Shown here: one piece after another, positions 1 to 64,000 of the stretch
How positions within the stretch are numbered: position 1 is the first letter of the stretch
How the letters are laid out: the number at the start of each line of letters is the position of its first letter
From: Alphaproteobacteria bacterium
GTDB taxonomy: Bacteria > Pseudomonadota > Alphaproteobacteria > UBA9219 > RFNS01
NCBI GenBank assembly: GCA_016124955.1
Contig: WGMR01000007.1
Coordinates: forward strand, 154,103 to 218,102
Direction: 5' to 3'
DNA length: 64,000 nucleotides
Program-made: the position numbers and the translations under genes
Notes under the pieces: generated by a model
Seen by the model: the letters and a program-made list of their open reading frames with translations, nothing else
What the model was told of the DNA's origin: nothing
Database searches by the model: none

Positions 1-396
1 GGCAAGGGCGGCAAGGAACGCATGGTGCCGCTGGGCGCCCCGGCGGCCGAGGCTGTGCGCGCATGGCTGGCGGTGCGGCGCAAGGAAGGCGGGAAGGATT
101 CGCCGTTTTTGTTTCCGTCCGCCCGCGCGCGAACGGGCCATCTGACGCGGCAGCGTTTCTTCCAGCTGGTGCGCGAAACCGGGGCGAAAGCGGGGATCGC
201 GCCCGCACGGCTCAGCCCGCACGTTTTGCGCCACGCCTTCGCCACGCATTTGATCGAACATGGCGCCGATTTGCGCAGCGTGCAGCAAATGCTCGGTCAC
301 GCCGACATCGCCACCACGCAAATCTATACGCATGTGGCCACGAACCGGTTGCGCGACGCAGTAACAAAGCATCACCCGCTGGCGAAACGGAAGTAG
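1..396 (+). CDS. xerD: Site-specific tyrosine recombinase XerD, C-terminal part (5' truncated by window)
   Basis: Frame open from base 1 ([10 protein letters not shown]); catalytic motifs [11 protein letters not shown] and [15 protein letters not shown]; near accA as usual in Alphaproteobacteria. Confidence 0.9.
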
Positions 397-399
397 CCG

Positions 400-882
400 C
401 TACCAGCCGAGAATTTCGTGCTGCAGGTACATGCTGTGCGGCATCAGGAAAATGTGCGCCGCGAGCCACGCCAGCGAACAGATGCGCGCCGGCCATACGA
501 AAAAGGGCCGCAGCAGAGCCGCCCTGAGCCCAAGAACGGTAATAGCCGGGTCGGTTATAAGGCGGTTGCCCCAGAATTCCACCCCCTGGAACCAGTGTGT
601 GATGGCTTCGCTGCCCGAAAAGCCGGCTTCGAAATAAAATTCCACCGGCTCCCACATATAAGCGAGCAAAAGGCCGACAAGGTAAGGCCAGCTTTTTTCA
701 AGCCCGCTTTCTGCCGCGCCCCTGTCGCCGGCGTTACCGAGCGCCCGGCGCGCGTACAGCACGATATGCCCGAGCGCTATGCCGGAGAGAAAATGTTCGA
801 ACGACCAGAGATCGAACCAGGCAAGGGTTTTATCGCCGAAGAGCATGGATGTGAGCAGTATCCCTAGTGACGGCAAATACAT
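400..882 (-). CDS. Small polytopic membrane protein, DUF2585/UPF0314-like
   Basis: Hydrophobic ORF with WFDLWSFEHFLSG, MWEPVEF and GNRLITD motifs resembling DUF2585 (DWYTFSH/WEIxEN/NSVSD); start uncertain (882 or 846). Confidence 0.5.
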   Translation of the reverse strand: MYLPSLGILLTSMLFGDKTLAWFDLWSFEHFLSGIALGHIVLYARRALGNAGDRGAAESGLEKSWPYLVGLLLAYMWEPVEFYFEAGFSGSEAITHWFQGVEFWGNRLITDPAITVLGLRAALLRPFFVWPARICSLAWLAAHIFLMPHSMYLQHEILGW

Positions 883-1006
883 AAGATGAAAGCGGCATTG
901 GCTGCAAGCCGGTTGCCGCCGCAAACCGTTAAGGGCATATTTGCCCCGTTGGGCGTTTGATGCTAGGTGTTTGCGCCTTAAATTTCGCGGATTTTGCAGG
1001 ACAGGA

Positions 1007-1960
1007 ATGCAAACGCTGGATTTCGAAAAACCCGTCGCCGAGCTTGAAGCGAAGATCGAGGAGCTGCGGCACCTTTCCGACGGCAGCCAGATGAATATCG
1101 CCGAGGAAGTGGCGCGTCTGCAGGAAAAGGTGGACCGGCTTTTGCGCGGTATTTACGGCAAGCTGACCCCGGCGCAGAAGGTGCAGGTCGCGCGTCACCC
1201 GGAACGGCCGCATTGCCGCGATTACCTCGCCGCCCTGATCGAGGAATTCACGCCGCTGGCCGGCGACCGGCTGTTCGCGGAAGACCAGGCGATCATCGGC
1301 GGGCTCGGGCGTTTTCGCGGCGGCGCTTGCGTCGTGATCGGGCAGGAGCGCGGCCACGATACCGAAAGCCGCATCCGCCACAATTTCGGCATGGCCAAGC
1401 CCGAAGGGTATCGCAAGGCGCAGCGGCTTTTACAGCTTGCGGGGCGTTTCAACCTGCCGGTGATTACGTTCATTGACACCGCGGGCGCTTTTCCGGGCGT
1501 GGAAGCCGAAGCGCGCGGGCAGGCGGAAGCCATCGCGCGTTCGATCGAAGCGTGTCTGCGCGCGCCGGTGCCGATTGTGGCCTGCGTGATCGGGGAAGGC
1601 GGTTCGGGCGGCGCCATCGCCATCGCGACCGGCGACCGCATTTTGATGCTCGAACATTCCATCTACTCCGTGATTTCGCCCGAAGGCTGTGCTTCGATCC
1701 TTTGGCGCAGCGCGGCCAACGCGGCGGATGCCGCCGCCGCGCTCAGGCTTACGGCGCAAGACCTGAAGCAGCTCGGTTTGATCGACGATGTGATTGCCGA
1801 GCCTGTTGGCGGCGCGCATCGCGGCGCGCGCGCGACCATTACCCGCCTCGGCGATTCCATAGCCGCCGCGCTGGCCGAGCTTGGCGGCAAGGAGCCGCAC
1901 CAGCTCATGAAGGAGCGTGCGGAAAAATTTATTGCGATGGGAAAAAAGACGCTTAACTAG
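1007..1960 (+). CDS. accA: Acetyl-CoA carboxylase carboxyltransferase alpha subunit
   Basis: LDFEKPVAELE, ARHPERP, FGMAKPEGYRKA, GEGGSGGA, YSVISPEGCASILW motifs; AGGA RBS before ATG 1007. Confidence 0.97.
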   Translation: MQTLDFEKPVAELEAKIEELRHLSDGSQMNIAEEVARLQEKVDRLLRGIYGKLTPAQKVQVARHPERPHCRDYLAALIEEFTPLAGDRLFAEDQAIIGGLGRFRGGACVVIGQERGHDTESRIRHNFGMAKPEGYRKAQRLLQLAGRFNLPVITFIDTAGAFPGVEAEARGQAEAIARSIEACLRAPVPIVACVIGEGGSGGAIAIATGDRILMLEHSIYSVISPEGCASILWRSAANAADAAAALRLTAQDLKQLGLIDDVIAEPVGGAHRGARATITRLGDSIAAALAELGGKEPHQLMKERAEKFIAMGKKTLN

Positions 1961-1973
1961 CGCCCGCCCGCGC

Positions 1974-2612
1974 CTACCAGCGGCGCAGCAAGACCGGGCC
2001 GATCTTGCGGCCGACCCAGCCGGTGATGGCGATTGCCGGCATATAGAACACGGCGATCCAGAGCGGGTAATCGTGCATGCAGCGCATACCGAAGGCGACC
2101 GCGCCGATGGTGCCGGCGGCCAGGCCGGTTAGCATGCCCGCGCGCCGCAGATTGGCGGGGGAAAAGAGCCGCACGGCCTGCGTCAAAATAATAAAGGCCG
2201 GGATTGCCAGCAGATTGATGTAAAGCAGGCAGAATTTCCCGCGCCCGTCGAAGATAAGCCCGAACCATGTTGAAGAATCCGTCATCGCCATATTCACGCC
2301 CGCGCCCGCAAGCAGCAGCGCGAACGGCACCAACAGCAAATACCAGACGACCTTGCCTTCGGGCTGGATCGCGCAATAGAGCATGAGCGTGCAGGCAGCC
2401 GCGAGGAACAGGCAGAACACGACCTTGCCGATGGCAGGCGCATCCATCACCGCCGCGCCGATATCGGGCCGCAGGCCTATGGTGACAAGCATGACGACGC
2501 AGGTGGCGAGCAGCGCAAGAAAGGCGAGGCCGATGAAGGCCAGCTGGCATTCGCGCCTTGTCATCGGCGTATCGTTGCCGATCGTGAGTTTGATATATTC
2601 TTCGTGACGCAT
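1974..2612 (-). CDS. nrsF: NrsF/DUF1109 family membrane anti-sigma factor (orphan copy)
   Basis: Multi-TM protein with GLRPD, FCL, P..LRRAG.L.GLAAG, MRCMHD and C-terminal IGPVLLRRW typical of DUF1109. Confidence 0.8.
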   Translation of the reverse strand: MRHEEYIKLTIGNDTPMTRRECQLAFIGLAFLALLATCVVMLVTIGLRPDIGAAVMDAPAIGKVVFCLFLAAACTLMLYCAIQPEGKVVWYLLLVPFALLLAGAGVNMAMTDSSTWFGLIFDGRGKFCLLYINLLAIPAFIILTQAVRLFSPANLRRAGMLTGLAAGTIGAVAFGMRCMHDYPLWIAVFYMPAIAITGWVGRKIGPVLLRRW

Positions 2613-2785
2613 GGCGAACCCCGGGGTTTTGCTTCTGCCGCCCGGTTATGGGGTTGCCGAAGCTTGAGCGAACAAACCAGACCGTTTCGTGCCTTGCCGT
2701 GGCCATATTCATGGCCTACTTTTTAACGGTTCTATTCTACACCAGAATCGATGCGGACGCCACGAATAACGAGGATGATTTCGCT

Positions 2786-3346
2786 ATGTTAACAACACAG
2801 CGCAGCGGGTTGAATAGACGGCGTTTTGTCATGGGGCTGGCGGCTGCGTTAACAATGATTACAACGGCAGCTTGGTTAACAAAGCGGGGATTCGCGATGG
2901 GCGACGAACAGAAATTCGAGATTACGAAGACGGACGAGGAATGGCGCGCAATTCTAACGCCCGAACAATATCGTGTGTTGCGCCGCCACGGTACCGAGCC
3001 CGCCGGCTGCAGCATGCTCGATAAGGAATATGACGCGGGTACCTATGTGTGCGCCGGGTGCGATCTGCCGCTGTTTTCGTCGGACGCGAAATTCAACAGC
3101 CGTACCGGCTGGCCCAGTTTCTTCCAGCCATTGCCCGATGCCGTGGGCACGACGACCGATCATTTGATCGGCGTTCCGCGCACGGAAGTGCATTGCCGCC
3201 GTTGCGGCGGGCATCTCGGCCATGTGTTCGATGACGGCCCGCCGCCCACCGGCAAGCGTTATTGCATGAACGGCGCTTCACTGAAGTTTGTGGCCGAAGG
3301 CGCAACCGGCGCCGAACCTGTCAGCGGCGCGTGCGAACGCGGTTAG
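2786..3346 (+). CDS. msrB: Peptide-methionine (R)-S-oxide reductase MsrB with Tat signal peptide
   Basis: LTPEQYRVLRRHGTE, CAGC, GWPSFF, RTEVHCRRCGGHLGHVFDDGP, RYCMN; N-terminal NRRRFV twin-arginine; GAGGA RBS. Confidence 0.93.
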   Translation: MLTTQRSGLNRRRFVMGLAAALTMITTAAWLTKRGFAMGDEQKFEITKTDEEWRAILTPEQYRVLRRHGTEPAGCSMLDKEYDAGTYVCAGCDLPLFSSDAKFNSRTGWPSFFQPLPDAVGTTTDHLIGVPRTEVHCRRCGGHLGHVFDDGPPPTGKRYCMNGASLKFVAEGATGAEPVSGACERG

Positions 3347-3380
3347 CCGCCCCGAATAAACCCGGGAAGACTTTACGCCG

Positions 3381-6101
3381 TCAGCTTACCGCCCCGTGGC
3401 ATTGCTTGTATTTTTTGCCGCTGCCGCAGGGGCAGGGGGCGTTGCGCGGCGTGTGCGACCAGGTGGCGGGGTCGTTTTCATCGAACTGCACGCGCGTGGG
3501 CGTGATGCGGCCGGGCACGGGGGCGCTATCATCTTCCCCGACCGCGCTGCCCGGCGTTTCGTGCACTTCCTGCATCAGCTGCTGGCGCTGCCGCTGCTGT
3601 TCGGCCAGCTCTTCCACGCTCGGCATGCGCAATTCAGCCAGCATCAGCACGCGCGTGAGCATGGCGCGCAGGCTATCGAGCATGGTCTGGAACAATTCGA
3701 ACGCTTCGCGCGTATATTCGTTGAAGGGGTCGCGCTGGCCGTAACCGCGCAGGTGGATGCCCTGCCGCAGGTGATCGAGCGCGAGCAGATGCTCCTTCCA
3801 TTGCTGATCGAGCATGCCGAGCAGCGTGGCCTTTTCCGCCCGCTGCCAGTTTTCGAGCCCGATCTGTGCCGCCTTGTGCGCAATTTTATCGTCCGCCGCC
3901 GCGATCATGCGCTCCATGATTTCGCGCGACGCGATGCCTTCTTCCTTGGCCCATGCATCGAGCGGCAAATCGAGCCCGAGCGTATCGCGCGCCTGTTCGG
4001 CCAGCCAGGGCATGTCCCATTGTTCGGGGTATGAATTTTCCGGGATCGCGCGCGAAACCATGGTTTCGATCACGTCGGCGCGCATATCGCGCAGCGTGTC
4101 GGAAACATGGCCCGCCGCCATGACCTCGCGCCGCTGTTCGTAGATAGCCTTGCGCTGGTCGTTCATGACGTTGTCGTACTTTAAAAGGTTTTTACGGACA
4201 TCGAAGTTGCGCGCCTCCACCTTTTCCTGCGCCTTCTCGAGCGCGCGGTTGATCCACGGGTGCGCGATTTTTTCGCCGTCCTTGAGGCCGAGCCGGGCCA
4301 GCACCGGCTCCATGCGGTCGGAGCCGAAAATGCGCATCAGGTCATCTTCGAGGGAAAGAAAGAATTTCGATGCACCGGGATCGCCTTGCCGGCCGGAACG
4401 GCCGCGCAGCTGGTTATCGATGCGGCGGGATTCGTGCCGCTCGGTGCCGATCACGAACAGGCCGCCCGCGCCGCGCACTTTTTCCCGCGCCGCGTCAACC
4501 TCGGCGCGTATCTTTGCCGTGCGCGCGGCGCGCGCGGTTTCGTCGGTGATGCCTTCAAGTTCCAGCGCCAGGCGCGCATCGATATTGCCGCCGAGCTGGA
4601 TGTCGGTGCCGCGGCCCGCCATGTTGGTGGCGATGGTGACGGCGCCCGGCTGCCCGGCCAGCGCGATGATGCTGGCTTCCTTTTCGTGGTGGCGGGCATT
4701 CAGCACATTGTGGGCCACGCCTTTTTTCGTCAGAAGGCCGGAGAGAAGCTCGGATTTTTCGATCGACACGGTGCCGACCAGAACCGGCTGTTGCCGCTCC
4801 TGACATTCCGCGATCTGGGCCGCGATCGCTTCGTATTTTTCGGAAAGATTGCGGTAAACCTCGTCGTCCATATCGGCGCGGCTGACGGGAACGTTGGTCG
4901 GCACCTCGACGACATCGAGGCTGTAGATTTCCCCGAACTCCGCCGCTTCGGTCATGGCGGTGCCGGTCATGCCCGCAAGCTTGGGGTACAGGCGGAAATA
5001 ATTCTGGAAGGTGATCGAGGCCAGCGTCTGGTTTTCGCGCTGGATTGTCACCTTTTCCTTGGCCTCGAGCGCCTGATGCAGCCCTTCGGAATAGCGGCGC
5101 CCTTCCATCATGCGGCCGGTGAATTCATCGATGATAACGACCATATCGTCGCGCACGATGTAATCCGTGTCGCGGGCGAAAAGCTTGTGCGCGCGCAGCG
5201 CCTGATTGACGTGATGCACGATCTGGACGTTGTGCGCATCATACATGCCTGCGCCGGGCGTCAGCAGGCCGGCTTCGGCCAGCAACACTTCGATTTGCTC
5301 GTTGCCTTCCTCGGTCAGCACCACGGTGCGCTGCTTTTCATCCTTTTCATAATCGCTTTCGCGCAGCCTGGGGATCAGCGCGTCGATCCTGGTGTAAAGT
5401 TCGGAACTGTCTTCGGCGGGGCCGGAAATGATCAGCGGCGTACGCGCCTCGTCGATCAGGATGCTATCGACTTCATCGACGATGGCGAAGTTGAACGGAC
5501 GCTGCACCAGATCGGCGGCGGAAAACTTCATGTTATCGCGCAGATAATCGAAGCCGAATTCGTTGTTGGTGCCGTAGGTGATATCGGCGGCGTAGGCGGC
5601 GCGCCGCTCGCTGTCGTTCAGACCGTGCACGATCACGCCGGTCGTGAGGCCGAGGAAGCCATAGATTTGCCCCATCCAGCCGCTATCGCGCTTCGCGAGG
5701 TAATCATTGACCGTCACGACATGCACGCCCTTGCCGGCCACCGCGTTCAGATAGACCGCGAGCGTGGCGACCAGCGTTTTGCCTTCGCCGGTCTTCATTT
5801 CGGCGATGCGGCCTTCGTGCAAGATCATGCCGCCGACAAGCTGCACGTCGAAATGCCGCTGGCCGAGCACGCGCCGCGCCGCTTCGCGCACGGTGGCGAA
5901 AGCTTCAGGCAAAAGCGCATCGAGCTTTTCGCCCTTGTTGATGCGGGCACGGAATTTTTCCGTCTGCGCGCGCAGCTCTTCATCGGAAAGCTTTTCGATT
6001 TCCGGCTCCAGCGCGCCTATGGCGGCGACCTTGCGGTCGAAGCCGCGCAGGACACGATCGTTATGGGAACCGAAGACGGCGCGGGCAAGGGAAGCGAACA
6101 T
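3381..6101 (-). CDS. secA: Preprotein translocase ATPase SecA
   Basis: [53 protein letters not shown]-terminal [17 protein letters not shown]. Confidence 0.99.
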
Positions 6102-6190
6102 TATAACTCCGTAATCACATAGAGCGGATGCCTTCGCGCGGGCGCGGCGGCACCGCCGATCAGGCGGGCGACCATAGCGGAAACCGGCCC

Positions 6191-6197
6191 CGAATCA
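6191..6197 (-). promoter_or_regulatory. Extended GANTC (TGATTCG) CcrM/GcrA-type motif upstream of secA
   Basis: Plus-strand CGAATCA = TGATTCG on minus strand, about 90 nt upstream of secA start. Confidence 0.35.
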
Positions 6198-6353
6198 AAG
6201 CAGCGCAGCCCGATATAGGTACGAAAGTCCTTGTTTTACAGAGGGTTGGGGGCGGGCGGATAATTTCTTATTTATTTTCATGGCCTTACGATAAAAAAGA
6301 ACTATATAAGGGCCGCATAAAAAGAGGCCGTATTTAGCCGGAAGTTATTTCGC

Positions 6354-7268
6354 ATGAGCGTTCAACCTGCATCCTATTTAGCCGCCGCCGGTGAAGTTTC
6401 CGATCAAGCCGGTGCCGGGAAGTCCTTGCGCGAAGCGGGGCTGGTTCTTTTCGACTTCGACGGCACGCTGGTCGATGCCGCGGAAAAAGAAACCTTCGAA
6501 CTTGTCATGAGGACTGTTGAAACGGAACTCAAGGACATGGGATTTGATGCCAATTTTTCCGGCATTGATCCCATGCAGTTTTCGGGCTGGGCTACCGAAG
6601 CCATGGTCGAATACCTGGTTCATGGTATCAATGTAAGTGCGGAACAGAAGAAACAGATTATCGATACGGTGCACACGGCGCGCATCGACCAGAGACCGAG
6701 CGCGAATGTTAAGGCGGTCGCGCAGGCGGAAGAATATCTGCAGTTTCTGAAGGAACAGGGTATTCCCTTTGCCATTGTTACCAACAGTAAATATCAACGC
6801 GTCGTGAATTACCTGCGCCATGTCGGGCTGCTGAAATATTTCGAGCATAAGGGTGACGCGGCTTCGCGCGCCGGGCCCTTGCCGCCATACCGTATCGTCA
6901 GCGCCTACGATCATTGTCAGAATATCGGCAAGCCCGATGGCCTGCCATATGCTGAAGCGCGCATGCGTTATGGGCCGCGGGTTGCGGCAAATCAGATTGT
7001 GGCGTTTGAGGATTCTTCCAGCGGCGTAAGATCGGCCCGCAACGCCGGGATCACAAACGTCATGGGCATGACGGTATGCAGCCAGATCGCGAACAAGCCG
7101 GCGCATGCGAAGAAGCTGCAAGACGCCGGTGCCGCCCATATTTTTGGCACTTTCCAGCAAGTTATCGATGCGCACAAAGGCGGCGGCGGCAACCCGGCCC
7201 CTGCAACCAGTGTTTCCCTTAAGGATGGCCGCAAGCTGCGGTTCTGGCCCCAGAGGAATTTCGGATAA
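6354..7268 (+). CDS. HAD-superfamily (subfamily IA) phosphatase with C-terminal extension
   Basis: Motif I LFDFDGTLVD, IVTNS, GKPDG, VAFEDSSSGVRSA. Confidence 0.8.
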   Translation: MSVQPASYLAAAGEVSDQAGAGKSLREAGLVLFDFDGTLVDAAEKETFELVMRTVETELKDMGFDANFSGIDPMQFSGWATEAMVEYLVHGINVSAEQKKQIIDTVHTARIDQRPSANVKAVAQAEEYLQFLKEQGIPFAIVTNSKYQRVVNYLRHVGLLKYFEHKGDAASRAGPLPPYRIVSAYDHCQNIGKPDGLPYAEARMRYGPRVAANQIVAFEDSSSGVRSARNAGITNVMGMTVCSQIANKPAHAKKLQDAGAAHIFGTFQQVIDAHKGGGGNPAPATSVSLKDGRKLRFWPQRNFG

Positions 7269-7342
7269 TTTAACCAATCCGGTTTATGATCGGGTTTCCT
7301 AGGATTTTTCGCTATTTCCGGCTGTATCCCCGTGTCGTACGC

Positions 7343-8365
7343 ATGAGCAAACCCGTAATCCTGATCACCGGCGGTGCCGGGTATATAGGCAGTCATGCCG
7401 TTTGGGCGCTGGCGCGCGCGGGTTATGCGCCGGTCGTGCTCGATAGCCTCGTGAACGGCCACCGCTGGGCTGTGGGCGATGCGCCGCTTGAGGTTGGCGA
7501 TGTGGGCGACGCGCCCTTCGTGCGCGCGGTGTGCGAAAAATACCGCCCGGCCGCGCTGATGCATTTTGCCGCCTTCATCGAAGTGGGCGAAAGCGTGAAG
7601 GATCCGGAAAAGTATATCGGGAACAATTTTACCAAGGCGCAGCGCCTGTTCGAAACCGCGCTTGAAGCCGGCGTGACGCAGGCGGTGTTTTCCAGCACTG
7701 CCGCCGTCTATGGCATGCCGCCGCGTGTCGCGCCGATCACCGAAGATACCCCGCTCGCGCCCATCAACCCGTACGGCGAAAGCAAGCTGCGGGCGGAACA
7801 GGCTTTGCGCGCGCTCGGGGAAAAGGGCATGCGCTCGGTCAGCCTGCGCTACTTCAACGCCGCCGGCGCCGCGCCCGAAGAAGCCGGCATCGGCGAAGCG
7901 CACTGGCCTGAAAGCCATTTGATCCCGCGCGTGATCCTTGCTGCGCTCGGGCTTGAACCCGCGATCGGGATTTTCGGTACCGATTACGCCACGCCGGACG
8001 GCACCGCGGTGCGCGATTACATCCATGTGCTTGATCTGATCGCCGCGCATGTCGCTGCGCTGCGCTATATGATGGAGGGCGGCGCGACGGCGGCGTGCAA
8101 CCTTGGCACCGGGCAGGGCTATTCGGTGCGCGAGGTGGTGGATGCCGTTGGCCGGCATCTTGGCGCGCCGGTGCCGCAAAAGACCGGTCCGCGCCGCGAA
8201 GGCGATCCGCCGCAGCTGGTGGCCGATGCCGCCCTGGCCCGCCGTTTGCTTGGCTGGCAGCCGGAACGGGGGCTGACCGAGATTGTGCAATCCGCGCTTG
8301 CGTGGCACCGCGGCGCACGATACCGGGAAACGGTACTTTTGCCGCGCTACGGCAAGGCCAGCTAA
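7343..8365 (+). CDS. galE: UDP-glucose 4-epimerase
   Basis: ILITGGAGYIGSH, HFAAFIEVGES, FSSTAAVYG, PYGESK, LRYFNAAGA, DGTAVRDYIHV. Confidence 0.93.
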   Translation: MSKPVILITGGAGYIGSHAVWALARAGYAPVVLDSLVNGHRWAVGDAPLEVGDVGDAPFVRAVCEKYRPAALMHFAAFIEVGESVKDPEKYIGNNFTKAQRLFETALEAGVTQAVFSSTAAVYGMPPRVAPITEDTPLAPINPYGESKLRAEQALRALGEKGMRSVSLRYFNAAGAAPEEAGIGEAHWPESHLIPRVILAALGLEPAIGIFGTDYATPDGTAVRDYIHVLDLIAAHVAALRYMMEGGATAACNLGTGQGYSVREVVDAVGRHLGAPVPQKTGPRREGDPPQLVADAALARRLLGWQPERGLTEIVQSALAWHRGARYRETVLLPRYGKAS

Positions 8366-8497
8366 GGCCGCCATAAGGCCTTATCCCGGGCAAGATTCCC
8401 CCTTGCTCCGCCCGCCAGAAACGTCTTAATGTTGCCGCGTTTGCCGCCTATGGCTGGAAGTTCCCGCTTCCCGAACGCACCGAAAGGACATACTTCA

Positions 8498-9400
8498 ATG
8501 ACCAGCATGCTGAAATTCGCCCCCGCGCTCCTTGGCGCCATTCTTGTGGCCGGCGCCCCGGCGCTGCCTGCGCGCGCAGCCGACAAGGCCGCCGACCCTG
8601 TCGTCGCCAAGGTCGATGGCGCTACGATCAAGCGTTCGGACGTTGTGCGCGAGATCAACACGCTCGGTCCGCAAGTTTCGCAGATCCCGATCCAGACGCT
8701 GTACCCGCAGGTATTGGAACGGCTGATCGCCACGCAGGTCGTTGCCGCCAAGGGCTACGCCGAGAAGCTTGAGAACAAGCCGGAAGCGAAGGAGCGCCTG
8801 AAGCGCGCCGAGGAACAGGTGGTCGCCGATCTGTACCTGAACCAGACCATCATGCCCAAGATCACCGAAGACAAGATCAAGGCGCGCTACAACGAGATTG
8901 TGAAGAAGGTGAAGCCCGAAGACGAGGTGCGGGCGCGCCACATTCTGGTGCCGACCGAAGCCGAGGCCAAGGAAATCATCGAGCAGCTCAAGAACGGCGC
9001 CGATTTCGCCAAGCTGGCGGCTGAAAAATCGAAAGACAGCGGTTCGATGAAGGAAGGCGGCGATCTCGGTTACTTCGGGCGCGGCGCGATGGTGAAGCCC
9101 TTCGCCGATGCGGCCTTCGAGATGAAGCCGGGCGAGCTGAGCGACAAGCCGGTTAAAACCGATTTCGGCTGGCATGTGATCAAGGTTGAAGACAAGCGCA
9201 AGTCTTCCCCGCCGCCGATGGAAGCGGTGCAGGATCAGATCCGCACCCAGCTCGGCAATGAAATGATGACCGATATCGTCAAGGGCCTTGTGGCCAAGGC
9301 GAAGGTCGAACGATACAACATCGACGGCTCGCCGCTGCCGCCCGCAGGCGCCAGCGCAAAGGCCACCCAATCCAAGGACGATCCCGGCAAGAAGAACTAG
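8498..9400 (+). CDS. Periplasmic parvulin-type (PpiC/PrsA-like) peptidyl-prolyl isomerase
   Basis: Sec signal; VRARHILV, FAKLA, GGDLGYF, MVKPFADAAF, KTDFGWHVIK; AGGA RBS. Confidence 0.9.
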   Translation: MTSMLKFAPALLGAILVAGAPALPARAADKAADPVVAKVDGATIKRSDVVREINTLGPQVSQIPIQTLYPQVLERLIATQVVAAKGYAEKLENKPEAKERLKRAEEQVVADLYLNQTIMPKITEDKIKARYNEIVKKVKPEDEVRARHILVPTEAEAKEIIEQLKNGADFAKLAAEKSKDSGSMKEGGDLGYFGRGAMVKPFADAAFEMKPGELSDKPVKTDFGWHVIKVEDKRKSSPPPMEAVQDQIRTQLGNEMMTDIVKGLVAKAKVERYNIDGSPLPPAGASAKATQSKDDPGKKN

Positions 9401-9416
9401 ATGCCGGAAAGATCCG

Positions 9417-9449
9417 GGGGCGGGCGGCGCGAGCTTCCCGCCCCTTTTT
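9417..9449 (+). terminator. Intrinsic terminator after PPIase gene (second hairpin at 9451-9477)
   Basis: GGGGCGGG-N12-CCCGCCCC followed by TTTTT. Confidence 0.65.
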
Positions 9450-9522
9450 CTTGCCCCTGTTCCTGGGGCAGGGGCAACAAGATAACAAAACAAAGCAACG
9501 ACCGAGAAAATACGAGGCTGCC

Positions 9523-10758
9523 ATGAAATATACGCGTTCCCCCCTTGCGCCCAAGGCGTTCCCCAAGATGCCGCAGGTGGCAGGCGTCCGCCTTGCGACC
9601 TGCCATGCCGGGATCCGCAAGAACAAGAGCCGGAACGATGCGATGCTGGCGGTATGCGATGCCGGCACGGTGATTGCGGGCGTTTTGACGAAATCGCTGA
9701 CCGCTTCGGCTTCGGTGCTTGCATGCCGTACCGGGCTGAAGCACGGGAAGGCCCGCGCCATTCTTGTCAACGCCGGCAATTCCAACGCCTTTACCGGCAA
9801 GGCGGGCGAAGCCTTTATGAAAAGCGCGGTCGCTGCCGTCGCCGGCGGCGTGAAATGCCCGCCGCGGGAGGTGTTTTCATCTTCGACCGGCGTGATCGGC
9901 GTGCCGATGCCGGCCGATTTGCTGGCGAAAGCGGTGCCGGGGCTCGTGCACGGTCTTGGCGGCGCGAGCTGGGAAGACGCGGCATGGGCGATCGCCACCA
10001 CCGATACTTTTGCCAAGGGTTCGGTCGCGAAGGCGACGATAGACGGCAAAAAAGTGACGATCTGCGGCATTGCCAAGGGTTCGGGCATGATCGCGCCCGA
10101 TATGGCGACCATGCTGGCTTATGTGTTCACCGATGCCGCGATCGAACAAAAGGCGCTGCAGGCGATGGTGAGCGCGGTCAACGAGCGCACCTTCAACAGC
10201 ATTACGGTGGACGGCGATACATCGACCAGCGATACGCTGCTGGTGGCCGCCACCGGCCGTGCGGGCAACAAGGCGATCAAAAGCGCGGCCGACAAGCGCG
10301 GCGCCGGTTTTGCCAAGGCGCTTGAAGCCGTGCTGCGCGACCTTGCGTTGCAGATCGTGCGCGACGGCGAGGGCGCGACCAAGTTCGTGACCATCAAGAT
10401 CGCGGGCGCGGCCAGCGATAGCGCCGCGCGCAAGATCGCGCTTTCGATCGCCAATTCGCCGCTGGTGAAGACCGCGATCGCGGGCGAAGACGCCAACTGG
10501 GGCCGGATCGTGATGGCGATCGGCAAGGCGGGCGAAAAGGCCGATCGCGATAAAATCAAAATCCGCATCGGCGGCGTTCTGATTTGCGCGCACGGGCTGC
10601 AGGTGCCGGGCTATGATGAAGCGCCGGTCGCCGCCCATATGCGCGGGCAAGATGTGAATATCGATGTCGCGCTTGGTATCGGCAAGGGTACTGCTACGGT
10701 ATGGACATGCGATTTGACGCATGGTTACATCAGCATCAATGCCGATTACCGAAGCTGA
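9523..10758 (+). CDS. argJ: Bifunctional ornithine acetyltransferase/N-acetylglutamate synthase
   Basis: NAGNSNAFTG, SSTGVIG, KGSGMIAPDMATML, DGDTSTSD, VRDGEGATK, SPLVKTA..GED.NWGRI, INADYRS. Confidence 0.97.
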   Translation: MKYTRSPLAPKAFPKMPQVAGVRLATCHAGIRKNKSRNDAMLAVCDAGTVIAGVLTKSLTASASVLACRTGLKHGKARAILVNAGNSNAFTGKAGEAFMKSAVAAVAGGVKCPPREVFSSSTGVIGVPMPADLLAKAVPGLVHGLGGASWEDAAWAIATTDTFAKGSVAKATIDGKKVTICGIAKGSGMIAPDMATMLAYVFTDAAIEQKALQAMVSAVNERTFNSITVDGDTSTSDTLLVAATGRAGNKAIKSAADKRGAGFAKALEAVLRDLALQIVRDGEGATKFVTIKIAGAASDSAARKIALSIANSPLVKTAIAGEDANWGRIVMAIGKAGEKADRDKIKIRIGGVLICAHGLQVPGYDEAPVAAHMRGQDVNIDVALGIGKGTATVWTCDLTHGYISINADYRS

Positions 10759-11305
10759 ACTTATAACCGAACGCCTTGTGTTGCGGACGCTGCGTGCCGA
10801 AGAAGCGCCGCAGCTCGCCGCGCTGATCGGCCATTGGGATATTATCAAATGGCTGACGGTGGTGCCGTGGCCCTATACCGAACAGCATGCGCACGATTTC
10901 ATCGCGCAATCGATCAAGGTCAACGCTTCCCTTGCCGCGCCTTCGCGCTTCGCCATCACCGCGCGGGAAAGCGGTACGATTTTGGGGCATATCGGCATCA
11001 AATATATGGACGAAAATCCGAAGGCGGACGAAATGGAGCTCGGCTACTGGCTCGGGCTGCCGCATCAGGGTTTCGGCTATGCGGCGGAATCGATCGCGGC
11101 AATCACGGCGCACGGTTTTGCCGCGTTCGGCCTCGCGCGCATTTTTGCCTGCACGCGTCTCGATAACGCCGCATCGCGCCGTGCGCTCGAAACCGCGGGC
11201 TACCGTTATATCGGCGAACAAAAACCGCCGCAGCGCCATGGCCGTTTGCGCGGCGACGACGGCGTGCACGCCTATGAAATAACCGCCGAAAGCGCCCGCA
11301 CATGA
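10739..11305 (+). CDS. GNAT (RimJ/RimL-like) N-acetyltransferase
   Basis: TERLVLR, ELGYWLGLPHQGFGYA, DNAASRRALE; overlaps argJ end. Confidence 0.85.
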   Translation: MPITEAELITERLVLRTLRAEEAPQLAALIGHWDIIKWLTVVPWPYTEQHAHDFIAQSIKVNASLAAPSRFAITARESGTILGHIGIKYMDENPKADEMELGYWLGLPHQGFGYAAESIAAITAHGFAAFGLARIFACTRLDNAASRRALETAGYRYIGEQKPPQRHGRLRGDDGVHAYEITAESART

Positions 11306-11748
11306 CGGCCTGCATCGATGTCACGTTGCCGGCCGATGACGAGCGCACCCGCCCGCTGCGGCTCGTGGCCGCCGCGCTTCTGGTGGATGGCGACGGGCGC
11401 GTGCTGATCGCGCGCCGCCCGCCGGGCAAGGCCTTCGCCGGGCTTTGGGAATTCCCGGGTGGCAAGGTGGGGACGGGCGAAACACCGGAAGCGGCGCTCG
11501 TGCGCGAACTGGCCGAAGAACTGGCGATCAAAACATCGCCCGGCTGCCTTTCCCCGCTGGCCTTCGCGAGCCATGCTTACGACGATTTTCACCTTCTGAT
11601 GCCGCTTTATATATGCCGCGTATGGGAAGGAACCCCGCGCGCGCAGGAAGGGCAGGATCTGGCCTGGGTCCGCCCGCGCGCATTGCGGAATTATGAATTG
11701 CTGCCCGCCGACTTGCCGCTCGTGAGCGTGGTGGAAGAACGCGTCTAG
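11302..11748 (+). CDS. mutT: 8-oxo-dGTP diphosphatase MutT (Nudix)
   Basis: WEFPGGKVGTGETPEAALVRELAEEL Nudix box; FHLLMPLY; ATGA overlap with GNAT. Confidence 0.85.
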   Translation: MTACIDVTLPADDERTRPLRLVAAALLVDGDGRVLIARRPPGKAFAGLWEFPGGKVGTGETPEAALVRELAEELAIKTSPGCLSPLAFASHAYDDFHLLMPLYICRVWEGTPRAQEGQDLAWVRPRALRNYELLPADLPLVSVVEERV

Positions 11749-12227
11749 GGCGCCGCGCGGTTTTTCAGCAGATCCAGCGCGCCTTGCAGGATATAGGCCG
11801 CCGCCGCTTTATCCACCACCTCGTCACGGCGCTTGCGGGTCATGTCGTCTTCCAGCATGAAGCGTTCGACTGCCATGGTGGATAGACGTTCGTCCCAGAA
11901 AGCGATGGCGATATCGCCCGCCTTGCCAAGCGTAAGAAAGTTTTGCGCAAAAGCGCGGGCCGATTGCGCGCGCGGCCCTTCGCTTCCATCCATGTTTTTC
12001 GGCAGGCCGATCACGAGCCCGCCCGCACTCCGTTCCGCGATCACGGCCGCGAGTGCCGCGGCATCGGCCGCGAACTTGCCGCGCGCAAGCGTTTTGAGCG
12101 GCGAGGCGACCGCGAGGCCGGGGTCACATACCGCAAGGCCGATGGTTTTCGTGCCCAGATCGAGCCCCAGCAGGCATTGCCCCGGCTGCAGCAGGCTTTT
12201 AAGGTCGGCGATATTGCAGAGCGGCAT
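11745..12227 (-). CDS. ruvX: YqgF/RuvX pre-16S rRNA nuclease
   Basis: LLGLDLGTKTIGLA, VIGLPKNMDGSEG, WDERLST, VDKAAAAYILQ. Confidence 0.93.
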   Translation of the reverse strand: MPLCNIADLKSLLQPGQCLLGLDLGTKTIGLAVCDPGLAVASPLKTLARGKFAADAAALAAVIAERSAGGLVIGLPKNMDGSEGPRAQSARAFAQNFLTLGKAGDIAIAFWDERLSTMAVERFMLEDDMTRKRRDEVVDKAAAAYILQGALDLLKNRAAP

Positions 12228-12276
12228 GGCGGGTGATAGGTTCCGGAGGCATTTATTCCGGGGGGAAGATTAGCCC

Positions 12277-12564
12277 ATGTCCATCGATAAAACCACCGTC
12301 GCGCGCATCGCCCGCCTCGCACGCATGAAGGTGCCGGACGAGCAGCTCGAGCAGGTCGCGGGCGAGCTGAACCAGATCCTGGATTGGGTCGCGATGCTTG
12401 ACGAGGTCGATGTGAAGAATGTGCCGCCGATGCAGAGCGTGCACGATATGCCGCTGCGCTGGCGCGAGGACAAGGTGACGGACGGCGCGCGCGCAGGCGA
12501 CATTCTCTCCGCCGCGCCTTCGCGCACCGCCGATTTTTTCACCGTGCCGAAGGTGGTGGAATGA
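12277..12564 (+). CDS. gatC: Asp/Glu-tRNA amidotransferase subunit C
   Basis: [36 protein letters not shown]. Confidence 0.95.
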
Positions 12565-14042
12565 GTGCGCTGACCGATTTGACGATGCGCGAGGCGCTTG
12601 AAGGCCTTGCCGCCAAAAAATTTTCCTCGACCGAGCTGACGCAGGATTACATCAAGGCGATGGAAAAGACGCGCCCGCTCGGCGCCTTTATCACCGAAAC
12701 GCCGGACCTTGCGCTTGATATGGCAAAAGCTTCCGATGCGCGCCGCGCGAAGGGCGCGGCGGGTCTGGTGGAAGGCTTGCCGCTCGGGATCAAGGATCTG
12801 TATTGCACGAAGGGCGTGCAGACCACGGCTGCGAGCCGTATCCTTGAAGGTTTCGTACCCACATATGAATCCACGGTGACGGAAAAGCTGTTTTCGAACG
12901 GCGCCGTGATGCTGGGCAAGCTGAACCTCGATGAATTCGCGATGGGGTCTTCCAACACCACCAGCCATTTCGGCAATGTGATCAACCCGTGGTCGGGGCC
13001 CGACCCGGCGGGCGCCAACCGCAAGCTGGTGCCCGGCGGCTCTTCGGGCGGCTCGGCCGCCGCCGTCGCCGCGCATGCCTGTCTTGGCGCGACCGGCACC
13101 GACACCGGCGGTTCGTGCCGCCAGCCCGCGGCGCTTTGCGGCGTGGTCGGCTTCAAGCCCACCTATGGCCGCTGTTCGCGCTGGGGCATTGTGGCGTTCG
13201 CATCCTCGCTCGATCAGGCGGGCACGCTCAGCCGCACGGTGTGGGATGCGGCGCTGATGCTGCGCGCGATGGCGGGGTTCGACGACAAGGATTCGACCTC
13301 GGCCGACAAGCCGGTGCCCGATTACACCGCCGCCGTCGGCCAGCCGGTGAAGGGCTTGCGCGTCGGCATTCCCAAGGAATACAGGATCGACGGCGTACCG
13401 GCCGAGGTCAGCGATATGTGGGACAAGGGCGCGGCGATGCTGCGCGATCAGGGCGCCGAGATCGTCGATATCAGCCTGCCGCACGCCAAATACGCGCTGC
13501 CGGTTTATTACATCATCGCGCCCGCCGAGGCATCTTCCAACCTCGCGCGTTATGACGGCGTGCGTTTCGGCCAGCGCGAGACAGGCCGGAACCTGATCGA
13601 AATGTATGAAAATACGCGCGGCAAGGGTTTCGGCGCCGAAGTGCGGCGCCGCATCCTGATCGGCACCTATGTTTTGTCCGCCGGTTATTACGACGCTTAT
13701 TACCTGAAGGCGCAGAAGGTCCGCGCCTGTATCCGCCGCGATTTCGAACAGGCTTACGAAAAATGCGACGTGATCCTGACCCCGACCGCGCCTTCGACCG
13801 CCTTCGCGATCGGCGAAAAACAGAACGACCCGCTTCAGATGTATCTGGAGGATGTTTATACCGTCACGCTCAATCTCGCCGGGTTGCCGGGTATTTCCGT
13901 GCCTGTCGGCCTCGGCGCAGACGGGTTGCCGCTCGGGCTGCAGCTGATGGGCCGCGCGTTTGACGAAGAAACGCTGCTGCGCGCCGCGGGCGCGCTCGAG
14001 CAGGCAGCAGCCTTCAAGGCCGCTCCGCCCTTCATGGCCTGA
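12561..14042 (+). CDS. gatA: Asp/Glu-tRNA amidotransferase subunit A
   Basis: [71 protein letters not shown]. Confidence 0.98.
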
Positions 14043-15385
14043 TGAAGATGCGCGCGCCGCGCGGCTTTCTGGCCGGGCTGCTTGCGGCCTGGCTGGGGTT
14101 TGGCGTTTTTGCCTCGCTCGCGATGCTGGTGCCGGAAGCGGCTGTGGAAAAGACGCTGCAGGCAAATTGGTCGCCGCCGAGCGCGGAACAGCTGCACATG
14201 TTGCCGGGCGATTATTTTACCGAATGCGCGATGATGAGCGCAGCGATGACTACGGGCCGCAGCCTGTTGCACAGGGTTTTGAACCCGCTTTTGATGGTGC
14301 CGCCCGACCATTACTGCCGCAACCTTGCGAAGATGGTGCACAAGGAAGCGGCGCAGGTGCCTAAATTGAATGCGCGCTACTGGCAGGGCCCCGCGTTTTT
14401 GCTGCGCGCGCTGTTGCCCGCCATCGGCCCCGGCGGCATGCGGCTTTGTTACCTTTGGCTCACCATCACCGGCATCGGTTTTTTTCTTTTGGCGGCGCGG
14501 CGGCACCCGGCGCTGGTGGTCGTTGCGGGTACGCTGTTTGCGGGTTGCTTCGCGTTCGCGCATTGGGGCGGGATGCAAACAAACCTCGCACATGCGCCGG
14601 TTTTTATAATCGCGCCGTGGCTGCTTGGCGTTTGCCTGCTGCGCGAAAAACGTGCGGCAGACGCGGCGCGGCGGGAATATGTGTGGCTCGCGGGCGCGGG
14701 CGCGCTCGGCGCGCTCACGGCGTTCTTCGATATGCTGTTCGGCGGGATACCTTTCAACCTTATGCTGCTTATGCTTACGCTTTCATTGCGTCATGATGCG
14801 CGCTTCAGTGATGCGTTTGCGGGCGCGCTTGCGTTTGCGGCCGGATTGGGCGCGACGATTTTGCTGAAGCTTGTCGCGGTCGCGGCGCTGATGGGCGATA
14901 CAGTATTCATCAATAATTTCTTCGATCATTTGCTTTATAGAATGCAGGGCGTGGACACGGGCGAAGAAAAAGCCCTTTACGCCACCCCGGTCGAAGCGCT
15001 TTTGACCTATCAGCCCGGTTTTGCCGCGCTGCCCTGGATGGGCGCGTGGCTTTACGGCGCTATCATGGCCGCGGGCGGGGCGGCCGCGATCGGGCTGCCC
15101 GTGATTTTCGGGTCGCGGCCCACCCCTTCGCCAATATGGCGGCTGTATGGAAGCGGCATGCTTGCGGTGCTTGTGTTTCCGGCCTGGTACATGGTTTTTG
15201 CCAACCACACGCTGCATCACCCGCATTTTATGCTGCGTTTCGCGCTGCTTGCCCCGCTTGCCGCGCTTGCGCTTGCCGCGCTGCTGTTATTCGGGGTAAA
15301 AAGCATACCCTCCGGCCGCGAAGCTGCTATGCTTGATAAAGGCCCCCTCGCGGCGGGACCGGGAAAAACAAGGCGCGGACCATGA
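14042..15385 (+). CDS. Uncharacterised polytopic membrane protein (possible GT-C fold) inserted between gatA and gatB
   Basis: 447 aa, roughly 10-11 hydrophobic segments, ARYWQG and FFDML motifs; TGATG overlap with gatA and ATGA overlap with gatB. Confidence 0.75.
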
Positions 15386-16851
15386 GCGGCATAATCGAAG
15401 GCGAAAAAGGCAAGTGGGAGATGGTGATCGGGCTTGAGGTGCACGCGCAAGTGACCTCGGCCGCCAAGCTGTTTTCCGGCGCCGCCACCAGGTTCGGTGC
15501 CGCCCCGAACGACCAGGTTTCGCCGGTCGATGCCGGTTTTCCCGGCATGCTGCCGGTGATCAACGGCAAATGCGTCGAGCAGGCGGTGCGCACCGGGCTC
15601 GGACTCAAGGCGCAAATCAATCTTGAATCGATTTTTGATCGCAAGAATTATTTTTATGCCGACCTGCCCGCCGGTTACCAGATAAGCCAGTATTTGAACC
15701 CGATTGTCGGCAAGGGCGAGATCGTGCTCGACCTGCCGGGCGGTGAGGCGCGCACCATCGGCATTACGCGCCTGCATCTCGAGCAGGATGCGGGCAAGAG
15801 CATGCACGACCAGAGCGATAGTGAAACCTTCGTCGATCTGAACCGCGCCGGCGTCGCGCTGATGGAGATCGTGTCGGAACCCGACATGCGCAGCGCCGAG
15901 GAAGCCGCCGCGTATATCAAGAAGTTGCGCACGATTTTGCGCTATCTCGGTACCTGCGACGGCAACATGGAGGAAGGCTCCATGCGCGCCGACGTCAACC
16001 TTTCGATGCGCCCGGTCGGGGAAGGCAGGCTTGGCACGCGCTGCGAGATCAAGAATGTCAATTCGGTGCGTTTCGTGATGCAGGCGATCGAATATGAAGC
16101 GCGCCGCCAGGTGGAAATCCTGGAAGCGGGCGGCAAGATCGACCAGGAAACGCGCCTGTGGGACACGCAAAAGGGCGAGACGCGCGCCATGCGCTCGAAG
16201 GAAGAGGCGCATGATTACCGCTATTTCCCGGACCCCGATCTTCTGCCGCTGAAGCTCGATGCCAAATGGGTCGATGATATCAGGGTGACGCTGCCCGAAT
16301 TGCCGGATGAAAAGAAGGCGCGCTTCGTGGCGGAATACGGCATCAGCGTCTATGACGCGGGCGTGCTGGCGGCGGAGCGCGAGGTCGCGGATTTTTATGA
16401 ACAGGTCGCCAAGGGGCCCGCGGGCGCAAGGGACGGCAAGCTGGCCGCCAACTGGGTCACCGGTAGCCTGTTCGGCGCGCTGAACGAGGCGGGCAAGGGC
16501 GTTTCCGAAAGCCCGGTCAGCGCCGCGCAAATCGGCGGGCTGATTGATCTGATCGCCGATAACACCATTTCCGGCCGTATCGCCAAGGATGTGTTCGCGG
16601 AAATGTTTTCAACCGGCAGGGACGCCGCCGCGATCGTCGAGGAAAAGGGGCTTCGGCAGGTGACCGATACGGGTGCGATCGAAGCCGAGATCGACAAGGT
16701 GCTGGCCGCCAATGCCGACAAGGTGGCGGAATACAGGGGCGGAAAAGACAAGCTGTTCGGCTTTTTCGTAGGCCAGGTGATGAAGGCGACCGGGGGCAAG
16801 GCAAACCCGGCGGCGTTGAACGATTTACTCGGGAAAAAGCTAAAGGGCTGA
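15382..16851 (+). CDS. gatB: Asp/Glu-tRNA amidotransferase subunit B
   Basis: [74 protein letters not shown]. Confidence 0.98.
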
Positions 16852-16852
16852 T

Positions 16853-18094
16853 ATGGATATGGCTGTGAAGAAAACGACGAAAATGGCGCGCGCGAAAATC
16901 GGCGCAGGAGGCAGCGACGATATCCGGAAGGGTTTTCTGAATCCGCCCGACGATCTGAAGCAGCTAAAAATAATCTCGGCACAGGCCGTGCGCACCCTTT
17001 CCGAGGATATCAACCGCATCAAGCGCGGCGAATTACGTGGCAAGAAGCTGGCCATTGTGCTTGCCACTGGCGGAACACTGGCGATGCGGACCGAGGCAGG
17101 TATCCGCACACCTCATCTCGATTTCCAGCAGCTTTTTACCCATATGGGCGGCAACCTTGCCGAACGGTTCGAGATTCGCGGTTTGCAGGCCTTTAATATC
17201 GATAGTTCGCAGATGGATTATCGCCATACGCGCGAACTTGCGATTGTGATGACGTGGCTGTGGGGTGCCATCAAGGTGCCGTTTACCGGCTTTCTTGTCA
17301 CGCACGGCACCGACACCATGAGCTATGCCGCCGCCGCGACCTCGTTGATGATGGGGCCGGGCATGCCCTTTTCGGTCGTCTATACGGGCGCACAGCGGCC
17401 GATGGAAGACCCGCTGAGCGACGTGCAGATCAACATACGTAATTCGCTTTATACGCTGGAATCTCTGCACGCCAAGAATATGGCCGAAGTGCTGATCGTG
17501 ATGGGCGACCGCGCGGTTCTGGCAACCTCTTCGGAAAAGGTGAACGATACGCTGGCCAATGCCTTTGATGCGCCGCGCCACCATTATGTGGCGCGTTATA
17601 ACCGCATGGACCACCCGGTGCCTTTGGCGGATTGGCTCAAGCCCCGCCGCCGCGCGCCGTTCAAGCCCACAATCTGGCAGGGCGACCATTCTCATACGCT
17701 GGTGGTCAAATCCACGCTGGGGCTTGATCCGAAAATGGTGACGCATCAAATCGAACAGCCTTCCGTGCGATCGGTCATTCTGTATTCGTTCGGTGCCGGC
17801 ACGGTGCACGAAGATATTATCGCCGCCACGGTGGAACCCGCCAAGCGACGCGGCATACCCGTTTTTGTGGTCAACCCCGTGCATGCCGATTACCGCGTCG
17901 AATATCTTTCCAGTTTCAAGGCCGTGCGCATGGGCGCGACCCCGCTGGATATGACGCTTTCAAGCGCGCTCGCGAAAACCGAGATTGCGCTGCGCCTGCA
18001 TGGCGGAGACGCCAAGGCGATGGCCCGTTTCATGACGCAAAACTATGTCGGCGAAGTGCCCACACAGCTATCGCGCTTCGTGCCCAGTAAATAA
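16853..18094 (+). CDS. Type I-like asparaginase/glutaminase with N-terminal extension
   Basis: ATGGT and HGTDTM catalytic motifs, TGAQRP, SFGAG, DMT..AL.K; starts 1 nt after gatB stop. Confidence 0.85.
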   Translation: MDMAVKKTTKMARAKIGAGGSDDIRKGFLNPPDDLKQLKIISAQAVRTLSEDINRIKRGELRGKKLAIVLATGGTLAMRTEAGIRTPHLDFQQLFTHMGGNLAERFEIRGLQAFNIDSSQMDYRHTRELAIVMTWLWGAIKVPFTGFLVTHGTDTMSYAAAATSLMMGPGMPFSVVYTGAQRPMEDPLSDVQINIRNSLYTLESLHAKNMAEVLIVMGDRAVLATSSEKVNDTLANAFDAPRHHYVARYNRMDHPVPLADWLKPRRRAPFKPTIWQGDHSHTLVVKSTLGLDPKMVTHQIEQPSVRSVILYSFGAGTVHEDIIAATVEPAKRRGIPVFVVNPVHADYRVEYLSSFKAVRMGATPLDMTLSSALAKTEIALRLHGGDAKAMARFMTQNYVGEVPTQLSRFVPSK

Positions 18095-18133
18095 ATCCCG
18101 ATTCTACAGACCTTGCCCGCACCCAGCCGAGCC

Positions 18134-19213
18134 ATGACCAACGCGGTATTTGAAAACCACAAACTTCCGGAGTTTCTGAAGCTGTCCACCATCGGCGAGG
18201 CGCTGGAGGAGGAGACGCGCCGCCGCGACGCGATCGCCGCCGCCGCTTCGGCCGAACGCACGCGCGTGCTTACGCGTTGGGGCAGCTATCCCGTCTATTA
18301 CAACGCGCTCAAGCACACGATCATCGAAGGGCCGGGGGAGGCTTATGACCGGGCGTATAAAATTTATCTTGAGTTGTTTGACCACGAGCTGCCTTTTGCG
18401 CCGGACGTTTACTATTATTACTTCGAACAGAATCACAACAAGGCTTTGCAGGAAAAATACGGGCCGTTTCAATATCGCGTGCTTTCGCTCGAAGATCCGC
18501 GCGACATGGCCAGCATTGGCCAGATCAGCTATCTGACCGTGCCGTTGCCGGAAAATTTCGCGCCCTATGCGGCGGCGTTGTATGTAGCGGTGACGTGTGT
18601 ACGGCCTCAATCGCGTATGCCCAAGATGGCCGACTACATGATCAAGGCTGCGGTCAGTGATATATACGTGACGCTTGAAAAAATGGGCCGTCCGGTGCCG
18701 CCGGGCGGGCAAATCGCGGCTTTTACCAACCATATGCACCCGCTGGCGCAATCGCCGCGCGATTTCCTGGTGGATAGCATGGGTACCGGGATCGATTGCT
18801 TTGATCGTGATTTATGGTTCGGGCGCATGGGGTTCCGTATTCTCGATATTCCCTACCGCCGCCCGTCGCCCCGCGCCGATTACAGTGCCGAATATGCCTG
18901 GACGTATAAATATGCTGTGCGGCCCGCGCCGGGCCAAGAGCAAATCCCGGCGGATGTGTTCATGTATTTGCATACGCGCTATTGTGCCATGCGGCAAAAG
19001 CCCTTCATGCCCGAAAACGACAAATTCTATCAGGAATTAAGCGCCGAGGCGGCGCAACGCCCGCAGATCAGGCTTCTGGCGGAAAACAACTTTCAGTTCG
19101 CGCGGCTACGGCGGCAGGTGCGCGCGTGGCTGCATGAAAACCGCAAGGCGGATTTCGGCGGCGCGCTGGCGCGCAGCAAATTTTCGGAATTGCTGCGCGA
19201 CGCGGCGGAATAG
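18134..19213 (+). CDS. Hypothetical protein, divergent GNAT-like fold
   Basis: Open 359 aa frame with host-like codons; YVAVTCVRPQSR and WFGRMGFRILDIPYRRP resemble GNAT motif A and the FYxRxGF...YxQP motif. Confidence 0.55.
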   Translation: MTNAVFENHKLPEFLKLSTIGEALEEETRRRDAIAAAASAERTRVLTRWGSYPVYYNALKHTIIEGPGEAYDRAYKIYLELFDHELPFAPDVYYYYFEQNHNKALQEKYGPFQYRVLSLEDPRDMASIGQISYLTVPLPENFAPYAAALYVAVTCVRPQSRMPKMADYMIKAAVSDIYVTLEKMGRPVPPGGQIAAFTNHMHPLAQSPRDFLVDSMGTGIDCFDRDLWFGRMGFRILDIPYRRPSPRADYSAEYAWTYKYAVRPAPGQEQIPADVFMYLHTRYCAMRQKPFMPENDKFYQELSAEAAQRPQIRLLAENNFQFARLRRQVRAWLHENRKADFGGALARSKFSELLRDAAE

Positions 19214-19226
19214 ATTGAAGGAAAGC

Positions 19227-19469
19227 TCAGCGCGCCGCTGGCGCCGCCGGGCGCAACGAGATCTGCGACCTGTTTTTGAAAAGCCAGTATGCCCCGTACA
19301 AAACGACCGGCGCCAGAACGGCTGCGCCTGCCGTGCTTGCCGCCATGGCAATCAGTGCCCCGGCTGTGCCGCCTTTAAGCGCGAGATAGCCAAGCCCGCA
19401 TACGAGCCCGGCGGCCAGCAGCATAACGCTGGCTGTATCGGATGGATACCAATGACGCCGTGTTTGCAT
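19227..19469 (-). CDS. Small two-TM hypothetical protein
   Basis: 80 aa hydrophobic ORF filling an otherwise empty gap; no clear RBS. Confidence 0.4.
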   Translation of the reverse strand: MQTRRHWYPSDTASVMLLAAGLVCGLGYLALKGGTAGALIAMAASTAGAAVLAPVVLYGAYWLFKNRSQISLRPAAPAAR

Positions 19470-19499
19470 GGGATGACAAAAAATGCCGGATTACCGCGC

Positions 19500-19718
19500 T
19501 TATGCGTAGGCGGCGACCTTGCGGCGCCGGCCGCGGCGCGGGGCTGAGAAGCTGCTCAGCACGCCGCTTTCGGCAAGGCGTGCGCCGCGCAGCTCGGAAA
19601 GACAGCGCTGGAGCATAACCATTTCGCGCATATCGTCGCGATCGGAAACCTGCATGGTGCTCAGTTTGATCTCGACCAGGTCAATCAGCATCTGCATCGA
19701 TTCTTTTGACATGGCCAT
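19500..19718 (-). CDS. Small hypothetical protein (LIDLVEIKLS..DRDD.RE type)
   Basis: 72 aa, strong GGAAGGA RBS, strong GC3 bias; motif resembles a conserved Rhodospirillales small protein (from memory). Confidence 0.75.
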   Translation of the reverse strand: MAMSKESMQMLIDLVEIKLSTMQVSDRDDMREMVMLQRCLSELRGARLAESGVLSSFSAPRRGRRRKVAAYA

Positions 19719-19830
19719 GGTGCGATCCTTCCAAAATGGATTGTTGAAATACATTTTGCCTGCGCCGCATTTCCCCGCGGCCCGGCCCAATGCTTGTGTT
19801 ACGCAATGTGTTCATCTTGCGGCAAAAACC

Positions 19831-19845
19831 TTAAAATTGCGTTAC
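19831..19845. promoter_or_regulatory. CtrA-box-like site
   Basis: TTAA-AATTGCG-TTAC, one mismatch to TTAA-N7-TTAA, in an AT-rich divergent intergenic region. Confidence 0.45.
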
Positions 19846-20212
19846 GTCTTTATCTTAAATATTGGATTTTATTCAAATTTTATTAGGGTTAATCGCGCTT
19901 CACCATGCCGCGCCGATTGCCGTGGTTTTTCAACTCCGCGTGCTGCACGAAAGGATGCGGAAAACCGGGTTGCGCCGCCGGCATGGTTACAAAACCCCCC
20001 GCGTGCGTTAACCATGAACGCCGTTCCGGTGCTGTTTTGGCGGGTAACAAGATACGCAAAAAACGTTTGCTGCGGTGTCATCATGGTTAATTCAAAAAGA
20101 ATGTGCGGAAAGAAAAAAACCAAGTGCGTATTCCCTTGACTTACATTCGCCCGGATTGTTAGAAGCCGCGACAGTTATTACGGGGCTTTTCATTTTATAA
20201 AGAGGATTAGCG

Positions 20213-20979
20213 ATGCCTAATTTAGTTCAACGAATCGGTGTTTCTTTTGCAACATTGCTGGCGACAGTCGGCACGCCTGCCCATGCGGGCGGCGGTGGCG
20301 GTCATGGCGGTGGTGGCCATGGCGGCGGTCATGGCGGTGGTGAGGCGCCGGTCGATGGCGGTCTTACAGTTAATGTTAGTGGCGGCGATACGCTTAACGA
20401 CATTGACCCCGAAGCGACTGCGCGCAGCACCGGTATCGGCACCGTGACGACTAGAAGCTATGCCTTTGGTGCGCCGGGCGGCGCCAGTGCGAGCGTTGAT
20501 GCGAGCGATCTTGCCGCTGTTGCGCTTGAGCAATGCGGCACGGCAACCCAGACCGTTTTGCCGGGCCGAGCTTCCGGCTTTACGGTTCCGGTTATCGGTG
20601 GCGGCGTGAGCCGCAGCGAAACTGGGCAGGCGACCATGACGGCGGGTCCGGACATGCATTGCATCAGTGCAGTGCTTGACAGCGCCGAGCGTATCGAAGG
20701 CGTGCGCGCGGCCGCCGCAATTTCGTTGAAAACCTGCGCAGCCGCGCCACGGTTGCCAGCGCGCTTGCCACCGGCAGTGGCCCGTGCATGGACAGGTTTG
20801 TTGCGGCCACCCAGCTTGGCGGCGAAGAGCCGGCAGTGGCTCTTGCGACATACCGGCAGTGTGCCGCTGCGCAGGGCCGGCGTGTGCCTGATGCTGTGGT
20901 TGCTCCGGTCGCGCCCACCGCGCGGATTGAGCTGCGTGTTTGCACAACGGCATGTCCGACAGAAGGCCCCGGCGAATAA
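20213..20979 (+). pseudogene. Secreted Gly/His-rich, Cys-containing protein apparently frameshifted near 20718
   Basis: Signal peptide ending AHA then GGGGGHGGGGHGGGHGGG; after 20718 the annotated frame becomes Arg/Pro/Trp-rich with rare codons while frame 20719-20979 reads NFVENLRSRATVASALATG... with typical codons. Confidence 0.65.
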
Positions 20980-20991
20980 AAACTGAATGGT

Positions 20992-21030
20992 TCGTGTCCG
21001 CCCCTTTTGTGGGGCGGCACGACTTTTATT
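20992..21030 (+). terminator. Intrinsic terminator
   Basis: TCGTG(T)CCGCCCC-N6-GGGGCGGCACGA then CTTTTATT. Confidence 0.7.
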
Positions 21031-21055
21031 AAAACAATTATAAGGCGTAGCCGCG

Positions 21056-21776
21056 ATGCGTAGCCGCCCTTTATTGCGCACGGCCGCGGTTGCGGTGTTA
21101 TTCAGCGTTGCCGGATTTTTTCTGTGCGGCCACGCTTCCCGCTTCGCTCGCGTTCGCAGGCACCATAGGCGTCGCAATGGCGGTCAGCGCGCTGGCGGGC
21201 GGCATTGCAAGGCTGGTCACGGCTGCGCTTACGCCGGGCGAACGCAAGGAAGGCTGGTGGTGGAAATCGTTCGCCGGCGGCCTGTTGCCGGGCGCGATCG
21301 GCGGCGGCATCGGCTTCTCGGTCATGGATTTCCTGAGCGCGGACGGATTCCTGCACGGCTTATTCGCGCCAAACGAAGCGCCTGTTCCGCCGCTCATTGC
21401 GCCGGGCCCGGAAGCGGATGTAACAAGCGGCGCGGCATTGGTCGAAGTCGCCGCAAGCGGCGCGCTGCCGACCGGGCTTGAAGGCGTTCTGACGGTCGAT
21501 CAGTTCGCCGCGCTTTCACCCGAATTACAGGCGCTTGCAAATGCAGGCGACCCGGCATCCATGGTTGAATTCAGCAAGGAAGCTTCGTTCCATCTTCTCA
21601 ATCACGCCGGCGGCGATGAAGCCGCGCGCCGCGCCGGGGCGGCGCTGATCCAGCGCGGGCTCGAAGTTGCGCAGCAGGGCGATGTTCACAACATTTTCAC
21701 CCGCATGCTTGCCGCCGATATGGCCTATATAAGGGGCGCACGTGAATTCGTGGGCTTGATCCCGCAACCGCACTAG
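21056..21776 (+). CDS. Membrane-anchored hypothetical protein; either frameshifted at a T6 tract (21116-21121) or starting at ATG 21177
   Basis: Hydrophobic N-terminus split between two frames at GGATTTTTTCTG; downstream frame open to 21776. Confidence 0.55.
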
Positions 21777-21846
21777 ATTTCCGCTTCCTGCTTGCCTTTT
21801 TGTTTCCGTCCGGGCTTGTATGGTGTGTAACCGACCGGGGTGCCGT

Positions 21847-22689
21847 ATGATATCCAAGCCCGTGTGTTTTCTTGTTTCTTTGTTTCTGCTTGTTGCGCCT
21901 GCAGTGCCCGTGCGCGCGGATGAGGCGGTGCGCGATGTTTCCTATGGGCCGGACAAGGCGCAACGCATGGATGTTTATGTGCCCGAAGCGGCCCGCGCAA
22001 ACGGCCGTGCACCGGTTATTCTGATGGTGCATGGCGGCGGTTGGCGCATCGGCGACAAAGATTCGCGCGGTGTCGTGAAAAACAAACGCGCCTATTGGGG
22101 TGCCCGCGGCTTCATCTTTATTTCCGTGAATTACCGCGTGTTGCCCGATACGCCGGTTTCGCAGCAGCTTGAAGATATCGCCGCCGCCGTAACTTTTGCG
22201 CAAGCGCATGCGCCGGAATGGAGCGCCGACGCCGCAAAATTTATCCTGATGGGGCATTCGGCGGGCGCGCATCTGGTTTCGCTTTTAAACGCCGACCCCG
22301 CGCCTGCGGTCAAGGCGGGCGCGCAGCCTTGGCGCGGCGTGGTTTCGCTCGATACCGCCGTGCTGAACGTACCCGCCTTCATGCGTGCGCCGCATCCAAA
22401 ACTTTACGACAAGGCTTTCGGCGACGACCCGGATTATTGGCGCCAACTTTCACCCCTTCACCGTTTGACGAAGGATGCCGCGCCCGTTCTGCTTGTTTGT
22501 TCATCGCGCCGCAAGGTTCCATGCCCTGATGCGCACGTCTTTGCGCACCGCGTGCGCGCCCTTGGCATTCCGGCGGAAGTATTGCCGCAAGACCGTACGC
22601 ATGGGCAGGTCAATGCCGATCTCGGCGAACCCGGCCCTTACACGGATAGCGTGAACGCGTTTATCGAAGCGCGGCTGGCTGCGAACTGA
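21847..22689 (+). CDS. Exported alpha/beta-hydrolase (esterase/lipase)
   Basis: Signal peptide; VHGGGW oxyanion motif, GHSAG nucleophile, C-terminal His (THG). Confidence 0.88.
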   Translation: MISKPVCFLVSLFLLVAPAVPVRADEAVRDVSYGPDKAQRMDVYVPEAARANGRAPVILMVHGGGWRIGDKDSRGVVKNKRAYWGARGFIFISVNYRVLPDTPVSQQLEDIAAAVTFAQAHAPEWSADAAKFILMGHSAGAHLVSLLNADPAPAVKAGAQPWRGVVSLDTAVLNVPAFMRAPHPKLYDKAFGDDPDYWRQLSPLHRLTKDAAPVLLVCSSRRKVPCPDAHVFAHRVRALGIPAEVLPQDRTHGQVNADLGEPGPYTDSVNAFIEARLAAN

Positions 22690-22753
22690 AGGCTTGTATT
22701 TCCACGCCTTTGGCGCGCGGCTCTTGCGCGGACGGCTATAAATTCCTATAGAT

Positions 22754-22786
22754 GACCCTGCTTTCTCTCATGACGGAGAAGGGGTC
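22754..22786 (+). promoter_or_regulatory. Predicted hairpin sequestering the SOD ribosome-binding site
   Basis: GACCCT and TTCTCT pair with GGAGAA-GGGGTC immediately 5' of ATG 22790. Confidence 0.35.
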
Positions 22787-22789
22787 GGC

Positions 22790-23572
22790 ATGGTCATGAC
22801 GCGGCGTATGTTCTTGCGTAATGTTGCCGGAGTTTCCGGCGCAGGCTTGGCGCTGACCGCCTTTTCTGCCCATGGCCCGTCGCACGCCTCTGTTCCAGCC
22901 CGCAACCCTTTAGAAAACGGAAAGGTTCCCATGTCGGCATATCCTTATAAGCTTCCCGATCTTCCCTACGCCGCAGACGCGCTTGCGCCCGTAATCGATA
23001 CCGAAACCATGGGGCTGCATCACGGCAAGCACCATCAGGCCTATATCGACAAGCTCAATGGCGCGCTCAAGGACCACAGCGCGGCGCAGCAGCTTTCGCT
23101 GACCGAGCTGATGGCCAAAGTACAGGAAATGCCCGAAGCCGTGCGCGGCGTGATCCGCAACAACGGCGGCGGCCACGTCAATCACAGCATGTTCTGGCAG
23201 GTCATGGGCCCGCCGAAAGACGGCGCGAAGCCCGGCGGCGAACTTGCAAAGGCGGTCGATGCCGCGTTCGGTTCGCTCGATGACCTGAAAAAGAAATTCA
23301 ACGATGCGGGCGTGAAGCAGTTCGGATCCGGCTGGGTGTTTGTGACCGTGGAAGCGGGCGGCAAGCTGGCCGTTACCGCGCGCCCCAACCAGGATACGCC
23401 CTTGATGGAGGGAACATCCGTCCTGTTCGGTAACGATGTATGGGAGCATGCCTATTACCTGACCTACCGCAATCGCCGCCCTGAATATCTGGAAGCTTGG
23501 TGGAAGGTGCTGGACTGGCCCAAGGTGGAAGCGCGCTACGCGCAGCTGAAGCAGGGCGAAACTATCCTTTAA
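22790..23572 (+). CDS. sodA: Fe/Mn superoxide dismutase (Mn-type signature) with Tat signal
   Basis: HHGKHH, NNGGGHVNH, FGSGW, NQD, DVWEHAYY; TRRMFL twin-arginine leader. Confidence 0.9.
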   Translation: MVMTRRMFLRNVAGVSGAGLALTAFSAHGPSHASVPARNPLENGKVPMSAYPYKLPDLPYAADALAPVIDTETMGLHHGKHHQAYIDKLNGALKDHSAAQQLSLTELMAKVQEMPEAVRGVIRNNGGGHVNHSMFWQVMGPPKDGAKPGGELAKAVDAAFGSLDDLKKKFNDAGVKQFGSGWVFVTVEAGGKLAVTARPNQDTPLMEGTSVLFGNDVWEHAYYLTYRNRRPEYLEAWWKVLDWPKVEARYAQLKQGETIL

Positions 23573-23578
23573 CCCGGC

Positions 23579-24187
23579 ATGGAAAATACGGGCCATCGTG
23601 CGCCGCTGCCGCAGGGCGCGTCCGTAAGGCGCATCGGCGCGGGCGACCGCGGCTTGTTGCGCGGCATTGCCGGGATCGCAAAGCGCTGGGTGCTGCCGGA
23701 TGATTTCGACAGCCTGCCGCCCGATGAAGCCGCGAAGCTTGCGGCGCGCGGTTTCCTTGTTTCCGGCTACACAGAAGAAAAATATGCCGCATGGGCCGCG
23801 ATGGAGGGCGGTATATTCGCGGTCGTGGCTGACGACGAGGTTCTTTGCTTCCTTGCCGCATACGGCGCCCATGACGGCATAACGCCGGATGATGCCGGAA
23901 GCGACTATATAAGGCAGGCATGCAACCCGCGGGCCGTGATTGTCAAGCAGGTCGGCACGCATCCGGGTCATTGCCGGAAGGGCTATCCGGGTCATTTATA
24001 CGACTCGCTGATGCGCCGCGCGCAGGCGGATATTTTTCTCGCGATCGTCGAAAAACCCCTGAATGCGGGGTCGGAAGGCTTCCATGCCGCGCAGGGCTAT
24101 GCGAAAATAGCGACCTTCCTGCATCCCGATGGCAGGCCACGCGGCATATGGAAGAAGCCGTATGACGGAACCGGTACAGCGCCATGA
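23579..24187 (+). CDS. GNAT family N-acetyltransferase
   Basis: VKQVGTHPGHCRKGY, PLNAGSEGFHAAQGY motifs. Confidence 0.75.
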   Translation: MENTGHRAPLPQGASVRRIGAGDRGLLRGIAGIAKRWVLPDDFDSLPPDEAAKLAARGFLVSGYTEEKYAAWAAMEGGIFAVVADDEVLCFLAAYGAHDGITPDDAGSDYIRQACNPRAVIVKQVGTHPGHCRKGYPGHLYDSLMRRAQADIFLAIVEKPLNAGSEGFHAAQGYAKIATFLHPDGRPRGIWKKPYDGTGTAP

Positions 24188-24861
24188 CATATCATAAACT
24201 GATCGAAGGCTTCCGGCAGTTCCAGACCGATTACTTTACCAACAGCGACCGCTATGCCGCGCTTGTGAACGAAGGGCAGAAGCCGGAAACGCTTGTGATC
24301 GGCTGCAGCGATTCGCGCAACGATCCCGCGCTGCTGACCCGCGCGGAGCCGGGCGATATTTTCGTTGTGCGCAATGTCGCCGCGCTCGTGCCGCCCTATG
24401 AGCCGGACGGGCATTACCACGGCACCAGCGCCGCGATCGAATTTGCGGTCAAGGGGCTCGGGGTGAAGAACATCATTGTGCTCGGCCATGCCTTGTGCGG
24501 CGGGATCGAGACGCTGGCCGCCTGTTCGTGCGGCGCGGAGCCGGGCGCGCTTGACCGCAATGCGGACGGCGAAGCCTATGAATTCCTGACGCCGTGGGTG
24601 AAGATCGCGCTTGCCGCCAGAAAAGCGGTGGATGCCGAGATGGAAGGTGTGGCGCCCGCCGTGCGGCAACGCGCGCTGGAACAGGCAGCCGTGCTCGCCT
24701 CGCTCAACAACCTGATGGCATTCCCGTGGATCGCGCCGCGCGTGAAGGACGGGCGGCTGAAGCTGCATGGCTGGTATTTCGACATGGTCGGCGGCAAGCT
24801 GCTCGGGTTCAACCCGGTGCGGCAGGCGTTCGAGGAACTGGCGCCGGAAAGCGCCCCTTAA
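24184..24861 (+). CDS. Beta-class carbonic anhydrase
   Basis: GCSDSR, FVVRNVA, SAAIEFAV, GHALCGG, LHGWYFD. Confidence 0.95.
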   Translation: MTYHKLIEGFRQFQTDYFTNSDRYAALVNEGQKPETLVIGCSDSRNDPALLTRAEPGDIFVVRNVAALVPPYEPDGHYHGTSAAIEFAVKGLGVKNIIVLGHALCGGIETLAACSCGAEPGALDRNADGEAYEFLTPWVKIALAARKAVDAEMEGVAPAVRQRALEQAAVLASLNNLMAFPWIAPRVKDGRLKLHGWYFDMVGGKLLGFNPVRQAFEELAPESAP

Positions 24862-24862
24862 A

Positions 24863-25600
24863 TCAACCGGCGCGGCGGTTGTGACGCGCCGCAATATTGC
24901 TACGGATATTCCGGCGCAGCCGCCAGCTGAAGGCGGCGGTGCGCCCAATCATCCCGGCCTTGCTGCGCCAGTCCACGTTCCAGTGCGACGCGCCATGTAA
25001 ACGCGCCCCGAAATGCACAGGGAAGCGCCGGACATCGTAGCCGCTGCGCCGCGCCGACCAGTAGGCGAAAAGATCGAGCGAGAAATCGTGCGGCGCTTCA
25101 CCCCACCCATTGAACAGCGCGCGGGGGAACATGGTTGGCTGGGCGTTGATATCGCGGAAGCGGTAGCCGAGCAGCAGCGTTTCAAATGCGGCCATGCCGA
25201 GTGTAAACACAATATCGCCAGCAGGGCGGCCGTAGCGCAGGCCCTTCACAAAAATTTTTCCGCCGCCATCGAACAACGCCAGCCCGCGCACGGCATCGGC
25301 AGGGTCGGTTTGCAGATCGGCGTGGGTCCAGCCGAGAACGGTGCCGTGCGCAGCGCGCAGGCCCGCAAGAATACCGAAGCCGTAACCTTGATTGACCGGC
25401 ACGCGCACGGCCCGCAACCGCGTCTGCCCCGCCGTCGCTTCGGCCAGCAATTGCGGGCTTGCGTCGCTTGAACCGTTATCGACGAGGATGATTTCCATAT
25501 CGCCCCCGGCCAGCGCGGCGCGGCAACGTTCAAGCAGCGCCGGAAGGTTGGCGGCTTCGTTGTAGCAGGGAATGACAAGCGAAAGGCGCGGGGCGATCAT
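24863..25600 (-). CDS. GT2 glycosyltransferase (polyprenol-phosphate type)
   Basis: SLVIPCYNE, VDNGSSD, GYGFGI, HADLQTDP. Confidence 0.88.
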   Translation of the reverse strand: MIAPRLSLVIPCYNEAANLPALLERCRAALAGGDMEIILVDNGSSDASPQLLAEATAGQTRLRAVRVPVNQGYGFGILAGLRAAHGTVLGWTHADLQTDPADAVRGLALFDGGGKIFVKGLRYGRPAGDIVFTLGMAAFETLLLGYRFRDINAQPTMFPRALFNGWGEAPHDFSLDLFAYWSARRSGYDVRRFPVHFGARLHGASHWNVDWRSKAGMIGRTAAFSWRLRRNIRSNIAARHNRRAG

Positions 25601-25669
25601 AGGGCGCTTTTAGCACGGAAAACCGCGAATTTCATGCCCAAAATAAGGATGGGACACGGCGCAAGGCGA

Positions 25670-26473
25670 TCAACGCCGCCGCAACACGACCGAGCGCCCG
25701 CAGCCGAAGATGCCGGGCACGATCGCGATCAGCGCATGATCAAGCGCATCAACGCAGCGCAGCGCCCAGCGCGGCAGGTTGATCGTGCGCGTCTGCACGA
25801 CAACGCCACCCGAAAGCGGAAAGATAAAACATTCGTTCACCTCGTTCTTTACGACGCTGAATTGTGGGACCTGCGCTTCAAACCGCGCCGCATCGCGGAA
25901 CAGCATTTCCGGGATCGCGCAATTGGCCGACCATGGATCGTCAGCGCGGTTCGCGGGCGTATTTTCATCGAATGCATCATGTTCATAAGACCACCCTTCG
26001 TGCCGCGTTACGTACAGCATAAGGCGCAGCAGGAACGAGGTGTTGATTTCCTGTATCAGGATATAACCGCCCGGCTTGATCGCGGATGCGAGACGGCGGA
26101 AAAACGCGATCGGATAGGCAAGATGGTGAATCATATGGCTGCAGATCACGGCATCGAGGCTTTCCGGCGGGTAGGGCGGGTTCAGCGCATCCACCACTTC
26201 GTCGATCCACGGGCGCGGTTCGGCGTCTGTGAGGATCAGAGTGCCATTGCGGATATATTCGCGTGCGAGCCCAGCGCCCGCGCCAAGTTCGACCACCTTG
26301 CCGCCCGGTTTGATGTAGTTGTTCATCCAGTCATAGCGCTTGAATAAAAGGTAATCGAGATTCCGGGGGCGGCGCGAAAGGAACAGTTCGCGCGAACGCG
26401 CAATGTTGCCTTTGTGAATGAAACGGCTTTCTTCGTGCGAGGGAAGAAAGGCTCGCGGCAAAAGGCCTTGCAT
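25670..26473 (-). CDS. Class I SAM-dependent methyltransferase
   Basis: VVELGAGAG motif I, LTDA, DAL, DAVICSHMIHH, IKPGG. Confidence 0.85.
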   Translation of the reverse strand: MQGLLPRAFLPSHEESRFIHKGNIARSRELFLSRRPRNLDYLLFKRYDWMNNYIKPGGKVVELGAGAGLAREYIRNGTLILTDAEPRPWIDEVVDALNPPYPPESLDAVICSHMIHHLAYPIAFFRRLASAIKPGGYILIQEINTSFLLRLMLYVTRHEGWSYEHDAFDENTPANRADDPWSANCAIPEMLFRDAARFEAQVPQFSVVKNEVNECFIFPLSGGVVVQTRTINLPRWALRCVDALDHALIAIVPGIFGCGRSVVLRRR

Positions 26474-26499
26474 GGCGGGATCGGCCCTTTCCGTTCGTG

Positions 26500-28119
26500 T
26501 TATGCGCTGCGCATATCTTGCGTATCGGCGCGGCTTCTGTCCGGGTCGCCGGCCAGGGAATAAGGGTGCATATTCCAGCGATCAAGGCAATTCTGCCAAT
26601 ATTCATAGCTGCGAAGTTCGTTCGGCGTACCCCATCCGAGATAATGATCGATTGCGAACAACCTGCAATCGAGCCCGAGCGCGCAGGCATCGTTGATGGC
26701 GGTATCGATATAGAATTCGCCGTTCACGCGGGCGTTGCGTCCTTGCATGCGCGCGACCGCGCGGCGGAAATCGCCCGCACGACGGAAAGTGAAGGTGCCT
26801 GTGACAACCGGGTCGTGTGCCGGGTCTGCCAACGGGACCTTGACGGAAACGTTGCGTATTCTGCCCGCTCCGTCGGCATCGACCCAGCCATAGGCTTGCG
26901 GTTTCTGCGCCGCCTGCGGGTGGCCGCGCACCGCCCAGACGATTGCGTCCACAGCAGGGTCTGCCAGCAGACGCGCCAGCGCTGCCGCATCATAGATCAT
27001 GCCGTGATCACACGCGCCGAAAGTGACCATGGTTTCGTCATGCATGCCTGCGAGGCCTTCCAGGGCCGTGATCGCCTGGCCTTCCGTCAGGCTTTCAAGC
27101 AAAGCTATATCGATGCCCGGAACTTCAAGGCGCAATGATTTTTGCAACCGGTCAAGACCGGGCAGATCGCGCCGCAAAACCGCGCGCACACGCTCGGCGC
27201 GCGGCAAATCACCCAGCGCTTGTACCGCCATCGGTCGCCCGGTTACGGGTATTAGCGGTTTCGGCGCGTCATAGCCTTCGTCCGCGAACCGCCGGCCCCG
27301 CCCCGCCATCGGCACAACCACGCTGCCCGCGATCTGCGCGCGGGATGGCTCCTGCATCTGGCTTCGTAAAAGCGATGACCAGCGGGTGAAATCGGTCAGG
27401 TCTTCGGGCGTGCCCCATTGCATGAAATGATCCATCGCGGCCACGCGGATATCGGCCCCGCGTTCCAGCAACGGACGATAAGCGAGACTTACGTAATGTT
27501 CACCGTTAATCTGCAGATCGTCCCGTTCTTCCAGCGCGCGCATGACTTCCAGCATTAGCGCGCCGGTGCGGAAGTAATAGCCGCCGGAAAGCGCATATTC
27601 GCTCATCGGGTTGTCGGTATAGGGCTGTTTCTCCTGAATGGCGGCGACGCGCGTCCCGTCCATTTGCACATAACCGTAATGGTGGTTGCGCAGCATGTGC
27701 GGATGAAAGCCGGTATAGGCCATCAGCGCGCCATCGCACGCGGTCGTTTCCGTCATGGCGCGGAAGGCGGCATAATCCCACAAGCCCGCATAGTCGCAGT
27801 AACTGACGATCACGGGCTCGTCCGGCTTTACATGGTCGGCGGCGGCCAGCACGGCATGCACGGGGCCGCGCCCGTGCGGCTCGATCGCCGCGACCGTGCC
27901 CGCGGGCCGCAGCGCTGCGAGCATGCCGGCCATATTCCATGCGGGTTCAGCCAGATGATCGCGGTTGCAGATAAAAAGGACATCTTGTTCGCCGGGAAAC
28001 AGATCGACGACATGGGCGATGATGGGTTTGCCCTCAACCTCGATCAGCGGTTTGGGAACCTTGTAGCCCGCGCGGCGAAAACGTTCGCCGGAGCCTGACA
28101 TGGGGATAATAATTTGCAT
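26500..28119 (-). CDS. Tandem two-domain sugar nucleotidyltransferase (NTP transferase x2)
   Basis: IIIPMSGSGERF..GY..PKPLI and VVVPMAGRGRRF..GY..PKPLI; each half ends NGE(H/F)Y..WGTP. Confidence 0.85.
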   Translation of the reverse strand: MQIIIPMSGSGERFRRAGYKVPKPLIEVEGKPIIAHVVDLFPGEQDVLFICNRDHLAEPAWNMAGMLAALRPAGTVAAIEPHGRGPVHAVLAAADHVKPDEPVIVSYCDYAGLWDYAAFRAMTETTACDGALMAYTGFHPHMLRNHHYGYVQMDGTRVAAIQEKQPYTDNPMSEYALSGGYYFRTGALMLEVMRALEERDDLQINGEHYVSLAYRPLLERGADIRVAAMDHFMQWGTPEDLTDFTRWSSLLRSQMQEPSRAQIAGSVVVPMAGRGRRFADEGYDAPKPLIPVTGRPMAVQALGDLPRAERVRAVLRRDLPGLDRLQKSLRLEVPGIDIALLESLTEGQAITALEGLAGMHDETMVTFGACDHGMIYDAAALARLLADPAVDAIVWAVRGHPQAAQKPQAYGWVDADGAGRIRNVSVKVPLADPAHDPVVTGTFTFRRAGDFRRAVARMQGRNARVNGEFYIDTAINDACALGLDCRLFAIDHYLGWGTPNELRSYEYWQNCLDRWNMHPYSLAGDPDRSRADTQDMRSA

Positions 28120-28200
28120 CCATGCGCCCGTGATATAGTATTTCATGGCACTATAGCCGGAACGACCGGCGCAAAAAACACCTAATTCCCGGCGATTTCC

Positions 28201-28968
28201 ATGCCCCAGACCGGCCCCATCCTTATTGCGCACCGCCGCAACCGCCTGGCCGACCTTGCCGCCGTGGCGCGCGGCAACTGGGTCGAGGTTGATATCGAAT
28301 TGCATGAAGGCGAAGCATATCTGGCGCACGACCCGTTGCCCGCACCGCCGGGTGCAATGGATCCGCCGCCCGCCCGGCTAAAGGATTATATGCGTGCCGC
28401 GCAGGAAGCCGGGATCGCCGGTTTTGTGTTCGATTGCAAACGAGAAGGCGCGGCCGCTTTCGTTATGCCGCATTTACGCAGCGCGGGGATAAAAAATTAT
28501 TTCTTTCTGAACGAGACGGAAGTGAGCGCCGATATCGTGCGTACACAAAATGATGCGCATGTCACCGCTTTGCGGCTGTGGCAGTATCGCGGTGCGGACG
28601 AACTGGCTCGCTATATCGAAGACACGTCCGCGCCGCTTTGGGTTTGGGTCGATTGCTGGGCGCGCGGGCTTACGGAAAATATTGCGCGGGCGCATTTGCC
28701 GTTTACGCCGGCGCAAGCGGCGAAGCTGCGCGGCGCGGGTGCGCGGCTGTGCATATGCTCGCCGGAACTGTATGCGCACAGGTATGGCCAAAGTTACGTG
28801 CCCGGCGCGCTCGCGGCGATTTATCGCGGTGTGCTGAAGTATCGCGCGCGGCTGGAAAAAGAAAACATTGCGTTCGATGCGGTGTGCAGCAAGTTTCCGG
28901 GGCTTTGGTCGGGCGCGCTCGGTGCGCTGGCCGGCGCCAACGAGGCGGATCTTTTGCGTGCAGGCTGA
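28201..28968 (+). CDS. PLC-like/glycerophosphodiester phosphodiesterase-fold protein
   Basis: IAHRRN, VEVDIE, LAHDP, WVWVDCW, ICSPEL pattern typical of PDE-like proteins in glycan loci. Confidence 0.6.
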   Translation: MPQTGPILIAHRRNRLADLAAVARGNWVEVDIELHEGEAYLAHDPLPAPPGAMDPPPARLKDYMRAAQEAGIAGFVFDCKREGAAAFVMPHLRSAGIKNYFFLNETEVSADIVRTQNDAHVTALRLWQYRGADELARYIEDTSAPLWVWVDCWARGLTENIARAHLPFTPAQAAKLRGAGARLCICSPELYAHRYGQSYVPGALAAIYRGVLKYRARLEKENIAFDAVCSKFPGLWSGALGALAGANEADLLRAG

Positions 28969-28971
28969 GCG

Positions 28972-29982
28972 TCAGCGCGCCAGCGCCTGCCGGTGTTTTT
29001 CCGCATCCCAATCCAGCAGCCTGTCTTCGTCCGCCGCGCTAAGATAATGAAGCGAAGCGTCGGCGGGAACGCGAAGCAGCACCTGCGCGAGGCATTCGGC
29101 CATCGCTTCCCCGGCCCTTGAAAGCGCGGACGAAAGCAGCGCGCCCTTGCCGCGCACCAGCAAAAGCGGCGCGGCGGACGGGTCGGCGTCTGGAAAGTCT
29201 TCGGCATCGATAACTTTCACGCCGCGGCCAAGGAACACGGCATGGTCCGGGTACAGCGTGCCGCCGCAAGCGAAGCCGCAAGCGTCGGCATCGTTTGCAA
29301 GGCCGTGCACAACGGGGTTCTCCGGAACGCGCCACGCGCCCTGTCGCGCCATGCGTTGAAGATAGACGTGATCGGGCGCGGGCGATACGCGCGCAGGCGC
29401 GGCCAGCCGTGCGACGGATTCGGCAAGAAGTTTTTCGGTTTCCTCGACACTTTCGCCCGCGACGATCAACCCGTGATTACCGAGCACAATGACATTCGGC
29501 GGCGTTTCACCCGCGATTACGCGGATCGCACGGGTCAGCGGCCAGCCCGGATGCGCGTAGGGGATGAAGGCGTGGCGTATATCGGCCAGCCGCCCGGCGC
29601 ATTGGGTGCCGCCATCCTGCCGCACGGCCAGCGCAATCGCGCCTACAGCGTGGACATGCACAACAACGCGTTGCGGCAGCGCCGCATGCATGGATGTTTC
29701 GATCGACGGGCGCAGGCCGTTTGCGGCCCCAACCGTTTCGGCAACAGGTTCGCGCCCGCCCGCAATATCAGCGCGCAGCGCCGTGTAATCCACGGGAACA
29801 AAAATATCGCCTCGCGCAGCGTCAGCAAGCCATGTGCCGGAAGCCTTGATCCACATGGCGGCGCCATGCTTGACCGACATATTGCCCCCGCCGCCCTGTA
29901 CCAGAAGCGGGTCAGCGCCTATGCGCGCCGAGCTTTGCACGAAGCCGGAAAAATCGGATGGCCGGGATGGATGCTCTGTCAT
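28972..29982 (-). CDS. Class II aldolase/adducin family protein
   Basis: LVQGGGGNMSVK, IKASG, RPSIETSMH, HVH Zn ligands, NHGL, LYPDH. Confidence 0.85.
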   Translation of the reverse strand: MTEHPSRPSDFSGFVQSSARIGADPLLVQGGGGNMSVKHGAAMWIKASGTWLADAARGDIFVPVDYTALRADIAGGREPVAETVGAANGLRPSIETSMHAALPQRVVVHVHAVGAIALAVRQDGGTQCAGRLADIRHAFIPYAHPGWPLTRAIRVIAGETPPNVIVLGNHGLIVAGESVEETEKLLAESVARLAAPARVSPAPDHVYLQRMARQGAWRVPENPVVHGLANDADACGFACGGTLYPDHAVFLGRGVKVIDAEDFPDADPSAAPLLLVRGKGALLSSALSRAGEAMAECLAQVLLRVPADASLHYLSAADEDRLLDWDAEKHRQALAR

Positions 29983-30114
29983 GATTTACACGGGTGCTTG
30001 CGTTTATGGGTGTAAACTACAAGGCTGGGGCAAAACAGGGAACCGCATATATTTTTCTCGCAGACCGGCGGCATGAAGGCTTTTCCACTGCGTCCGCGCG
30101 TGGCATGATCCGCC

Positions 30115-31212
30115 ATGATGCTGGATTTTGAGCAAAAACTGCGCGGACGCAAGGTCTTGGTAACCGGCCATACCGGTTTTACCGGGGGCTGGGCCTGTGT
30201 GTGGCTGCGGGCGCTTGGTGCCGAGGTTTCGGGCTATGCGCTTGCGCCGGAAACTGAGCCGGCTTTGTATAATCTGCTCGGGATCGAGAGCGATATGCAA
30301 TCCTGTATCGGTGATATCCGCGATACGGAGAAACTGAACGCCTTTGTGCGCAGTATCGGGCCCGATGCGGTTTTGCATCTGGCGGCGCAGCCCCTGGTTC
30401 GCCGTTCCTACCGTGCGCCGCTTGAAACCTTCGCCGTAAACGCGCTCGGTACCGCGCATGTGCTGGAAGCGGCGCGGATGGCGGGTACGTGCCGCGCCGT
30501 TGTGTGTGTCACGACCGATAAGGTTTACCAAAACAACGAAGACGGCCATGCGCATCGCGAAACCGATCCACTTGGCGGGTGCGATCCCTATAGCGCATCG
30601 AAGGCGGCGGCCGAGATTATCATTGACGGGTACAGAAATTCGTTCGGCAAAGCCGGAAACATGGCGATCGCTTCGGCGCGCGGCGGCAATATTATCGGCG
30701 GCGGCGATTGGTCGGAAGACCGCCTTGTGCCCGATTATGTGCGCGCGCAGCAGGCAAAGAAGAAGCTGGTTTTGCGCTATCCCGGCGCCGTGCGGCCGTG
30801 GCAGCATGTGCTTGGGCTCGTATATGGGTATCTGCTTCTTCTTGCGGGCCTTCCGGAAGCGCCGCAGCAGTATGCATGCGCATGGAATTTCGGCCCGCTT
30901 GACGATGCGCGCCTGACGGTGCGCGATGTGTTGGCGGTTCTTGCCGAAGAATGGACGCCGGCTGCGCTTGATTTCATGCAGGAACCCTTGCACGAAGCAG
31001 GCCTGCTGGCGCTGGACAGCACGCGGGCACGCGATCTGCTTGGCTGGGTTCCGCCGTGGGATACAAGGCGCGCGATAGCGGAAACGGCAGCATGGTATCG
31101 CGGCTATTATGAACGGCCCGCGCACGCGCGCGATTTGACGGAAACGCAGCTGCGGCAATGGCGCGAAGCGCTTGCGGCCATACAGGGAAAGGACCGGGCA
31201 TGCGCGTCCTGA
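30115..31212 (+). CDS. rfbG: CDP-glucose 4,6-dehydratase
   Basis: VLVTGHTGFTGGW, HLAAQPLVRRSY, TTDKVY, DPYSASK, GNIIGGGDWSEDRLVPD, RPWQHVL, WNFGP. Confidence 0.95.
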   Translation: MMLDFEQKLRGRKVLVTGHTGFTGGWACVWLRALGAEVSGYALAPETEPALYNLLGIESDMQSCIGDIRDTEKLNAFVRSIGPDAVLHLAAQPLVRRSYRAPLETFAVNALGTAHVLEAARMAGTCRAVVCVTTDKVYQNNEDGHAHRETDPLGGCDPYSASKAAAEIIIDGYRNSFGKAGNMAIASARGGNIIGGGDWSEDRLVPDYVRAQQAKKKLVLRYPGAVRPWQHVLGLVYGYLLLLAGLPEAPQQYACAWNFGPLDDARLTVRDVLAVLAEEWTPAALDFMQEPLHEAGLLALDSTRARDLLGWVPPWDTRRAIAETAAWYRGYYERPAHARDLTETQLRQWREALAAIQGKDRACAS

Positions 31213-32144
31213 TGACGGGTGGAAGCGGTTTTCTGGGCGCGCGGCTCGGCGGCTATATGATCGGTCGCTGTATCGAGCGCGTCATCAATATTGGCCGCAG
31301 CCCTTCGCTTCACAGCCTTGTGCACAGCATCACGGTGCCCGACCTTGTGCCCGCCGTTATCGATGATGTGCTGGGCGACGAAAAGTTCGATGTTGTTTTG
31401 CACCTTGCCGCCGCAGGCGTTGACCCCGACGACCGCGACGTGAAGGTGCTGACGCGCATCAACCGCGATTTGCCCGGCTGGCTGGTTGCCTTCGCCGCCG
31501 CGCGCGGCGCGAAGGCCGTTTTGCTCACCGGCAGCAGCGCCGAATACAGGCCCGCTCCGCCGGGCACGCTGTTGACGGAAGACATGCCGCTTGAAGCCGA
31601 AAAGACCTACGGTGCCAGCAAGGCGGCAGGCGGCCAGCTCGCGCTCGAACAGGGCGTCGCGCTCGGGCTGCCCGTAGCCGTGATCCGCATCTTCAATATC
31701 TATGGACCGGGCGAGGCCAAGCACCGGCTGTTGCCGTCCTTGATCCGCAGCCTGAAGGATGGAAAGCCCGCGCTCCTTTCACCCGGCACGCAGGTGAGGG
31801 ATTTTGTGTATGCCGACGATGTCTGTAACGGCCTGTGGATGGCGCTGGCGGCGCTGATGGAAGGGCGCATGGCCAGCGGCGCCTATAATCTTTGTACCGG
31901 CCACGGCACCAGCGTGGCGGATTTTGCGCGCGCGGTCGCGCAAAGACTGAAATTGCCGGAAGACCTTTTGCAGTTCGACCGCCTGCCCTTGCGGCCCGAC
32001 GATTTGCCTTATGTGGTGGGCGACCCTTCGCGCCTGCAGGCCGCCTGCGGCTGGCGGCCGGTTTATGACGTGCAGGCGGGCATCAGCGCGGCAATGATCG
32101 AACAGCTAAGCCCGGCGCGGTCGCTTTCCGGCAGGCGCAGCTAG
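31200..32144 (+). CDS. NAD-dependent epimerase/4-ketoreductase (extended SDR)
   Basis: VLMTGGSGFLG, GSSAEY, YGASK, FNIYGPGE, QVRDFVY. Confidence 0.85.
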   Translation: MRVLMTGGSGFLGARLGGYMIGRCIERVINIGRSPSLHSLVHSITVPDLVPAVIDDVLGDEKFDVVLHLAAAGVDPDDRDVKVLTRINRDLPGWLVAFAAARGAKAVLLTGSSAEYRPAPPGTLLTEDMPLEAEKTYGASKAAGGQLALEQGVALGLPVAVIRIFNIYGPGEAKHRLLPSLIRSLKDGKPALLSPGTQVRDFVYADDVCNGLWMALAALMEGRMASGAYNLCTGHGTSVADFARAVAQRLKLPEDLLQFDRLPLRPDDLPYVVGDPSRLQAACGWRPVYDVQAGISAAMIEQLSPARSLSGRRS

Positions 32145-32230
32145 ACCGTTTGCCGTCGGCCAAAAAAGCGTGCTAAACCTGCGAGCCGGCCCACGGCCCC
32201 GGCCCCCCTGTATTCCTGCTGGTAAACCAG

Positions 32231-33220
32231 ATGCAGAAACAATTGTTACGCAAACGCAACTTTTCAAAACCGCCGCTTATTTCGGTGTGTATTCCTGTGC
32301 TGAACGAAGTGGATAACATCGGCCCGCTTTATAGCCGTTTACAGGCGCTGGCGGACAAGATGGCGGACCGCTGTTCGCTTGAATTTATTTTTACCGATAA
32401 CCGTTCCAGCGATGGCACATGGGAACGGCTTGCCGAGCTTGCCAGGCATGATCAGCGTGTGCGCGCGCTTCGTTTTTCAAAAGGCGTCGGCTTTCAACGC
32501 TCGATCCTTGCCAACTACATTCACGCGCGCGGCGAAGCGGCACTGCAAATCGATGCCGATCTGCAGGACCCGCCCGAAATGCTGGAGCAGTTCTTCGCCA
32601 AGTGGCAAGAAGGCTATGATGTGATTTACGGTGTGCGCCGCGGGCGCCAGGAAGGCTGGTCTTTGAACCAGTTCCGCAAGTTCGGCTACTGGGTGATTGA
32701 CGCGATCAGCGAGCACCCAATTCCGCGCGACGTCGGGGATTTTCGCCTCGTTGACCGCAAGGTGATCGAAGCGTGCAAAAAGTACCGCTACCCGCAACCA
32801 TATTTGCGCGGGTTAATCGCCGGATTGGGTTTTTGGCAGACAGGCATTGTCTATGATCGTGCAGCACGTACCGCCGGGCTCAGCAAGTTTCCGATTAAAA
32901 AAATGATACATCTTGGGCTTACCGGGGTGTTCAATCATTCGACCGTGCCGTTGCGCCTTGCCACCTATATGGGGCTGTTTTTCGTAGGCGTCAGCATTGT
33001 TGGTGTCGGCTATTATTTGTTTCTGAAGATCGTGCACCCCGATTTGCCCCAAGGCCTTGCCAGCCTGCACATTCTGGTGCTGTTCGGCATAGGCTTTCTT
33101 TCGTTCCTGCTCGGGCTGCTTGGCGAATACCTGCTGCGCATCTATCTTATTTTGCGGCAGGAGCCGTTGGCGATCGTCGATGAGACGTTGAATTTTCTGC
33201 CTGAGGAGGTCAAGCTTTGA
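32231..33220 (+). CDS. GtrB/ArnC-like polyprenyl-phosphate glycosyltransferase (GT2 with two C-terminal TMs)
   Basis: IPVLNE, DNRSSDGT, IDADLQDPP, GYDVIYGVR, VGDFRLVDRKV, GLLGEYLLRIY. Confidence 0.9.
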   Translation: MQKQLLRKRNFSKPPLISVCIPVLNEVDNIGPLYSRLQALADKMADRCSLEFIFTDNRSSDGTWERLAELARHDQRVRALRFSKGVGFQRSILANYIHARGEAALQIDADLQDPPEMLEQFFAKWQEGYDVIYGVRRGRQEGWSLNQFRKFGYWVIDAISEHPIPRDVGDFRLVDRKVIEACKKYRYPQPYLRGLIAGLGFWQTGIVYDRAARTAGLSKFPIKKMIHLGLTGVFNHSTVPLRLATYMGLFFVGVSIVGVGYYLFLKIVHPDLPQGLASLHILVLFGIGFLSFLLGLLGEYLLRIYLILRQEPLAIVDETLNFLPEEVKL

Positions 33221-33999
33221 AAAAAACCGGCATAAAAGCCGTTATTCTGGCGGGCGGGCGCGGAACGCGGATTGCGGAAGAATCCGATAACCGGCCCAAG
33301 CCGATGGTGGAAATCGGCGGCAAGCCGCTGCTTTGGCATGTCATGCAGTCCTACAGCAGGCACGGCGTGAAGGATTTCGTGATCTGTCTCGGTTACAAGG
33401 GATACGTGATCAAGGAATTTTTTTTCAATTACTACCGGCATATGTCGGATATCACGGTGAATTTGAAAAACGGCGAACTTGGCGTGCTCAATTCGCATAC
33501 CGAGGACTGGAACGTCACGCTGATCGACACGGGCGAGGAAACATTGACCGGCGGCCGGCTCAAGCGCGTCGCCGTATATTTGGGGAACGAGGATTTCTGC
33601 ATGACGTATGGCGACGGCGTCGCCGATGTCGATATTCGCGCCAGCATCGAATTTCACCGCAAGCACGGGAAACTGGCGACCGTTACTTCGGTGCAGCCGC
33701 CGGGCCGCTTCGGCGTGATGAAGCTTGGCGATACGAAGCAGGTAACGCGTTTCGAAGAAAAACCGCAGGACGAAATGGGCTGGATTAATGGCGGCTTTTT
33801 CGTTCTCTCTCCCGGCGTTATGGATTATATCGAAGACGACCGCACGTCGTGGGAGCGCGAGCCGCTGACGCGGCTGGCAAAGGACGGACAGCTGATGGCC
33901 TTTCCGCACCACGGGTTTTGGCAGGCATGCGATACGCTGCGCGACAAGCGCGCGCTCGAAGATTTATGGAAACTGGGCCAGGCGCCCTGGCTGCAATAA
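33217..33999 (+). CDS. rfbF: Glucose-1-phosphate cytidylyltransferase
   Basis: VILAGGRGTRIAEE, PKPMVEIGGKP, CLGYKGY.IKEFF, TLTGGRLKR, TYGDG, INGGFF, DTLRDK; TTG start with GAGGAGG RBS. Confidence 0.95.
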   Translation: MKKTGIKAVILAGGRGTRIAEESDNRPKPMVEIGGKPLLWHVMQSYSRHGVKDFVICLGYKGYVIKEFFFNYYRHMSDITVNLKNGELGVLNSHTEDWNVTLIDTGEETLTGGRLKRVAVYLGNEDFCMTYGDGVADVDIRASIEFHRKHGKLATVTSVQPPGRFGVMKLGDTKQVTRFEEKPQDEMGWINGGFFVLSPGVMDYIEDDRTSWEREPLTRLAKDGQLMAFPHHGFWQACDTLRDKRALEDLWKLGQAPWLQ

Positions 34000-34002
34000 A
34001 CT

Positions 34003-35052
34003 ATGGAAATTATCGAGCCCGGCGCCCGTCCGCCCGAAGCATCAAAGGCCGGAAAGCATCGCAGGCGCGCAGGCGGTTTGATCGGCATCGTTATTTCGGT
34101 GGTTTGTCTCTATTTCGTTTTGCGGCAACTGGATATAGCCGCGCTGTGGCGCACTGTGTCGGGCTTCGATCCTGCGCTGCTGCTTGGCGGACTCGCTGCG
34201 CTTGTTTTTGGCTATGCGATGCGCATCGTGCGGTGGGCGTTGATGTTGCGTGCGGGCGGTGCCCGGGTTGCGATTTTACGTTGCGCCGCGCCTTTCATGG
34301 GGTCGATGGCGCTGAACAATGTTTTGCCGTTGCGGGCGGGCGATGTCGTGCGCGCGCTGGTTTTTCCCGCCGCCATCGGCGCGGGCAAGGTAACGGCCGC
34401 TGCCAGCCTTGTGCTTGAACGGCTGCTTGATTTGCTGACATTGCTTGCGGTGCTTGGCGCCGGGTTGCTGCTTAGCCCCGGTCTTGAACTGCCGCAGGCG
34501 GCCAAGGAAATTGCGGTTATTCTATCCCTTTGCGGCGTGGTCGCGCTGATCGGCTTCATGCGGTTCGGCAACTTCACCATGCGGCAATTGATGCGGCTGG
34601 GCGGCTGGATGCAGCAGCGCAGCATGGGAAGTCTGGCCAGCGGCATCGGTGTGCTTGGCGGTTTTGTGGCCGATCTGCAAAGCATGGTCAGGCGCAACGC
34701 GCTGGTGACCGCCGGGTTGCTTTCCGTCTTTGTATGGGCGGGCGAAAGCGGTTTGATTTGGGCGCTTCTGAACGGGTCGGGCATTTCGGCCGCCTATCCC
34801 GCCGCGCTTGTGGTGACGGCTATGGTGACGCTTTCCACGCTTGTGCCTTCTTCCCCGGGCTATATCGGCCCGTTCCATCTGGCGGGCTATGCCGCCGCCA
34901 CCATGCTGGGCGCCACGCCCGAAACGGCGGCCGGTTTTTCCGTTATTGCGCATCTGGGGCTGTGGCTGCCGGTGACCCTTGCGGGAACAGCGGTGATCAT
35001 GTTCAATCGGCGCTTGTTTGCAGGCGCGGACCAAATGAGCCGGGATATATGA
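34003..35052 (+). CDS. UPF0104/lysylphosphatidylglycerol-synthase-TM-like flippase
   Basis: RW..ML, NNVLPLRAGDVVRA, LERLLD, VPSSPGYIGPF. Confidence 0.85.
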   Translation: MEIIEPGARPPEASKAGKHRRRAGGLIGIVISVVCLYFVLRQLDIAALWRTVSGFDPALLLGGLAALVFGYAMRIVRWALMLRAGGARVAILRCAAPFMGSMALNNVLPLRAGDVVRALVFPAAIGAGKVTAAASLVLERLLDLLTLLAVLGAGLLLSPGLELPQAAKEIAVILSLCGVVALIGFMRFGNFTMRQLMRLGGWMQQRSMGSLASGIGVLGGFVADLQSMVRRNALVTAGLLSVFVWAGESGLIWALLNGSGISAAYPAALVVTAMVTLSTLVPSSPGYIGPFHLAGYAAATMLGATPETAAGFSVIAHLGLWLPVTLAGTAVIMFNRRLFAGADQMSRDI

Positions 35053-36416
35053 GCGAACAATATGATGTTGCGATCGTGGGCGCGGGGTTCACGGGGCTTG
35101 CCGCCGCGTTCGATCTTGCGCGCGCGGGCAAAAAGGTTGTGCTGCTTGAAGCCGATGCCGCGCCGGGCGGGCTTGCCGGCACCTTTACCTTTCGTGATGG
35201 CGTGCGGATCGAGAAATTTTACCATCACTGGTTCTTGAACGATGAATATGTGCCGCCGCTGGTGCGCGAACTCGGCCTCGAGGGTGATATTGTGGCGCAT
35301 GCGTCACGTACCGGCATGTATTACAGCGGGAAAATGTGGCGGCTTTCGACTCCGCTTGATTTGCTGAAATTCACGGCGCTGCCGCTGCTCGATCGCATCA
35401 GGCTCGGGCTTCTGGTGCTGCGCGTGCGGGGTTTGAAGGACTGGAAGAAAATCGAACATCTCAGCATCCGCGAATGGCTTGAGCCGCTTTGCGGCAAGAA
35501 TGCCTTTCGTGTGGTGTGGGAACCGCTGATTTCGGCAAAATTCTCGTGCTTCGCGGAAGATATCAACGCAGTCTGGTTCTGGAAAAAACTTGCCTTGCGC
35601 GGCTCCACGCGCGACCGCAGCGGCGGCGAACAGCTCGCTTATTTCAAGGGCGGCTTCGGGCGGTTGGCCGAGGCGCTTGCGGCGGATATCCGCGCGCATG
35701 GCGGTGAAATTCGCTATGGATGCGCCGTTACCGGCGTACGCACGGAAGCGGGCCGCGCCGTTGCGCTGCAAACCGGCGCGGGCGGCGATGTGACGGCGCT
35801 GGAATATCTTTTCACGCCCGCACTGCCGGTGATCGCCGATATTTTTGCGCAAGGCGCACAGGCGGATTGGCTTGCCGGGTTGCGGCGCGTGCGTTATCTC
35901 GGCAACATCTGTCTCGTGCTCGCGCTCGATCGCAGCCTTTCCGATACGTATTGGCTAAACGTCAATGACCCGGGCTTTCCTTTTGTCGGCGTGATCGAAC
36001 ATACGAATTTCGATCCGCCGGAAAATTACGGCGGGCGCAGGGTCGTTTATCTTTCACGTTATCTGGCTTCTTCCGAACCCGTCTGGCAATATGATGACGA
36101 ATCGTATCTGGATTTTGCCCTGCCGCATCTGCAGCGCATGTTCCCCGCTTTTGAACGCGCCTGGATCAAGGATTACAAGGTTTGGCGCGCAACCTACGCG
36201 CAGCCGGTCACCGAGCGCGGCTATTCCGATTATGTGCCGCGCCAGCAAACCCCGTTCGAAAACGCGCATATTGCCACCATGGCGCAGATATATCCCGAGG
36301 ATCGCGGCACCAACTATGCTATCCGTGAAGGCCGCAAGGCTGCCGCCTCGCTGCTGCAGCAATTGGCGAACAGGGATGAAGCAAGTTTTGCCGCCACCCT
36401 GCGGCGGGTGTCGTGA
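35049..36416 (+). CDS. FAD-dependent oxidoreductase (protoporphyrinogen-oxidase-like, glycan-locus type)
   Basis: IVGAGFTGLAAA, LEA..PGGLA, EKFYHHWF, YPEDRGTNYA; ATGA overlap with flippase. Confidence 0.85.
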   Translation: MSEQYDVAIVGAGFTGLAAAFDLARAGKKVVLLEADAAPGGLAGTFTFRDGVRIEKFYHHWFLNDEYVPPLVRELGLEGDIVAHASRTGMYYSGKMWRLSTPLDLLKFTALPLLDRIRLGLLVLRVRGLKDWKKIEHLSIREWLEPLCGKNAFRVVWEPLISAKFSCFAEDINAVWFWKKLALRGSTRDRSGGEQLAYFKGGFGRLAEALAADIRAHGGEIRYGCAVTGVRTEAGRAVALQTGAGGDVTALEYLFTPALPVIADIFAQGAQADWLAGLRRVRYLGNICLVLALDRSLSDTYWLNVNDPGFPFVGVIEHTNFDPPENYGGRRVVYLSRYLASSEPVWQYDDESYLDFALPHLQRMFPAFERAWIKDYKVWRATYAQPVTERGYSDYVPRQQTPFENAHIATMAQIYPEDRGTNYAIREGRKAAASLLQQLANRDEASFAATLRRVS

Positions 36417-36430
36417 ATGAGGAAAGATCG

Positions 36431-38674
36431 ATGAAGAAGATTGCCGGATGGATTTTGCTTGCCGCGCTTGGCGCCGCTTTTCTGGCTGCCTGCATGATGG
36501 TGCTTGAAGCTTTCAACTATCACGGAAAAATACTGAACGGTGATCTTGTATATATAGAATCGCTTTACCGGGATTTCTTCGAACGCTCCTACCCGATAAG
36601 CGGCTGGCTGGTAAGCCGCGCGCCGTATTTCTTCCCCGACTGGGCGGTATTTTTTGCACTGCGCGAAACCGGCGCGGATTACAGCCAGTCTTTCGCGCTT
36701 TATATGCTGTTTATCGTTCTATTTATGACGGGCTTTTTTGCATGCCTGGCGCGGTATCTGTTCGGGCGCCTGCGTTTCGGTGACGGCGTTTTCATCCTGT
36801 TTTGGGGGTTGGTGCTAATCACGGCGTCCTGTTTCAATATTTTCCCGGCGCCGAAGGGCGTAACGGTCCCGCTGGAAATGCTGCAACTGCTTGCCCCCAC
36901 CATCCATGCCGGTGCCGCCGTGTGCGGGCTTATCGTGCTCGGGCTCTGGCTGCGCTCGCTTTCCCGCCCGGCGGGCAAGGGTATGCTGGCCGGGCTTTTC
37001 CTGTTTGCCACGCTGGCCAGCATGTCCGACCAGTGGTGGATCATATGGTTCGGCGTGCCCATCGGCCTTGTTGCGCTTTGGTTTATGGCGCGCGGCGAAC
37101 TGCCGTGGCGGCGTCACCTGCCGTTTCTGGTGGCGATGGGCGCGGGCGTGGTCGCCTCGCAGGGTGTTGTTTTCCTGTTGCAGGAAACCTCGGCGCTTTA
37201 TTTCTCGAACGTGCCGATCGGCGAAACCGGCAGCCCCGCGCTCCGTCATCTCGGCCACCTTCTGGCCGATCTTGGCCTTATGATTGCCGCCCTGCCGGTT
37301 TTCTCGCTCGGTATCTTTCTGCCTGCGGTCGCATTGGGCGCGCTGACATTGATGCGGAAGCGCGAAGACCGGTGGTTTTCACCCTTGCCCGCCGCCCCCA
37401 TATCGCCCGAACGGCAACTGGCGCTGAAAGCGCTTCACCTTGTCTTTCTTGTTTCGTTGCTGACGACCATGACGGCGATCGTGATCGTGAAATTGTGGAC
37501 GTATCCGAACTTCCGCTATCTTAGCAGCTATGTATTCGGCGCGTGGATAATTGCGGGGTTGTTCTATTTCAGGCATCTGCGCGCCACCGAAGGGTGGAAA
37601 AGCGTGCTGGCGTATGCGCTGCCGGTTGCGGCGCTAGTTGCGGCCTTGCCGGTCCTGATGTTTGTCCGCCCGGACATATTCGATCAACTGCGAAGGGAAG
37701 ACGGCACGTTTGGCTTGCCCCGTACATCTTACGGGCCGCACATGCTTTGCGTTGACGAACTTGCCCGCCGCGAAGGGCTGCGATATGGGCTCAGTGAGTA
37801 CGCTGAGGCCAAGCCGGTTACCGAGTTTTCAAGAGCCGGTGTGCAGGTTCATCAGGTCACGTACGAATTCGATATCCTGCACTGGATGAACAATTATCAT
37901 TGGTATCAGGATGTTCTGGACCCGAAGAGCGGGCAGCCCGGTTATGATTTCATTTTGTCGTACCCCGCAGGATCGGCGTACCAGCGCGTGCCATTCTATT
38001 TCGGCGAGCCTGACGAGCGGGTCCAGTGCGGCTCGTGGCAGATTATGATCTTTCGCGGCGCGAAGCGCGAACGGCTGAACGATTTCATGCGCGTCAAGCT
38101 GGTGAAGTTCCTTGAAAGCGTGGGCGACGAGAAAGCCGCCGCGCTGCGCCCGGACATGGCGCGGGAAGCCGTGTGGCAATTTATGCCGCTTGAGGCGAAC
38201 GAAATAGAAGCGCTGCCGGCAGACGGGGCAAAGCAGGAAGCCGGCGCGCGTGCCGTGCGCTGGCGCCTGCCTGAACCTGCGACCGGGGCTACTTTCGAAA
38301 TTCGGCAGGATGGCGCAAAGACGTTGCGCGGCCGCAAGTTCCGGCTGGCTTTCCGCGCGCGCGCGCCGGAAGGCGAGGTAACGGCCGATCTGCAGGTGGC
38401 CTATGTGCCGGAAGAAAGCAGCGGGCAGCGCATGACCATGATTGCGCCCGAACGCACGGATTCTTATACGCTTACCCCGGAATGGCAGACGATCGTGCGC
38501 GATTTCGCGGTGCCTTATGAAGCCGGAGCGGGCGGCGGCGGGGATTATTTGTTGGTGCGGCCCATTGTGATTTCGGCCCCCGGCGGCAAGACGATCGATA
38601 TCGCCGACGTTACGCTGCGCGTCATCGACATATTGCCGATGCCGCTCGCGCTTATACGGCCGGTCGAGAACTAG
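36431..38674 (+). CDS. Large GT-C-like membrane protein with periplasmic and CBM-like C-terminal domains
   Basis: Roughly 12-13 TM N-terminal half with NGDLVY..LY.D..GW....PYFFPD; C-terminal FRLAFRARA...YTLTPEWQT jelly-roll pattern; GAGGA RBS (alternative GTG 36413). Confidence 0.65.
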   Translation: MKKIAGWILLAALGAAFLAACMMVLEAFNYHGKILNGDLVYIESLYRDFFERSYPISGWLVSRAPYFFPDWAVFFALRETGADYSQSFALYMLFIVLFMTGFFACLARYLFGRLRFGDGVFILFWGLVLITASCFNIFPAPKGVTVPLEMLQLLAPTIHAGAAVCGLIVLGLWLRSLSRPAGKGMLAGLFLFATLASMSDQWWIIWFGVPIGLVALWFMARGELPWRRHLPFLVAMGAGVVASQGVVFLLQETSALYFSNVPIGETGSPALRHLGHLLADLGLMIAALPVFSLGIFLPAVALGALTLMRKREDRWFSPLPAAPISPERQLALKALHLVFLVSLLTTMTAIVIVKLWTYPNFRYLSSYVFGAWIIAGLFYFRHLRATEGWKSVLAYALPVAALVAALPVLMFVRPDIFDQLRREDGTFGLPRTSYGPHMLCVDELARREGLRYGLSEYAEAKPVTEFSRAGVQVHQVTYEFDILHWMNNYHWYQDVLDPKSGQPGYDFILSYPAGSAYQRVPFYFGEPDERVQCGSWQIMIFRGAKRERLNDFMRVKLVKFLESVGDEKAAALRPDMAREAVWQFMPLEANEIEALPADGAKQEAGARAVRWRLPEPATGATFEIRQDGAKTLRGRKFRLAFRARAPEGEVTADLQVAYVPEESSGQRMTMIAPERTDSYTLTPEWQTIVRDFAVPYEAGAGGGGDYLLVRPIVISAPGGKTIDIADVTLRVIDILPMPLALIRPVEN

Positions 38675-39111
38675 GGCATATATTTCCGCCGGATCAGATG
38701 GTCGATCGATACCCGGCCCGGGCCTATGCACAGCAGGGCGGCGAGCAGCAACGCCCAGTACAGATGGTCCGTGTGGCTGATGTAGGTGAACTGGATGACG
38801 GCCGTCATGGCCAATAGCGGCAGCGCGGCCAGCCGCGTTCCGAGCCCGAGCGTGAGCAAAACCGGGCAGGCGAGCTCGAACAGCGTACCCGCTGCGGCGG
38901 CGATGGCGGGCGGCAGAAACGGTACCGCATATTCATGGGTAAAAAGGAACAGGGTGTTGTCCCAGCTTTCAAGCTTGGTAAGGCCGGAAAGGAAAAAGAC
39001 CCGTGCCATCCACAGCCGCACGGCCAGAAGAACGATGTTTGCCAGCCATTCAAGGACAGGTAATATGCGTGCCGCAAGCTTGACGGCGATCTGCTGGAGG
39101 GGTTTGGGCAT
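38671..39111 (-). CDS. bufD: DoxX family membrane protein (BufD-like)
   Basis: RLWMARVFFLSGLTK, LFTHEYAVP, ELACPVLL.LGL.TRLAA, GPGRVSID. Confidence 0.88.
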   Translation of the reverse strand: MPKPLQQIAVKLAARILPVLEWLANIVLLAVRLWMARVFFLSGLTKLESWDNTLFLFTHEYAVPFLPPAIAAAAGTLFELACPVLLTLGLGTRLAALPLLAMTAVIQFTYISHTDHLYWALLLAALLCIGPGRVSIDHLIRRKYMP

Positions 39112-39160
39112 GGCAGCACCATTTGCGGTTCGAGGGGCGGCGGAACGTATATCCGGTTTC

Positions 39161-39186
39161 TTCGCGCCGTATGGCCGGGCGGTTAC
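39161..39186 (-). promoter_or_regulatory. SigF(ECF16)-type promoter for doxX
   Basis: Minus strand GTAACC-N16-CGAA, exact match to the Caulobacter sigma-F consensus, 50 nt upstream of doxX. Confidence 0.8.
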
Positions 39187-39189
39187 AAC

Positions 39190-39726
39190 ATGACGCCTGA
39201 AGCGGCAACGCCGGAAGCCCTGATGTGCGCCGCGCAGGCAGGCGACAAACAGGCCTATACAAAGCTTTTGCGGTCACTTACCGGCCCGCTGCAGGGATAT
39301 ATTGCCCGTAAAACGCCCGCCAAGGACCGCGAGGAGGTGCTGCAAAACGTGCTGCTTTCGCTGCACCGGGCGCGGCACACCTATGACCCGGCCAAGCCGT
39401 TGATGCCGTGGGTTATGGCAATCGCGCGCTATCGCCTCAATGACTATTGGCGCCACCATTATGGCCGCCATATGGGCGAAACCGACGATATAGAAGATTT
39501 TAAGGCCGCTTTGGCGACCGATGTAACCGAAGGCATGGAAAACAGCGAAGATATAAGAAGGGTCATGGCGGGCCTGCCGGAAAAGCAGCGGAAAATACTG
39601 CAGCTTATGTATGGCGAGGATAAGAGCGTGACCGAGGTTGCGGGCGAAATGGGCATGAGCGTTTCCGCCGTTAAGGTGGCGGCGCACCGCAGCTACAAGG
39701 TTTTCAGAAAGTCGATGAAGGCATGA
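39190..39726 (+). CDS. sigF: ECF RNA polymerase sigma factor, SigF/ECF16 type
   Basis: LM.AAQAGD..AY, HRARHTYDP.KP..PW..AIARY, LPEKQR, SVSAVKVAAHR; directly upstream of nrsF. Confidence 0.88.
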   Translation: MTPEAATPEALMCAAQAGDKQAYTKLLRSLTGPLQGYIARKTPAKDREEVLQNVLLSLHRARHTYDPAKPLMPWVMAIARYRLNDYWRHHYGRHMGETDDIEDFKAALATDVTEGMENSEDIRRVMAGLPEKQRKILQLMYGEDKSVTEVAGEMGMSVSAVKVAAHRSYKVFRKSMKA

Positions 39727-39738
39727 AGGCATGAAGTT

Positions 39739-40380
39739 ATGACAAGCAGGATCGATCAAACGATTGAAAGCATTGTGGCCGGTGCGGCGCCGGTGCGCCT
39801 GGCGCGGCCGTGGCTGCTTTTGCTCGGCTGGCTTGCTGCCACCTTTGCCGGAACCTGCGCGATAGTGTTGTTCCTTGCGCCGCGGCATGATCTTGCTTTG
39901 CAGCTTGCCTCCCCGCTGTTCCTTGCCGAAGCGGCAACGCTGGCCGCGCTTGTGATTACATCCGGCGCTGCCGGGGTGTGGCTTGGGTTCCCGGATATGC
40001 GGCAGCAACGCGCCATTCCGTTCGCGCCCGTTCCGTTCCTGCTGCTGTATGTCGGGCTTCTGGGGTACCGGCTTATGCATCCCGAATTGAACGGTGCGCC
40101 CGCACCCGAAGAGCACGGCATAAATTGCGCGCTGTGCATCGCGATTTTTGCCGTCATTCCCGGGCTTTGGATGTTTCGCTTGTTGCGGCGCAATGCGCCG
40201 GCGCACCCTCGCCTTGCGGGTGCGATCGCATTGCTGGCTGCATCCTCGACCGGGCACCTTGTGCTGAAATTTGCGGAATCGGACGATTCGGTGCTGCATT
40301 TTGCCGAATCCCACTTGCTGCCCATGCTGGCGCTTGCCATTCTGGGCGCGTTTCTCGGGCGTAAATATCTTTCCTGGTGA
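39739..40380 (+). CDS. nrsF: NrsF/DUF1109 anti-sigma factor (cognate)
   Basis: IDQTIESI...PVR, PRHDL, HGINC, APAHPRLAG, GRKYLSW; follows sigma gene. Confidence 0.85.
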   Translation: MTSRIDQTIESIVAGAAPVRLARPWLLLLGWLAATFAGTCAIVLFLAPRHDLALQLASPLFLAEAATLAALVITSGAAGVWLGFPDMRQQRAIPFAPVPFLLLYVGLLGYRLMHPELNGAPAPEEHGINCALCIAIFAVIPGLWMFRLLRRNAPAHPRLAGAIALLAASSTGHLVLKFAESDDSVLHFAESHLLPMLALAILGAFLGRKYLSW

Positions 40381-40381
40381 T

Positions 40382-40407
40382 GTAACCGGGCCGGTATGGG
40401 CGGCGAA
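40382..40407 (+). promoter_or_regulatory. SigF(ECF16)-type promoter for bufA1-bufB-bufC
   Basis: GTAACC-GGGCCGGTATGGGCGG-CGAA exact consensus, 57 nt upstream of precursor ATG. Confidence 0.82.
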
Positions 40408-40463
40408 TGAAACCGTGCAGGCACCCCGCCTGCCGTTAATAACTTTCCACAGGAGAGAGAACC

Positions 40464-40736
40464 ATGAACAAGACGATGCTTTGTGCCGCCCTTGCGGGCG
40501 TGCTTGCTGCAGGTGCTGCCGGCGCCGCTTTCGCCGAGGACCACGATATGAAGATGGAAGCCAAGGAAAAATGTTATGGCGTCGCCAAGGCCGGCAAGAA
40601 TGATTGCAAATCGGCCAACGGTTCGCACGCCTGCGCCGGTCACGCCACGACGGATAACGATCCGTATGAATGGAAGCTGGTTGACACCGGCGCCTGCGAA
40701 GGCATGGGCGGCACGCTTGCGCCCCCGGCTGAATAA
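40464..40736 (+). CDS. bufA1: Bufferin precursor peptide (DUF2282)
   Basis: Sec signal then [14 protein letters not shown]...HACAG...W..V..GAC; ACAGGAG RBS. Confidence 0.92.
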
Positions 40737-40746
40737 GCGTTGGGAC

Positions 40747-40808
40747 GAAAAAAGAACGGGGCGCGGACCGGCTTTCACAAAAAAGCGCGGTCCGCGCCTT
40801 TCTTTTTC
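40747..40808 (+). terminator. Long intercistronic hairpin between bufA1 and bufB
   Basis: GGCGCGGACCG/CGGTCCGCGCC 11 bp stem flanked by A-rich and T-rich arms. Confidence 0.65.
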
Positions 40809-40819
40809 AGGCGACAGAC

Positions 40820-41686
40820 ATGAGCGGCGGCGCATATCCATTTCTCGGTTTCGGTGCGGGGCTGCGCGCCCCGCATTACGAGGATGTTATTGCACGGCGG
40901 CCCGCGCTCGATTGGTTTGAGATTATTTCCGAAAACTTTCTTGATGCGCATGAAGGCTATTGGCAGATGCTGGCCGATCTGCGCGCCGATTACCCTTTCG
41001 TCATGCACGGCGTTTCGCTTTCGATCGGCGGGCCCGACCCGCTGGATGAGGCGTATCTGGCCAAGCTCAAAGACCTTGCCGCTTTCCTGAGCCCGGCCTG
41101 GGTTTCCGACCATCTGTGTTTTACCGGGCTTGGCGGCCACAATACGCATGATTTGCTGCCGCTGCCCTATACCGAAAAGGCGCTTTCCCATATTGCCGCG
41201 CGCGTGCATAAGGCCCAGGAATCTCTTGGCCGCCCGCTGGTGCTTGAGAACCCTTCGAGTTATTTCGAATATGCGGCGTCCGACATCCCGGAATGGGAAT
41301 TTTTGCGCGCGCTGGCGCAGCGGACCGGCTGCGGGCTTTTGCTTGACGTGAACAATGTTTATGTCAGCGCCTTTAATCACGGCTACGACGCGCGCGCCTA
41401 TATCGACGCGATGCCCGCGGGGCAGATCGCGCAAATGCATCTGGCGGGGCACCTGAACAAGGGCACGCATATCATCGATACGCATGACGCGCATGTGATC
41501 GACGCGGTGTGGGATCTGTATGCCTATGCCGTGCAGCAAAAGGGGCTTGTGAGCAGCATGGTGGAATGGGACGAACAGATCCCGCCGCTTGCTGTGTTGC
41601 TGGAAGAGGTGGGCAAGGCGCGCCGCCATGCACAAGCCGCGCAAACGGCAAAAGAGGCGGGGCATGCAATACCGCAATGCGCTTGA
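40820..41686 (+). CDS. bufB: Multinuclear non-heme iron oxidase (DUF692/MNIO)
   Basis: G.GLR..HY, FEIISENF, HGVSLSIG, WVSDHL, DLLPLPYT, LENPSSY, LLLDVNNVYVS, HLAGH, DTH, VEWD. Confidence 0.95.
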   Translation: MSGGAYPFLGFGAGLRAPHYEDVIARRPALDWFEIISENFLDAHEGYWQMLADLRADYPFVMHGVSLSIGGPDPLDEAYLAKLKDLAAFLSPAWVSDHLCFTGLGGHNTHDLLPLPYTEKALSHIAARVHKAQESLGRPLVLENPSSYFEYAASDIPEWEFLRALAQRTGCGLLLDVNNVYVSAFNHGYDARAYIDAMPAGQIAQMHLAGHLNKGTHIIDTHDAHVIDAVWDLYAYAVQQKGLVSSMVEWDEQIPPLAVLLEEVGKARRHAQAAQTAKEAGHAIPQCA

Positions 41687-42416
41687 ACGCGTACAGCGCG
41701 CCGTAATCACCGGCAAGACTGCGCCGGCGCAGCCGTTGTTGCGCCCGCATGAGCGTATGAGCGCGCGCGAACAGCTGGATATTTATGTGCAAGGCTATCG
41801 CCATCGTCTGATAAGCGCGGTACGCGCGGATTACCCCGCGCTCGGGCGCTATCTCGGCGATGCGACGATGGAGCGGTTGGCGCGCGGCTATGCGGCGCAA
41901 ACGCCTTCGCAAAGCTATAATCTCGATTTCTATCCCTTTGCCTTCCGCCGTTTTGTGCGCGAAACCCATGCCGATCCGGCCGCGCACGCGCTTGCCGCGC
42001 TTGAAGGCGTGATGGCCGAGGTGTTTATGGGCCCGCGCAGCGAAGCGCTGAGCGTTGGCGCGCTGGCCGGCGTTACGGGCGAGACGCTGGAGCGCATGCA
42101 TCTGGCGCTGCGCCCGGCGAGCGAGCTTTTGTGTCTTGCGCACGATGCGCCCGCTTATCTTGATGCCTTTAAACGCGGGGATCCCGCGACAATTGCAGCC
42201 GCGCCTACATACCTTTATCTGTACCGGCACCAGAACGAGGTACGGCGCGCCCGGCTGGCGCCCTGGGAATATGGGTTTCTTTCCGTGCTGGGCGGGGAAG
42301 GGGCCCCGCTGGGCGCGGCCGCCGAACATGCGGGCGGCGCACAGCTTTTACAGTGTTTGCCGCGCTGGATCGCCGAAGGTTTCTTCCGCGCGGCGCCGCC
42401 CGACCGCGGGCTTTAA
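41664..42416 (+). CDS. bufC: DUF2063 MNIO partner protein
   Basis: QLDIYVQGY..RL...YPAL..YLG...F/Y; AAGAGG RBS; overlaps bufB end. Confidence 0.85.
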   Translation: MQYRNALERVQRAVITGKTAPAQPLLRPHERMSAREQLDIYVQGYRHRLISAVRADYPALGRYLGDATMERLARGYAAQTPSQSYNLDFYPFAFRRFVRETHADPAAHALAALEGVMAEVFMGPRSEALSVGALAGVTGETLERMHLALRPASELLCLAHDAPAYLDAFKRGDPATIAAAPTYLYLYRHQNEVRRARLAPWEYGFLSVLGGEGAPLGAAAEHAGGAQLLQCLPRWIAEGFFRAAPPDRGL

Positions 42417-42500
42417 AATAAAAGGGTTGCAATAAGGCGCGGCGGCGGGTTGAATCGTTTTTTCCCTGTTATTGCCAGCCGGATCGTTTGCGTACAACCC

Positions 42501-43823
42501 ATGGACACGCCTGAAATCGCGCTCAAAATCTTCCAGCCGCACGCCTTCGTGCTGCCGAACATCCTGTTCGTGTTCGGGCTGTTCCTGATCCTTGGCGTGC
42601 TGGGCGCGATCGTGGCGCACAGGGCGCGCTGGCTGCCGGTCATCACCGCCTTCATGCTGCTTGGCGTATTCATCGGGCCAAGCGGGATCAGCCTGATTAC
42701 GGCTGACATATTGAAGGAATCGCGCGTGATCATCGATGTCGCGCTCGGCCTCATACTCTATAAACTGGGCAGCGATGTGCAGCTGCGGCACATGTTGCGC
42801 TCCACGCCGGTATGGCGCACGGCATTGACCGAGGCTGCCTTTACCTTCATATGCGTGCTCGCGGCCATGATCGCCTTCGGCTACAGCATGCTGGTGGGCG
42901 CGCTGGTTGCCGCGATCGGGGTTTCGTCCTCGCCCGCCGTGCTTGTGCACGTAGCCGACGAAATGCAGGCACGCGGGCCGATCATCCACCGCGCCAAGGC
43001 GCTCGTGACTTTGAACAACGTGCTGGCGTTCTTCCTGTTTTCCCTGCTTTTGCCGTTCGCGCTCGGCGGGCATGATCTGAACTGGTATAGCGTGCTCGGC
43101 ATTCCGCTCTACAGGGCATTTGGCGCCATGGCGATCAGCCTCGCGATCGCTTTCTTCATGGAGCGTATCGACCGCGCGCTTAACAAGGAAGACCAGCATT
43201 ACCGTTTTGCGCTGATCATCGGCGGCATTACCGTGACGCTTGGTCTTTCCGCGATGTTCGAGGTTTCCTCGCTGTTCGCGGCGCTGATGCTCGGCATCTT
43301 TACGCGCTGGTTCGAACCGCAGCGCAACGGCCTTTCGACCATCGAATTCGGCTCCAGCGCCGATATTTTCTTCATCGTACTGTTCGTGATGGCGGGCGCC
43401 AACCTGCATGTGAAGGAACTGATGACCGTAGGCGCCGCCGCGCTTGTGGTTTCCATTATCCGTTCGCTCGCGAAATACAGCGCGTTGCTTCTTAACCGCG
43501 GGGAACCGCGCCGCGATCATCGCGAAACCGTTGCGCTCAGTTTCATGCTGATGCCGATGGCGGCGCTGGCGATCGGGCTTGCGCAAACTTTACAAATGCT
43601 TGCGCCCGAAGCCGGCAGCAAAGTTGTGACCGTGATTTTCGCCATGGTCGCGATCCTTGAAACCGCGGGTCCGTTCGCGGTCAATTACGCCATACGCATG
43701 ACGGGGGAAAGCCCGTTCTACCGCCGCGGCGGCGCGAAGGCCGAAACGCCGGAAGGCGCCGCGGCAGAGCCGGAAACGGCCGTTATTCCGCCTGCCGGGT
43801 CTGCCGGCGCAACCGATAAATAA
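42501..43823 (+). CDS. Cation:proton antiporter (CPA2/Kef-like)
   Basis: Roughly 13 TMs; LG..IGP, SSPAV, F.VLFV.AGA, MAALAIG, ETAGP. Confidence 0.85.
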   Translation: MDTPEIALKIFQPHAFVLPNILFVFGLFLILGVLGAIVAHRARWLPVITAFMLLGVFIGPSGISLITADILKESRVIIDVALGLILYKLGSDVQLRHMLRSTPVWRTALTEAAFTFICVLAAMIAFGYSMLVGALVAAIGVSSSPAVLVHVADEMQARGPIIHRAKALVTLNNVLAFFLFSLLLPFALGGHDLNWYSVLGIPLYRAFGAMAISLAIAFFMERIDRALNKEDQHYRFALIIGGITVTLGLSAMFEVSSLFAALMLGIFTRWFEPQRNGLSTIEFGSSADIFFIVLFVMAGANLHVKELMTVGAAALVVSIIRSLAKYSALLLNRGEPRRDHRETVALSFMLMPMAALAIGLAQTLQMLAPEAGSKVVTVIFAMVAILETAGPFAVNYAIRMTGESPFYRRGGAKAETPEGAAAEPETAVIPPAGSAGATDK

Positions 43824-43874
43824 GCCGGCAGTTTATTGCGCAAGTCCCTATGGGGCAGCAGGGCAGGCGGAAGG

Positions 43875-44612
43875 TTATGTCCGCGCCGGCCTGTATTTTT
43901 TGTAGAAATATTTTGCCGCAAAACAGAGAATTACAGGTGCAGCGATGGCCGCGCCGTTGGCAGCCACAAGCGCAATATAGGCAAACACCAAGGCGATACC
44001 CAGCAGCACGCTAACAAGAACCAGTTTCATAAAAAGGATGATCGCTTTTCTATACAGACCGTCGGTTTTTTCCATGCGCCAGCGCCGCATGAAATAGAGG
44101 CATCCCGCTGCCAGCAAAGCCAGAGGTGTGGTAACAACAAGCACGCGCTGCATTTGCCAGACGGCGGCTATGAAGCCTATGGGTGCCATCAGATAGTTGA
44201 TTGAAACTTCAAAGCCGGCCATTTCCGGCTTGGCGTAGTCCGGATATGCCGGGCCGCTTTCCGGCAGTTTGGGCGGGTCCTTGATCATCGCTTCGGGGTT
44301 CAGGCTCAGGACGATGAGCGGGATGGTTCCGGTCGGGTCGAACAAAAAGCCCCAGCAGAAATTGATATGCGGGCAGAAACCGGAGGCCTGTGTCACCGGA
44401 AAAGTCGTGGCGCTGAAGCCGCCGTTCGGGTGGCGCATGACGATGCTGACCGGGTCGGCGGCAAATATGCCGTCGCCGAACCAACCCTGCATTTTGTATG
44501 CATTGCCTTCATAGGAAACCGGGCCGGAAAAATCTACAAAGTAAGGGCTATGGGCCTGCGCGGCGGCGGGCACAAGGCAAAGCGCGCAGGCAAGCAGGAT
44601 TGCGCGCAGCAA
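43875..44612 (-). CDS. Hypothetical exported/membrane protein
   Basis: Signal peptide ending AQA then HSPYF..GW.GDGIF.ADP; three C-terminal hydrophobic segments; probable TTG start at 44612. Confidence 0.6.
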   Translation of the reverse strand: MLRAILLACALCLVPAAAQAHSPYFVDFSGPVSYEGNAYKMQGWFGDGIFAADPVSIVMRHPNGGFSATTFPVTQASGFCPHINFCWGFLFDPTGTIPLIVLSLNPEAMIKDPPKLPESGPAYPDYAKPEMAGFEVSINYLMAPIGFIAAVWQMQRVLVVTTPLALLAAGCLYFMRRWRMEKTDGLYRKAIILFMKLVLVSVLLGIALVFAYIALVAANGAAIAAPVILCFAAKYFYKKYRPART

Positions 44613-44645
44613 AAAACCCGCCCCCCGGTAACGGGGGGCGGGTTT
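44611..44645 (-). terminator. Strong intrinsic terminator of HU gene
   Basis: Perfect 14 bp stem AAACCCGCCCCCCG-GTAA-CGGGGGGCGGGTTT, U-tract on minus strand. Confidence 0.85.
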
Positions 44646-44667
44646 CGTTATTGCGTAAAGCGTCAAC

Positions 44668-44967
44668 TTACTTGTTGCCGACGGCTTCCTTGAGTTCCTT
44701 CGCCGCGCGGAAGGCAATCTTCTTCTTCGCGGGGATCGAGATGGCTTCGCCGGTCGCCGGGTTGCGGCCCATGCGGGCGGCGCGCTTGCGGACCTGCAGG
44801 ATGCCGAGGCCGGCCATACGGATACGGTTGCCCTTCTTCAGGTTCTTTACGACATGGGTCACCAGATCGTCCATGATCTGGTTCGCCTGCTTCTTCGACA
44901 GCTCATGCTTGTCAGCGAGGTCAGCCGCGATGTGCTTGAGCGTGACGGTGGGTTGCGTTGCAGCCAT
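44668..44967 (-). CDS. HU/IHF family histone-like DNA-binding protein
   Basis: LSKKQA, GLGILQVRKRAARMGRNPATGE.I.I, AFRAAKELK; AAGGAAGG RBS. Confidence 0.93.
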   Translation of the reverse strand: MAATQPTVTLKHIAADLADKHELSKKQANQIMDDLVTHVVKNLKKGNRIRMAGLGILQVRKRAARMGRNPATGEAISIPAKKKIAFRAAKELKEAVGNK

Positions 44968-45082
44968 TGTTCTACCTTCCTTATGTTGTGCCCCGCGCGG
45001 GAACATTCCCGGCGGCGGCGTTGTTGCGTCTAAACCAACAAGTGGGCCAAGGTTAAGCCAATTTGTGCAATTGGCAAGCGGG

Positions 45083-45107
45083 TTTTTATGCTTCGGGTGC
45101 ATAAAAA
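45083..45107. promoter_or_regulatory. Inverted repeat with LysR-type T-N11-A core
   Basis: TTTTTATGC-N7-GCATAAAAA. Confidence 0.35.
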
Positions 45108-45136
45108 TGCAGGTTTAACGGGCCTTCCCGGCCCGT

Positions 45137-45145
45137 TTATCCACA
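45137..45145 (+). promoter_or_regulatory. Perfect DnaA box
   Basis: TTATCCACA in the divergent HU/dehydrogenase intergenic region. Confidence 0.45.
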
Positions 45146-45253
45146 GGGGGGCATGATGGCGGCGGGCGTAACCGTGTGGTGCTTGCCTCTTTCCGGGGGC
45201 TGCGTAGCACTGCTAGTCTGCAACCGAGGAAAGGCGCAAATAAGGATAAATGC

Positions 45254-46207
45254 TTGAAAATAGCGGTACTTAACGTTGATGACTGTTATCTGACCGAGGG
45301 CCATGTTGCCCGGCTGCATAAACTCGGCGAGCTTCTGCTTTATAAAGACACAGCAGGAGAAGATGCCGCCATCGCGCGGTTGCAGGGTGTTAACATCGCC
45401 CTGGTCAGCCCCTACCGCGTTCGGCCAACAGCTTCGCTTTTCGCACACACGCCGGATCTGAAATATCTATGCGTCAATGCCACAGGCACGAACCTTGTCG
45501 ATATCGAAGCTGCTACGGCGCGTGACATCAAAATCGGCAACACGCCGGGTTATTCCACCGAAGCGGTGGCGGAACACGTGTTCGCGCTGGCGCAAGCGGT
45601 GATGCGCAAATTGGTGGTGGCTGACGGGTTGATCCGCGGCGGGTTGTTCGGCGCCGAGCCGAGCGAGCGTGTGGCAGCGCTGCCGCTTGGCACCGGGCTT
45701 GCCGGAAAAACTTTTGGTATTTATGGGTTGGGCGCAATCGGGCAGCATGCCGCGAAAATCGCGCAGGGCTTTGGCATGCAGGTGATTGCCTGCACGCGTA
45801 CGCCCAAAAATATTCCGGGCGTGCGGGAAGTGGATTTCGATACGCTCTTGCACGAAGCGGACGTGTTATCACTCCACGCACCGCTAACGCCGGAAACAAC
45901 AGGCTTGATCGACGGCAAGGCGCTGGCAAAGATGAAGCCTACGGCCGTGCTTATCAACACCGCGCGCGGTCCGCAGGTGGATACGGAAGATTTGATTGCC
46001 GCGCTCAAGCAGGGGCGCATCGCCGGGGCCGGGCTGGACCTGCTGGCCAAATGGGCAAACGAAAGCCCGCTTTATGCAATGGAAAATGTAGTGCTGACGC
46101 CGCATGTGGCGTGGTTTACCAAAGAAGCGCTCGGTCGCATGGCGGACGTGCTGACAGGCAATGTCGAAGCCTTTGTTGCCGGCCGTCCCGTGAATATCGT
46201 GAACTGA
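45254..46207 (+). CDS. D-isomer-specific 2-hydroxyacid dehydrogenase family protein
   Basis: TG.N.VD, NTPGYSTEAVAEH, GLGAIG, LHAPLTPET, INTARG, TPHVAW; TTG start with AAGGA RBS. Confidence 0.88.
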   Translation: MKIAVLNVDDCYLTEGHVARLHKLGELLLYKDTAGEDAAIARLQGVNIALVSPYRVRPTASLFAHTPDLKYLCVNATGTNLVDIEAATARDIKIGNTPGYSTEAVAEHVFALAQAVMRKLVVADGLIRGGLFGAEPSERVAALPLGTGLAGKTFGIYGLGAIGQHAAKIAQGFGMQVIACTRTPKNIPGVREVDFDTLLHEADVLSLHAPLTPETTGLIDGKALAKMKPTAVLINTARGPQVDTEDLIAALKQGRIAGAGLDLLAKWANESPLYAMENVVLTPHVAWFTKEALGRMADVLTGNVEAFVAGRPVNIVN

Positions 46208-46217
46208 GGAGAAGGCC

Positions 46218-46673
46218 ATGGTTACGGCAGCAAGACTTGTTTTATTTCTCATTTGCGCGCTGATCGCGCAACCTGCGCAGGCGCACAGCTATAAGCATGG
46301 CGCGATCAGCATCGGCCATGTCTGGGCCCGCGTGACAGGCGCGACCGGCGCGGTCTATCTGCCGCTTTTGAACGGCGGCGCGGAGCCCGATGCGCTGACG
46401 GGCGCAAGCACGCCCGCCGCGGCGGAAGCTTCGCTGCACGAAGTGATCAAGGATGGCGATATCGCGCGCATGCGGGAAGTGCAGGAAATCCCGCTTTTGC
46501 CGGGCAAGCCCGTGGCGCTGCGGCCCGGCGGCAGGCATATTATGCTTTTTGACGTGCGGCAGGCCTACAAGGCGGGCGATACTTTCCCGCTTACGTTGCA
46601 TTTCGCGCAAGCGGGGGAAGCCGTGGTCGAGGTGCATGTGCAGAACGGGCCGCAGGAACATCACGCCGACTAA
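46218..46673 (+). CDS. Periplasmic copper chaperone PCu(A)C
   Basis: Signal peptide; I...WAR, LHE..MR, L.PGG.HIML, FPLTLHF; His-rich tail. Confidence 0.9.
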   Translation: MVTAARLVLFLICALIAQPAQAHSYKHGAISIGHVWARVTGATGAVYLPLLNGGAEPDALTGASTPAAAEASLHEVIKDGDIARMREVQEIPLLPGKPVALRPGGRHIMLFDVRQAYKAGDTFPLTLHFAQAGEAVVEVHVQNGPQEHHAD

Positions 46674-46741
46674 CGCGACAATGGCCCTTCGTCCGCCGCC
46701 GCCCTTGTGTGCCGGGCGGAATGCTTTAAGCTGGAGCGCGC

Positions 46742-47413
46742 ATGCTCGCCAGCGTCTATAACATTCTCGTAACCTACCATCAGGCCTTTTTTGCGGGGCT
46801 GCTGGTGACGCTCAAGCTTTCCCTCATTGTCTGGGGCGTCGGCATTTCGCTCGGCGCCGTGCTCGGCTACATGGGCTGGCGCCACCCCGCCACGGTGGGC
46901 ATGCCTTCGCGCATCGCCTCCTTCGTTCTTGGCGGCATTCCGATTCTCGTATTCCTGTTCTGGCTGCACTACCCGGCGCAGGCGGTGATGAATGTGGTGA
47001 TCGACCCGTTCTATACTGCGGCTTTTACTTTTACGGTTATCAATGTTTTTGCGGTGGCCGATCTTGTGCGCGTGGCCTGCGCCGATTTTCCGCAGCAATA
47101 TATTCTGGCTGCGCGGGTTTCGGGCATGACCGGCAAGCAGATTGCCTGGAAGATCCAGCTGCCGCTTTTGGTGCAACAATTGTTGCCCGGATTGATGCTT
47201 TTGCAGGTGACGATGCTGCATGTGACGCTTTTCGCCTCGCTTATATCGGTCGATGAGCTGTTCCGCGCCGCGCAGCGTATCAATGCCATGATCTACAAGC
47301 CGGTTGAAATTTACACCGCGCTCGGGCTTTTTTTCCTTGCCGTCTGTCTGCCGATCAACGGGCTTGCGCTTGCGCTGCGTAAAAAATTCGGCCGTAATCT
47401 TTCGGAACATTGA
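46742..47413 (+). CDS. Polar amino-acid ABC transporter permease
   Basis: GLLVTLKLS, GIPILV.LFWL, EAA-like loop QQYILAARVSGM, TLFASLISV.EL. Confidence 0.85.
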   Translation: MLASVYNILVTYHQAFFAGLLVTLKLSLIVWGVGISLGAVLGYMGWRHPATVGMPSRIASFVLGGIPILVFLFWLHYPAQAVMNVVIDPFYTAAFTFTVINVFAVADLVRVACADFPQQYILAARVSGMTGKQIAWKIQLPLLVQQLLPGLMLLQVTMLHVTLFASLISVDELFRAAQRINAMIYKPVEIYTALGLFFLAVCLPINGLALALRKKFGRNLSEH

Positions 47414-47416
47414 CGC

Positions 47417-48145
47417 ATGCTCGAAGCGCGTAATATCAGCAAGGCCTTTGGCGAGCGAGCCATCCTGGATGACGTATCGCTCAAGATCGCGCCGGGCACC
47501 ATCACCGCCGTGATCGGGTCCAGCGGCACCGGCAAAACCACGTTCTTGCGTTCGCTTGCGCTGATCGACCCGCCTGACAAGGGCATGATTGCGGTGGACG
47601 GCAAGCAATATGTTTTCCCGTGGACGACCGATCAGCCGCTCACGCCGCCATATCCGGATCTGACCGTGGTTTTCCAGCAATTGTTCCTGTGGCCGCATCT
47701 GACGATACGGCAAAACATTATGCTGGCGACCGAAAACCGCAAGGGCATCGATGCCGCCCGCGACCTTGCGGAGCTGAACGAGCTTTTGGGTATGGAAGCG
47801 TTCCTTGACCGCTACCCGAATGAAGTTTCGATCGGCCAGCGGCAGCGGGCGGCGCTGGCGCGTGCCGTGATCTTGCGCCCCAAATACATGATGTGCGACG
47901 AGATCACTTCGGCGCTCGATATTGAACAGGTGGGCGTGATCCTCGGGCATCTCGCGAAACTGAAGGAACGCGGCATCGGCATGATGCTGATTACGCACCA
48001 GATCAACTTTGCCCGGCGCAGCGCCGATAACATCGTGTTCATCGATGCCGGAAAAATCGTGGCGCAGGGCGGGCCCGAGATTATTGACAATCCGCCGCAT
48101 CCGCGGCTCGCGCAGTTTCTCAGTGCGGCGGAGCTGGCGCGCTAG
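47417..48145 (+). CDS. Polar amino-acid ABC transporter ATP-binding protein
   Basis: Walker A GSSGTGKT, VFQQ..LWPH, VSIGQRQR, CDEITSALD, ITH. Confidence 0.88.
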   Translation: MLEARNISKAFGERAILDDVSLKIAPGTITAVIGSSGTGKTTFLRSLALIDPPDKGMIAVDGKQYVFPWTTDQPLTPPYPDLTVVFQQLFLWPHLTIRQNIMLATENRKGIDAARDLAELNELLGMEAFLDRYPNEVSIGQRQRAALARAVILRPKYMMCDEITSALDIEQVGVILGHLAKLKERGIGMMLITHQINFARRSADNIVFIDAGKIVAQGGPEIIDNPPHPRLAQFLSAAELAR

Positions 48146-49154
48146 CATTCGGCTTGGGCGGTGCCGGCTTGCCGCGTGTGGCATGGCGCAACATCTTGCC
48201 CGGCATCCAGCTAAAGGCCTGCATCAGTTCCAGCGCCCCGGCTGTGCGCGCGGCCTGGATTTCCTTGCGTTTCCCGAGCATCGGTTTGATTCCGCGCACC
48301 GCGTCGCGCAGAGCGCGCAGTACGGCCCCGCCATTGCCGCCCAGCACATGACGCAGCGCAAGGGTGGCGATGGCGAGTATGTGGAACGGCAGCAGCAGCG
48401 CGAACAGCGGTTGCGGCATGTTCTTCACGAATATCCAAACCAGATTGCGCAGCCCGTGATAGACCGCAAAATCGCTTTTCTTGCTATTGTCGCCGCTTGA
48501 TGCGCCGCCGACATGCGCCACGGCGGCGTGCGCGAGCTGGATGCAGTATTGACCGCGCAAACGCATGCGGAAACCAAGGTCGCCATCCTCGCCATAACAA
48601 AAATAATCCTCGTCGAAACCGCCAAGCGCGCGGAACATATCGAGCCGGTAAAAAGCCGCGCCGCCGCAGGGAGAGAATACTTCGGCATCTTCAAGGTTTT
48701 CCGGTATCGGAAAGCCGTGCCCGGTGCGCCACGCAAGACCGAAGGCGTGATAGGCATCGCCCAGCCCGTCGCCGATATCGGGGCGGGCTGCGTCGCGCTG
48801 CAGCGAACCGAACATCGCGCAATGCGGATATTTTTTCAAAGCGTGCGTGAAGTGTTCGAGCCAGTGCGCGCCCGCAAAGGCATCCGGGTTTAGGGTCGCA
48901 AGCCAGCGCACGCCATCACCCGTGCCCTTGGCCGCAAGGTTGTTGGCGGCCGCGAAGCCGATATTCTTGCCCGGCCTGATTACGCGTACCGGCACGCTGA
49001 GCCGCGACGCGAGTTCATCGACACGCGTGGTCAGGCCGTTTTCGACGATCACCACTTCGAAATCGCGGAAGGTCTGTTTTTCGAGGCTGTCGATGCACCG
49101 CTCAAGCGTGGGGTCGCTGCGGTAGGTTACAATCGCGACACAGATAAGGGGCAT
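48120..49154 (-). CDS. GT2 glycosyltransferase (WbbL/rhamnosyltransferase-like)
   Basis: AIVTY, NIGFAAANN, LNPDA, GGFDEDYFCYGEDGDLGFR. Confidence 0.88.
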   Translation of the reverse strand: MPLICVAIVTYRSDPTLERCIDSLEKQTFRDFEVVIVENGLTTRVDELASRLSVPVRVIRPGKNIGFAAANNLAAKGTGDGVRWLATLNPDAFAGAHWLEHFTHALKKYPHCAMFGSLQRDAARPDIGDGLGDAYHAFGLAWRTGHGFPIPENLEDAEVFSPCGGAAFYRLDMFRALGGFDEDYFCYGEDGDLGFRMRLRGQYCIQLAHAAVAHVGGASSGDNSKKSDFAVYHGLRNLVWIFVKNMPQPLFALLLPFHILAIATLALRHVLGGNGGAVLRALRDAVRGIKPMLGKRKEIQAARTAGALELMQAFSWMPGKMLRHATRGKPAPPKPNASAPAPPH

Positions 49155-49262
49155 GAAAGGAACGCGTTTACGGAAAACCGGTGAACTGCTGCCAAAATTA
49201 TAGCTTCATGGCGCATGGGCTGTCACGCAATGTTTGCGGCGCCCGCCGGCAAATCGTGATTT

Positions 49263-50414
49263 CTAGGAGGCGTGCAGCAATTCGCGGTAAATGGCGGCTA
49301 CATGGTCCCAATGCCACATATTGGCGGCGAAGGACGCCAGCTCGGCGCGCCTTTGCGCCGTGGCCGGACCGCCGGAAAGATTGCCGGTGATGGCGGTTTC
49401 CCATAATTTTGCCGTTGCCGCCACATGGCTGATATCGACCGGCAGGGTTGTAAAATACCCCCGCGCGGCATAGCTGCCGCTGGCCGCATCTTCGCTGCAC
49501 ACCACGGGCAAGCCGCAAGCCATCGCTTCCTGCACCACCAGCGGAAAACCTTCGCCCACACTGGGGAGCACGAGAAAATCGGCCAGCTGATAAAGCCTTG
49601 CAAGCGCGCCCTGGCCGATATTATGCCAGGTAAGCACGTTGCGGTGTTGCCATCGCGCCGGATCGAGCGTGCTGCCACGTCCGGCGCCCGCGCCCGCGAA
49701 CACCCAATTGATATGCGTCATCTTGCGCGCAAGTTCGTGCAACACCGGCAAACCTTTGCGCGCGACGAAGCGCCCGACATAAAGCGCCACCGGCTGATCG
49801 GGGTCGAGGTTGTGCGCGATGCGCAGCCGTTCCCGTTCGGCATCGTCCACGGGGCGGAAGATCGTGCTATCGACCCCGTTCGGCACCATGCGGGCATGCG
49901 GCAGCGATGCACGGGCGCGGAAAAACTCGGCCACAAAATCGCTGATGAACACGACGTGGTCTGCAAAGCGCAGCATAGGCGTGCTGACAAGGTAAAGCAG
50001 CATAGGCAGCAATGCGCGCAGCGTGACGCTGCGGAAGGGGCAAGGCCCGGTATGCTGCGTGATCAGGATCGGCTTTTTGAAATGCCGTGCGGCGAAATAA
50101 GCGACGATATTGCCGATATACAGCGTATCGTGCAGCCACACGGCATCGTGCACTTCGACCGCACGCCACAGTTCTTTCAGCGAATCCAGCGACCAAAGCG
50201 GCACCGGTAACCCGCTCGTGCGTTCGATAAAATTGTTGGTGCGCATCGGCATCGGTTTTACGCCGGGGATCGCGGGCGGCGCATCGCAATCGCTCGCGGC
50301 CCACGTGAAATGCGTATCGGGCGCGGCCAGCATTTCCTGCAGCTTCGCCGCCACACGCTCGATCCCGCCGCCGTGGCCGGGGTAATAGTGGGTGACGGTG
50401 AGGATGTTTTTCAC
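49263..50414 (-). CDS. GT4 glycosyltransferase
   Basis: YYP..GGIE, NGVD, YVGRFVARKG, LPSVGEGFPLVVQEAMACG; GTGA overlap with upstream gene. Confidence 0.9.
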   Translation of the reverse strand: MKNILTVTHYYPGHGGGIERVAAKLQEMLAAPDTHFTWAASDCDAPPAIPGVKPMPMRTNNFIERTSGLPVPLWSLDSLKELWRAVEVHDAVWLHDTLYIGNIVAYFAARHFKKPILITQHTGPCPFRSVTLRALLPMLLYLVSTPMLRFADHVVFISDFVAEFFRARASLPHARMVPNGVDSTIFRPVDDAERERLRIAHNLDPDQPVALYVGRFVARKGLPVLHELARKMTHINWVFAGAGAGRGSTLDPARWQHRNVLTWHNIGQGALARLYQLADFLVLPSVGEGFPLVVQEAMACGLPVVCSEDAASGSYAARGYFTTLPVDISHVAATAKLWETAITGNLSGGPATAQRRAELASFAANMWHWDHVAAIYRELLHAS

Positions 50415-51469
50415 AGACAGCATTTTTGCATCGCTTCAATCGCTTCGTGCTGCATGCGCAACACCTCGAACCCGTCGGCGGCGGCAATGCCCGCGGGTTC
50501 CGCGCCGTCATGGATCGCATCACCGAAACGGGCGAATACTTCGTTATTTCCGTAATCGAGCCGCCATGTGAGATAGGCGAGCCCGTTCGGGATATGCTGC
50601 AGCCAGTGTTGCAGCCCCACGGCCATGCTGGTGCGCAGGATGTTGCTTGCGGCATGGGTATTGTCGTTGGGCAGACGGATGTAGATATCGCGGAAGATAT
50701 CGATCAAGGCCAGCGCATTTTCGCCGTACACGCCAATAAACCATTCGCTGACCGGGCTTTCAAAATTGCAGGAAACCGTGACCGGCACGCCCGCGTGGTT
50801 GCGGTAAACCAGTTCGGCCGCGGCGGGGGTTGCGCCGCCGCGCGAAGCTTCAAGGCAATGCGCATGCAAAAGCAGCAAGGGCCCGCCCGCCAGTTTGCGC
50901 AGCAGGTAAAAGAAATGCGGGCTTTCATCATAGAACAGGCCGAAGGGCAGGTCCTGGTACCAGGAAGGCAGGCGCCGCCGCGGGTTACCGAGCTGGGTTG
51001 CGGCGATGCGCCGGACCGTGCCGATGCGCCCGCGCGCCACATCGCGCGCATAGGCGCGCATAGCCTTGCTGAACTGGAAATTATGCATGACCGCGAGCGT
51101 CTTGCCCGCCGCGCGCGCGGTTTCCTGCATGCGTTCGCCTTCGGCGATATTCATGGCGAAGGGCTTCTCGGTTAAAACATGCTTGCCGCGCGCGAGCGCG
51201 GCGCAGGCCATTTCGGCATGGGCGAAAGGCGCGGTGCCGATGGTGACGGCATCGATATCGTCCAGCCACGGCACGAGCCCGAGATCGTGCGTGATGGCGA
51301 CGCGGTGCAGGTTATAGCGCGCCGCCACTTCCTGCGCCGCCTTGCCGTTGCGGTCGATTACGCCCATCAGCCGGAAAGAAGGATTGCGGAGCAGCGCAGG
51401 TATGTGGCGGTGCCGGGTGACCCAGCCGAGGCCTATGGCAGCGACGCGGATGGGCCGGTCGGCGCCCAC
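50411..51469 (-). CDS. Gfo/Idh/MocA family NAD(P) oxidoreductase
   Basis: IRVAAIGLG..., DAVTIGTAPFAH, GKHVLTEKP. Confidence 0.9.
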   Translation of the reverse strand: MGADRPIRVAAIGLGWVTRHRHIPALLRNPSFRLMGVIDRNGKAAQEVAARYNLHRVAITHDLGLVPWLDDIDAVTIGTAPFAHAEMACAALARGKHVLTEKPFAMNIAEGERMQETARAAGKTLAVMHNFQFSKAMRAYARDVARGRIGTVRRIAATQLGNPRRRLPSWYQDLPFGLFYDESPHFFYLLRKLAGGPLLLLHAHCLEASRGGATPAAAELVYRNHAGVPVTVSCNFESPVSEWFIGVYGENALALIDIFRDIYIRLPNDNTHAASNILRTSMAVGLQHWLQHIPNGLAYLTWRLDYGNNEVFARFGDAIHDGAEPAGIAAADGFEVLRMQHEAIEAMQKCCL

Positions 51470-51472
51470 GGG

Positions 51473-52357
51473 CTATTGCTCCAGCGCGATCGGGTCGATA
51501 CCCGCGTCGGCTGCGATGGCGGCGTTGACGGAAGCGCCATCGAGCTTCTTGCCGTCGCCGTCCTTGATGGCGCGGGCACAGGCCTGATCGAGCGCGAGGA
51601 TGGATTTATCGGGGTTGTTGCGGTTGCGGATGAAGCGGTCGGTCAACTTGGCGATGCGTTCGCAATCCTTGTCGGCGATCGTGATGTTGTAATATTTTTC
51701 GAAATTGCGCTTCATGTTGATCAGGATGCTGACGGTTTGTTTCACGTCCGGCTGCTCCAGAACAATCTTCTGGAAACGGCGATCGACGGCGGGATCGAGC
51801 TTCACATAATCTTCGTATTCTTCCCGCGTGGTGGCGCCCACCACATAGATATCGCCGGTGGTCAGATAGGGTTTCATCAAATCGGCGACGCCGGCGGCGG
51901 ACGAGCTTTTGAAAGCGACCGTGAGCTGGTGGAATTCGTCGATACAGAAAATAATCGGCGGCAATTCGCGGGTTGCGTTGCGTTCGGCCACGCCCTTGAC
52001 GATCGGCATCAGCCTTCCTTCAAGATCGGCGCGCGACGTGGACCCGGCGCCGACCATCGACATTTCAAGTTCAATGATGCGCGCGCCCTTGAGCGGCCCC
52101 GGCACCTTGTTGTTATTGATAAGCTGCGCGAGGCCGATGAACAAAGCGGTTTTGCCCACCCCCGCGCCGCCGAGCAACAGGACGTTTTTGCGCAGACGTT
52201 GCAGCAGGATAAGAACCATTTTATCGATTTCCTCATCCCGGTTCGAGATGGGATCGAACTTGCCCGCCTTGTCGGCCGCGGTAATATCGCGCGTGTAGCG
52301 GTGGATCAGATCGTCAAGCTCCTGATCGCCGATGGAAAAGCGTTTCTTTGCGGTCAT
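51473..52357 (-). CDS. Stand-alone ClpA/ClpB D1-type AAA+ ATPase (single NBD)
   Basis: GKFDPI.NRDEEI, GGAGVGKT, CIDEFH, GATT.EEY, DPAVDRRFQ, PDKSI..LD; lacks N-domain, M-domain and D2. Confidence 0.88.
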   Translation of the reverse strand: MTAKKRFSIGDQELDDLIHRYTRDITAADKAGKFDPISNRDEEIDKMVLILLQRLRKNVLLLGGAGVGKTALFIGLAQLINNNKVPGPLKGARIIELEMSMVGAGSTSRADLEGRLMPIVKGVAERNATRELPPIIFCIDEFHQLTVAFKSSSAAGVADLMKPYLTTGDIYVVGATTREEYEDYVKLDPAVDRRFQKIVLEQPDVKQTVSILINMKRNFEKYYNITIADKDCERIAKLTDRFIRNRNNPDKSILALDQACARAIKDGDGKKLDGASVNAAIAADAGIDPIALEQ

Positions 52358-53901
52358 GCCCGGTTTCCTTCCCTTCGCATCATAAGCCCGATTCCCAGTA
52401 ATGCCAAAAACATCGCGGCCACGGTGGCTATGCCGTGGCGGGAAAACCATGTCGGTGCAATCGGGGCGGGCAGGGCGCTATCGATCACCCCGGCCGTATT
52501 CAGCGGCAGGCTGCCGACAATATTGCCATAAGCGTCCACCACCGCCGAAATGCCGGTATTGGCGGCGCGGATCAGCGGCAGGCCTTCTTCCACTGCGCGC
52601 ACGCGGGCGATGGCAAGATGCTGGCGCGGGCCCGATGTATCGCCGTACCAGGCATCGTTCGTGACATTAAGCAGGAAGGCGGGCCGCCCGCCCGCCCCCG
52701 TCACGGCGCCCGGGAATATCACTTCGTAGCAAATGAGCGGGCTGAAAGGCGGCAAACCGGCCACGCGCATGGTCCGGCGGCCCGGCCCGGCGGCAAAATC
52801 GCCAATCCCGCCCGCGGCGGCAGCGATGGCCGGAATGGCACGCAGCGGCACATATTCCCCGAACGGCACAAGGTGGCTTTTATCGTAGGTGGCCATCGTA
52901 TCGCCATCCGGGCCGATGGCGGCGAGGGAGTTAAAATAATCCGCCTGCCCGCCATTTTGCTGCAACCGTACGGTGCCGGTCAGCAGCACCGCGCCCGGGG
53001 GCAAGGCCTGGGCGATCTGGCTTTGCCGGGTGCGGTCCTGCGCCAGCATGTATTGCGTTGCGGTTTCCGGCCATATGATATGCGTGGGCGCGAATAAATC
53101 GTTTTTTTGCGCCGAGAGCTGCAGCAATTCGCCGAAATTTTGTTCGCGCCGCGCGGCATCGAGCCGCAGAACCTGCCCCTGGTTCGGTTGCACGATGCGC
53201 AGCCGCACATCGAGCACGGTATCGTTCGGCACATCAAGCAGCCGCCAGCTGCCCCAGCAACCGAATATGATCAACGGCAACGCGATGGTCGCCGCCAGCG
53301 TAAAATGAAGAACGTTCTTTTGCGCAAGCAAGGCGGGCAAGGCGCATAGCAGCAAGGTAATGAGCGTCAGGCCGTAAATACCGGTCACGGACGCAAGCTG
53401 CATCACCGGCCACAACCCGCTCCAGCCATAACCGAACAGGTTCCACGGGAAGCCGCTGAAAGACGTGCCGCGCGCCAGCTCGGCCAGAAAGAACAGCAGC
53501 GCGAACAGAATAACGCCGGCCGGGCCGCGCCACGCCGCCGCCCGCCACGCCGCGGCGGCGATACCGTAAAACAGCGCGAGCACCGCGGGCAGCACCAGCG
53601 CCGCAAACGGCACCAGCCAGCCGAATTTCTCGGCGTCCGTCAGCAGCGCGAAGCTGATCCAATAAAGGCCGCAAGTGAAATAGGCGAACATGAAAAGCCA
53701 GCCGACGAAGAACGCCCCGCGCAAACGCCGCGTGCCGCTGAGCATCCAGACGAGGCAGGGGAAGGTGACAAACAGAATGGGAATGAAATTGACCGGCGGC
53801 ATCGCCAGCGCCGAAAGCGCGCCCGCCGAAAGCGCGAGCAAAATGCGGCGCCAGCCGCGCGCAAGGCTGATGGATTGAGCGGTAGCGGTGAGAGAGGACA
53901 T
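52354..53901 (-). CDS. lnt: Apolipoprotein N-acyltransferase
   Basis: GFPW, VQPN, WPET, YDKSHLVPFGEY, ICYE, TNDAWYG, RAANTGISA. Confidence 0.95.
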   Translation of the reverse strand: MSSLTATAQSISLARGWRRILLALSAGALSALAMPPVNFIPILFVTFPCLVWMLSGTRRLRGAFFVGWLFMFAYFTCGLYWISFALLTDAEKFGWLVPFAALVLPAVLALFYGIAAAAWRAAAWRGPAGVILFALLFFLAELARGTSFSGFPWNLFGYGWSGLWPVMQLASVTGIYGLTLITLLLCALPALLAQKNVLHFTLAATIALPLIIFGCWGSWRLLDVPNDTVLDVRLRIVQPNQGQVLRLDAARREQNFGELLQLSAQKNDLFAPTHIIWPETATQYMLAQDRTRQSQIAQALPPGAVLLTGTVRLQQNGGQADYFNSLAAIGPDGDTMATYDKSHLVPFGEYVPLRAIPAIAAAAGGIGDFAAGPGRRTMRVAGLPPFSPLICYEVIFPGAVTGAGGRPAFLLNVTNDAWYGDTSGPRQHLAIARVRAVEEGLPLIRAANTGISAVVDAYGNIVGSLPLNTAGVIDSALPAPIAPTWFSRHGIATVAAMFLALLGIGLMMRREGNRA

Positions 53902-53985
53902 GGGCTTCTGTCTGGCGGGTTGGTGCCCGCCCAGTTTAGCCATTCCGTGCGGCCCGCGCCAGCTTTCGCTGGCAACGCAAAACCG

Positions 53986-56715
53986 TCAGGCTGCCTTCGC
54001 CGCAAGGCCGCGCAGCACATAGTGCAAAATGCCGCCATGTTTGAAGTAATCGACCTCGTCGAGCGTATCGATACGGCTGCGCAACTTCACCTCGTCCGTT
54101 GTGCCATCGGCGCGGCGGACGACAAGCGTGATTTCCATGCGCGGCTTGATCGCGCCGGCAAAGCCGCCGAGATCGAAGGTTTCGCCGCCCGTGAGCTTGA
54201 GGTTGGCCCGCGTCATGCCGCCCGTAAATTCGAGCGGCAGCACGCCCATGCCGACAAGGTTGGAACGGTGGATACGCTCGAAGCTTTCGGCAACGACCGC
54301 CCGCACGCCCAGAAGGCGCGTGCCCTTGGCGGCCCAGTCGCGGCTCGAGCCCGTGCCGTATTCCTTGCCCGCCACCACAATCAGCGGCACGCCGTCTTTC
54401 ATGTAACGCATGGCGACGTCATAGATCGTCATCGCTTCGCCGGACGGGAAATGCTTGGTGTTGCCGCCTTCGGGCACAACCATGTTGCCGTCGGAGGCGT
54501 TTTCGGCCATCAGCTCGTTTTTGATGCGGATGTTGGCGAAAGTGCCGCGCATCATCACTTCATGGTTGCCGCGCCGCGCGCCGTAGGAATTAAAATCGGC
54601 GGCCTGCACGCCATGATCCGTAAGGTAGCTGCCCGCGGGGCTGGTTTTCTTGATGTTACCGGCGGGGGATATGTGGTCGGTCGTGATGCTGTCGCCGAAC
54701 AGCGCGAGCAGCCGCGCGCCCTTGATATCGTTCAGCGGCGCGGGTGCCACGCCCATGCCGTCGAAGATGGGCGGCAGGCGCACATAGGTGGAAGCATCTT
54801 CCCACGCATAGACCTTGCCGGTGGCGGTGGCGATGCTGCTCCATTCCTTCGGGCCCTTGAATACATTGGCGTAGCGCGAACGGAACATTTCCTGCGTCAA
54901 CGCCTGTTTGACCGCGGCGTTGATGTCCGCGAGGCTGGGCCAGATATCCTTCAGGTAAACCGGGTTGCCGTCCTTGCCGGTGCCGAGCGGATCCTTGGTG
55001 ATATCGATCGCCATGTTGCCCGCAAGCGCGTAGGCGACAACAAGCGGCGGCGAAGCAAGATAGTTGGCCTTGGTTTGCGGGTTGACGCGGCCTTCGAAAT
55101 TGCGGTTGCCGGAAAGCACGGCGCAGGCGGTCAGATCGCCTTCCGTGATCGCCTTGCTGATGTTTTCGGGAAGGGGCCCCGAATTGCCGATGCAGGTCGT
55201 GCAGCCATAGCCGACAAGGTTGAAGCCGATGGCATCGAGATCGCCTTGCAGGTTTGCCTTTTCAAGGTAATCGGTCACCACCTGGCTGCCGGGCGCGAGC
55301 GAGGTTTTCACCCACGGCTTGACGGTAAGGCCGCGCGCCCGCGCGTTGCGCGCGACAAGGCCGGCGGCGACCATCACGCTCGGGTTCGATGTGTTGGTGC
55401 ATGATGTAATGGCGGCGATCACGACATCGCCATGCTTCAGGTCGAAGTTCGTGCCTTCGACCGCGATTTTCTTGCCGCGCAGCTCGGGCGTGACCTTGAA
55501 GCTCGGCAGTTCCTTTTCAAATTCCGTCGCGGCGGTGGAAAGGGTTACGCGGTCTTGCGGGCGGCGCGGCCCGGCGATCGAGGCTTGCACCGTCGAAAGA
55601 TCGAGCGAGAGCGTGTCGGTGAAGACGGGATCTGGCGTGCTCGCATCGCGCCACATGCCTTGCGCCTTGGCATAGGCTTCAACAAGCGCGCAGCGGTCAG
55701 CCTCGCGGCCGGTGAATTTAAGGTAGTTGATGGTTTCGGCATCGACCGGGAAAATGCCGCAGGTGGCGCCGTATTCGGGCGCCATATTGGCGATGGTCGC
55801 GCGGTCGGCCAGCGTCATGCCGTCAAGGCCCGGGCCGTAGAATTCCACAAATTTTCCAACCACGCTTTTTTTGCGCAGCATTTGCGTGACCGTGAGCACA
55901 AGGTCGGTCGCGGTCGTGCCTTCGGGCAGGCGGCCGGAAAGCTTGAAGCCGACCACTTCGGGGATCAGCATCGAAACCGGCTGGCCCAGCATGGCCGCTT
56001 CGGCTTCGATCCCGCCCACGCCCCATCCGAGCACGGCGAGGCCGTTGATCATGGTTGTGTGGCTATCGGTGCCGACAAGCGTATCGGGGTAGGCGACCGT
56101 TTTGCCGTTTTCGGCATCGGTATCGGCCCAGACCACCTGTGCGAGATATTCGAGATTGACCTGGTGGCAGATGCCGGTGCCCGGCGGCACGACACGGAAA
56201 TTATCGAACGCGTTCTGGCCCCAGCGCAGAAACTTGTAGCGCTCGCCGTTGCGTTCGAATTCGCGCTGCACGTTGACGCCGAACGCCTTGGTGCTGCCGA
56301 ATTCATCGACCATCACGGAATGGTCGATCACGAGATCGACCGGGCAAAGCGGGTTCACGCGCTGCGGATCGCCGCCCATCTTGATCGCGACTTCGCGCAT
56401 GGTCGCGAGATCGACCACGGCGGGAACGCCGGTGAAATCCTGCATCAGCACGCGCGCGGGACGGTAGGCGACCTCGGTGTCGCTTTTTTTATCCTTGAGC
56501 CAGCCGGCAAGCGCCCTGACATCGTCCACGGTGACCGAACGCCCGTCTTCATAACGCAGCAGGTTTTCAAGCAAAACCTTCAGGCAGAAGGGAAGGCGGC
56601 TGATGTCCCCGAGATGCTTTTCCGCCAGCTTGAGGCTGAAATAATCATATGCCTTGCCGGCCGCTTCCAGTGTGGCGCGGGTTTTCAGCGTATCGTGGCC
56701 GGTGTGGGTGGGCAT
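53986..56715 (-). CDS. acnA: Aconitate hydratase A
   Basis: [72 protein letters not shown]. Confidence 0.99.
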
Positions 56716-56841
56716 GCGGAGCTCCCTTGGCGGTGGCTATAGGCGGCGGGTGGAATAATCCACTATGTTTGATAAGGTAGTTTCCTTGCCAACAGGTTAA
56801 CGATACCACTATAGATACCGGCAGGGAAATTCGGGGATGCC

Positions 56842-57243
56842 ATGAAACGGTTCTGGCTGCTTGTGCCGCTTGTCGCATGCCTTTACGTGCCGGGCGTAGC
56901 GCACGCCGCTTTCATCTATTGCAACCGTTATGCGGAACCGATCGAAGCGGCGCTTGGCTACCGCGAAGGCGGGCAATGGGTTTCCGAAGGCTGGTGGCGG
57001 ATCGAGCCCGACAAATGCCTGCGGGTTTACGGCCCCGCGCTGTCCGCCCGCTTCTATTTCTATTTCGCCCGCTCGCTCGGCCCCGCGCATCAGGAATGGG
57101 GCGGCAAATACCGTTTCTGCACTGACGACAAGCCCTTCCGCATCGAAGGCGATATGGACTGCAATCCTCGCGGCTATCTCGATGCCGGCTTTGCGCAAGC
57201 CGATGTAGGCCAGGAAAAGGCCTTTACGCTGGATTTCAACTAA
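56842..57243 (+). CDS. DUF1036 family exported protein
   Basis: Signal peptide; CN...A.GY..WVSEGWW.I.P..C, RFYFYFA, WGG...FC, C..RGY...GF. Confidence 0.85.
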   Translation: MKRFWLLVPLVACLYVPGVAHAAFIYCNRYAEPIEAALGYREGGQWVSEGWWRIEPDKCLRVYGPALSARFYFYFARSLGPAHQEWGGKYRFCTDDKPFRIEGDMDCNPRGYLDAGFAQADVGQEKAFTLDFN

Positions 57244-57491
57244 GTATTTGTTATATAATAATATTTTTAAATTTCTCGGATCTGCCTGCGCAGCATTTAC
57301 GGAAATTTGACCCGTGCTATGGCTGATTCAAATGCAACTATTCCACGGAAATCGTTCGTAATACTTGCAAGAGTCGCTTGCAAGTATTACGGGGACGTAT
57401 AAGTATTAGTTGCACGCCTTCTATTCCTGCTTTGCATGGGTTTTTTCCGGTGAACACTGACAACCCTGTCCGCGCTACGCCGCCCCAGAAA

Positions 57492-57890
57492 ATGCCCGCC
57501 GTTCCGAGCTGGGCCGATCAGGACGAAATGCTTCGTTCGCTCTGGCAGGAAGGCAAACAGCCGGAAGAAATTGCTGAAAAACTGGGCCGTTCGGTAGCGG
57601 CTGTGATGACGCGCGCCGCGCGCCTTGGGTTGCCGCGCCGCTTCGCGCCGGGGCGCAAACCAAGCCAGAAGCGGGCTGAAGGGGAAGTAACCCAACCCGG
57701 CATGGCCCGCCGTTACACAACCCCCGCTGCAGAAGCCAAGCCGGCTGAACCGATGGTTGAGCGCGTATGCCTGATGTGTTTAACCAAATTTCCATCCGCA
57801 GGGCGGCATAACCGTATTTGCAACAGCTGCAAGGATTCGAACGATTACGCAGCCGGCAACCGGCTGCCCGACCTCGACTTTCCGGAGTAA
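57492..57890 (+). CDS. GcrA-like N-terminal HTH protein with C-terminal C4 zinc finger
   Basis: SW..DEMLRSLWQEG....IAEKLGRS..AV..RA.RLGL; RVCLMC..FPS.G..NRICNSCK; start may be GTG 57450. Confidence 0.75.
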   Translation: MPAVPSWADQDEMLRSLWQEGKQPEEIAEKLGRSVAAVMTRAARLGLPRRFAPGRKPSQKRAEGEVTQPGMARRYTTPAAEAKPAEPMVERVCLMCLTKFPSAGRHNRICNSCKDSNDYAAGNRLPDLDFPE

Positions 57891-57896
57891 ACCGCC

Positions 57897-58538
57897 ATGG
57901 CCATCCGCGACGCCGTTCAGACCATTGTTAATCGCAACGCTTATTACCGCGATGGTTACAGGCTTATGCTGCGGCTCAGCATCATCCTCGCGCTCGTTAT
58001 CCTTGTGCTCACCGGGTCGCTGATCGGCATGATTGTCACCACCAACGTGCAGCATGTGTTTTTCGCCACCACATCGGACGGCCGCATCATGCCGATCGTG
58101 CCGCTGAGCGATTCCTTTATCAGCCGCGGCGACCTGGTTTCGTGGGTGGCCGATACAACCAAGCGCGTGATGCAGTTCGGTTACCACGATTACCGCGAAC
58201 GGCTGCAGGATTCGGCGCAGTATTTCACCGCCGATGGTTGGGAGAGTTTCACCAAATCCGTTTTGAAGGAAGCGCGCATCATTGAAACCATCACCGCGCG
58301 GCGTCTCGTTGTCGATGCCGAAATCGATGCCGCGCCCGAAGTGGTGGCCGAAGGCAATAACAACGGCATCTATACATGGGTGGTGCGCGTGCCGATCACG
58401 GTCAAATATATGGGCGACAAGGCGCCGGCCGAACAGCGGCTTGATCTGCAGCTGACCATCGTGCGCGTCTCGACGCTCGAACGTTCGAAGGGCATCGGCA
58501 TCAAGCAATGGATCGCCGCGCCGCGGCAGACGCGTTAA
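57897..58538 (+). CDS. icmL: Dot/Icm type IVB secretion protein IcmL/DotI (TraM family)
   Basis: RN.YYRDG, FFATTSDGRI.P, DYRE.LQ..YFTADGW..F, W.VR.P..V.Y, RVSTLE..KGIGI.Q. Confidence 0.92.
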   Translation: MAIRDAVQTIVNRNAYYRDGYRLMLRLSIILALVILVLTGSLIGMIVTTNVQHVFFATTSDGRIMPIVPLSDSFISRGDLVSWVADTTKRVMQFGYHDYRERLQDSAQYFTADGWESFTKSVLKEARIIETITARRLVVDAEIDAAPEVVAEGNNNGIYTWVVRVPITVKYMGDKAPAEQRLDLQLTIVRVSTLERSKGIGIKQWIAAPRQTR

Positions 58539-58544
58539 CGCCCC

Positions 58545-59330
58545 ATGGCAAATCAGACTGCCCCACCGAAAAACCCGGCCGCCGCAGCGGGCGCCGCGCT
58601 TTCGCGGGCGCTGGTGCCGCTGCGCCGCGGGGGGACGGAAAGCGCAACCGTGCGCACGCGTCCGCGCGGCAAGGACGGTCCGTTCGGCCTGTTCGACGAC
58701 ACGCTCACGGCCGCCGAGGCGCGGCTTGATCTTCGGACCTTCCACGCGCGCTTCACGCGTTTGCGCCGGCTTGTGATGATGGAGGTGTGGGCGATCATCG
58801 CGCTTGTGGGGCTGATGATTGTCGGCGTGCCCATGCTGGGCACCAAGAACGTCTATTTCGCCACCACGCCTGCGGGGCAGGTCAAGCGCATGGTTGCGCT
58901 GACCATGCCGAACATGACGCACCAGGCCGTGCTTTCGTGGGTGACCACGACCGTAACCCAGGTCATGACCTACAACTTCGCGAACTTTAACCAGGAGATA
59001 TCGAAGCATCAGCGCAAGTTCCTGTCCAAAAGCTGGGAACAGTTCGTCAAGGTTCTGCTGCAGGACGACATGCTGAAAAAGTTCCAGCAACAGGAATTGG
59101 TGCTGACGACGGCGCCGTTCGGCGCGCCCGTGATCACATCGGAAGGGGTTGTGGACAAACGCTATCAGTGGGTTGTGCAGCTGCCCGTTATCATGAACTA
59201 TGTGACCAACAACAACCGCAGCGTGCAAAGACGCAATATTGTTGAATTGACCGTGGTGCGGGTGCCGACCACGGAAAACCCGGACGGCGTTGCCATCAAG
59301 GTGTGGAACGCCAAGAAACGTAAGGAATAA
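58545..59330 (+). CDS. icmL: Second IcmL/DotI family protein
   Basis: YFATTP.GQ, VLSWV, MTYNFANF, F...W..F, W.VQLP..M.Y, V.RVPT.ENPDG.AI. Confidence 0.88.
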   Translation: MANQTAPPKNPAAAAGAALSRALVPLRRGGTESATVRTRPRGKDGPFGLFDDTLTAAEARLDLRTFHARFTRLRRLVMMEVWAIIALVGLMIVGVPMLGTKNVYFATTPAGQVKRMVALTMPNMTHQAVLSWVTTTVTQVMTYNFANFNQEISKHQRKFLSKSWEQFVKVLLQDDMLKKFQQQELVLTTAPFGAPVITSEGVVDKRYQWVVQLPVIMNYVTNNNRSVQRRNIVELTVVRVPTTENPDGVAIKVWNAKKRKE

Positions 59331-59477
59331 GGATGATTTGCCCGGGCAAGGCTGAAAAGTACCGGTTTTGTGTGGCTGCGGGGCAACCGGGCCCGGTCAA
59401 GGGCCGTGCCCGCACATGGCGGGTCGCCAATTTGCTTAACGCCCTGCATAATAAAGGTTATAACCGGAAAATAAGGT

Positions 59478-59484
59478 TGATTCG
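59478..59484 (+). promoter_or_regulatory. TGATTCG (extended GANTC) motif upstream of icmK
   Basis: In a 221 bp intergenic gap, about 70 nt before the icmK start. Confidence 0.35.
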
Positions 59485-59551
59485 GCGCGCCACGGCGCCG
59501 TGCCAGCCGCGCGGCGGTCCCGGCGAAACGGGGCCCGGTGAAGGATTGTGT

Positions 59552-60544
59552 ATGCGCTCGTTGCCCATGTTCCCAGCCCTGCTGATGCTGTGCGCCTTTC
59601 TGGCGCTTATGCCGCGCATGGCCGGCGCACAGGAAGGCGGCATTGATCTGCCTGCGCCGCCGCAATCCGGCGAAATTACATCCGATCCCGATCTTTTGAT
59701 GATGGAAGCCAGCGAAGCGGCTGCGGCGGCGGAGATGGATGCCGAGCAGGAGCGTGCCAAAGAAAAGCACAATGATTTATCCTACGAGCGCGCGACCATG
59801 AGCACGCTGCCGCTTTCGCCCGAACAGGTGCGCGCCTTCATGCGCCGCCTTGAAACCACGCAGGAAGCGGCGGTGCCGCCCACGACCGGTGCGCCGAAGG
59901 GCGAGGTGAAGGTCCAGACCGTTTCGCTTGATCCCGGCGTCGATCCGCCGGTCGTCAACGTGGCGGCCGGTTATGTCACCACGATCGCGATGCTGGATTC
60001 GACCGGCGAACCGTGGCCGATCCTCGATGTCGGCGTCGGCGGCAACTTTGAAGTGTCGCCCACCGCCGCGGGCACGCATGTTGTCCGCATCACGCCGCTG
60101 ACCCGTTTTGGCGATGGCAATATCTCGGTCCTGCTCAAGGAATTCAAGACCCCGATCATCTTCCGCCTCGTCGCCGGCGGGCCGAAGGTGCATCTGCGTT
60201 TCGATGCCCGCATACCGATGATAGGGCCCAACGGCAAGGCCCCGCTGATCAGCCGCCCGCGCCTGAGCGCCGGCGACGCCCTGATCATGGCGTTTCTCGA
60301 TAACGCGCCGCCGCGCGATGCCAAGCGCCTGAAGGTTGGCGGCATGGATACGCGCACCATGGCATGGTCGATGGGGGAAAAGGTTTTCGTGCGCACGCCG
60401 CTGACCTTGCTGTCGCCCGCCTGGAATGCCAGTGTTGCTTCATCGGACGGGATGACGGTTTACGAAATAGGTGATGCGCCCGTGCTGCTTTTGTCGGATA
60501 ACGGCGCGATGGTGCGGGCACGCCTTGCGCGGGAAGAAGAATGA
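59552..60544 (+). CDS. icmK: Dot/Icm outer-membrane core protein IcmK/DotH (TraN family)
   Basis: Signal peptide; LPLSPEQV, VSLDPG..PP.V..A.GYVTT..LDSTG.PWPI, GN.SV.L...TP, R.D.RIP..GPN. Confidence 0.92.
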   Translation: MRSLPMFPALLMLCAFLALMPRMAGAQEGGIDLPAPPQSGEITSDPDLLMMEASEAAAAAEMDAEQERAKEKHNDLSYERATMSTLPLSPEQVRAFMRRLETTQEAAVPPTTGAPKGEVKVQTVSLDPGVDPPVVNVAAGYVTTIAMLDSTGEPWPILDVGVGGNFEVSPTAAGTHVVRITPLTRFGDGNISVLLKEFKTPIIFRLVAGGPKVHLRFDARIPMIGPNGKAPLISRPRLSAGDALIMAFLDNAPPRDAKRLKVGGMDTRTMAWSMGEKVFVRTPLTLLSPAWNASVASSDGMTVYEIGDAPVLLLSDNGAMVRARLAREEE

Positions 60545-62022
60545 TGGCTGATAACGAAGACGATTTCGAAGAACAAGCCGCCGGCTTCGAGGAGTCGATG
60601 GAAGAGCCCGTCCTTTCCGAAGATACGGAAGACGGCGGCGCCGGTCGCCGTGAACGCATGATGGCGAACGTGTCGGAAGCTTGGCGTACGCAGCCCTTCT
60701 TCAAGCTTGTTGTCGTTATGATCGTGGTTGCGGCCGTGATCGCTTCGATCATGAGCCTGACCAGCAGCCCGAACACCCCGGTTCCCTCAAGGGTCGCGAG
60801 CACGCCTGACCTGCGCGAAGCGCCGGGCGGCACCGCGACCCCTGCATTCATCGAAGCGCAAAAACAGGCGGCCGCACAGCGCGCCGCCGCGGCGCAAAAA
60901 ACCGGCGGCAGCGCGATGCCGACGCCGGTCGGCACCGGCATTTCGCTTGATGACCTTGAAAACAAGGACGAGAATGAAGGCGACAAGCTGGCGGAATTCC
61001 GCGACGAACTGGCGCGCATGAAGCAGCAGCAAAAGGTGCAGGTGCAGCAGATCCAGCAGCAGGTGAAGCAGCAACGCCCCGAACAATTCGACGACAAGCT
61101 TTCGCAGGCGATGCGTTCGCAGATGAACCAGTTGCTTGAAGGCTGGCAACCAAAGCAGCTGCAGCTGGTTTCCGGCACTTCGTTGAAGGACGAGCTGAAG
61201 GCGAAGGATGATGCGGGCAAGGATGGCGGCAAGGATGCCCCGGAAACCGCTGCGCCGCCAAGCACCATCCTTGTGCCGGCGGGCACGGTCAATTACGGCC
61301 AGATGCTGACGGAAGCGAATTCGGATGTGCCTGGCCCGATTTTGGCGCAAATCCTTTCCGGCCCGCTTGCGGGCGCGCGCGCGGTCGGTTCGTTCAAATA
61401 TTTCGAAGAATATCTTGTGCTGACCTTTAATCTCATCAGCTACAAGGGCAAGGATTATTCGGTCAATGCGCTCGCGCTCGATCCCGAAAGCACGCTCGGC
61501 GGTCTCGCGACCGAAGTTGATCACCGTTACTTCACGCGTGTGATTTTGCCCGCCGCCGCCGCTTTCGCGCGCGGTATCGGGCGGGCGCTGGCGCAAGGCG
61601 GATCGACCACCACGATCAACAACGATACGACGTTGCAGGAACAGGGCAAGAAAAGCATCAGCCAGGGCGTGTATGAAGGTTTGAGCGAAGCCGGGGAAAC
61701 GGTCGGCACCTTCCTGCAGCAAAAGGCGGATGCAACCAAGACGCTTGTGCGCGTCGCTTCGGGCGCGCCGATCGGGATTTTCTTTGTCGAATCGGTCACA
61801 GACCGCGCGCCGGAACCGCCGTCCTATGCGCCCTATGCCGGCGGCTATTACAACGGCGCCGTGTCGCAAGGCGGTTACGCGCCGCAAGCCGGCTATGCGC
61901 CGCCCGGCAGCGCGCCCGCATACCAGGCCGGTGCGAATGTCACCAACTATCCGCAGCCGGGTTCGGTGCCCGTCCCCAGCACCGCGCCCACAAATGCATC
62001 TTATGCGGCCCCCGCGCCCTGA
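60541..62022 (+). CDS. icmE: Dot/Icm core protein IcmE/DotG (VirB10/TraO-like)
   Basis: Single TM, Gln-rich coiled coil, AGT..Y..M..EANSD.PGP.LA.I.SGPL.GA...GSF, A.A.DP....LAT.VDH.YF. Confidence 0.9.
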   Translation: MMADNEDDFEEQAAGFEESMEEPVLSEDTEDGGAGRRERMMANVSEAWRTQPFFKLVVVMIVVAAVIASIMSLTSSPNTPVPSRVASTPDLREAPGGTATPAFIEAQKQAAAQRAAAAQKTGGSAMPTPVGTGISLDDLENKDENEGDKLAEFRDELARMKQQQKVQVQQIQQQVKQQRPEQFDDKLSQAMRSQMNQLLEGWQPKQLQLVSGTSLKDELKAKDDAGKDGGKDAPETAAPPSTILVPAGTVNYGQMLTEANSDVPGPILAQILSGPLAGARAVGSFKYFEEYLVLTFNLISYKGKDYSVNALALDPESTLGGLATEVDHRYFTRVILPAAAAFARGIGRALAQGGSTTTINNDTTLQEQGKKSISQGVYEGLSEAGETVGTFLQQKADATKTLVRVASGAPIGIFFVESVTDRAPEPPSYAPYAGGYYNGAVSQGGYAPQAGYAPPGSAPAYQAGANVTNYPQPGSVPVPSTAPTNASYAAPAP

Positions 62023-62068
62023 TGCACGCGGTTGCGTCGCGCCACGCACTTTTTGACCGGAGCAGGCC

Positions 62069-63472
62069 ATGAACGACGATCCCTTCAAGAACGACGATCA
62101 GATCCCGGACGACGATTTCGGCGCCGCCGACGATCTTGGGCAGGATCAGTTCGCCACCGAGACGTGGGACGACGGTCAGCCGCCGGTTGACGATTTTGCC
62201 GACATGCCGGCGGATGGCGAACCTGATCCCGCGGCACAGGCCGCTGCACCCGGCCCGGGACAAGGCGGGGAACAGGCTGTTACGCCGGGCCGTAAAAAAT
62301 CTTCAATCCTGATCATGCTTGTCGTCGGGGCCGTGAGCCTGCTCGCGATCGGCGGCGTGGGTTATACGTTCCTTGCGGGCGGACAGACGTTGCCGCCGGC
62401 TATGCCGGCGCCGGACGAAGCTGCGCCGCAACCCGATATGGAAGCAGCGGCGCCGACAACCGGCAGTGCCATGCCGGGCATGGCCATGGATGAAAGCGCG
62501 GCCGACAAGCAAGTCATGGCCAGCGGCACGATCTTTGACGGCATGGAAGGCGCGGCGCCAACGACCCCGGCAGTTGAAGCGGACATGTTGCCGCCCATCA
62601 CCACGGGCGCGCCGGAAAATATCGTGACCGACATGGCGCAAACCGAAGACCTTTCCGTTATTCTGGGGCAAAATGCGCCGCCGGCTGCGCAGGAAGAACC
62701 GGGCCCCGCCATGCCGCCCGCGCAGGAAGCAACCGCGCCGGAACCCGTTGCCGCGCCCGCGCCGCTTGCGGAAACGGCGCTGCCGGTTTCCGAAGCGTTG
62801 CCCGCGCAGCCGGGTGAAGGTGAACAGGCGGTTGCACCGGTCGAGGTTGTGCCTGCAGCACCCGCTTCTGTTGCGGCTCCGGAAGCCGTGCCGGCCACGG
62901 CGGGCGATCTCACGCTTGCGGCACTGCAGAAAGATATCGATGCGCTGCGTCAGGACATTACCGGCATTAAGTCCGATGTCGGCCAACTGATGGCCGCCAT
63001 GGTCAACGGCGGCGCGGTTTCGGATACGGATGTCGGCGCAATCAACAAGCGGCTCGCGAAGGTTGAAGAAAAATTGGCCGGCGTCAGCACAACGCCTGCG
63101 GCCAGCGGGATTAAGGTCGAAAGCAAGACCGTGGTGACGCCCAAACCGACGGACAAAGATACGGCCATGGGAGAGCCGGAAAAAAAGGCGGCAGCGCCCG
63201 CGCCTAAAAAAACGGAACCGAAAAAGGCCGCGCCTAAAAAGACCGAAACCAAGAAGGTTGCCGCCAAGCCCAAGCCTGCCGCCAAACCCGCGCCAAGCTG
63301 GGTGCTGCGTGGCGCCGTGCAAGGCACTGCCTGGGTTTCAAAAAGTGCGCATTCGAGCGAACTGCTTGAGATCAAGGCGGGCGATGTCGTTTCCGGCATC
63401 GGCACGGTGCGCAATATCCGCATGGTCAACGGCAAGTGGCAGGTCGAAGGCAGCAAGGGCATTCTGCGTTAA
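62069..63472 (+). CDS. icmG: Dot/Icm protein IcmG/DotF-like with long Pro/Ala/Lys-rich linker
   Basis: Acidic N-terminus, TM, coiled coil, C-terminal W.LRGAVQG.AWV...GD.V.G.G.V..I; position after icmE as in Legionella. Confidence 0.72.
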   Translation: MNDDPFKNDDQIPDDDFGAADDLGQDQFATETWDDGQPPVDDFADMPADGEPDPAAQAAAPGPGQGGEQAVTPGRKKSSILIMLVVGAVSLLAIGGVGYTFLAGGQTLPPAMPAPDEAAPQPDMEAAAPTTGSAMPGMAMDESAADKQVMASGTIFDGMEGAAPTTPAVEADMLPPITTGAPENIVTDMAQTEDLSVILGQNAPPAAQEEPGPAMPPAQEATAPEPVAAPAPLAETALPVSEALPAQPGEGEQAVAPVEVVPAAPASVAAPEAVPATAGDLTLAALQKDIDALRQDITGIKSDVGQLMAAMVNGGAVSDTDVGAINKRLAKVEEKLAGVSTTPAASGIKVESKTVVTPKPTDKDTAMGEPEKKAAAPAPKKTEPKKAAPKKTETKKVAAKPKPAAKPAPSWVLRGAVQGTAWVSKSAHSSELLEIKAGDVVSGIGTVRNIRMVNGKWQVEGSKGILR

Positions 63473-63485
63473 CGGTGCCCGGCAT

Positions 63486-63510
63486 CCTGCCTTTTCTTGG
63501 CAGGGCTTTT
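63486..63510 (+). terminator. Weak intrinsic terminator after icmG
   Basis: CCTGCC-N7-GGCAGG then GCTTTT. Confidence 0.45.
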
Positions 63511-63589
63511 ATGGTGAATGCGCGCTTAACCCTTTTACCCGCCCAGAATCGCTGCCCGGATGATTGTTTCGAGTGCGAAATTACAAACT

Positions 63590-63596
63590 TGATTCG
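63590..63596 (+). promoter_or_regulatory. TGATTCG (extended GANTC) motif upstream of pilin-like gene
   Basis: AT-rich intergenic region; second GANTC at 63546-63550 and TTAA-N8-TTAA at 63635-63650. Confidence 0.35.
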
Positions 63597-63755
63597 TTTG
63601 GTATATCAGGGCATTCCGGCAAAATTGTCGAAAATTAAATCTTTCTTTAATGCTTTGCGCTTTCCTATAACTGTATGAACAGAAAGAATTTTCCTTGCGC
63701 CCCCCTTGGGGCTTCCGCTTCCCGTCGCGGCCCCGCGGCCGGGCGCGCTATCGCG

Positions 63756-64000
63756 TTGCCGGACCCCGTTCTTGCCGTGCTTAAAAACCCGCTTCTGTTT
63801 GCGCTGACGGTGCTGGCGGCCATGTTTGCCATGCCGGCAAACGCCTTCGCGCAATCGCTCAGCTTCGGCGAGATGATGTGCAATACGTTCACGCAGATGG
63901 GCGAGTTGCCGACCGTCATACAGATCATCTGCTATATAGGCGGCATTTTTGTAATTGCGCTTGGCGTGCAGATGTTGCGCCAGGGCGCCGAAGACGGTTC
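63756..64000 (+). CDS. IcmC/IcmD (DotE/DotP) or TrbC/VirB2 pilin-like protein, 3' truncated by window
   Basis: Open frame VLKNPLLFALTVLAAMFAMPANAFAQSLSFGEMMCNTFTQMGELPTVIQIICYIGGIFVIALGVQMLRQGAEDG; signal-like segment plus hydrophobic helix; expected position after icmG; start 63756 or 63777. Confidence 0.6.
   Translation, partial: MPDPVLAVLKNPLLFALTVLAAMFAMPANAFAQSLSFGEMMCNTFTQMGELPTVIQIICYIGGIFVIALGVQMLRQGAEDG

What the first reader, a model, noticed from the sequence alone, without database searches (positions are those of the whole stretch)
32231..38674. Coupled lipid-carrier glycosylation system with a flavin enzyme acting between flippase and transferase
Seen: GtrB-like GT2, rfbF, UPF0104 flippase-like, FAD oxidoreductase and GT-C-like genes are overlapping or nearly so. 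Known: GtrABC/Arn systems load a sugar on undecaprenyl-P, flip it, and transfer it in the periplasm; DprE1 is a precedent for flavin chemistry on a polyprenyl-P-sugar. Inference: a CDP-sugar-fed three-component system whose lipid-linked sugar is modified before transfer to lipid A, O-antigen or protein.
Basis: partly seen in the sequence, partly recalled or inferred. Interest (0 to 1): 0.62.

Follow-up and report, generated by a model that had tools for sequence, protein, structure and literature searches.

The report
Sugar-decoration operon with unexplained flavoenzyme
This operon loads a rare 6-deoxy sugar onto a membrane lipid carrier, flips it outward and attaches it to a surface glycan, and it carries a very conserved flavoenzyme of unknown reaction that accompanies such machinery in hundreds of bacterial species.

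Summary
Window 30115-38674 (+) is one tightly coupled operon of seven genes:
- CDP-glucose 4,6-dehydratase (RfbG)
- an SDR
- a GtrB/ArnC-type polyprenyl-phosphate glycosyltransferase
- glucose-1-P cytidylyltransferase (RfbF)
- a UPF0104 flippase-like protein
- a PRK07233 flavoenzyme
- a 747/753-aa membrane protein

The last protein has no Pfam, NCBIfam or PDB sequence match. An alignment-based AlphaFold model (pLDDT 84) matches only GT-C glycosyltransferases (Emb, AftD, ArnT, PglB), plus a C-terminal CBM4/22-like domain.

Across 74 loci from many phyla:
- The flavoenzyme sits just downstream of a GtrB-like gene in 65.
- A UPF0104 or GtrA gene lies beside it in 56.
- A large polytopic protein lies within 5 kb in 57.
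- CDP-sugar genes occur in only 20.

UPF0104-flavoenzyme fusion proteins recur. The flavoenzyme is therefore tied to the lipid-carrier step, not to the CDP sugar. It has no signal peptide, so it probably acts on the cytoplasmic face before flipping.

Its reaction is unknown: oxidation, ring contraction or carrier modification. The same gene order lies unexplained in the Pseudomonas syringae O-antigen locus. This is a new variant of a known kind.

The parts
30115..31212 (+). rfbG, CDP-glucose 4,6-dehydratase
   Evidence: TIGR02622 at 419.6 bits against a cut-off of 278. It is the first gene of the conserved cassette in Paraburkholderia, Methylocaldum and Azoarcus.
31200..32144 (+). Extended SDR (Epimerase family); presumed 4-ketoreductase or epimerase acting on the 4-keto-6-deoxy sugar
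   Evidence: Pfam Epimerase at 7e-35. No NCBIfam equivalog. The ATG at 31200 follows a GGAAAGGA Shine-Dalgarno and overlaps the rfbG end. This slot holds a different SDR type in the Pseudomonas and Yersinia cassettes.
32231..33220 (+). GtrB/ArnC-type polyprenyl-phosphate glycosyltransferase (GT2 domain plus 2 C-terminal TM helices)
   Evidence: PF00535. 5EKP GtrB at 1.8e-56 over residues 17-325, and ArnC at 3e-28. PgfS at 168 bits, below its cut-off. TM helices at 247-265 and 279-297.
33217..33999 (+). rfbF, glucose-1-phosphate cytidylyltransferase
   Evidence: TIGR02623 at 407 bits against a cut-off of 300. The TTG start overlaps the GT2 stop, with a GAGGAGG Shine-Dalgarno.
34003..35052 (+). 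UPF0104 / LPG_synthase_TM flippase-like membrane protein; presumed flippase for the lipid-linked sugar
   Evidence: PF03706 at 2.9e-44 and TIGR00374. In other loci the same slot is occupied by GtrA (PF04138, 6.5e-26). It is fused to the flavoenzyme in at least 13 protein clusters.
35049..36416 (+). PRK07233-family FAD enzyme (amine-oxidase/phytoene-desaturase superfamily); reaction unknown
   Evidence: PRK07233 at 505.5 bits against a cut-off of 252; PF01593 over its full length. It is 49-72% identical across phyla. It lies next to a GtrB-like gene in 65 of 74 loci.
36431..38674 (+). GT-C-fold glycosyltransferase candidate of a family that Pfam does not cover (747 aa; 753 aa if the GTG at 36413 is used)
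   Evidence: No Pfam, NCBIfam or PDB sequence hit. 707 homologues by exhaustive HMMER. AF2 pLDDT 84. Foldseek: EmbA/B/C at 1e-5 to 1e-4, AftD at 6e-4, ArnT at 6e-4 (TM-score 0.51 on the target), PglB at 8e-4.
36521..36679 (+). First periplasmic loop (residues 37-89 of the 753-aa form) carrying the family motif with D44, D54, W65, P75 and D76
   Evidence: D44 and P75 are invariant, and D54, W65 and D76 are at least 90% conserved, in 92 sequences. The loop holds two short helices in the model. It lies on the periplasmic side by the positive-inside rule.
37730..38122 (+). Periplasmic alpha/beta domain (residues 440-570), conserved across the family
   Evidence: The homology span of most family members ends near residue 570. 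D448, G459, Y463 and W464 are conserved. pLDDT is above 90.
38174..38623 (+). C-terminal beta-sandwich resembling CBM4/CBM22/CBM16; presumed acceptor-glycan binding
   Evidence: Foldseek: 1gui (CBM4) at 1.3e-4 with TM-score 0.55 on the target, plus CBM22 and CBM16 hits. pLDDT is only 46-86. No significant Pfam CBM hit.
24863..29982 (-). Divergently oriented neighbours, possibly part of the same glycan island: small GT2, SAM methyltransferase, double nucleotidyltransferase, class II aldolase
   Evidence: Pfam hits. The double nucleotidyltransferase is 52% identical to the gene next to the closest homologue of the GT-C protein on another contig.

Best explanation
The operon at 30115-38674 is a Gtr/Arn-like system for decorating a glycan outside the cytoplasm, with a fourth conserved component.

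Proposed steps:
1. RfbF and RfbG make CDP-4-keto-6-deoxy-D-glucose, and the SDR converts it to a CDP-6-deoxyhexose. This is inferred from equivalog-level homology; the stereochemistry is unknown.
2. The GtrB-type GT2 transfers the sugar to undecaprenyl phosphate at the cytoplasmic face. This is inferred from full-length similarity to GtrB and ArnC.
3. The PRK07233 flavoenzyme edits this lipid-linked intermediate. It is soluble, has no signal peptide, and is probably docked on the UPF0104 protein. The coupling to the lipid-carrier step is shown by comparative genomics. The reaction is not known. The candidates are oxidation of a sugar hydroxyl, pyranose-to-furanose ring contraction, and modification of the carrier.
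4. UPF0104 flips the product. This is inferred; GtrA occupies the same slot in other loci.
5. The 747-aa GT-C enzyme transfers the sugar to a periplasmic acceptor, probably a polysaccharide recognised by its C-terminal CBM-like domain. The fold is shown. The activity and the acceptor are inferred.
For: Family assignments:
- RfbF, RfbG and PRK07233 score above NCBIfam cut-offs.
- The GT2 matches the GtrB structure 5EKP at 1.8e-56 and ArnC.

Operon structure: translational coupling at every junction from GT2 to the GT-C gene.

GT-C protein:
- AF2 model at pLDDT 84 and pTM 0.81.
- Every membrane-domain Foldseek hit is a GT-C enzyme that uses a polyprenyl-P or polyprenyl-PP donor.
- An invariant Asp lies at the start of the first periplasmic loop, and all conserved polar residues lie on the periplasmic side.

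Cassette conservation: the same cassette, in the same order, occurs in Paraburkholderia, Methylocaldum, Azoarcus, Pseudomonas, Yersinia and Legionella.

Neighbourhood counts over 74 loci:
- GtrB-like gene upstream on the same strand: 65.
- UPF0104 or GtrA: 56.
- CDP genes: only 20.
- Polytopic protein of at least 450 aa within 5 kb: 57.

Flippase slot: GtrA replaces UPF0104 in Massilia, Undibacterium and Duganella.

Fusions: at least 13 UPF0104-flavoenzyme fusion clusters, 47-100% identical to one another.

O-antigen link:
- In Pseudomonas the cassette abuts gmd, rmd and wbpL-like genes of the D-rhamnan O-antigen locus.
- The same gene order is listed as 'unknown sugar / unknown' in the P. syringae CPA locus (PMC7820976).
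- Kelly et al. 2024 (PMC11127046) show a GT-C enzyme with a C-terminal CBM that binds its O-polysaccharide acceptor.
Against:
- CDP-sugars are not documented donors for GtrB-type enzymes, to my knowledge.
- The flavoenzyme could act on the soluble nucleotide sugar.
- The GT-C Foldseek scores are modest (E 1e-5 to 1e-3; best TM-score 0.51).
- The 753-aa family shows no significant profile similarity to the polytopic proteins that follow the flavoenzyme elsewhere.
- Its closest homologue sits next to a double nucleotidyltransferase rather than next to this cassette. It may therefore also, or instead, serve the divergent upstream genes.
- No O-antigen backbone genes lie next to the operon in this genome.
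Confidence: 0.62

Rival explanations
1. The flavoenzyme is a pyranose-to-furanose mutase that works like UDP-galactopyranose mutase, but on the polyprenyl-phosphate-linked sugar (or on the NDP-sugar while docked at the membrane). The GT-C enzyme would then add a (6-deoxy)hexofuranose side residue such as D-Fucf. This is a specific version of step 3 of the best explanation.
For: - It needs no reductase partner. That fits the many stand-alone four-gene modules with no SDR.
- It belongs to the same FAD superfamily as UGM. The family profile hits E. coli UGM 1i8t at 1.8e-11 over residues 7-216, level with PPO and MAO. The related PRK07208 group bridges to TIGR00031 UGM.
- Many invariant Arg and Tyr residues suit a phosphate-bearing substrate.
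- The cassette lies in the P. syringae D-rhamnan locus. P. syringae pv. phaseolicola O-polysaccharide carries alpha-D-Fucf (PMC10888714, citing Zdorovenko 2001).
- An inverting GT2 followed by an inverting GT-C would give an alpha linkage (established mechanism; inference).
- The best Foldseek hits are the furanosyltransferases Emb and AftD.
Against: - No GLF domain (PF03275) and no TIGR00031 hit appear among the listed matches for this protein.
- The best PDB profile hit is phytoene desaturase (3e-16), and HpnE aligns over the full length.
- The link to D-Fucf is circumstantial. The strain with the known structure was not shown to carry the cassette, and known D-Fuc pathways use dTDP.
Confidence: 0.2
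2. The flavoenzyme oxidises a hydroxyl of the lipid-linked sugar to a keto group, as DprE1 does. The product is either used as such or re-reduced by an SDR to give an epimer.
For: - DprE1/DprE2 and the SDR ORF13 of Citrobacter show that lipid-linked sugars are edited before export (PMC11127046).
- An SDR lies beside the module in this window and in several loci that lack CDP genes: L023, L026, L065, L058 and the Massilia-type loci.
- The amine-oxidase/PDS superfamily consists mostly of true dehydrogenases.
Against: - Many modules have no SDR nearby.
- In this cassette the SDR is already needed to reduce the 4-keto product of RfbG.
- The fold family differs from DprE1 (there is no FAD_binding_4 hit).
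Confidence: 0.22
3. The flavoenzyme modifies the polyprenyl carrier itself, for example by saturating the alpha-isoprene unit to give a dolichol-like carrier. This would dedicate or stabilise a carrier pool for this pathway.
For: - The closest characterised relatives act on isoprenoid chains: PDS at 3e-16, and HpnE over the full length at 80 bits, plus CrtI and CrtD.
- The flavoenzyme is the most conserved component (49-72% identity across phyla) even though the sugars evidently differ between loci. This fits a substrate feature shared by all modules.
- From my own knowledge: retinol saturase, of the same superfamily, saturates the double bond next to a terminal alcohol.
Against: - No alpha-saturated carrier is known in these bacteria, and a 2026 review of polyisoprenoid biosynthesis lists no bacterial polyprenol reductase.
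- There is no obvious benefit for a single accessory pathway.
- The many conserved Arg and Tyr residues suggest a polar, phosphorylated ligand.
Confidence: 0.13
4. The flavoenzyme acts only on the soluble CDP-sugar, and its adjacency to the membrane proteins is merely operon packaging.
For: - It is a soluble protein, encoded in an operon with three CDP-sugar enzymes.
Against: - Only 20 of 74 loci have CDP genes, while 65 of 74 have the GtrB-like gene.
- Recurrent fusions to UPF0104 tether it to the membrane.
- It stays 49-55% identical in modules that lack any nucleotide-sugar genes.
Confidence: 0.1
5. The module makes a free membrane glycolipid that is flipped to the outer leaflet, like GpgSDF (GlcN-phosphatidylglycerol) or HexSDF. 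The large membrane protein would not be a transferase for it.
For: - UPF0104 proteins accompany glycolipid synthases in P. aeruginosa gpgSDF (PMC12713373).
- About a quarter of the loci show no large polytopic gene within 5 kb.
Against: - GpgS is a GT4 enzyme, not a GtrB-type GT2.
- Here the GT2 is a full-length GtrB/ArnC homologue.
- A GT-C-fold protein with a CBM-like domain is translationally coupled downstream.
- GtrA, a polyprenyl-P-sugar flippase family, substitutes for UPF0104 in other loci.
Confidence: 0.05

Closest known systems
GtrA/GtrB/GtrC O-antigen glucosylation systems (Shigella and Salmonella phages) and the Gram-positive CsbB/GtcA/YfhO-type systems
   Same: - A GtrB-type GT2 with two C-terminal TM helices.
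- A small-molecule lipid flippase.
- A variable, acceptor-specific GT-C enzyme encoded last in the operon.
- An accessory, patchy distribution: the flavoenzyme ortholog is in 4 of 60 relatives, two of them pseudogenes.
   Different: - The donor is apparently a CDP-6-deoxyhexose made in the operon, not UDP-Glc.
- The flippase slot holds UPF0104 instead of GtrA.
- A fourth, highly conserved flavoenzyme is present.
- The GT-C enzyme belongs to an undescribed family and carries a CBM-like domain.
Arn pathway (ArnC, ArnD, ArnE/F, ArnT) for lipid A aminoarabinose
   Same: - The GT2 is an ArnC homologue (3e-28).
- The lipid-linked sugar is edited at the cytoplasmic face before flipping (ArnD deformylase there, the flavoenzyme here).
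- The final step is carried out by a GT-C enzyme. ArnT is a Foldseek hit with TM-score 0.51.
   Different: - The editing enzyme is a flavoprotein, not a deformylase.
- The flippase family is different.
- Nothing shows that lipid A is the acceptor, and the CBM-like domain points to a polysaccharide.
Mycobacterial DPA pathway (DprE1/DprE2, Rv3789, Emb/Aft) and the GT136 pentofuranose three-component systems (Kelly et al. 2024, PMC11127046)
   Same: - Flavin-dependent or SDR-dependent editing of a polyprenyl-P-sugar before GT-C transfer.
- Emb and AftD are the top structural matches.
- GT136 ORF12 also carries a C-terminal CBM, which binds its O-polysaccharide acceptor.
   Different: - The donor is built by a Leloir-type GT2 from an NDP-hexose, not by a PRPP-dependent synthase.
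- The flavoenzyme is of the amine-oxidase/PDS type, not the VAO/DprE1 type.
- No obligatory reductase partner is present.
Archaeal AglD-type modules: GT2 fused to, or next to, UPF0104 plus a PMT/STT3-like enzyme (Makarova et al. 2015, PMC5898192)
   Same: - A GT2, UPF0104 and GT-C-like gene neighbourhood, with UPF0104 predicted to be the flippase.
   Different: - No flavoenzyme is described there.
- That system is archaeal N-glycosylation on dolichol phosphate.
P. syringae CPA-locus genes IYO_022960-022995 (Jayaraman et al. 2020, PMC7820976)
   Same: - The same annotated gene order: rfbG, epimerase/dehydratase, glycosyltransferase, rfbF, membrane protein, amine oxidase, hypothetical proteins.
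- My Pseudomonas loci L014, L016 and L025 show the same order, and L016 continues into a gmd/rmd-like D-rhamnan locus.
   Different: - Sequence identity to those exact proteins was not checked here.
- The SDR slot holds a different SDR type in Pseudomonas.
- The downstream membrane protein there is a DUF7024-type protein, not the family found in this window.
- The paper leaves the function open, and regards the last four genes as probably not part of the cluster.

Membership tests
GtrB/ArnC-type polyprenyl-phosphate glycosyltransferase (GT2) | GT-A catalytic domain with a DxD motif | tested here: met
   PF00535 at 3.9e-21 over residues 18-180. IDADLQDP is present in the translation.
GtrB/ArnC-type polyprenyl-phosphate glycosyltransferase (GT2) | Full-length similarity to solved GtrB and ArnC, including the two C-terminal TM helices | tested here: met
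   5EKP at 1.8e-56 over residues 17-325; ArnC 9hwj at 3.3e-28. TM helices at 247-265 and 279-297.
GtrB/ArnC-type polyprenyl-phosphate glycosyltransferase (GT2) | Transfers a sugar from an NDP-sugar to undecaprenyl phosphate | not testable with these tools
   This needs an enzyme assay or lipid LC-MS. The NCBIfam equivalogs PgfS and ArnC score below their cut-offs (168 against 500, and 99 against 529), so donor specificity is unassigned.
RfbF / RfbG (CDP-glucose pathway) | Score above the NCBIfam equivalog cut-off | tested here: met
   TIGR02623 at 407 against 300. TIGR02622 at 420 against 278.
UPF0104 / LPG_synthase_TM (MprF flippase-domain family) | Pfam PF03706 match over the whole domain | tested here: met
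   152 bits against a cut-off of 33; residues 26-328 match profile positions 2-302 of 302.
UPF0104 / LPG_synthase_TM (MprF flippase-domain family) | Lipid flippase activity | not testable with these tools
   Indirect only. GtrA (PF04138, 6.5e-26) occupies the same slot in other loci. Flippase activity is unproven even for GpgF.
GT-C glycosyltransferase superfamily | Polytopic GT-C core fold | tested here: met
   AF2 pLDDT 84. The Foldseek membrane-domain hits are all GT-C enzymes: 7bvc EmbA/B at 1.1e-5, 7bve EmbC, 6wby AftD, 5ezm ArnT (TM-score 0.51 on the target), 6gxc PglB.
GT-C glycosyltransferase superfamily | Conserved acidic residue(s) in the first extracytoplasmic loop, facing the periplasm | tested here: met
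   D44 is invariant; D54 and D76 are at least 90% conserved in 92 sequences. The loop at residues 37-89 follows TM1, with the N-terminus inside by the positive-inside rule.
GT-C glycosyltransferase superfamily | Membership of a described GT-C sequence family (PMT_2, ArnT, YfhO, STT3, GT136 and others) | tested here: not met
   No Pfam or NCBIfam hit for the protein or for ten homologues. No PDB sequence hit, even with the family profile. CAZy families could not be searched directly.
GtrABC three-component system, strict sense | GtrA-family (PF04138) flippase and a UDP-glucose donor | tested here: not met
   The flippase slot holds UPF0104. The operon encodes CDP-sugar enzymes.
DprE1-type decaprenylphosphoryl-sugar oxidase | VAO-type FAD_binding_4 fold | tested here: not met
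   The only hits are the Amino_oxidase, DAO and NAD_binding_8 families. The top PDB profile hits are PDS, MAO, UGM and PPO.
UDP-galactopyranose mutase (Glf/UGM) | GLF domain (PF03275) or the TIGR00031 equivalog | tested here: not met
   No PF03275 hit. TIGR00031 is not among the 25 listed of 103 NCBIfam hits. The family profile aligns to 1i8t only over residues 7-216, at 47 bits.
NCBIfam PRK07233 (uncharacterised FAD oxidoreductase) | Score above the curated cut-off over the full length | tested here: met
   505.5 bits against 252; residues 6-439 match profile positions 2-432 of 435.
CBM4/CBM22-like carbohydrate-binding module | Beta-sandwich fold and a sequence-family match | tested here: inconclusive
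   Fold hits: 1gui at 1.3e-4 (TM-score 0.55 on the target) and CBM22 4xuo at 4.5e-4. However, pLDDT is 46-86. The only Pfam trace of CBM_4_9 is a non-significant 0.035 in the homologue P0002.

The most novel reading that the evidence does not exclude
The PRK07233 flavoenzyme is the first enzyme known to change the ring form of a sugar already loaded on undecaprenyl phosphate. It would convert the (6-deoxy)hexopyranose to the furanose while docked on the UPF0104 flippase. These four-gene modules would then be a general route for adding hexofuranose side residues, such as the alpha-D-Fucf of Pseudomonas syringae O-antigens, outside the cytoplasm.
Probability: 0.2. Interest if true: 0.85.

Novelty: new variant of a known kind. 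Interest (0 to 1): 0.6.

Why it matters
Three-component periplasmic glycosylation (Gtr, Arn, GT136) is a main source of serotype and phage-receptor variation. Editing of the lipid-linked donor is known for only a few cases: ArnD, DprE1/E2 and Citrobacter ORF13.

This work defines a fourth component, a flavoenzyme 49-72% identical across Proteobacteria, Cyanobacteria, Bacteroidia, Acidobacteriota, Gemmatimonadota and other phyla.
- It is almost always wired to a GtrB-type synthase.
- It is sometimes fused to the flippase-like protein.
- It has no known reaction.
- It sits in the O-antigen locus of the plant pathogen P. syringae, where the literature marks it 'unknown'.

Solving its chemistry would assign a function to a family present in at least several hundred species. 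It could reveal a new kind of lipid-linked sugar chemistry and explain unexplained side-chain sugars.

The work also defines a GT-C family of about 700 cluster representatives that Pfam does not cover.

Tried and rejected
1. Single-sequence AlphaFold of the 753-aa protein gave pLDDT 39 and was unusable. It was redone with a 92-sequence alignment.
2. Pfam, NCBIfam and PDB sequence and profile searches of the 753-aa protein and ten homologues found nothing.
3. hhalign of its family profile against the other polytopic proteins found downstream of the flavoenzyme gave at best 46% probability, against the DUF7024-type cluster. No common ancestry is claimed.
4. DprE1 membership is rejected because the fold family is wrong.
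5. UGM membership was not met. The mutase mechanism stays open, because the family profile is about equally distant from PDS, UGM, PPO and MAO.
6. The PRK07208-like or GLF-like flavoprotein next to a family member on L007 is not an ortholog of this flavoenzyme. Only the Rossmann motif aligns.
7. The GpgSDF-type free-glycolipid reading is judged unlikely, because GpgS is a GT4 enzyme.
8. Seven literature searches for this module found no characterisation. They found only the P. syringae locus table that lists it as unknown. The library lacks most subscription journals, so this absence is weak evidence.
It has LpxC and two Wzy_C/ligase-like genes, so it is a diderm with LPS.

Caveats:
- My neighbourhood statistics rest on crude ORF calling and Kyte-Doolittle TM counts.
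- They cover the 80 best-matching loci, so they are biased towards closer relatives.

Full report
**What is in the window.** Seven co-directional genes fill 30115-38674 on the + strand.
- rfbG, 30115-31212: TIGR02622 at 420 bits against a cut-off of 278.
- An extended SDR, 31200-32144: Pfam Epimerase at 7e-35 and no equivalog.
- A GT2, 32231-33220.
- rfbF, 33217-33999: TIGR02623 at 407 bits against 300.
- A UPF0104/LPG_synthase_TM protein, 34003-35052: PF03706 at 2.9e-44.
- A flavoenzyme, 35049-36416: PF01593 over its full length, and NCBIfam PRK07233 at 505 bits against 252.
- A 747/753-aa membrane protein, 36431 or 36413 to 38674.

The junctions are those of a translationally coupled operon. 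GT2/rfbF share TTGA behind a GAGGAGG Shine-Dalgarno. UPF0104 starts 3 nt after rfbF. UPF0104 and the flavoenzyme share ATGA. The last gene starts 15 nt after the flavoenzyme stop, behind GAGGAAAG. Terminator-like sites do not exceed the shuffled expectation.

The operon is flanked by housekeeping genes (gatCAB, sodB-like, carbonic anhydrase) and by the doxX/sigF locus. Directly upstream, on the other strand, lie a small GT2, a methyltransferase, a double nucleotidyltransferase and a class II aldolase.

**The GT2 is a real GtrB/ArnC enzyme.** It aligns over residues 17-325 with the solved Synechocystis GtrB (5EKP, 1.8e-56) and with three ArnC structures (about 1e-27 to 3e-28). It has the two C-terminal TM helices of that class. 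These enzymes load a sugar onto undecaprenyl phosphate, which is established knowledge for GtrB and ArnC. Its donor cannot be read from the sequence. The operon context suggests a CDP-6-deoxyhexose, which would be unusual for this class.

No E1/E3-type 3-deoxygenation genes are in the island. DegT-family genes exist elsewhere in the genome. A 6-deoxy rather than a 3,6-dideoxy product is therefore an inference.

**The large membrane protein has a GT-C fold.**
- It has no Pfam, NCBIfam or PDB sequence match.
- A word-indexed search found only two relatives.
- Exhaustive HMMER found 707 cluster representatives at E<=1e-3 and 18 at E<=1e-30. Homology covers residues about 10-570.
- An alignment of 92 members (A1) shows an NSDxLY...PAPYFFPD motif, with D44 and P75 invariant. 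D54, W65, D76, H165, G167, S205, D206, R368 and Y369 are at least 90% conserved.
- The single-sequence model was useless (pLDDT 39). With A1 the model reached pLDDT 84 and pTM 0.81.
- In Foldseek against the PDB, every match to the membrane domain was a GT-C enzyme that uses a polyprenyl-linked donor: EmbA/EmbB/EmbC (1e-5 to 1e-4), AftD (6e-4), ArnT (6e-4; TM-score 0.51 on the target) and PglB (8e-4). The C-terminal 150 residues matched CBM4, CBM22 and CBM16 modules (1gui at 1.3e-4).
- Applying the positive-inside rule to the predicted helices gives 11 TM segments, N-terminus in and C-terminus out. This places the D44/D54/D76 loop, H165, S205-D206 and R368-Y369 on the periplasmic face, where GT-C active sites lie.

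The fold features that define GT-C are therefore met. Membership of a described GT-C sequence family is not. Ten homologues also have no Pfam hit.

**The cassette is conserved, and the flavoenzyme belongs to the lipid-carrier step.**

The flavoenzyme has thousands of close homologues at about 70% identity, all annotated only as 'NAD(P)/FAD-dependent oxidoreductase' or 'protoporphyrinogen oxidase'. In Paraburkholderia edwinii, Methylocaldum and Azoarcus sp. CIB the order rfbG-SDR-GT2-rfbF-UPF0104-flavoenzyme is identical. It is followed there by a large protein with no Pfam hit or only a DUF7024 hit.

They come from Alpha-, Beta-, Gamma- and Deltaproteobacteria, Cyanobacteria, Bacteroidia, Acidobacteriota, Gemmatimonadota, Verrucomicrobia, Anaerolineae, Actinobacteria, Eremiobacterota and Nitrospinaceae. 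They include Yersinia rohdei, Y. frederiksenii, Legionella anisa and several Pseudomonas.

I called ORFs in the 80 best loci and searched them with the window's proteins. Among the 74 loci with enough flank:
- A GtrB-like GT2 lies within 4 kb upstream on the same strand in 65.
- UPF0104 lies directly upstream in 48.
- A GtrA-like gene lies within 4 kb in 8 loci; UPF0104 or GtrA is present in 56 in all.
- RfbF is present in only 20.
- A polytopic protein of at least 450 aa starts right after the flavoenzyme in 36.
- Such a protein lies within 5 kb in 57.

These downstream proteins fall into several clusters with no detectable mutual similarity. One cluster hits PMT_2, a GT-C family, at 9e-6. 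Two carry DUF7024 C-termini. That pattern is the same as a conserved gtrAB pair with a variable gtrC.

Many modules stand alone among unrelated genes, with no SDR or nucleotide-sugar gene nearby.

**Two further links.**
- In the Massilia, Undibacterium and Duganella loci, the gene between the GT2 and the flavoenzyme is a GtrA-family protein (PF04138, 6.5e-26) instead of UPF0104. This is non-orthologous displacement. It supports a polyprenyl-P-sugar flippase role for UPF0104 here, as predicted for archaeal AglD-type modules (PMC5898192).
- One locus encodes a single 818-aa UPF0104-flavoenzyme protein. A database search found at least 13 clusters of such fusions, 750-816 aa long, carrying both PF03706 and PF01593. 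They go down to 47% identity, so they are not assembly artefacts.

The N-terminus and the post-TM tail or linker of UPF0104 are Arg/Lys-rich. The flavoenzyme begins with its GxGxxG motif and has no signal peptide. It therefore works at the cytoplasmic face. The title's 'between flippase and transferase' describes the gene order, not the likely pathway order.

**What the flavoenzyme might do.** It is the most conserved part of the module: 49-72% identity across phyla, while the GT2 and UPF0104 bit scores fall much faster. Its invariant residues include many Arg, Tyr, Trp and His: FYHHWF, RxRLG, LRGxxR, NVNDPxFP, IEHTNF and YPEDRGTNY.

By profile it is about equally distant from several characterised families:
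- plant phytoene desaturase (3e-16)
- monoamine oxidase (1.6e-11)
- E. coli UDP-galactopyranose mutase (1.8e-11, residues 7-216)
- protoporphyrinogen oxidase (4e-11)

Among NCBIfam models, HpnE and PRK07208 align nearly over the full length at about 80 bits.

Sequence does not settle the chemistry. I rank the options as follows:
- Oxidation of a sugar hydroxyl, like DprE1, with or without an SDR: about 0.22.
- Ring contraction to a furanose, like UGM: about 0.20.
- Modification of the carrier chain: about 0.13.
- Action on the soluble CDP-sugar only: about 0.10.

These are alternatives for step 3 of the pathway. They are not alternatives to the overall architecture.

**Link to a known glycan.** Jayaraman et al. 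2020 (PMC7820976) list, in the P. syringae pv. actinidiae CPA (rhamnan O-antigen) locus, the order rfbG, epimerase/dehydratase, glycosyltransferase and rfbF ('synthesis of unknown sugar'). These are followed by a membrane protein, an amine oxidase and two hypothetical proteins ('unknown', thought not to belong to the cluster). That is the order of this cassette.

In my Pseudomonas locus L016 the cassette runs straight into gmd (483 bits against a cut-off of 415), an rmd-like SDR, two GT4 genes and a WbpL/WecA-like gene.

P. syringae O-polysaccharides are rhamnans with single side residues that include fucose. Alpha-D-Fucf is reported for pv. phaseolicola (PMC10888714, citing Zdorovenko 2001).

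An inverting GT2 followed by an inverting GT-C would give an alpha-linked residue. This is an inference from known mechanisms. It makes the furanose-mutase idea concretely testable, but it remains circumstantial. I did not show that the structurally studied strain carries the cassette. The SDR slot also holds a different SDR type in Pseudomonas than in this window.

**This genome.**
- The organism has LpxC and two Wzy_C/ligase-like genes, one about 11 kb beyond the window end. LPS or another periplasmic polysaccharide is therefore a plausible acceptor.
- The GT-C gene is unique to this genome among 60 relatives.
- The flavoenzyme ortholog occurs in only 4 of the 60, and two of those carry stop codons or a split gene. 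This is an accessory, horizontally moving trait that is sometimes decaying, as expected for surface variation.
- The closest homologue of the GT-C protein (36% identity; metagenomic) is followed by a double nucleotidyltransferase 52% identical to the one at window 26500-28329.
- Other family members sit beside small GT2 genes, methyltransferases, or GHMP-kinase/nucleotidyltransferase pairs.
- The 747-aa enzyme may therefore also be tied functionally to the divergent upstream genes. The whole 24863-38674 island may be one unit.

**Comparison with what is known, and verdict.**
- The system works like GtrABC, Arn and the GT136 pentofuranose systems. Kelly et al. 2024 describe a GT-C enzyme with an acceptor-binding CBM. 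They state they know of no other epimerases in O-polysaccharide side-chain glycosylation systems.
- It is not a strict member of any of these. The flippase family, the donor nucleotide and the GT-C family all differ, and there is a fourth conserved component.
- Two earlier follow-ups in this scan reached the same general reading for other genomes. I treat them as agreement, not as evidence.
  - the GT-C fold result for this orphan family
  - the recurrent UPF0104-flavoenzyme fusions
  - the GtrA/UPF0104 displacement
  - the neighbourhood counts
  - the literature link to the P. syringae locus and D-Fucf
- Verdict: real, not an artefact, and a new variant of a known kind.
- The flavoenzyme's reaction is the open and interesting question.

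Noticed in passing
window 26500-28329 (-) and L001 3242-4915: A 609-aa protein with two nucleotidyltransferase halves is 52% identical over 531 aa to the gene directly downstream of the closest homologue (36% identity) of the 753-aa GT-C protein, on an unrelated metagenome contig. This suggests a functional link between the two.
   Followed up: partly
window 14042-15385 (+): A 447-aa ORF with no Pfam hit is wedged between gatA (12561-14042) and gatB (15382-16851), with overlapping stops and starts. It is followed by an asparaginase-family gene at 16853-18094.
   Followed up: no
G030:C16:6572-7927 and G002:C1:709707-711027 (loci L097, L098): Orthologs of the flavoenzyme in two relatives of the same order and family are pseudogenes. 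One has an in-frame TGA. The other is split and carries TGA and TAA stops.
   Followed up: no
L045 7858-10314; proteins P0273-P0282, P0287, P0291, P0298: Natural fusion proteins of 750-816 aa, with UPF0104 at the N-terminus and the PRK07233 flavoenzyme at the C-terminus. They form at least 13 clusters, down to 47% identity.
   Followed up: yes
L046 and L051 (cyanobacterial endosymbionts of Rhopalodia): The reduced genomes of the diatom spheroid-body endosymbionts keep a GT2-flavoenzyme-641-aa polytopic protein module with no UPF0104 or GtrA nearby. This hints at an important envelope role there.
   Followed up: no
L093 (groundwater metagenome contig): An 870-aa member of the new GT-C family lies in a glycan locus with six separate class I SAM methyltransferase genes, a GtrB-sized GT2, SDRs, a UDP-glucose dehydrogenase and a GHMP kinase.
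   Followed up: no
window 28201-28968 (+): A 255-aa ORF with no Pfam hit lies between the double nucleotidyltransferase and the aldolase. It overlaps the annotated 5' end of the former by about 130 nt, so one of the two start assignments is probably wrong.
   Followed up: no

What the first reader, a model, noticed from the sequence alone, without database searches (positions are those of the whole stretch)
57492..57890. GcrA-like HTH fused to a C4 zinc finger at the head of the Dot/Icm operon
Seen: the N-terminus matches the GcrA DNA-binding HTH pattern. The C-terminus is CxxC-N12-CxxC rather than the GcrA sigma70-interacting domain. Its stop is 6 nt from icmL, so it is probably co-transcribed. 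Inference: a dedicated alphaproteobacterial regulator linking T4BSS expression to the cell cycle or a growth/attack phase switch, unlike Legionella PmrA/CpxR control.
Basis: partly seen in the sequence, partly recalled or inferred. Interest (0 to 1): 0.62.

Follow-up and report, generated by a model that had tools for sequence, protein, structure and literature searches.

The report
GcrA-headed zinc-finger regulator of T4BSS
A small, unannotated protein that joins the DNA-binding head of the cell-cycle regulator GcrA to an unrelated four-cysteine zinc finger is the conserved first gene of the dotI/icmL type IVB secretion operon in uncultured Micavibrio-like alphaproteobacteria, so it is most likely that machine's own transcription switch and not a sensor of DNA methylation or the cell cycle.

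Summary
Window 57492-57890(+) encodes a 132-aa protein. Its N-terminus is homologous to the GcrA DNA-binding domain (Pfam 27.4 bits against a cut-off of 26.9; hhalign 97.3%). Its C-terminus is CxxC-N13-CxxC (not N12) and shows no detectable similarity to the GcrA sigma-interacting domain. The stop codon lies 6 nt before icmL.

The gene is tied to T4BSS. All 14 genomes with it, out of 401 sampled alphaproteobacteria, also carry DotI. In 57 of 60 species loci a DotI gene follows directly. A Thalassospira plasmid shows the same linkage.

The cell-cycle/GANTC reading is not supported:
- The four GcrA residues that form the methyl-adenine pockets are replaced by other, invariant residues.
- GANTC is not enriched upstream.
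- A canonical GcrA is encoded elsewhere in the genome.

New here:
- The zinc finger belongs to a large uncharacterised family (5,672 cluster representatives; phrog_13335). Most members are free-standing 50-100 aa proteins in genomes without T4BSS.
- The promoter in front of the gene is conserved (TTAA-N7-TTGA in 27 of 69 loci against 0.7 in shuffles; a TTACTTTC box in 51 of 69 against 10.9).

A transcription-factor role is inferred, not shown. The fold with sigma70 was inconclusive. This scan reached the same reading for this family on other genomes.

The parts
57492..57890 (+). Gene X: a 132-aa GcrA-head / C4 zinc-finger protein. An alternative in-frame GTG start lies at 57450.
57507..57662 (+). 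Residues 6-57: a three-helix HTH homologous to the GcrA DNA-binding domain, followed by the invariant basic extension PRRFAPGRKP.
   Evidence: Pfam GcrA; PDB GcrA chains; hhalign 97.3%; AF2 pLDDT above 90; generic HTH fold matches at Z 5-7
57663..57758 (+). Residues 58-89: a variable linker predicted to be disordered.
   Evidence: pLDDT 47-53; unconserved columns
57759..57860 (+). Residues 90-123: a C4 zinc finger (C93, C96, C110, C113), predicted as a beta-hairpin knuckle plus a helix start (treble-clef-like).
   Evidence: invariant columns; AF2 pLDDT 83-93; phrog_13335 E 1.4e-8; no Pfam or NCBIfam family
57861..57887 (+). Residues 124-132: the acidic/hydrophobic tail LPDLDFPE. It is conserved in the T4BSS-linked subfamily and missing from free-standing zinc-finger proteins.
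57884..57896 (+). GGAG inside the end of gene X plus the 6-nt spacer before the icmL ATG. No terminator lies between the two genes.
57296..57312 (+). TTTA-N7-TTGACC. This is the window's version of the conserved TTAA-N7-TTGA box (a -35-like hexamer with an upstream half-site).
57357..57408 (.). A perfect 15+15-nt inverted repeat (57357-57371 / 57377-57391) with GAGTC at its centre, plus a third TAATACTT copy at 57401-57408. It is unique in the genome. Its core resembles the conserved ACTT(T/G)CA box of other loci.
57897..58538 (+). icmL/dotI copy 1
   Evidence: PF11393 E 5e-45
58545..59330 (+). icmL/dotI copy 2, with an N-terminal extension of about 80 aa
   Evidence: PF11393 E 1e-40
59333..62022 (+). 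icmK/dotH and a TrbI-type dotG gene. Gaps are 2 and -4 nt, so they belong to the same tight operon.

Best explanation
Gene X encodes a transcription factor dedicated to the type IVB secretion genes. It is the first gene of the X-dotI-dotI'(-dotH-dotG...) operon.

Shown:
- It has a GcrA-type DNA-binding head, a disordered basic linker and a small zinc-stabilised C-terminal module. This is the same three-part plan as GcrA.
- It is co-inherited with, and almost always directly precedes, a dotI gene pair.
- A conserved promoter travels with it.

Inferred:
- The head binds DNA sequence-specifically. Its specificity differs from GcrA because the residues that read methylated GANTC are replaced.
- The zinc finger contacts a general cellular partner (RNA polymerase/sigma, or nucleic acid) and not a secretion-system part. 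The reason is that the same finger occurs free-standing in thousands of genomes without T4BSS and fused to other HTH heads.
- The protein controls, and probably autoregulates, the operon it heads.

Whether it activates or represses cannot be told from sequence.
For: Domain evidence:
- Head homology.
- The AF2 model has two confident domains joined by a disordered linker.
- The recognition helix and about 45 columns are invariant among 25 homologues that are only about 50% identical overall.

Linkage to T4BSS:
- Co-occurrence: 14 of 401 sampled alphaproteobacterial genomes have X, and all 14 have PF11393 DotI. Seventeen other DotI-positive genomes lack X. One of the 14, G040, is unpublished; without it the count is 13/13.
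- Adjacency: 8 of 8 looked-up contigs. Of 60 species-level loci, 57 have DotI directly downstream and 2 have one inserted gene.
- X-dotI-dotI' persists as a unit even where dotH/dotG are elsewhere.
- A plasmid of cultured Thalassospira xiamenensis has X, a primase-like gene, DotI and DotH.
- The gap is 6 nt with an internal GGAG and no terminator.

Promoter:
- TTAA-N7-TTGA occurs in 27/69 loci against 0.7+-0.8 in shuffles. TTACTTTC with at most one mismatch occurs in 51/69 against 10.9+-2.9.
- The extended box is unique in each of five genomes.
- It is absent upstream of dotI in ten X-less genomes.

Zinc finger:
- The family has 5,672 representatives, mostly 48-100 aa proteins. Some are fused to other HTHs. 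It matches phrog_13335.
Against: No experiment or transcript data exist: only DNA runs hold this sequence. No binding site could be assigned to X. The conserved boxes may simply be core promoter elements or sites for another factor. A TTACTTTCAYRRG-type box also occurs at unrelated promoters in one genome. The fold of X with the genome's own sigma70 (residues 118-575) scored 0.00, which the tool rates as no evidence either way. The zinc finger has no significant structural neighbour. X stays with the dotI pair and not with the largest T4BSS block, which also fits a protein-level partnership with DotI. Two genomes (G151, G254) and one locus (L073) have X away from dotI.
Confidence: 0.6

Rival explanations
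1. One reading: X works like GcrA. It reads CcrM-methylated GANTC sites and so couples T4BSS expression to the cell cycle or the attack/growth switch.
For: The head is homologous to the GcrA DBD. W3, W15, K39 (as R) and R42 equivalents are kept. GANTC sites lie in or near the putative promoter in the window (57325, 57371) and in a few relatives. GAGTCG sits at the centre of the palindrome.
Against: The methyl-pocket residues R33, N34, I37 and G38 are V, A, M and T, invariant in the family. G38 substitutions abolish methyl reading in GcrA (PMC5887438). GANTC is not enriched upstream. The sigma-interacting domain is absent. A canonical GcrA with all these residues is encoded at G000:C2.
Confidence: 0.08
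2. X is not a transcription factor. It is a cytoplasmic accessory of the secretion machine, for example a partner of the cytoplasmic tails of DotI/DotI', an adaptor, or itself a translocated substrate recognised through its acidic-hydrophobic C-terminal tail.
For: The tightest conserved unit is X-dotI-dotI', kept together in about 16 loci where dotH/dotG are not adjacent. The LPDLDFP tail is specific to the T4BSS-linked subfamily. The second DotI copy has a long cytoplasmic N-terminal extension.
Against: X has no transmembrane segment and no match to any Dot/Icm family. The head is a bona fide DNA-binding HTH whose recognition helix is invariant. The zinc finger occurs in thousands of genomes without T4BSS. 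Seventeen of 31 DotI-positive genomes do without X.
Confidence: 0.15
3. X is a leftover of the mobile-element ancestor of the system: a plasmid- or phage-type DNA-binding accessory (for instance a relaxosome/oriT or replication helper) carried along with the I-type transfer genes.
For: On the Thalassospira plasmid X sits next to a CHC2 primase-like gene in an I-type transfer block. The finger matches a phage family, phrog_13335, and the head matches phrog_323. Atlas feature neighbours are short phage GcrA-like proteins.
Against: The position at the operon head with a conserved promoter is constant. No phage homologue was found by tblastn. Only one plasmid in 72,556 carries it.
Confidence: 0.07

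Closest known systems
GcrA of Caulobacter crescentus (PF07750, NF050816; PDB 5YIU/5YIV, 7YE1)
   Same: The N-terminal three-helix DNA-binding domain is homologous, including W3, W15, the LG turn and RLGL. The overall plan is the same: a small head, a long disordered basic linker and a small zinc-stabilised C-terminal module.
   Different: The C-terminal module is a C-x2-C-x13-C-x2-C finger with no detectable similarity to the CCCH sigma-interacting domain. The methyl-adenine pocket residues are replaced. The NCBIfam GcrA score is 30 bits against a cut-off of 280. X is not the housekeeping copy, which lies elsewhere in the genome. Its distribution follows T4BSS and not the class.
Two-component control of Legionella/Coxiella dot/icm genes (PmrA, CpxR, LetA; from general knowledge, not tested here)
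   Same: The proposed role is the same: transcription control of type IVB secretion genes.
   Different: Those regulators are response regulators encoded away from the operons and are unrelated in sequence. X is a one-component-like small protein encoded as the first gene of the operon.
phrog_13335 and the free-standing alphaproteobacterial C4 zinc-finger proteins (all annotated 'hypothetical')
   Same: The same finger, with invariant R-x-C-L-x-C...F-x-S...R-I-C-x2-C-K.
   Different: Those proteins are 48-100 aa and lack the HTH head and the LPDLDFP tail. They sit as orphans among housekeeping genes (infA, prfB, ftsH). Their function is unknown.

Membership tests
GcrA (PF07750 / NF050816 sigma70 cofactor) | N-terminal GcrA-type DNA-binding domain | tested here: met
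   Pfam 27.4 bits against 26.9; PDB GcrA chains; hhalign 97.3%
GcrA (PF07750 / NF050816 sigma70 cofactor) | C-terminal sigma70-interacting domain with the CCCH zinc motif C-X14-C-X9-C-X2-H | tested here: not met
   The Pfam match stops at profile position 78 of 155. NF050816 scores 30 bits against a cut-off of 280. hhalign of the finger against canonical GcrAs gives probability 0.1%.
GcrA (PF07750 / NF050816 sigma70 cofactor) | Methyl-adenine pockets formed by R33, N34, I37 and G38 | tested here: not met
   The aligned residues are V, A, M and T, invariant in 25 homologues. The genome's canonical GcrA keeps all four.
GcrA (PF07750 / NF050816 sigma70 cofactor) | [quoted passage not shown] | tested here: inconclusive
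   The co-fold with the genome's own RpoD residues 118-575 scored 0.00. The tool rates this as no evidence either way.
Dot/Icm type IVB core or accessory protein | Homology to a described Dot/Icm family | tested here: not met
   No T4BSS family among the Pfam or NCBIfam matches
Dot/Icm type IVB core or accessory protein | Conserved position inside a dot/icm gene cluster | tested here: met
   57 of 60 loci have dotI directly downstream. All 14 X genomes have DotI.
phrog_13335-type C4 zinc finger (uncharacterised) | Profile match and four invariant cysteines with the conserved F-x-S / R-I-C context | tested here: met
   phrog_13335 E 1.4e-8; invariant columns; 5,672 representatives with the A3 profile
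DksA/TraR, HNH, YacG and other named zinc ribbons | Match to the family profile or fold | tested here: not met
   No Pfam or NCBIfam hit reaches its cut-off. The best structural Z is 2.5. The 13-residue spacer is too short for an HNH core.
CtrA-activated promoter | TTAA-N7-TTAAC box overlapping the -35 region | tested here: inconclusive
   TTAA-N7-TTGA is strongly enriched (27/69), but TTAA-N7-TTAA is not (1/69). The window has TTTA-N7-TTGAC. The G fits a sigma70 -35 hexamer as well as a CtrA half-site.

The most novel reading that the evidence does not exclude
The C4 finger is a new, widespread module that binds RNA polymerase or sigma. HTH-plus-finger proteins such as X would then form a second class of GcrA-style 'pre-recruited' monomeric activators. 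The thousands of free-standing 50-100 aa finger proteins of alphaproteobacteria and their phages would be polymerase-binding factors. A bolder variant: the LPDLDFP tail lets the DotI/DotI' cytoplasmic tails sequester X, so that operon expression senses assembly of the machine.
Probability: 0.15. Interest if true: 0.75.

Novelty: new variant of a known kind. Interest (0 to 1): 0.5.

Why it matters
Type IVB secretion is understood almost only from Legionella and Coxiella, where its regulators are distant two-component systems. Here a large uncultured group, including relatives of the predator Micavibrio, carries a one-gene, operon-linked candidate switch. It gives a simple handle for asking when these machines are made, using one small protein and one conserved promoter. 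It also shows that the GcrA DNA-binding head has been reused with a different partner module. And it exposes a very large family of small zinc-finger proteins with no known function, whose repeated fusion to DNA-binding heads makes a role in transcription testable.

Tried and rejected
- **Finger as a diverged GcrA SID.** hhalign probability 0.1%.
- **Named zinc-ribbon families (DksA/TraR, YacG, HNH, NrdR, FmdE).** Only sub-threshold Pfam/NCBIfam matches. Fold searches of the whole model and of the finger alone gave only generic HTH hits (Z 5-7) and nothing above Z 2.5 for the finger.
- **Co-fold with sigma70.** Score 0.00, uninformative.
- **The 35-nt perfect palindrome as a conserved operator.** It is not conserved in other loci and is unique in the genome.
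- **GANTC enrichment.** None.
- **A regulon from extra copies of the boxes.**
  - TAATACTT occurs nowhere else in the 45-kb cluster.
  - The extended -35 box is unique per genome.
  - TTACTTTCAYRRG has six extra copies in one genome, but these lie at unrelated genes such as rbfA.
  - One pattern was mistyped by one base and that search was wasted.
- **X-like or finger-like ORFs upstream of dotI in ten X-less genomes.** None.
- **Phage homologues by tblastn.** None.
- **RNA runs for a transcription start and for co-transcription.** Only the source hot-spring DNA runs hold the sequence.
- **Context of free-standing fingers.** No conserved neighbourhood beyond infA in three loci.
- **Literature.** No paper on this protein was found.

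Full report
**1. What is there**

Window 57492-57890(+) is an open frame of 132 codons. It ends in TAA at 57888-57890. The next gene starts at ATG 57897, so six bases separate them. A GGAG at 57884-57887 lies inside the end of the first gene. No terminator-like site lies between them.

The downstream genes are two DotI/IcmL paralogues (PF11393, E 5e-45 and 1e-40), DotH/IcmK, a TrbI-type DotG and a 467-aa protein. The gaps between them are 6, 2, -4 and 46 nt. Beyond the window the same strand continues with DUF6750, a 993-aa protein, DotM and a DotL-like coupling protein.

The genome is 1.93 Mb and 99% complete. The only sequencing runs that hold this sequence are labelled hot springs metagenome. 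Related loci carry the labels Micavibrio, 'Bdellovibrionales', Rhodospirillaceae or Alphaproteobacteria, and all are MAGs.

**2. The protein**

*Head.* Residues 6-78 match Pfam GcrA just above its curated cut-off (27.4 against 26.9 bits), but only positions 2-78 of the 155-position profile. NCBIfam's GcrA equivalog scores 30 bits against a cut-off of 280. A profile of 25 homologues finds the solved GcrA chains (7ye1_G E 3.9e-5; 5yiu_A E 0.0021). hhalign against seven canonical GcrAs gives 97.3% probability over 54 columns. The head homology is therefore real.

*Model.* AlphaFold2 gives two confident domains: an HTH with pLDDT above 90 and a finger at 85-93. The linker between them is disordered. 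Folded alone, the finger is a hairpin knuckle plus a helix start, which is treble-clef-like.

**3. Is the tail a GcrA sigma-interacting domain?**

The published GcrA structure shows that the canonical SID is itself held together by a CCCH zinc site, C-X14-C-X9-C-X2-H (PMC5887438). A profile of the finger against canonical GcrAs gives probability 0.1%. The cysteine pattern also differs. The tail is a different module.

No curated Pfam or NCBIfam family reaches its cut-off. No solved structure is a significant neighbour (best Foldseek E 3.3; best VIA Z 2.5).

**4. Does the head read methylated GANTC?**

In GcrA the methyl pockets are built by R33, N34, I37 and G38, and base contacts also use H41 and R42. 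In the hhalign alignment these positions are V, A, M, T, A and R in X, and K39 is R. All are invariant among 25 homologues. The genome's canonical GcrA (G000:C2, 145.6 bits) keeps the GcrA residues and the CCCH domain.

GANTC is not enriched upstream. There are 7 sites in 2,450 nt against 9.6 expected. Across loci, 47 of 69 upstream regions hold one against 48.8 in shuffles. The methylation and cell-cycle mechanism is not supported by the protein or by site statistics.

**5. Linkage to type IVB secretion**

- **Family size.** The family has more than 400 homologues, all 'hypothetical'.
- **Contig look-ups.** All eight contigs examined have X directly before two DotI genes. The upstream neighbours vary.
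- **Co-occurrence.** In an even sample of 401 alphaproteobacterial genomes, 14 have a full-length X and all 14 have DotI. Seventeen other DotI-positive genomes lack X. One of the 14, G040, is unpublished, so the published count is 13 of 13.
- **Position in the 14 genomes.**
  - X is within 1 kb of DotI in nine.
  - In G159, X lies on a 2.5-kb contig and is followed by a divergent DotI-like ORF (BLASTP E 9e-13).
  - In two genomes one M3-peptidase-like gene intervenes.
  - In two genomes (G151, G254) X lies elsewhere.
- **Species-level loci.** Of 62 loci, 60 have sequence downstream. DotI follows directly in 57, after one inserted gene in 2, and not at all in 1.
- **The triad.** DotH follows in 32 of 51 loci with enough room. 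In about 16 the unit X-dotI-dotI' stands apart from the rest of the system.
- **Plasmids.** One plasmid among 72,556, from cultured Thalassospira xiamenensis M-5, carries a 37%-identical X. It is followed by a CHC2 primase-like gene, DotI and DotH.
- **X-less systems.** Ten X-less T4BSS genomes have no X-like or finger-like ORF upstream of dotI.
- **Cultured Micavibrio.** M. aeruginosavorus ARL-13 was reported to lack type IV secretion (PMC3189940).

**6. The finger family**

A profile of the finger finds 5,672 representatives at E up to 0.001, and 231 at E up to 1e-10, among 1.84 billion cluster representatives. Most are proteins of 48-100 aa with the finger at the C-terminus. All that carry a name are 'hypothetical'.

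Some members are fused to other HTH-type heads, including a DnaA-domain-IV-like one. The finger matches phrog_13335, a phage family of unknown function.

In the class sample, free-standing copies occur in genomes without DotI. They are orphan genes among housekeeping neighbours. This argues that the finger's partner is a general cell component and not a secretion-system part. That is an inference.

**7. The promoter**

The intergenic region 57244-57491 is AT-rich. It holds a perfect 15+15-nt inverted repeat (57357-57391) centred on GAGTC and a third TAATACTT copy at 57401-57408. The repeat is unique in the genome. TAATACTT occurs nowhere else in the 45-kb cluster. The palindrome as such is not conserved.

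Across 69 non-redundant upstream regions two elements are strongly enriched:
- TTAA-N7-TTGA, exact, in 27 regions (shuffles 0.7 +- 0.8, maximum 3).
- TTACTTTC, with at most one mismatch, in 51 regions (shuffles 10.9 +- 2.9, maximum 20).

Anchored alignment gives GTTAA-N3-AAATTTGA-N-GATT..TGC.TTAT, then AATTACTTTCAYAAG. The spacing from TTGA to TTACTTTC is mostly 26-27 nt. The window has TTTA-N7-TTGACC at 57296-57312. Its TAATACTTGCAAG arms resemble the second box.

Read as a sigma70-type promoter, TTGA is the -35 element and an AT-rich hexamer 17 nt later is the -10 element. The second box then spans the start site, and the conserved TGC.TTAT lies in the spacer near -20. These are the positions where GcrA boxes lie in GcrA-dependent promoters (PMC9976885). 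This reading is inference, because no transcription start is known.

The extended -35 box is unique in each of five genomes. It is absent upstream of dotI in ten X-less genomes. The first box is one base from the CtrA consensus, but TTAA-N7-TTAA itself is not enriched (1 of 69). CtrA control is only a lead.

Extra copies of the second box in one genome lie at unrelated genes. It cannot be claimed as the X site.

**8. Mechanism and odds**

The best-supported reading (0.6) is a dedicated transcription factor that heads, and probably autoregulates, the dotI operon. It would be built like GcrA from a DNA-reading head and a tethering module on a flexible linker. Its DNA specificity differs from GcrA and its partner is unknown.

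A co-fold with the genome's own sigma70 fragment scored 0.00. The tool says this is no evidence either way.

The rivals are:
- a protein-level accessory or substrate of the machine (0.15);
- a mobile-element DNA-processing relic (0.07).

**9. Novelty**

No paper on this protein was found. This scan has met the same family on other genomes and reached the same main reading (e1-1394430, e1-909873, e1-1175350, e1-894563). The tests here were run independently and agree.

Added here:
- the promoter statistics;
- the size and make-up of the finger family;
- the plasmid example in a cultured organism;
- the point that the canonical SID is also a zinc domain;
- the persistence of the X-dotI-dotI' unit.

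I class it as a new variant of a known kind.

Noticed in passing
window 57357-57408: A perfect 35-nt palindrome (15-nt arms, 5-nt centre holding GAGTC) plus a third TAATACTT copy 10 nt further on. It is unique in the 1.93-Mb genome and not conserved in relatives. It could be an operator or a 5'-UTR hairpin.
   Followed up: partly
L024, L026, L027; P0126, P0208 and about 5,600 other cluster representatives: A very large family of free-standing 48-100 aa C4 zinc-finger proteins (R-x-C-L-M-C...F-x-S-x-G-x-H-N-R-I-C-x2-C-K) in alphaproteobacteria and phages (phrog_13335). All are unannotated. In three loci the gene lies just downstream of infA.
   Followed up: partly
L043 (G171), L044 (G311), L103, L106: In one family a gene of about 710 aa, resembling an M3 peptidase by its N-terminal sequence, is inserted between gene X and the dotI pair, inside the operon. 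The family was not checked against a profile library.
   Followed up: no
L047 (Thalassospira xiamenensis M-5 plasmid NZ_CP004389.1, 93-113 kb): A plasmid typed as non-mobilizable carries an I-type transfer-like block: X homologue, CHC2 primase-like gene, DotI, DotH and a large AAA ATPase. It is the only cultured-organism home of the X family that was found.
   Followed up: partly
L116 (831-kb contig labelled Acidobacteriaceae MAG): An X homologue is followed by DotI-like sequence split over three short frames. This may be a decayed copy, a horizontal transfer or a mislabelled bin.
   Followed up: no
window 58545-59330: The second DotI paralogue has an N-terminal extension of about 80 residues, rich in Ala, Arg and Pro, before its membrane segment. 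The first copy lacks it.
   Followed up: no
L121-L127 (genome G403, a Micavibrio sp. MAG): The 13-mer WTACTTTCAYRRG occurs seven times in this genome against zero for the reversed control. The copies are often preceded by an A-run and include one before rbfA. It may be a lineage-specific promoter or start-site element.
   Followed up: partly

Follow-up and report, generated by a model that had tools for sequence, protein, structure and literature searches.

The locus described here raises the question of what a type IVB secretion system (T4BSS) would do in the chromosome of an alphaproteobacterium. The 64,000-nucleotide stretch that was analyzed, referred to as the window, ends in a run of genes that a sequence-only reading had taken for icmL-icmL'-icmK-icmE-icmG-pilin-like, in the Legionella/IncI order. 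All of the named genes are found at the places proposed, with scores well above chance level, the icmG assignment (5e-4) being the weakest. The system has been mentioned in the literature only in passing. The 2011 genome paper on ARL-13 states that a type IV secretion system is absent, although GMV_383 appears as 'icmO' in its supplementary table; the statement that icm homologs had been reported in Micavibrio is correct only in part. Needham et al. (2022) devote one sentence to pT4SSi, recorded in seven Micavibrionales MAGs.

The first dot gene, dotI/icmL (57897..58538, plus strand), is equivalent to IncI traM and encodes an inner-membrane complex component (PF11393, 5e-45; NCBIfam IcmL_DotI, 1.5e-46). 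Its product matches the PDB entry for Legionella DotI with 1.9e-21, compared with 5e-7 for R64 TraM. A second full-length dotI/icmL paralog follows (58545..59330, plus strand; PF11393, 1e-40). It occupies the position of Legionella DotJ/IcmM, yet it retains an entire periplasmic domain and is extended at the N terminus, and the paralog pair is kept in relatives. The gene dotH/icmK (59333..60544, plus strand), the equivalent of IncI traN, encodes the outer-membrane core complex protein (PF12293, 2e-74; Legionella DotH, PDB 6x62, 6.7e-44), which is 31% identical to IncI1 TraN. The true start of dotH is likely at 59552, where a predicted signal peptide begins (MRSLPMFPALLML...). The core-complex gene dotG/icmE (60541..62022, plus strand; IncI traO, VirB10-like) is present in a short form of 493 residues (Pfam TrbI, 1e-10; NCBIfam IcmE, 1.3e-52, versus TraO, 3.6e-28). 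Only residues 161-420 of DotG align, to residues 772-1046 of the 1048 in Legionella DotG (PDB, 1.2e-23), and the conserved region is limited to the C-terminal TrbI/VirB10 domain.

The next gene, at 62069..63472 on the plus strand, is dotF/icmG-like and lies in the position of IncI traP, which is conserved in relatives (NCBIfam IcmG_DotF, 4.7e-4). Its product begins with an acidic cytoplasmic N terminus and a single transmembrane helix; a long linker rich in Pro and Ala then leads to a conserved C-terminal β domain. A family profile of this domain of ~60 residues gives residues 211-253 of Legionella DotF as the best PDB match (E = 0.015), and hhalign against IncI1 TraP is not significant. The putative DotF/IcmG assignment is the least secure among the window genes; it follows from position, topology, and the ~60-residue domain. 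Thirteen nucleotides 3' of the stop codon there is a terminator-like hairpin of 7 pairs followed by a T-run (63485..63505, plus strand). It is the strongest such site found, in a region where the total of such sites is no higher than chance, and it is possibly an attenuating boundary inside the operon. The window then ends within a gene for a TraQ/DotE(IcmC)-like polytopic membrane protein (63675..64000, plus strand), of which it contains the first 108 of 338 codons. The full gene lies at positions 7245-8261 of a contig of the same genome (L001) and matches NCBIfam TraQ (1.6e-14), Pfam DUF6750 (3e-7), and TrbC (0.004). The protein has six hydrophobic segments, with a TraQ/DUF6750 region in its C-terminal part. 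Because the N-terminal part is weakly TrbC/VirB2-like, "pilin-like" was a fair label for the piece inside the window.

Positions 1 to 42812 of the same-genome contig reveal that 57492-64000 of the window, a stretch of 6.5 kb, forms the 5' end of a chromosomal T4BSS locus of ~40 kb, which spans 57492 to about 97258 in window-equivalent coordinates. The cluster continues for 34 kb past the window with dotP-like, dotN, dotO, dotM, p157, and dotL. These are followed by genes for a glycosyltransferase, a Wzy_C protein, variable secreted proteins, a lytic transglycosylase, and a DsbC-like protein, and then by dotD, dotC, dotB, and icmT. An IncI-type thin-pilus set, pilL-N-O-P-Q-R with four tandem PilS-like pilins, lies 3' of icmT. 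The final gene of the cluster encodes a prepilin fused to a phage tail-fiber S74 domain at the position of PilV, and the next gene is rluD. All reading frames are intact throughout the 40 kb. The T4BSS part is near-complete (two DotI, DotH, G, F-like, E/P-like, N, O, M, L, D, C, B, and IcmT). The pilus part is of the type IVb "thin" type. The helper genes encode a GT4 glycosyltransferase with the O-antigen-ligase-like Wzy_C protein, the transglycosylase, the DsbC-like protein, and a GcrA-like putative regulator.

The GcrA-like gene (57492..57890, plus strand; Pfam GcrA, 1e-5, 26.5 bits, slightly below cutoff) is found immediately 5' of dotI in about 25 related genomes with 48-60% identity. Its product combines a GcrA-type N-terminal DNA-binding region with a conserved C-terminal CxxC...CxxC motif and is a candidate regulator of the cluster. 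Two further window genes are possibly linked to the system. A small stand-alone AAA+ ATPase with AAA and AAA_lid_9 domains (Pfam; 51473..52357, minus strand) is a possible T4BSS accessory gene; its homologs occur in the dotB-icmT gap in L126 (70% identity), 0.4 kb 3' of dotO in L163, and adjoining dotM in L143. The gene for a secreted DUF1036 protein (56842..57243, plus strand; PF06282, 1e-32), between acnA and the cluster, has an equivalent position in L002, L008, and L133 and is close to dotM in L143. It may be an accessory gene or merely a conserved neighbor.

Legionella Dot/Icm is the top-scoring comparator for every component tested, with scores about twice those against IncI1 Tra. DotB is 48% identical to the Legionella protein (378 bits), and DotC, DotD, DotH, and DotI also reach about twice the IncI1 score. 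The matches to Legionella structures in the PDB are 1e-126 for DotL, 3e-26 for DotM, 9e-27 for DotN, and 5e-107 for DotB. [quoted passage not shown] The architecture is nevertheless lineage-specific, as the sequence-only reading had suggested. DotG has 493 residues compared with 1048 in Legionella, the second DotI paralog is of full length, and the C-terminal tail of DotL, about 250 residues, does not align to Legionella DotL and is unrelated. DotA is missing from the 40-kb locus, IcmS, IcmW, IcmX, and IcmV were looked for and not detected, and Pfam and NCBIfam scans of the cluster name no IcmQ, IcmR, IcmF/DotU, DotK, or LvgA. DotA/TraY is essential in known systems; among relatives it was seen just once, in the related MAG L016 (5.5e-11). 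In contrast to Legionella, the locus carries the thin pilus, the GT4 and Wzy_C genes, and the GcrA-like gene, and its host belongs to an alphaproteobacterial lineage of probable bacterial predators.

Both this locus and the IncI1 (R64-type) Tra/Trb and PilL-V system couple a T4BSS with a type IVb thin pilus. The genes pilL-N-O-P-Q-R-S are collinear (22-30% identity), the blocks traM-N-O-P-Q-R-(S)-T-U and traH-I-J-K are ordered alike, and a DsbC-like protein and a lytic transglycosylase are present in both. Sequence identity is only 22-31%, with DotO and TraU 28% identical across 98% of the length. However, a NikA/NikB relaxase, a Sog primase, an exclusion gene, and a replicon are all absent from the locus, as are a shufflon and an Rci recombinase. 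Neither PilM nor PilU was found there, PilV is replaced by the prepilin-S74 fiber protein, and there are several tandem pilins. Moreover, IncI1 is plasmid-borne, whereas the present system resides in the chromosome and is inherited vertically. The same holds for other MPF-I systems. Plasmid pACP3.1 of Acidovorax carolinensis has the same dotC-dotB-icmT-pilL-N-O-P-Q-R-S module (DotB 44-45% identity) but carries a MOBP relaxase, and the alphaproteobacterial systems of Bosea (DotO 43.5% identical) and Methylorubrum reside on megaplasmids. In a DotB tree, the clade of the window is monophyletic with 100% bootstrap on a separate branch, and it is not nested within the IncI conjugative systems. Because its deep position is unsettled in this tree, a placement as sister to Legionellales is unsupported.

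No relaxase or integrase was found in the cluster or in positions 1-42812 of the same-genome contig, the relaxase search being confined to the window and this contig of the source genome; nor does the 40-kb cluster contain any nikA-like, replication, or integration gene. Upstream, Pfam scans or precomputed Pfam hits covered about 44 of the ~59 genes called 5' of the cluster, and no relaxase or IS gene is present among them. The annotated genes in these 57 kb are housekeeping genes, with acnA (53986-56715, minus strand) adjoining the cluster as had been noticed. The sole integrase-family match in the window, at 1-396, is to a XerD-like fragment that neighbors accA, a pairing also present in M. 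aeruginosavorus ARL-13. No tRNA genes or Rfam families were found, GC content is flat, and the codon usage of the dot genes lies within the range of the window housekeeping genes. Neither the 34 kb that continue past the window, with no relaxase or integrase, nor the tree, in which the system is not nested within the IncI conjugative systems, refutes the proposal of a domesticated chromosomal T4BSS, which is thus supported.

Within the Micavibrio group, over 300 species genomes contain relatives of the system; most of them are MAGs, with the labels Alphaproteobacteria, Micavibrio, or Bdellovibrionales. Among GTDB species-representative genomes, DotO is encoded in 351 places and DotL in 304. 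Carriers include the chromosome of M. aeruginosavorus HCB189 and complete chromosomes of 1.6-1.9 Mb. In some genomes, the T4BSS genes are scattered among housekeeping genes with loci 25-400 kb apart, and in one arrangement dotL stands by itself between lpxI and secF. The flanks in relatives are housekeeping genes, among them acnA, rluD-rpoH, sufBCDS-pepN-lpxI/secF, uvrA, and dnaA-gyrB; L002, L008, L133, L162, and L173 share the acnA left flank, and L107 and L108 the rluD-rpoH right flank. Identity to relatives is 59-75% for DotO, 69-82% for DotB, and 49-67% for DotL, compared with 75-79% for AcnA. These levels, together with the breadth of distribution, suggest strong purifying selection. In ARL-13, transcripts of the dotL, p157-like, and dotM homologs are present in both the attack and the attachment phase; their expression is modest, without induction on attachment (4.3 against 3.5 for icmO), which weighs against a role in delivery on contact with prey.

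Could the locus be a silent remnant of an integrated MPF-I element, functionless today? The missing DotA and Legionella accessory genes, and the failure of the ARL-13 genome paper to see a T4SS, would fit such decay, but this is very unlikely given intact frames, amino acid identities of 60-82% in hundreds of species, host-adapted codon usage, and the ARL-13 transcripts. An apparatus for DNA conjugation or mobilization, serving islands or plasmids with a relaxase encoded elsewhere, or the chromosome itself, is improbable. It is in keeping with a complete coupling protein bearing a TraG-D_C "TraM recognition" domain, the IncI mating type of the pilus, and the module shared with the Acidovorax MOBP plasmid. 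Furthermore, genomic islands of M. aeruginosavorus carry mobA/L-type mobilization genes, with no other T4SS reported there, and Legionella Dot/Icm can mobilize RSF1010. The lack of DNA-processing genes in the cluster speaks against it, as do the dispersal among essential genes and an order-wide conservation with syntenic flanks unlike that of patchy conjugative elements.

Effector delivery into eukaryotic hosts in the manner of Legionella, with the uncultured relatives as associates or parasites of protists, draws on the Dot/Icm scores, which weigh against bacterial prey because Legionella targets eukaryotic cells. The absence of a relaxase agrees with the MacSyFinder definition of pT4SSi, Needham et al. 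(2022) placed Micavibrionales matches with relatives of pathogens, and genomes are small (1.6-2.5 Mb). We consider it unlikely all the same, as a thin pilus and an S74 tail-fiber tip are known binders of bacterial surfaces, and bacteria are the prey of cultured Micavibrio. In addition, IcmS, IcmW, and LvgA, adaptors and chaperones specific to Legionella, were not found, nor was the DotL tail to which they bind, and Legionella does not come out as a resolved sister in the DotB tree.

On balance, we lean towards a vertically inherited, relaxase-less T4BSS that acts with an adhesive pilus to deliver proteins on contact, with prey bacteria as the probable recipients. The missing DotA/TraY and Icm proteins weigh against this, as does the lack of any identified substrate, effector, or translocation signal. 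That the target is bacterial is plausible because the pil genes are homologous to and collinear with those of the IncI1 thin pilus of bacterium-to-bacterium mating, because at least 10 relatives retain the linkage dotDCB-icmT-pil, and because the ARL-13 homologs are transcribed in both phases. Cultured members of the group are also obligate epibiotic predators (PMC3189940), and the S74 module at the tip position is shared with the prey-recognition fibers of Bdellovibrio (PMC10769870). The MAT fibers of Bdellovibrio bacteriovorus, predicted surface adhesins, have the same C-terminal Peptidase_S74 intramolecular-chaperone domain with an SDxxxK motif; they are signal-peptide proteins, whereas the domain here is attached to a type IV prepilin N terminus. 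The X-T4SS of Xanthomonadales, which injects toxic proteins into competing bacteria upon contact (cited in PMC12428579), is a functional analog only, as it is of type IVA (VirB/D4), has effectors with XVIPCD signals, and shares only the homology common to all T4SS.

A conjugative MPF-I element is the probable ancestor of the system; it would have shed its DNA-processing genes and become fixed in the chromosome. The pilus, through its fiber-like tip protein, would bind the surface polysaccharide of another cell and pull the cells together. The DotL-DotM-DotN coupling complex and the ATPases DotB and DotO would then feed protein substrates into the DotC-D-F-G-H core channel and on into the target cell. 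Since the source organism is an uncultured MAG, we infer its predatory lifestyle only from its relatedness to Micavibrio; the target would most likely be a Gram-negative prey bacterium, attacked in epibiotic predation.

Genes in the window were called from a six-frame ORF listing and from profile searches (Pfam, NCBIfam). A run of dot/icm genes occupies the plus strand at its end. It opens with dotI/icmL (57897-58538; PF11393, 5e-45), whose product matches the Protein Data Bank entry for DotI at 1.9e-21 versus 5e-7 for R64 TraM, and an adjacent second dotI paralog follows (58545-59330; PF11393, 1e-40). Next come dotH/icmK (59333-60544; 2e-74) and dotG/icmE (60541-62022), which contains a TrbI domain (1e-10) and matches NCBIfam IcmE (1e-52) better than IncI TraO (4e-28). 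The dotF/icmG-like gene (62069-63472) is without a Pfam match and matches IcmG/DotF weakly (5e-4); when the conserved C-terminal domain of its family was made into a profile, Legionella DotF was the best match in the Protein Data Bank (E 0.015). Although this is the weakest assignment of the set, it is a reasonable one because position, topology and profile match agree. The 5' end of a gene for a TraQ/DotE-like membrane protein of 338 residues runs from 63675 past the window end; the N-terminal part of this protein is weakly TrbC/VirB2-like, and its C-terminal part corresponds to TraQ/DUF6750. The icmL-icmL'-icmK-icmE-icmG series proposed in the sequence-only reading is borne out by these ORFs and profile matches. 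Two of its further observations also hold: acnA is found a short way upstream, in minus-strand orientation, and the dot genes use synonymous codons within the range seen for housekeeping genes of the window. The GC content is flat.

The complete locus was read along a 42.8-kb Logan contig of run SRR10063240, in which contig position 1 corresponds to window position 56431 and the window proteins are identical residue for residue. The locus spans ~39.8 kb, of which the first 6.5 kb fall in the window. It starts with DUF1036 and GcrA-like genes, followed by dotI, dotI', dotH, dotG, the dotF-like gene, the traQ/dotE-like gene, p126 (named, like other cluster proteins, by number) and dotN, and then by dotO, dotM, p157 and dotL. 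After a GT4 glycosyltransferase, a Wzy_C protein and the secreted proteins p180 and p521 come p296, a lytic transglycosylase, a DsbC-like protein, p98, dotD, dotC, dotB and icmT. The remainder encodes a TcpQ/PilL-like protein, the PilN secretin, PilO, PilP, the PilQ ATPase, the PilR platform protein, four PilS-like pilins, two further proteins of ~205 residues, a 464-residue prepilin-Peptidase_S74 protein and a small ORF, with rluD before the contig end.

The predicted products include the core set of a type IVB secretion system (T4BSS): the TraU/IcmB (DotO) ATPase, DotI and its paralog, DotL, DotM and DotN, and DotB with IcmT. The core complex comprises DotC, DotD, DotH, DotG and, on weaker grounds, DotF. 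DotO (993 residues, 9570-12551 of L001, a stretch of the same genome) has no Pfam match and no relative in the Protein Data Bank, but it is 28% identical to IncI1 TraU over 98% of its length (blastp E 5e-104; phmmer 345 bits). Legionella structures were matched by DotM (2.8e-26), DotN (8.8e-27) and DotL (1.2e-126; PDB 6sz9 and related for all three), by DotB (4.6e-107; PDB 6geb), by DotH (7e-44), by DotI (2e-21) and by DotG (1e-23, C-terminal domain only). The DotL alignment covers residues 16-595 of 843 only and leaves the last ~250 unaligned. NCBIfam identifies DotM (1.9e-57) and DotN as IcmJ (9e-35); DotD, DotC and IcmT match PF16816, PF16932 and PF28014. DotB of a relative (L026), 81% identical to that of the source genome, scores 423 bits with TIGR02524 DotB versus 242 with TraJ.

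Direct comparison was made with proteins of a Legionella adelaidensis PLSDB record (DotD, C, B, A, IcmV, W, X) and of an IncI1 plasmid (full Tra and Pil set). Every component compared by phmmer scores higher with Legionella than with IncI1: DotB 378 versus 184 bits, DotC 149 versus 80, DotD 75 versus 12, DotH 154 versus 98 and DotI 80 versus 55. The Legionella record itself (L210, NZ_LR134433.1, "plasmid 24") carries ribosomal protein genes, ftsY/E/X, rpoH and mutL besides dotDCBA-icmVWX, and looks like a chromosome piece filed as a plasmid.

The distal genes pilL-N-O-P-Q-R-S are homologues of those of the IncI1 thin pilus (type IVb) and stand in the same order. Identities to the IncI1 plasmid pUY_STM96 are 22% for PilL, 29% for PilN, 25% for PilO, 30% for PilP, 30% for PilQ and 27% for PilR; the PilS match is weak. 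Neither Rci, PilU nor PilM was found in the locus. The PilV position, after the pilins and the two ~205-residue proteins, is held by a fusion of a prepilin N terminus with a Peptidase_S74 C terminus that contains an SDxxxK motif. S74-terminated fibres are receptor-binding proteins in phages and prey-recognition fibres in Bdellovibrio (PMC10769870). Whereas an IncI plasmid has a single pilS, the source genome has four PilS-like pilins, and most relatives that have such pilins carry 2-6 divergent tandem copies (L107:4143-7667, L108:4508-8662 and L218:12882-15558). Several tandem pilins suggest pilin variation or a fibre of mixed subunits. The Wzy_C domain is the fold of pilin O-oligosaccharyltransferases, and the GT4 and Wzy_C pair may act in this way here.

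The lineage-specific architecture that had been suggested is evident in the short DotG, the full-length second DotI, the new DotL tail and the attached pilus. Further lineage-specific parts are the GT4 and Wzy_C pair, the tandem pilins, the prepilin-S74 fibre protein, a variable secreted-protein slot and three proteins to which no function is assigned: p296, which is cytoplasmic and strongly conserved, and the membrane proteins p157 and p98. The variable slot (3681-5800 of L105, again the source genome) lies between the Wzy_C gene and p296 and recurs in L026, L028, L038, L049, L062 and L070. It always holds one signal-peptide protein of ~165-204 residues and one of ~437-521, with sequences that vary between genomes. 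The N terminus of p521 is weakly TrbJ/VirB5-like (E 0.0024).

DotA is absent from the 40-kb locus. Among ~210 loci a single match was obtained (L016:19923-20915, minus strand; 5.5e-11 to L. adelaidensis DotA), and large multi-transmembrane proteins in the fetched flanks that were considered as candidates proved to be ComEC, DsbD, an MscS-type channel, an acyltransferase and UvrA. Searches of the p180, p521, p296, p98 and p157 families against L. adelaidensis IcmV, IcmW and IcmX by phmmer and hhalign gave nothing, and no cluster gene matched an IcmS or LvgA family in Pfam and NCBIfam scans. The adaptors and accessories of a Dot/Icm system in the strict Legionellales sense, together with the adaptor-binding DotL tail, therefore appear to be missing from the cluster. 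When the unassigned families were aligned by hhalign with IncI1 TraV, W, X, Y, L, S, E and F and PilM, I, U and V, nothing was found; the only assignments won from the IncI1 comparison were p126 as TraR/DotP-like (94% probability) and p271 as PilP (93%).

No relaxase is encoded in the cluster, nor was one found to its right or in the roughly three quarters of the upstream 57 kb that are annotated. The locus contains no integrase or replication gene, and no genes for NikB (MOBP), NikA or plasmid/ICE maintenance were detected in or beside the cluster. The annotated flanks contain acnA, lnt, the gatCAB region, secA and rluD. A relaxase or integrase beyond the window had been named as what would speak for a conjugative element; up to rluD there is none. 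An ICE or plasmid identity was rejected, with flanks, synteny and codon usage all against it.

The Pfam-annotated remainder of the window is ordinary chromosome in which, as the earlier reading had it, no relaxase or IS gene was seen; neither a tRNA nor an Rfam family was found in the window. It contains an xerD-like fragment with accA, secA, a PPIase, argJ, mutT, ruvX, the gatCAB region and sodB. Sugar-nucleotide and glycosyltransferase genes, a bufferin-type cluster with a sigma/anti-sigma pair, and genes for an Na/H exchanger, HU and an ABC transporter are also present, as are lnt and acnA. Two of these neighbourhoods, xerD-accA and secA-PPIase-mutT, are found again in M. aeruginosavorus ARL-13, as its gene table shows. 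The usual gatCAB arrangement is broken by a 447-residue ORF (14042-15385), with a signal-peptide-like N terminus and without a Pfam match, that splits gatA from gatB. An ECF sigma factor and an NrsF anti-sigma factor precede the bufferin-type peptide genes (BufA1, MbnB/DUF692, HvfC_N) at 39190-42416, and a second NrsF-family gene lies close to the window start (1974-2612). A small stand-alone ATPase of the AAA+ type (~295 residues; AAA and AAA_lid_9; 51473-52357) is encoded on the minus strand, 5.5 kb ahead of dotI. Homologs occur elsewhere between dotB and icmT (L126:3395-4279), directly after dotO (L163:13384-14250) and beside dotM together with DUF1036 (L143:19631-20488), and the protein may belong to the secretion system as a partner that has gone unrecognised.

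Relatives were collected by scanning one genome of each GTDB species for sequence patterns, followed by local tblastn and clustering. The system extends across many species: the scans returned 21 loci for DotH, 23 loci for PilQ, and 304 and 351 encoding stretches for DotL and DotO. Nearly all records are MAGs, labelled Alphaproteobacteria, Rhodospirillaceae, Micavibrio sp., M. aeruginosavorus or "Bdellovibrionales", the last because NCBI still places Micavibrio under that order. Complete chromosomes of 1.6 and 1.9 Mb are among the relatives found with DotO. The complete chromosome of M. aeruginosavorus HCB189 is also among the relatives, and there dotM-p157-dotL lie ~10 kb from dnaA-dnaN-recF-gyrB.

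Some genomes keep the contiguous order, with acnA as left flank in L002, L008, L133, L162 and L173 and a common rluD-rpoH right flank in L107 and L108. The GcrA-like gene directly precedes dotI in ~25 genomes. In five loci (L019:1878-4061, minus strand; L006, L011, L013 and L022) a gene for a ComEC/Rec2 DNA-uptake channel lies 2-4 kb upstream of it, a synteny that bears on a possible role in DNA transfer and is probably coincidental. Split genomes have the segments from the GcrA-like gene to dotN, dotO-dotM-p157-dotL and dotD-C-B-icmT-pil tens to hundreds of kb apart, and Micavibrio-labelled genomes hold dotI-I-H-G-F-E/P-N-O together with dotM-dotL elsewhere. In one MAG subgroup (L045:1-16000; also L035, L047 and L071) dotL stands alone, with sufBCDS-sufT/A-pepN-pagL-lpxI on one side and a SIMPL protein-secF-glpK on the other; a secretion-system gene is therefore fully embedded among housekeeping genes. 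Identities to relatives are 59-82% for DotO and DotB versus 75-79% for AcnA. Arrangement and identities fit a vertically inherited, selected chromosomal system and not a mobile element. The clade's dot/pil genes also appear, at 52-89% identity, in MAGs of unrelated genera (L021 and L128, Propionivibrio sp.; L101, Alcanivorax sp.; L129, Elstera sp.), most likely through binning contamination rather than horizontal transfer.

Leaving aside the misfiled Legionella record, the best plasmid match of DotB is that of Acidovorax pACP3.1 (45%), with alphaproteobacterial megaplasmids at ~40%; for DotO it is a Bosea megaplasmid (43.5%). In a neighbour-joining tree of DotB with 200 bootstraps the window's clade is monophyletic at 100% support, but its deep order relative to Legionella, alphaproteobacterial megaplasmids, Acidovorax and IncI1 has support of only 12-43%. 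The phylogenetic comparison that had been called for is thus answered in part: the clade is separate, and its relation to Legionella, IncI1 and the plasmids is left at those values, because of which a claim of sisterhood to Legionella was dropped. The MOBP plasmid pACP3.1 of Acidovorax carolinensis (L212, 164642-195724) shares the dotC-dotB-icmT-pil linkage of the cluster, in the order dotC-dotB-icmT-parM-pilL-N-O-P-Q-R-S, and is its closest plasmid counterpart for this module. Downstream of its pil genes lie those for a PilT-like ATPase and for chemotaxis-type signalling (CheY, CheW, MCP, Hpt). Because the pilus is collinear with that of IncI1 and the linkage recurs on a MOBP plasmid, the starting point was likely a conjugative element of the MPF-I type that had a thin pilus; it would have lost its DNA-processing genes and become fixed in the chromosome of the group's ancestor.

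The sequence-only reading had pointed to icm homologues in Micavibrio. An "icmO" (GMV_383, beside gyrB and argS) is indeed listed in supplementary file 4 of the 2011 ARL-13 genome paper, with an expression index of 4.3 during attack and 3.5 during attachment, but the text of that paper denies that secretion systems of type III or type IV are present, proposing type I-secreted haemolysins instead (PMC3189940). Two hypothetical genes near it correspond to p157 and DotM, and the neighbours (GMV_380-385) match the gyrB-argS-x-dotL-p157-dotM order of HCB189 (L077). ARL-13 GMV_1530-1544, annotated as a secretin, two PilT-type ATPases, a leader peptidase, a platform protein and an ATPase, look like a separate pilus/secretion gene set and were kept apart from DotB and the thin pilus. 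In one sentence, Needham et al. 2022 record for seven marine Micavibrionales MAGs a pT4SSi, the MacSyFinder class of protein-secreting T4BSS that is marked by the absence of a relaxase, and JGI automatic annotation already calls homologs IcmO and DotB. No further literature on T4SS, Icm or type IVB in Micavibrio or Micavibrionales was found. Because of the ARL-13 table, Needham et al. 2022 and the JGI annotation, the presence of the genes is already on record; the architecture, the link to a pilus and any function are not.

As for function, the pilus with its fibre tip would make contact with another cell, and the coupling complex and ATPases would pass protein substrates through the core channel into that cell, most likely a prey bacterium. 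The cultured members of the group are epibiotic predators, and we propose, tentatively and with rather less than even confidence, that T4BSS and thin pilus form their prey-attack organelle: the S74-tipped pilus would recognise polysaccharide of Gram-negative prey, and the channel would inject proteins that lyse or manipulate it. The missing DotA counts as a main gap.

To our knowledge, the only roles so far established for Dot/Icm-like channels are conjugation and the attack on eukaryotic cells. Effector delivery into eukaryotic hosts would agree with the Legionella-like sequences, and the Legionellales adaptors appear to be missing; we consider it less likely than attack on prey. The same holds for DNA mobilisation with the help of a relaxase encoded at another place in the genome. 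A remnant without function could lack DotA, but it is a very unlikely explanation beside the conservation of the system across the group.

An intact, group-wide conserved type IVB system with its own adhesive pilus is a concrete candidate for the contact machine of these bacteria, and one that can be tested in the cultured species M. aeruginosavorus. The range of Dot/Icm-like systems is widened beyond Legionellales and plasmids. With its IncI-type architecture, Legionella-like sequences and relaxase-free cluster, the system represents a natural intermediate and is therefore useful for tracing how conjugation machines were converted into effector injectors. If the prey-attack proposal is true, the system would be the first of type IVB whose dedicated task is to kill bacteria or feed on them, and it would exemplify a conjugation machine that domestication has turned into a weapon of predators throughout an entire order of bacteria.
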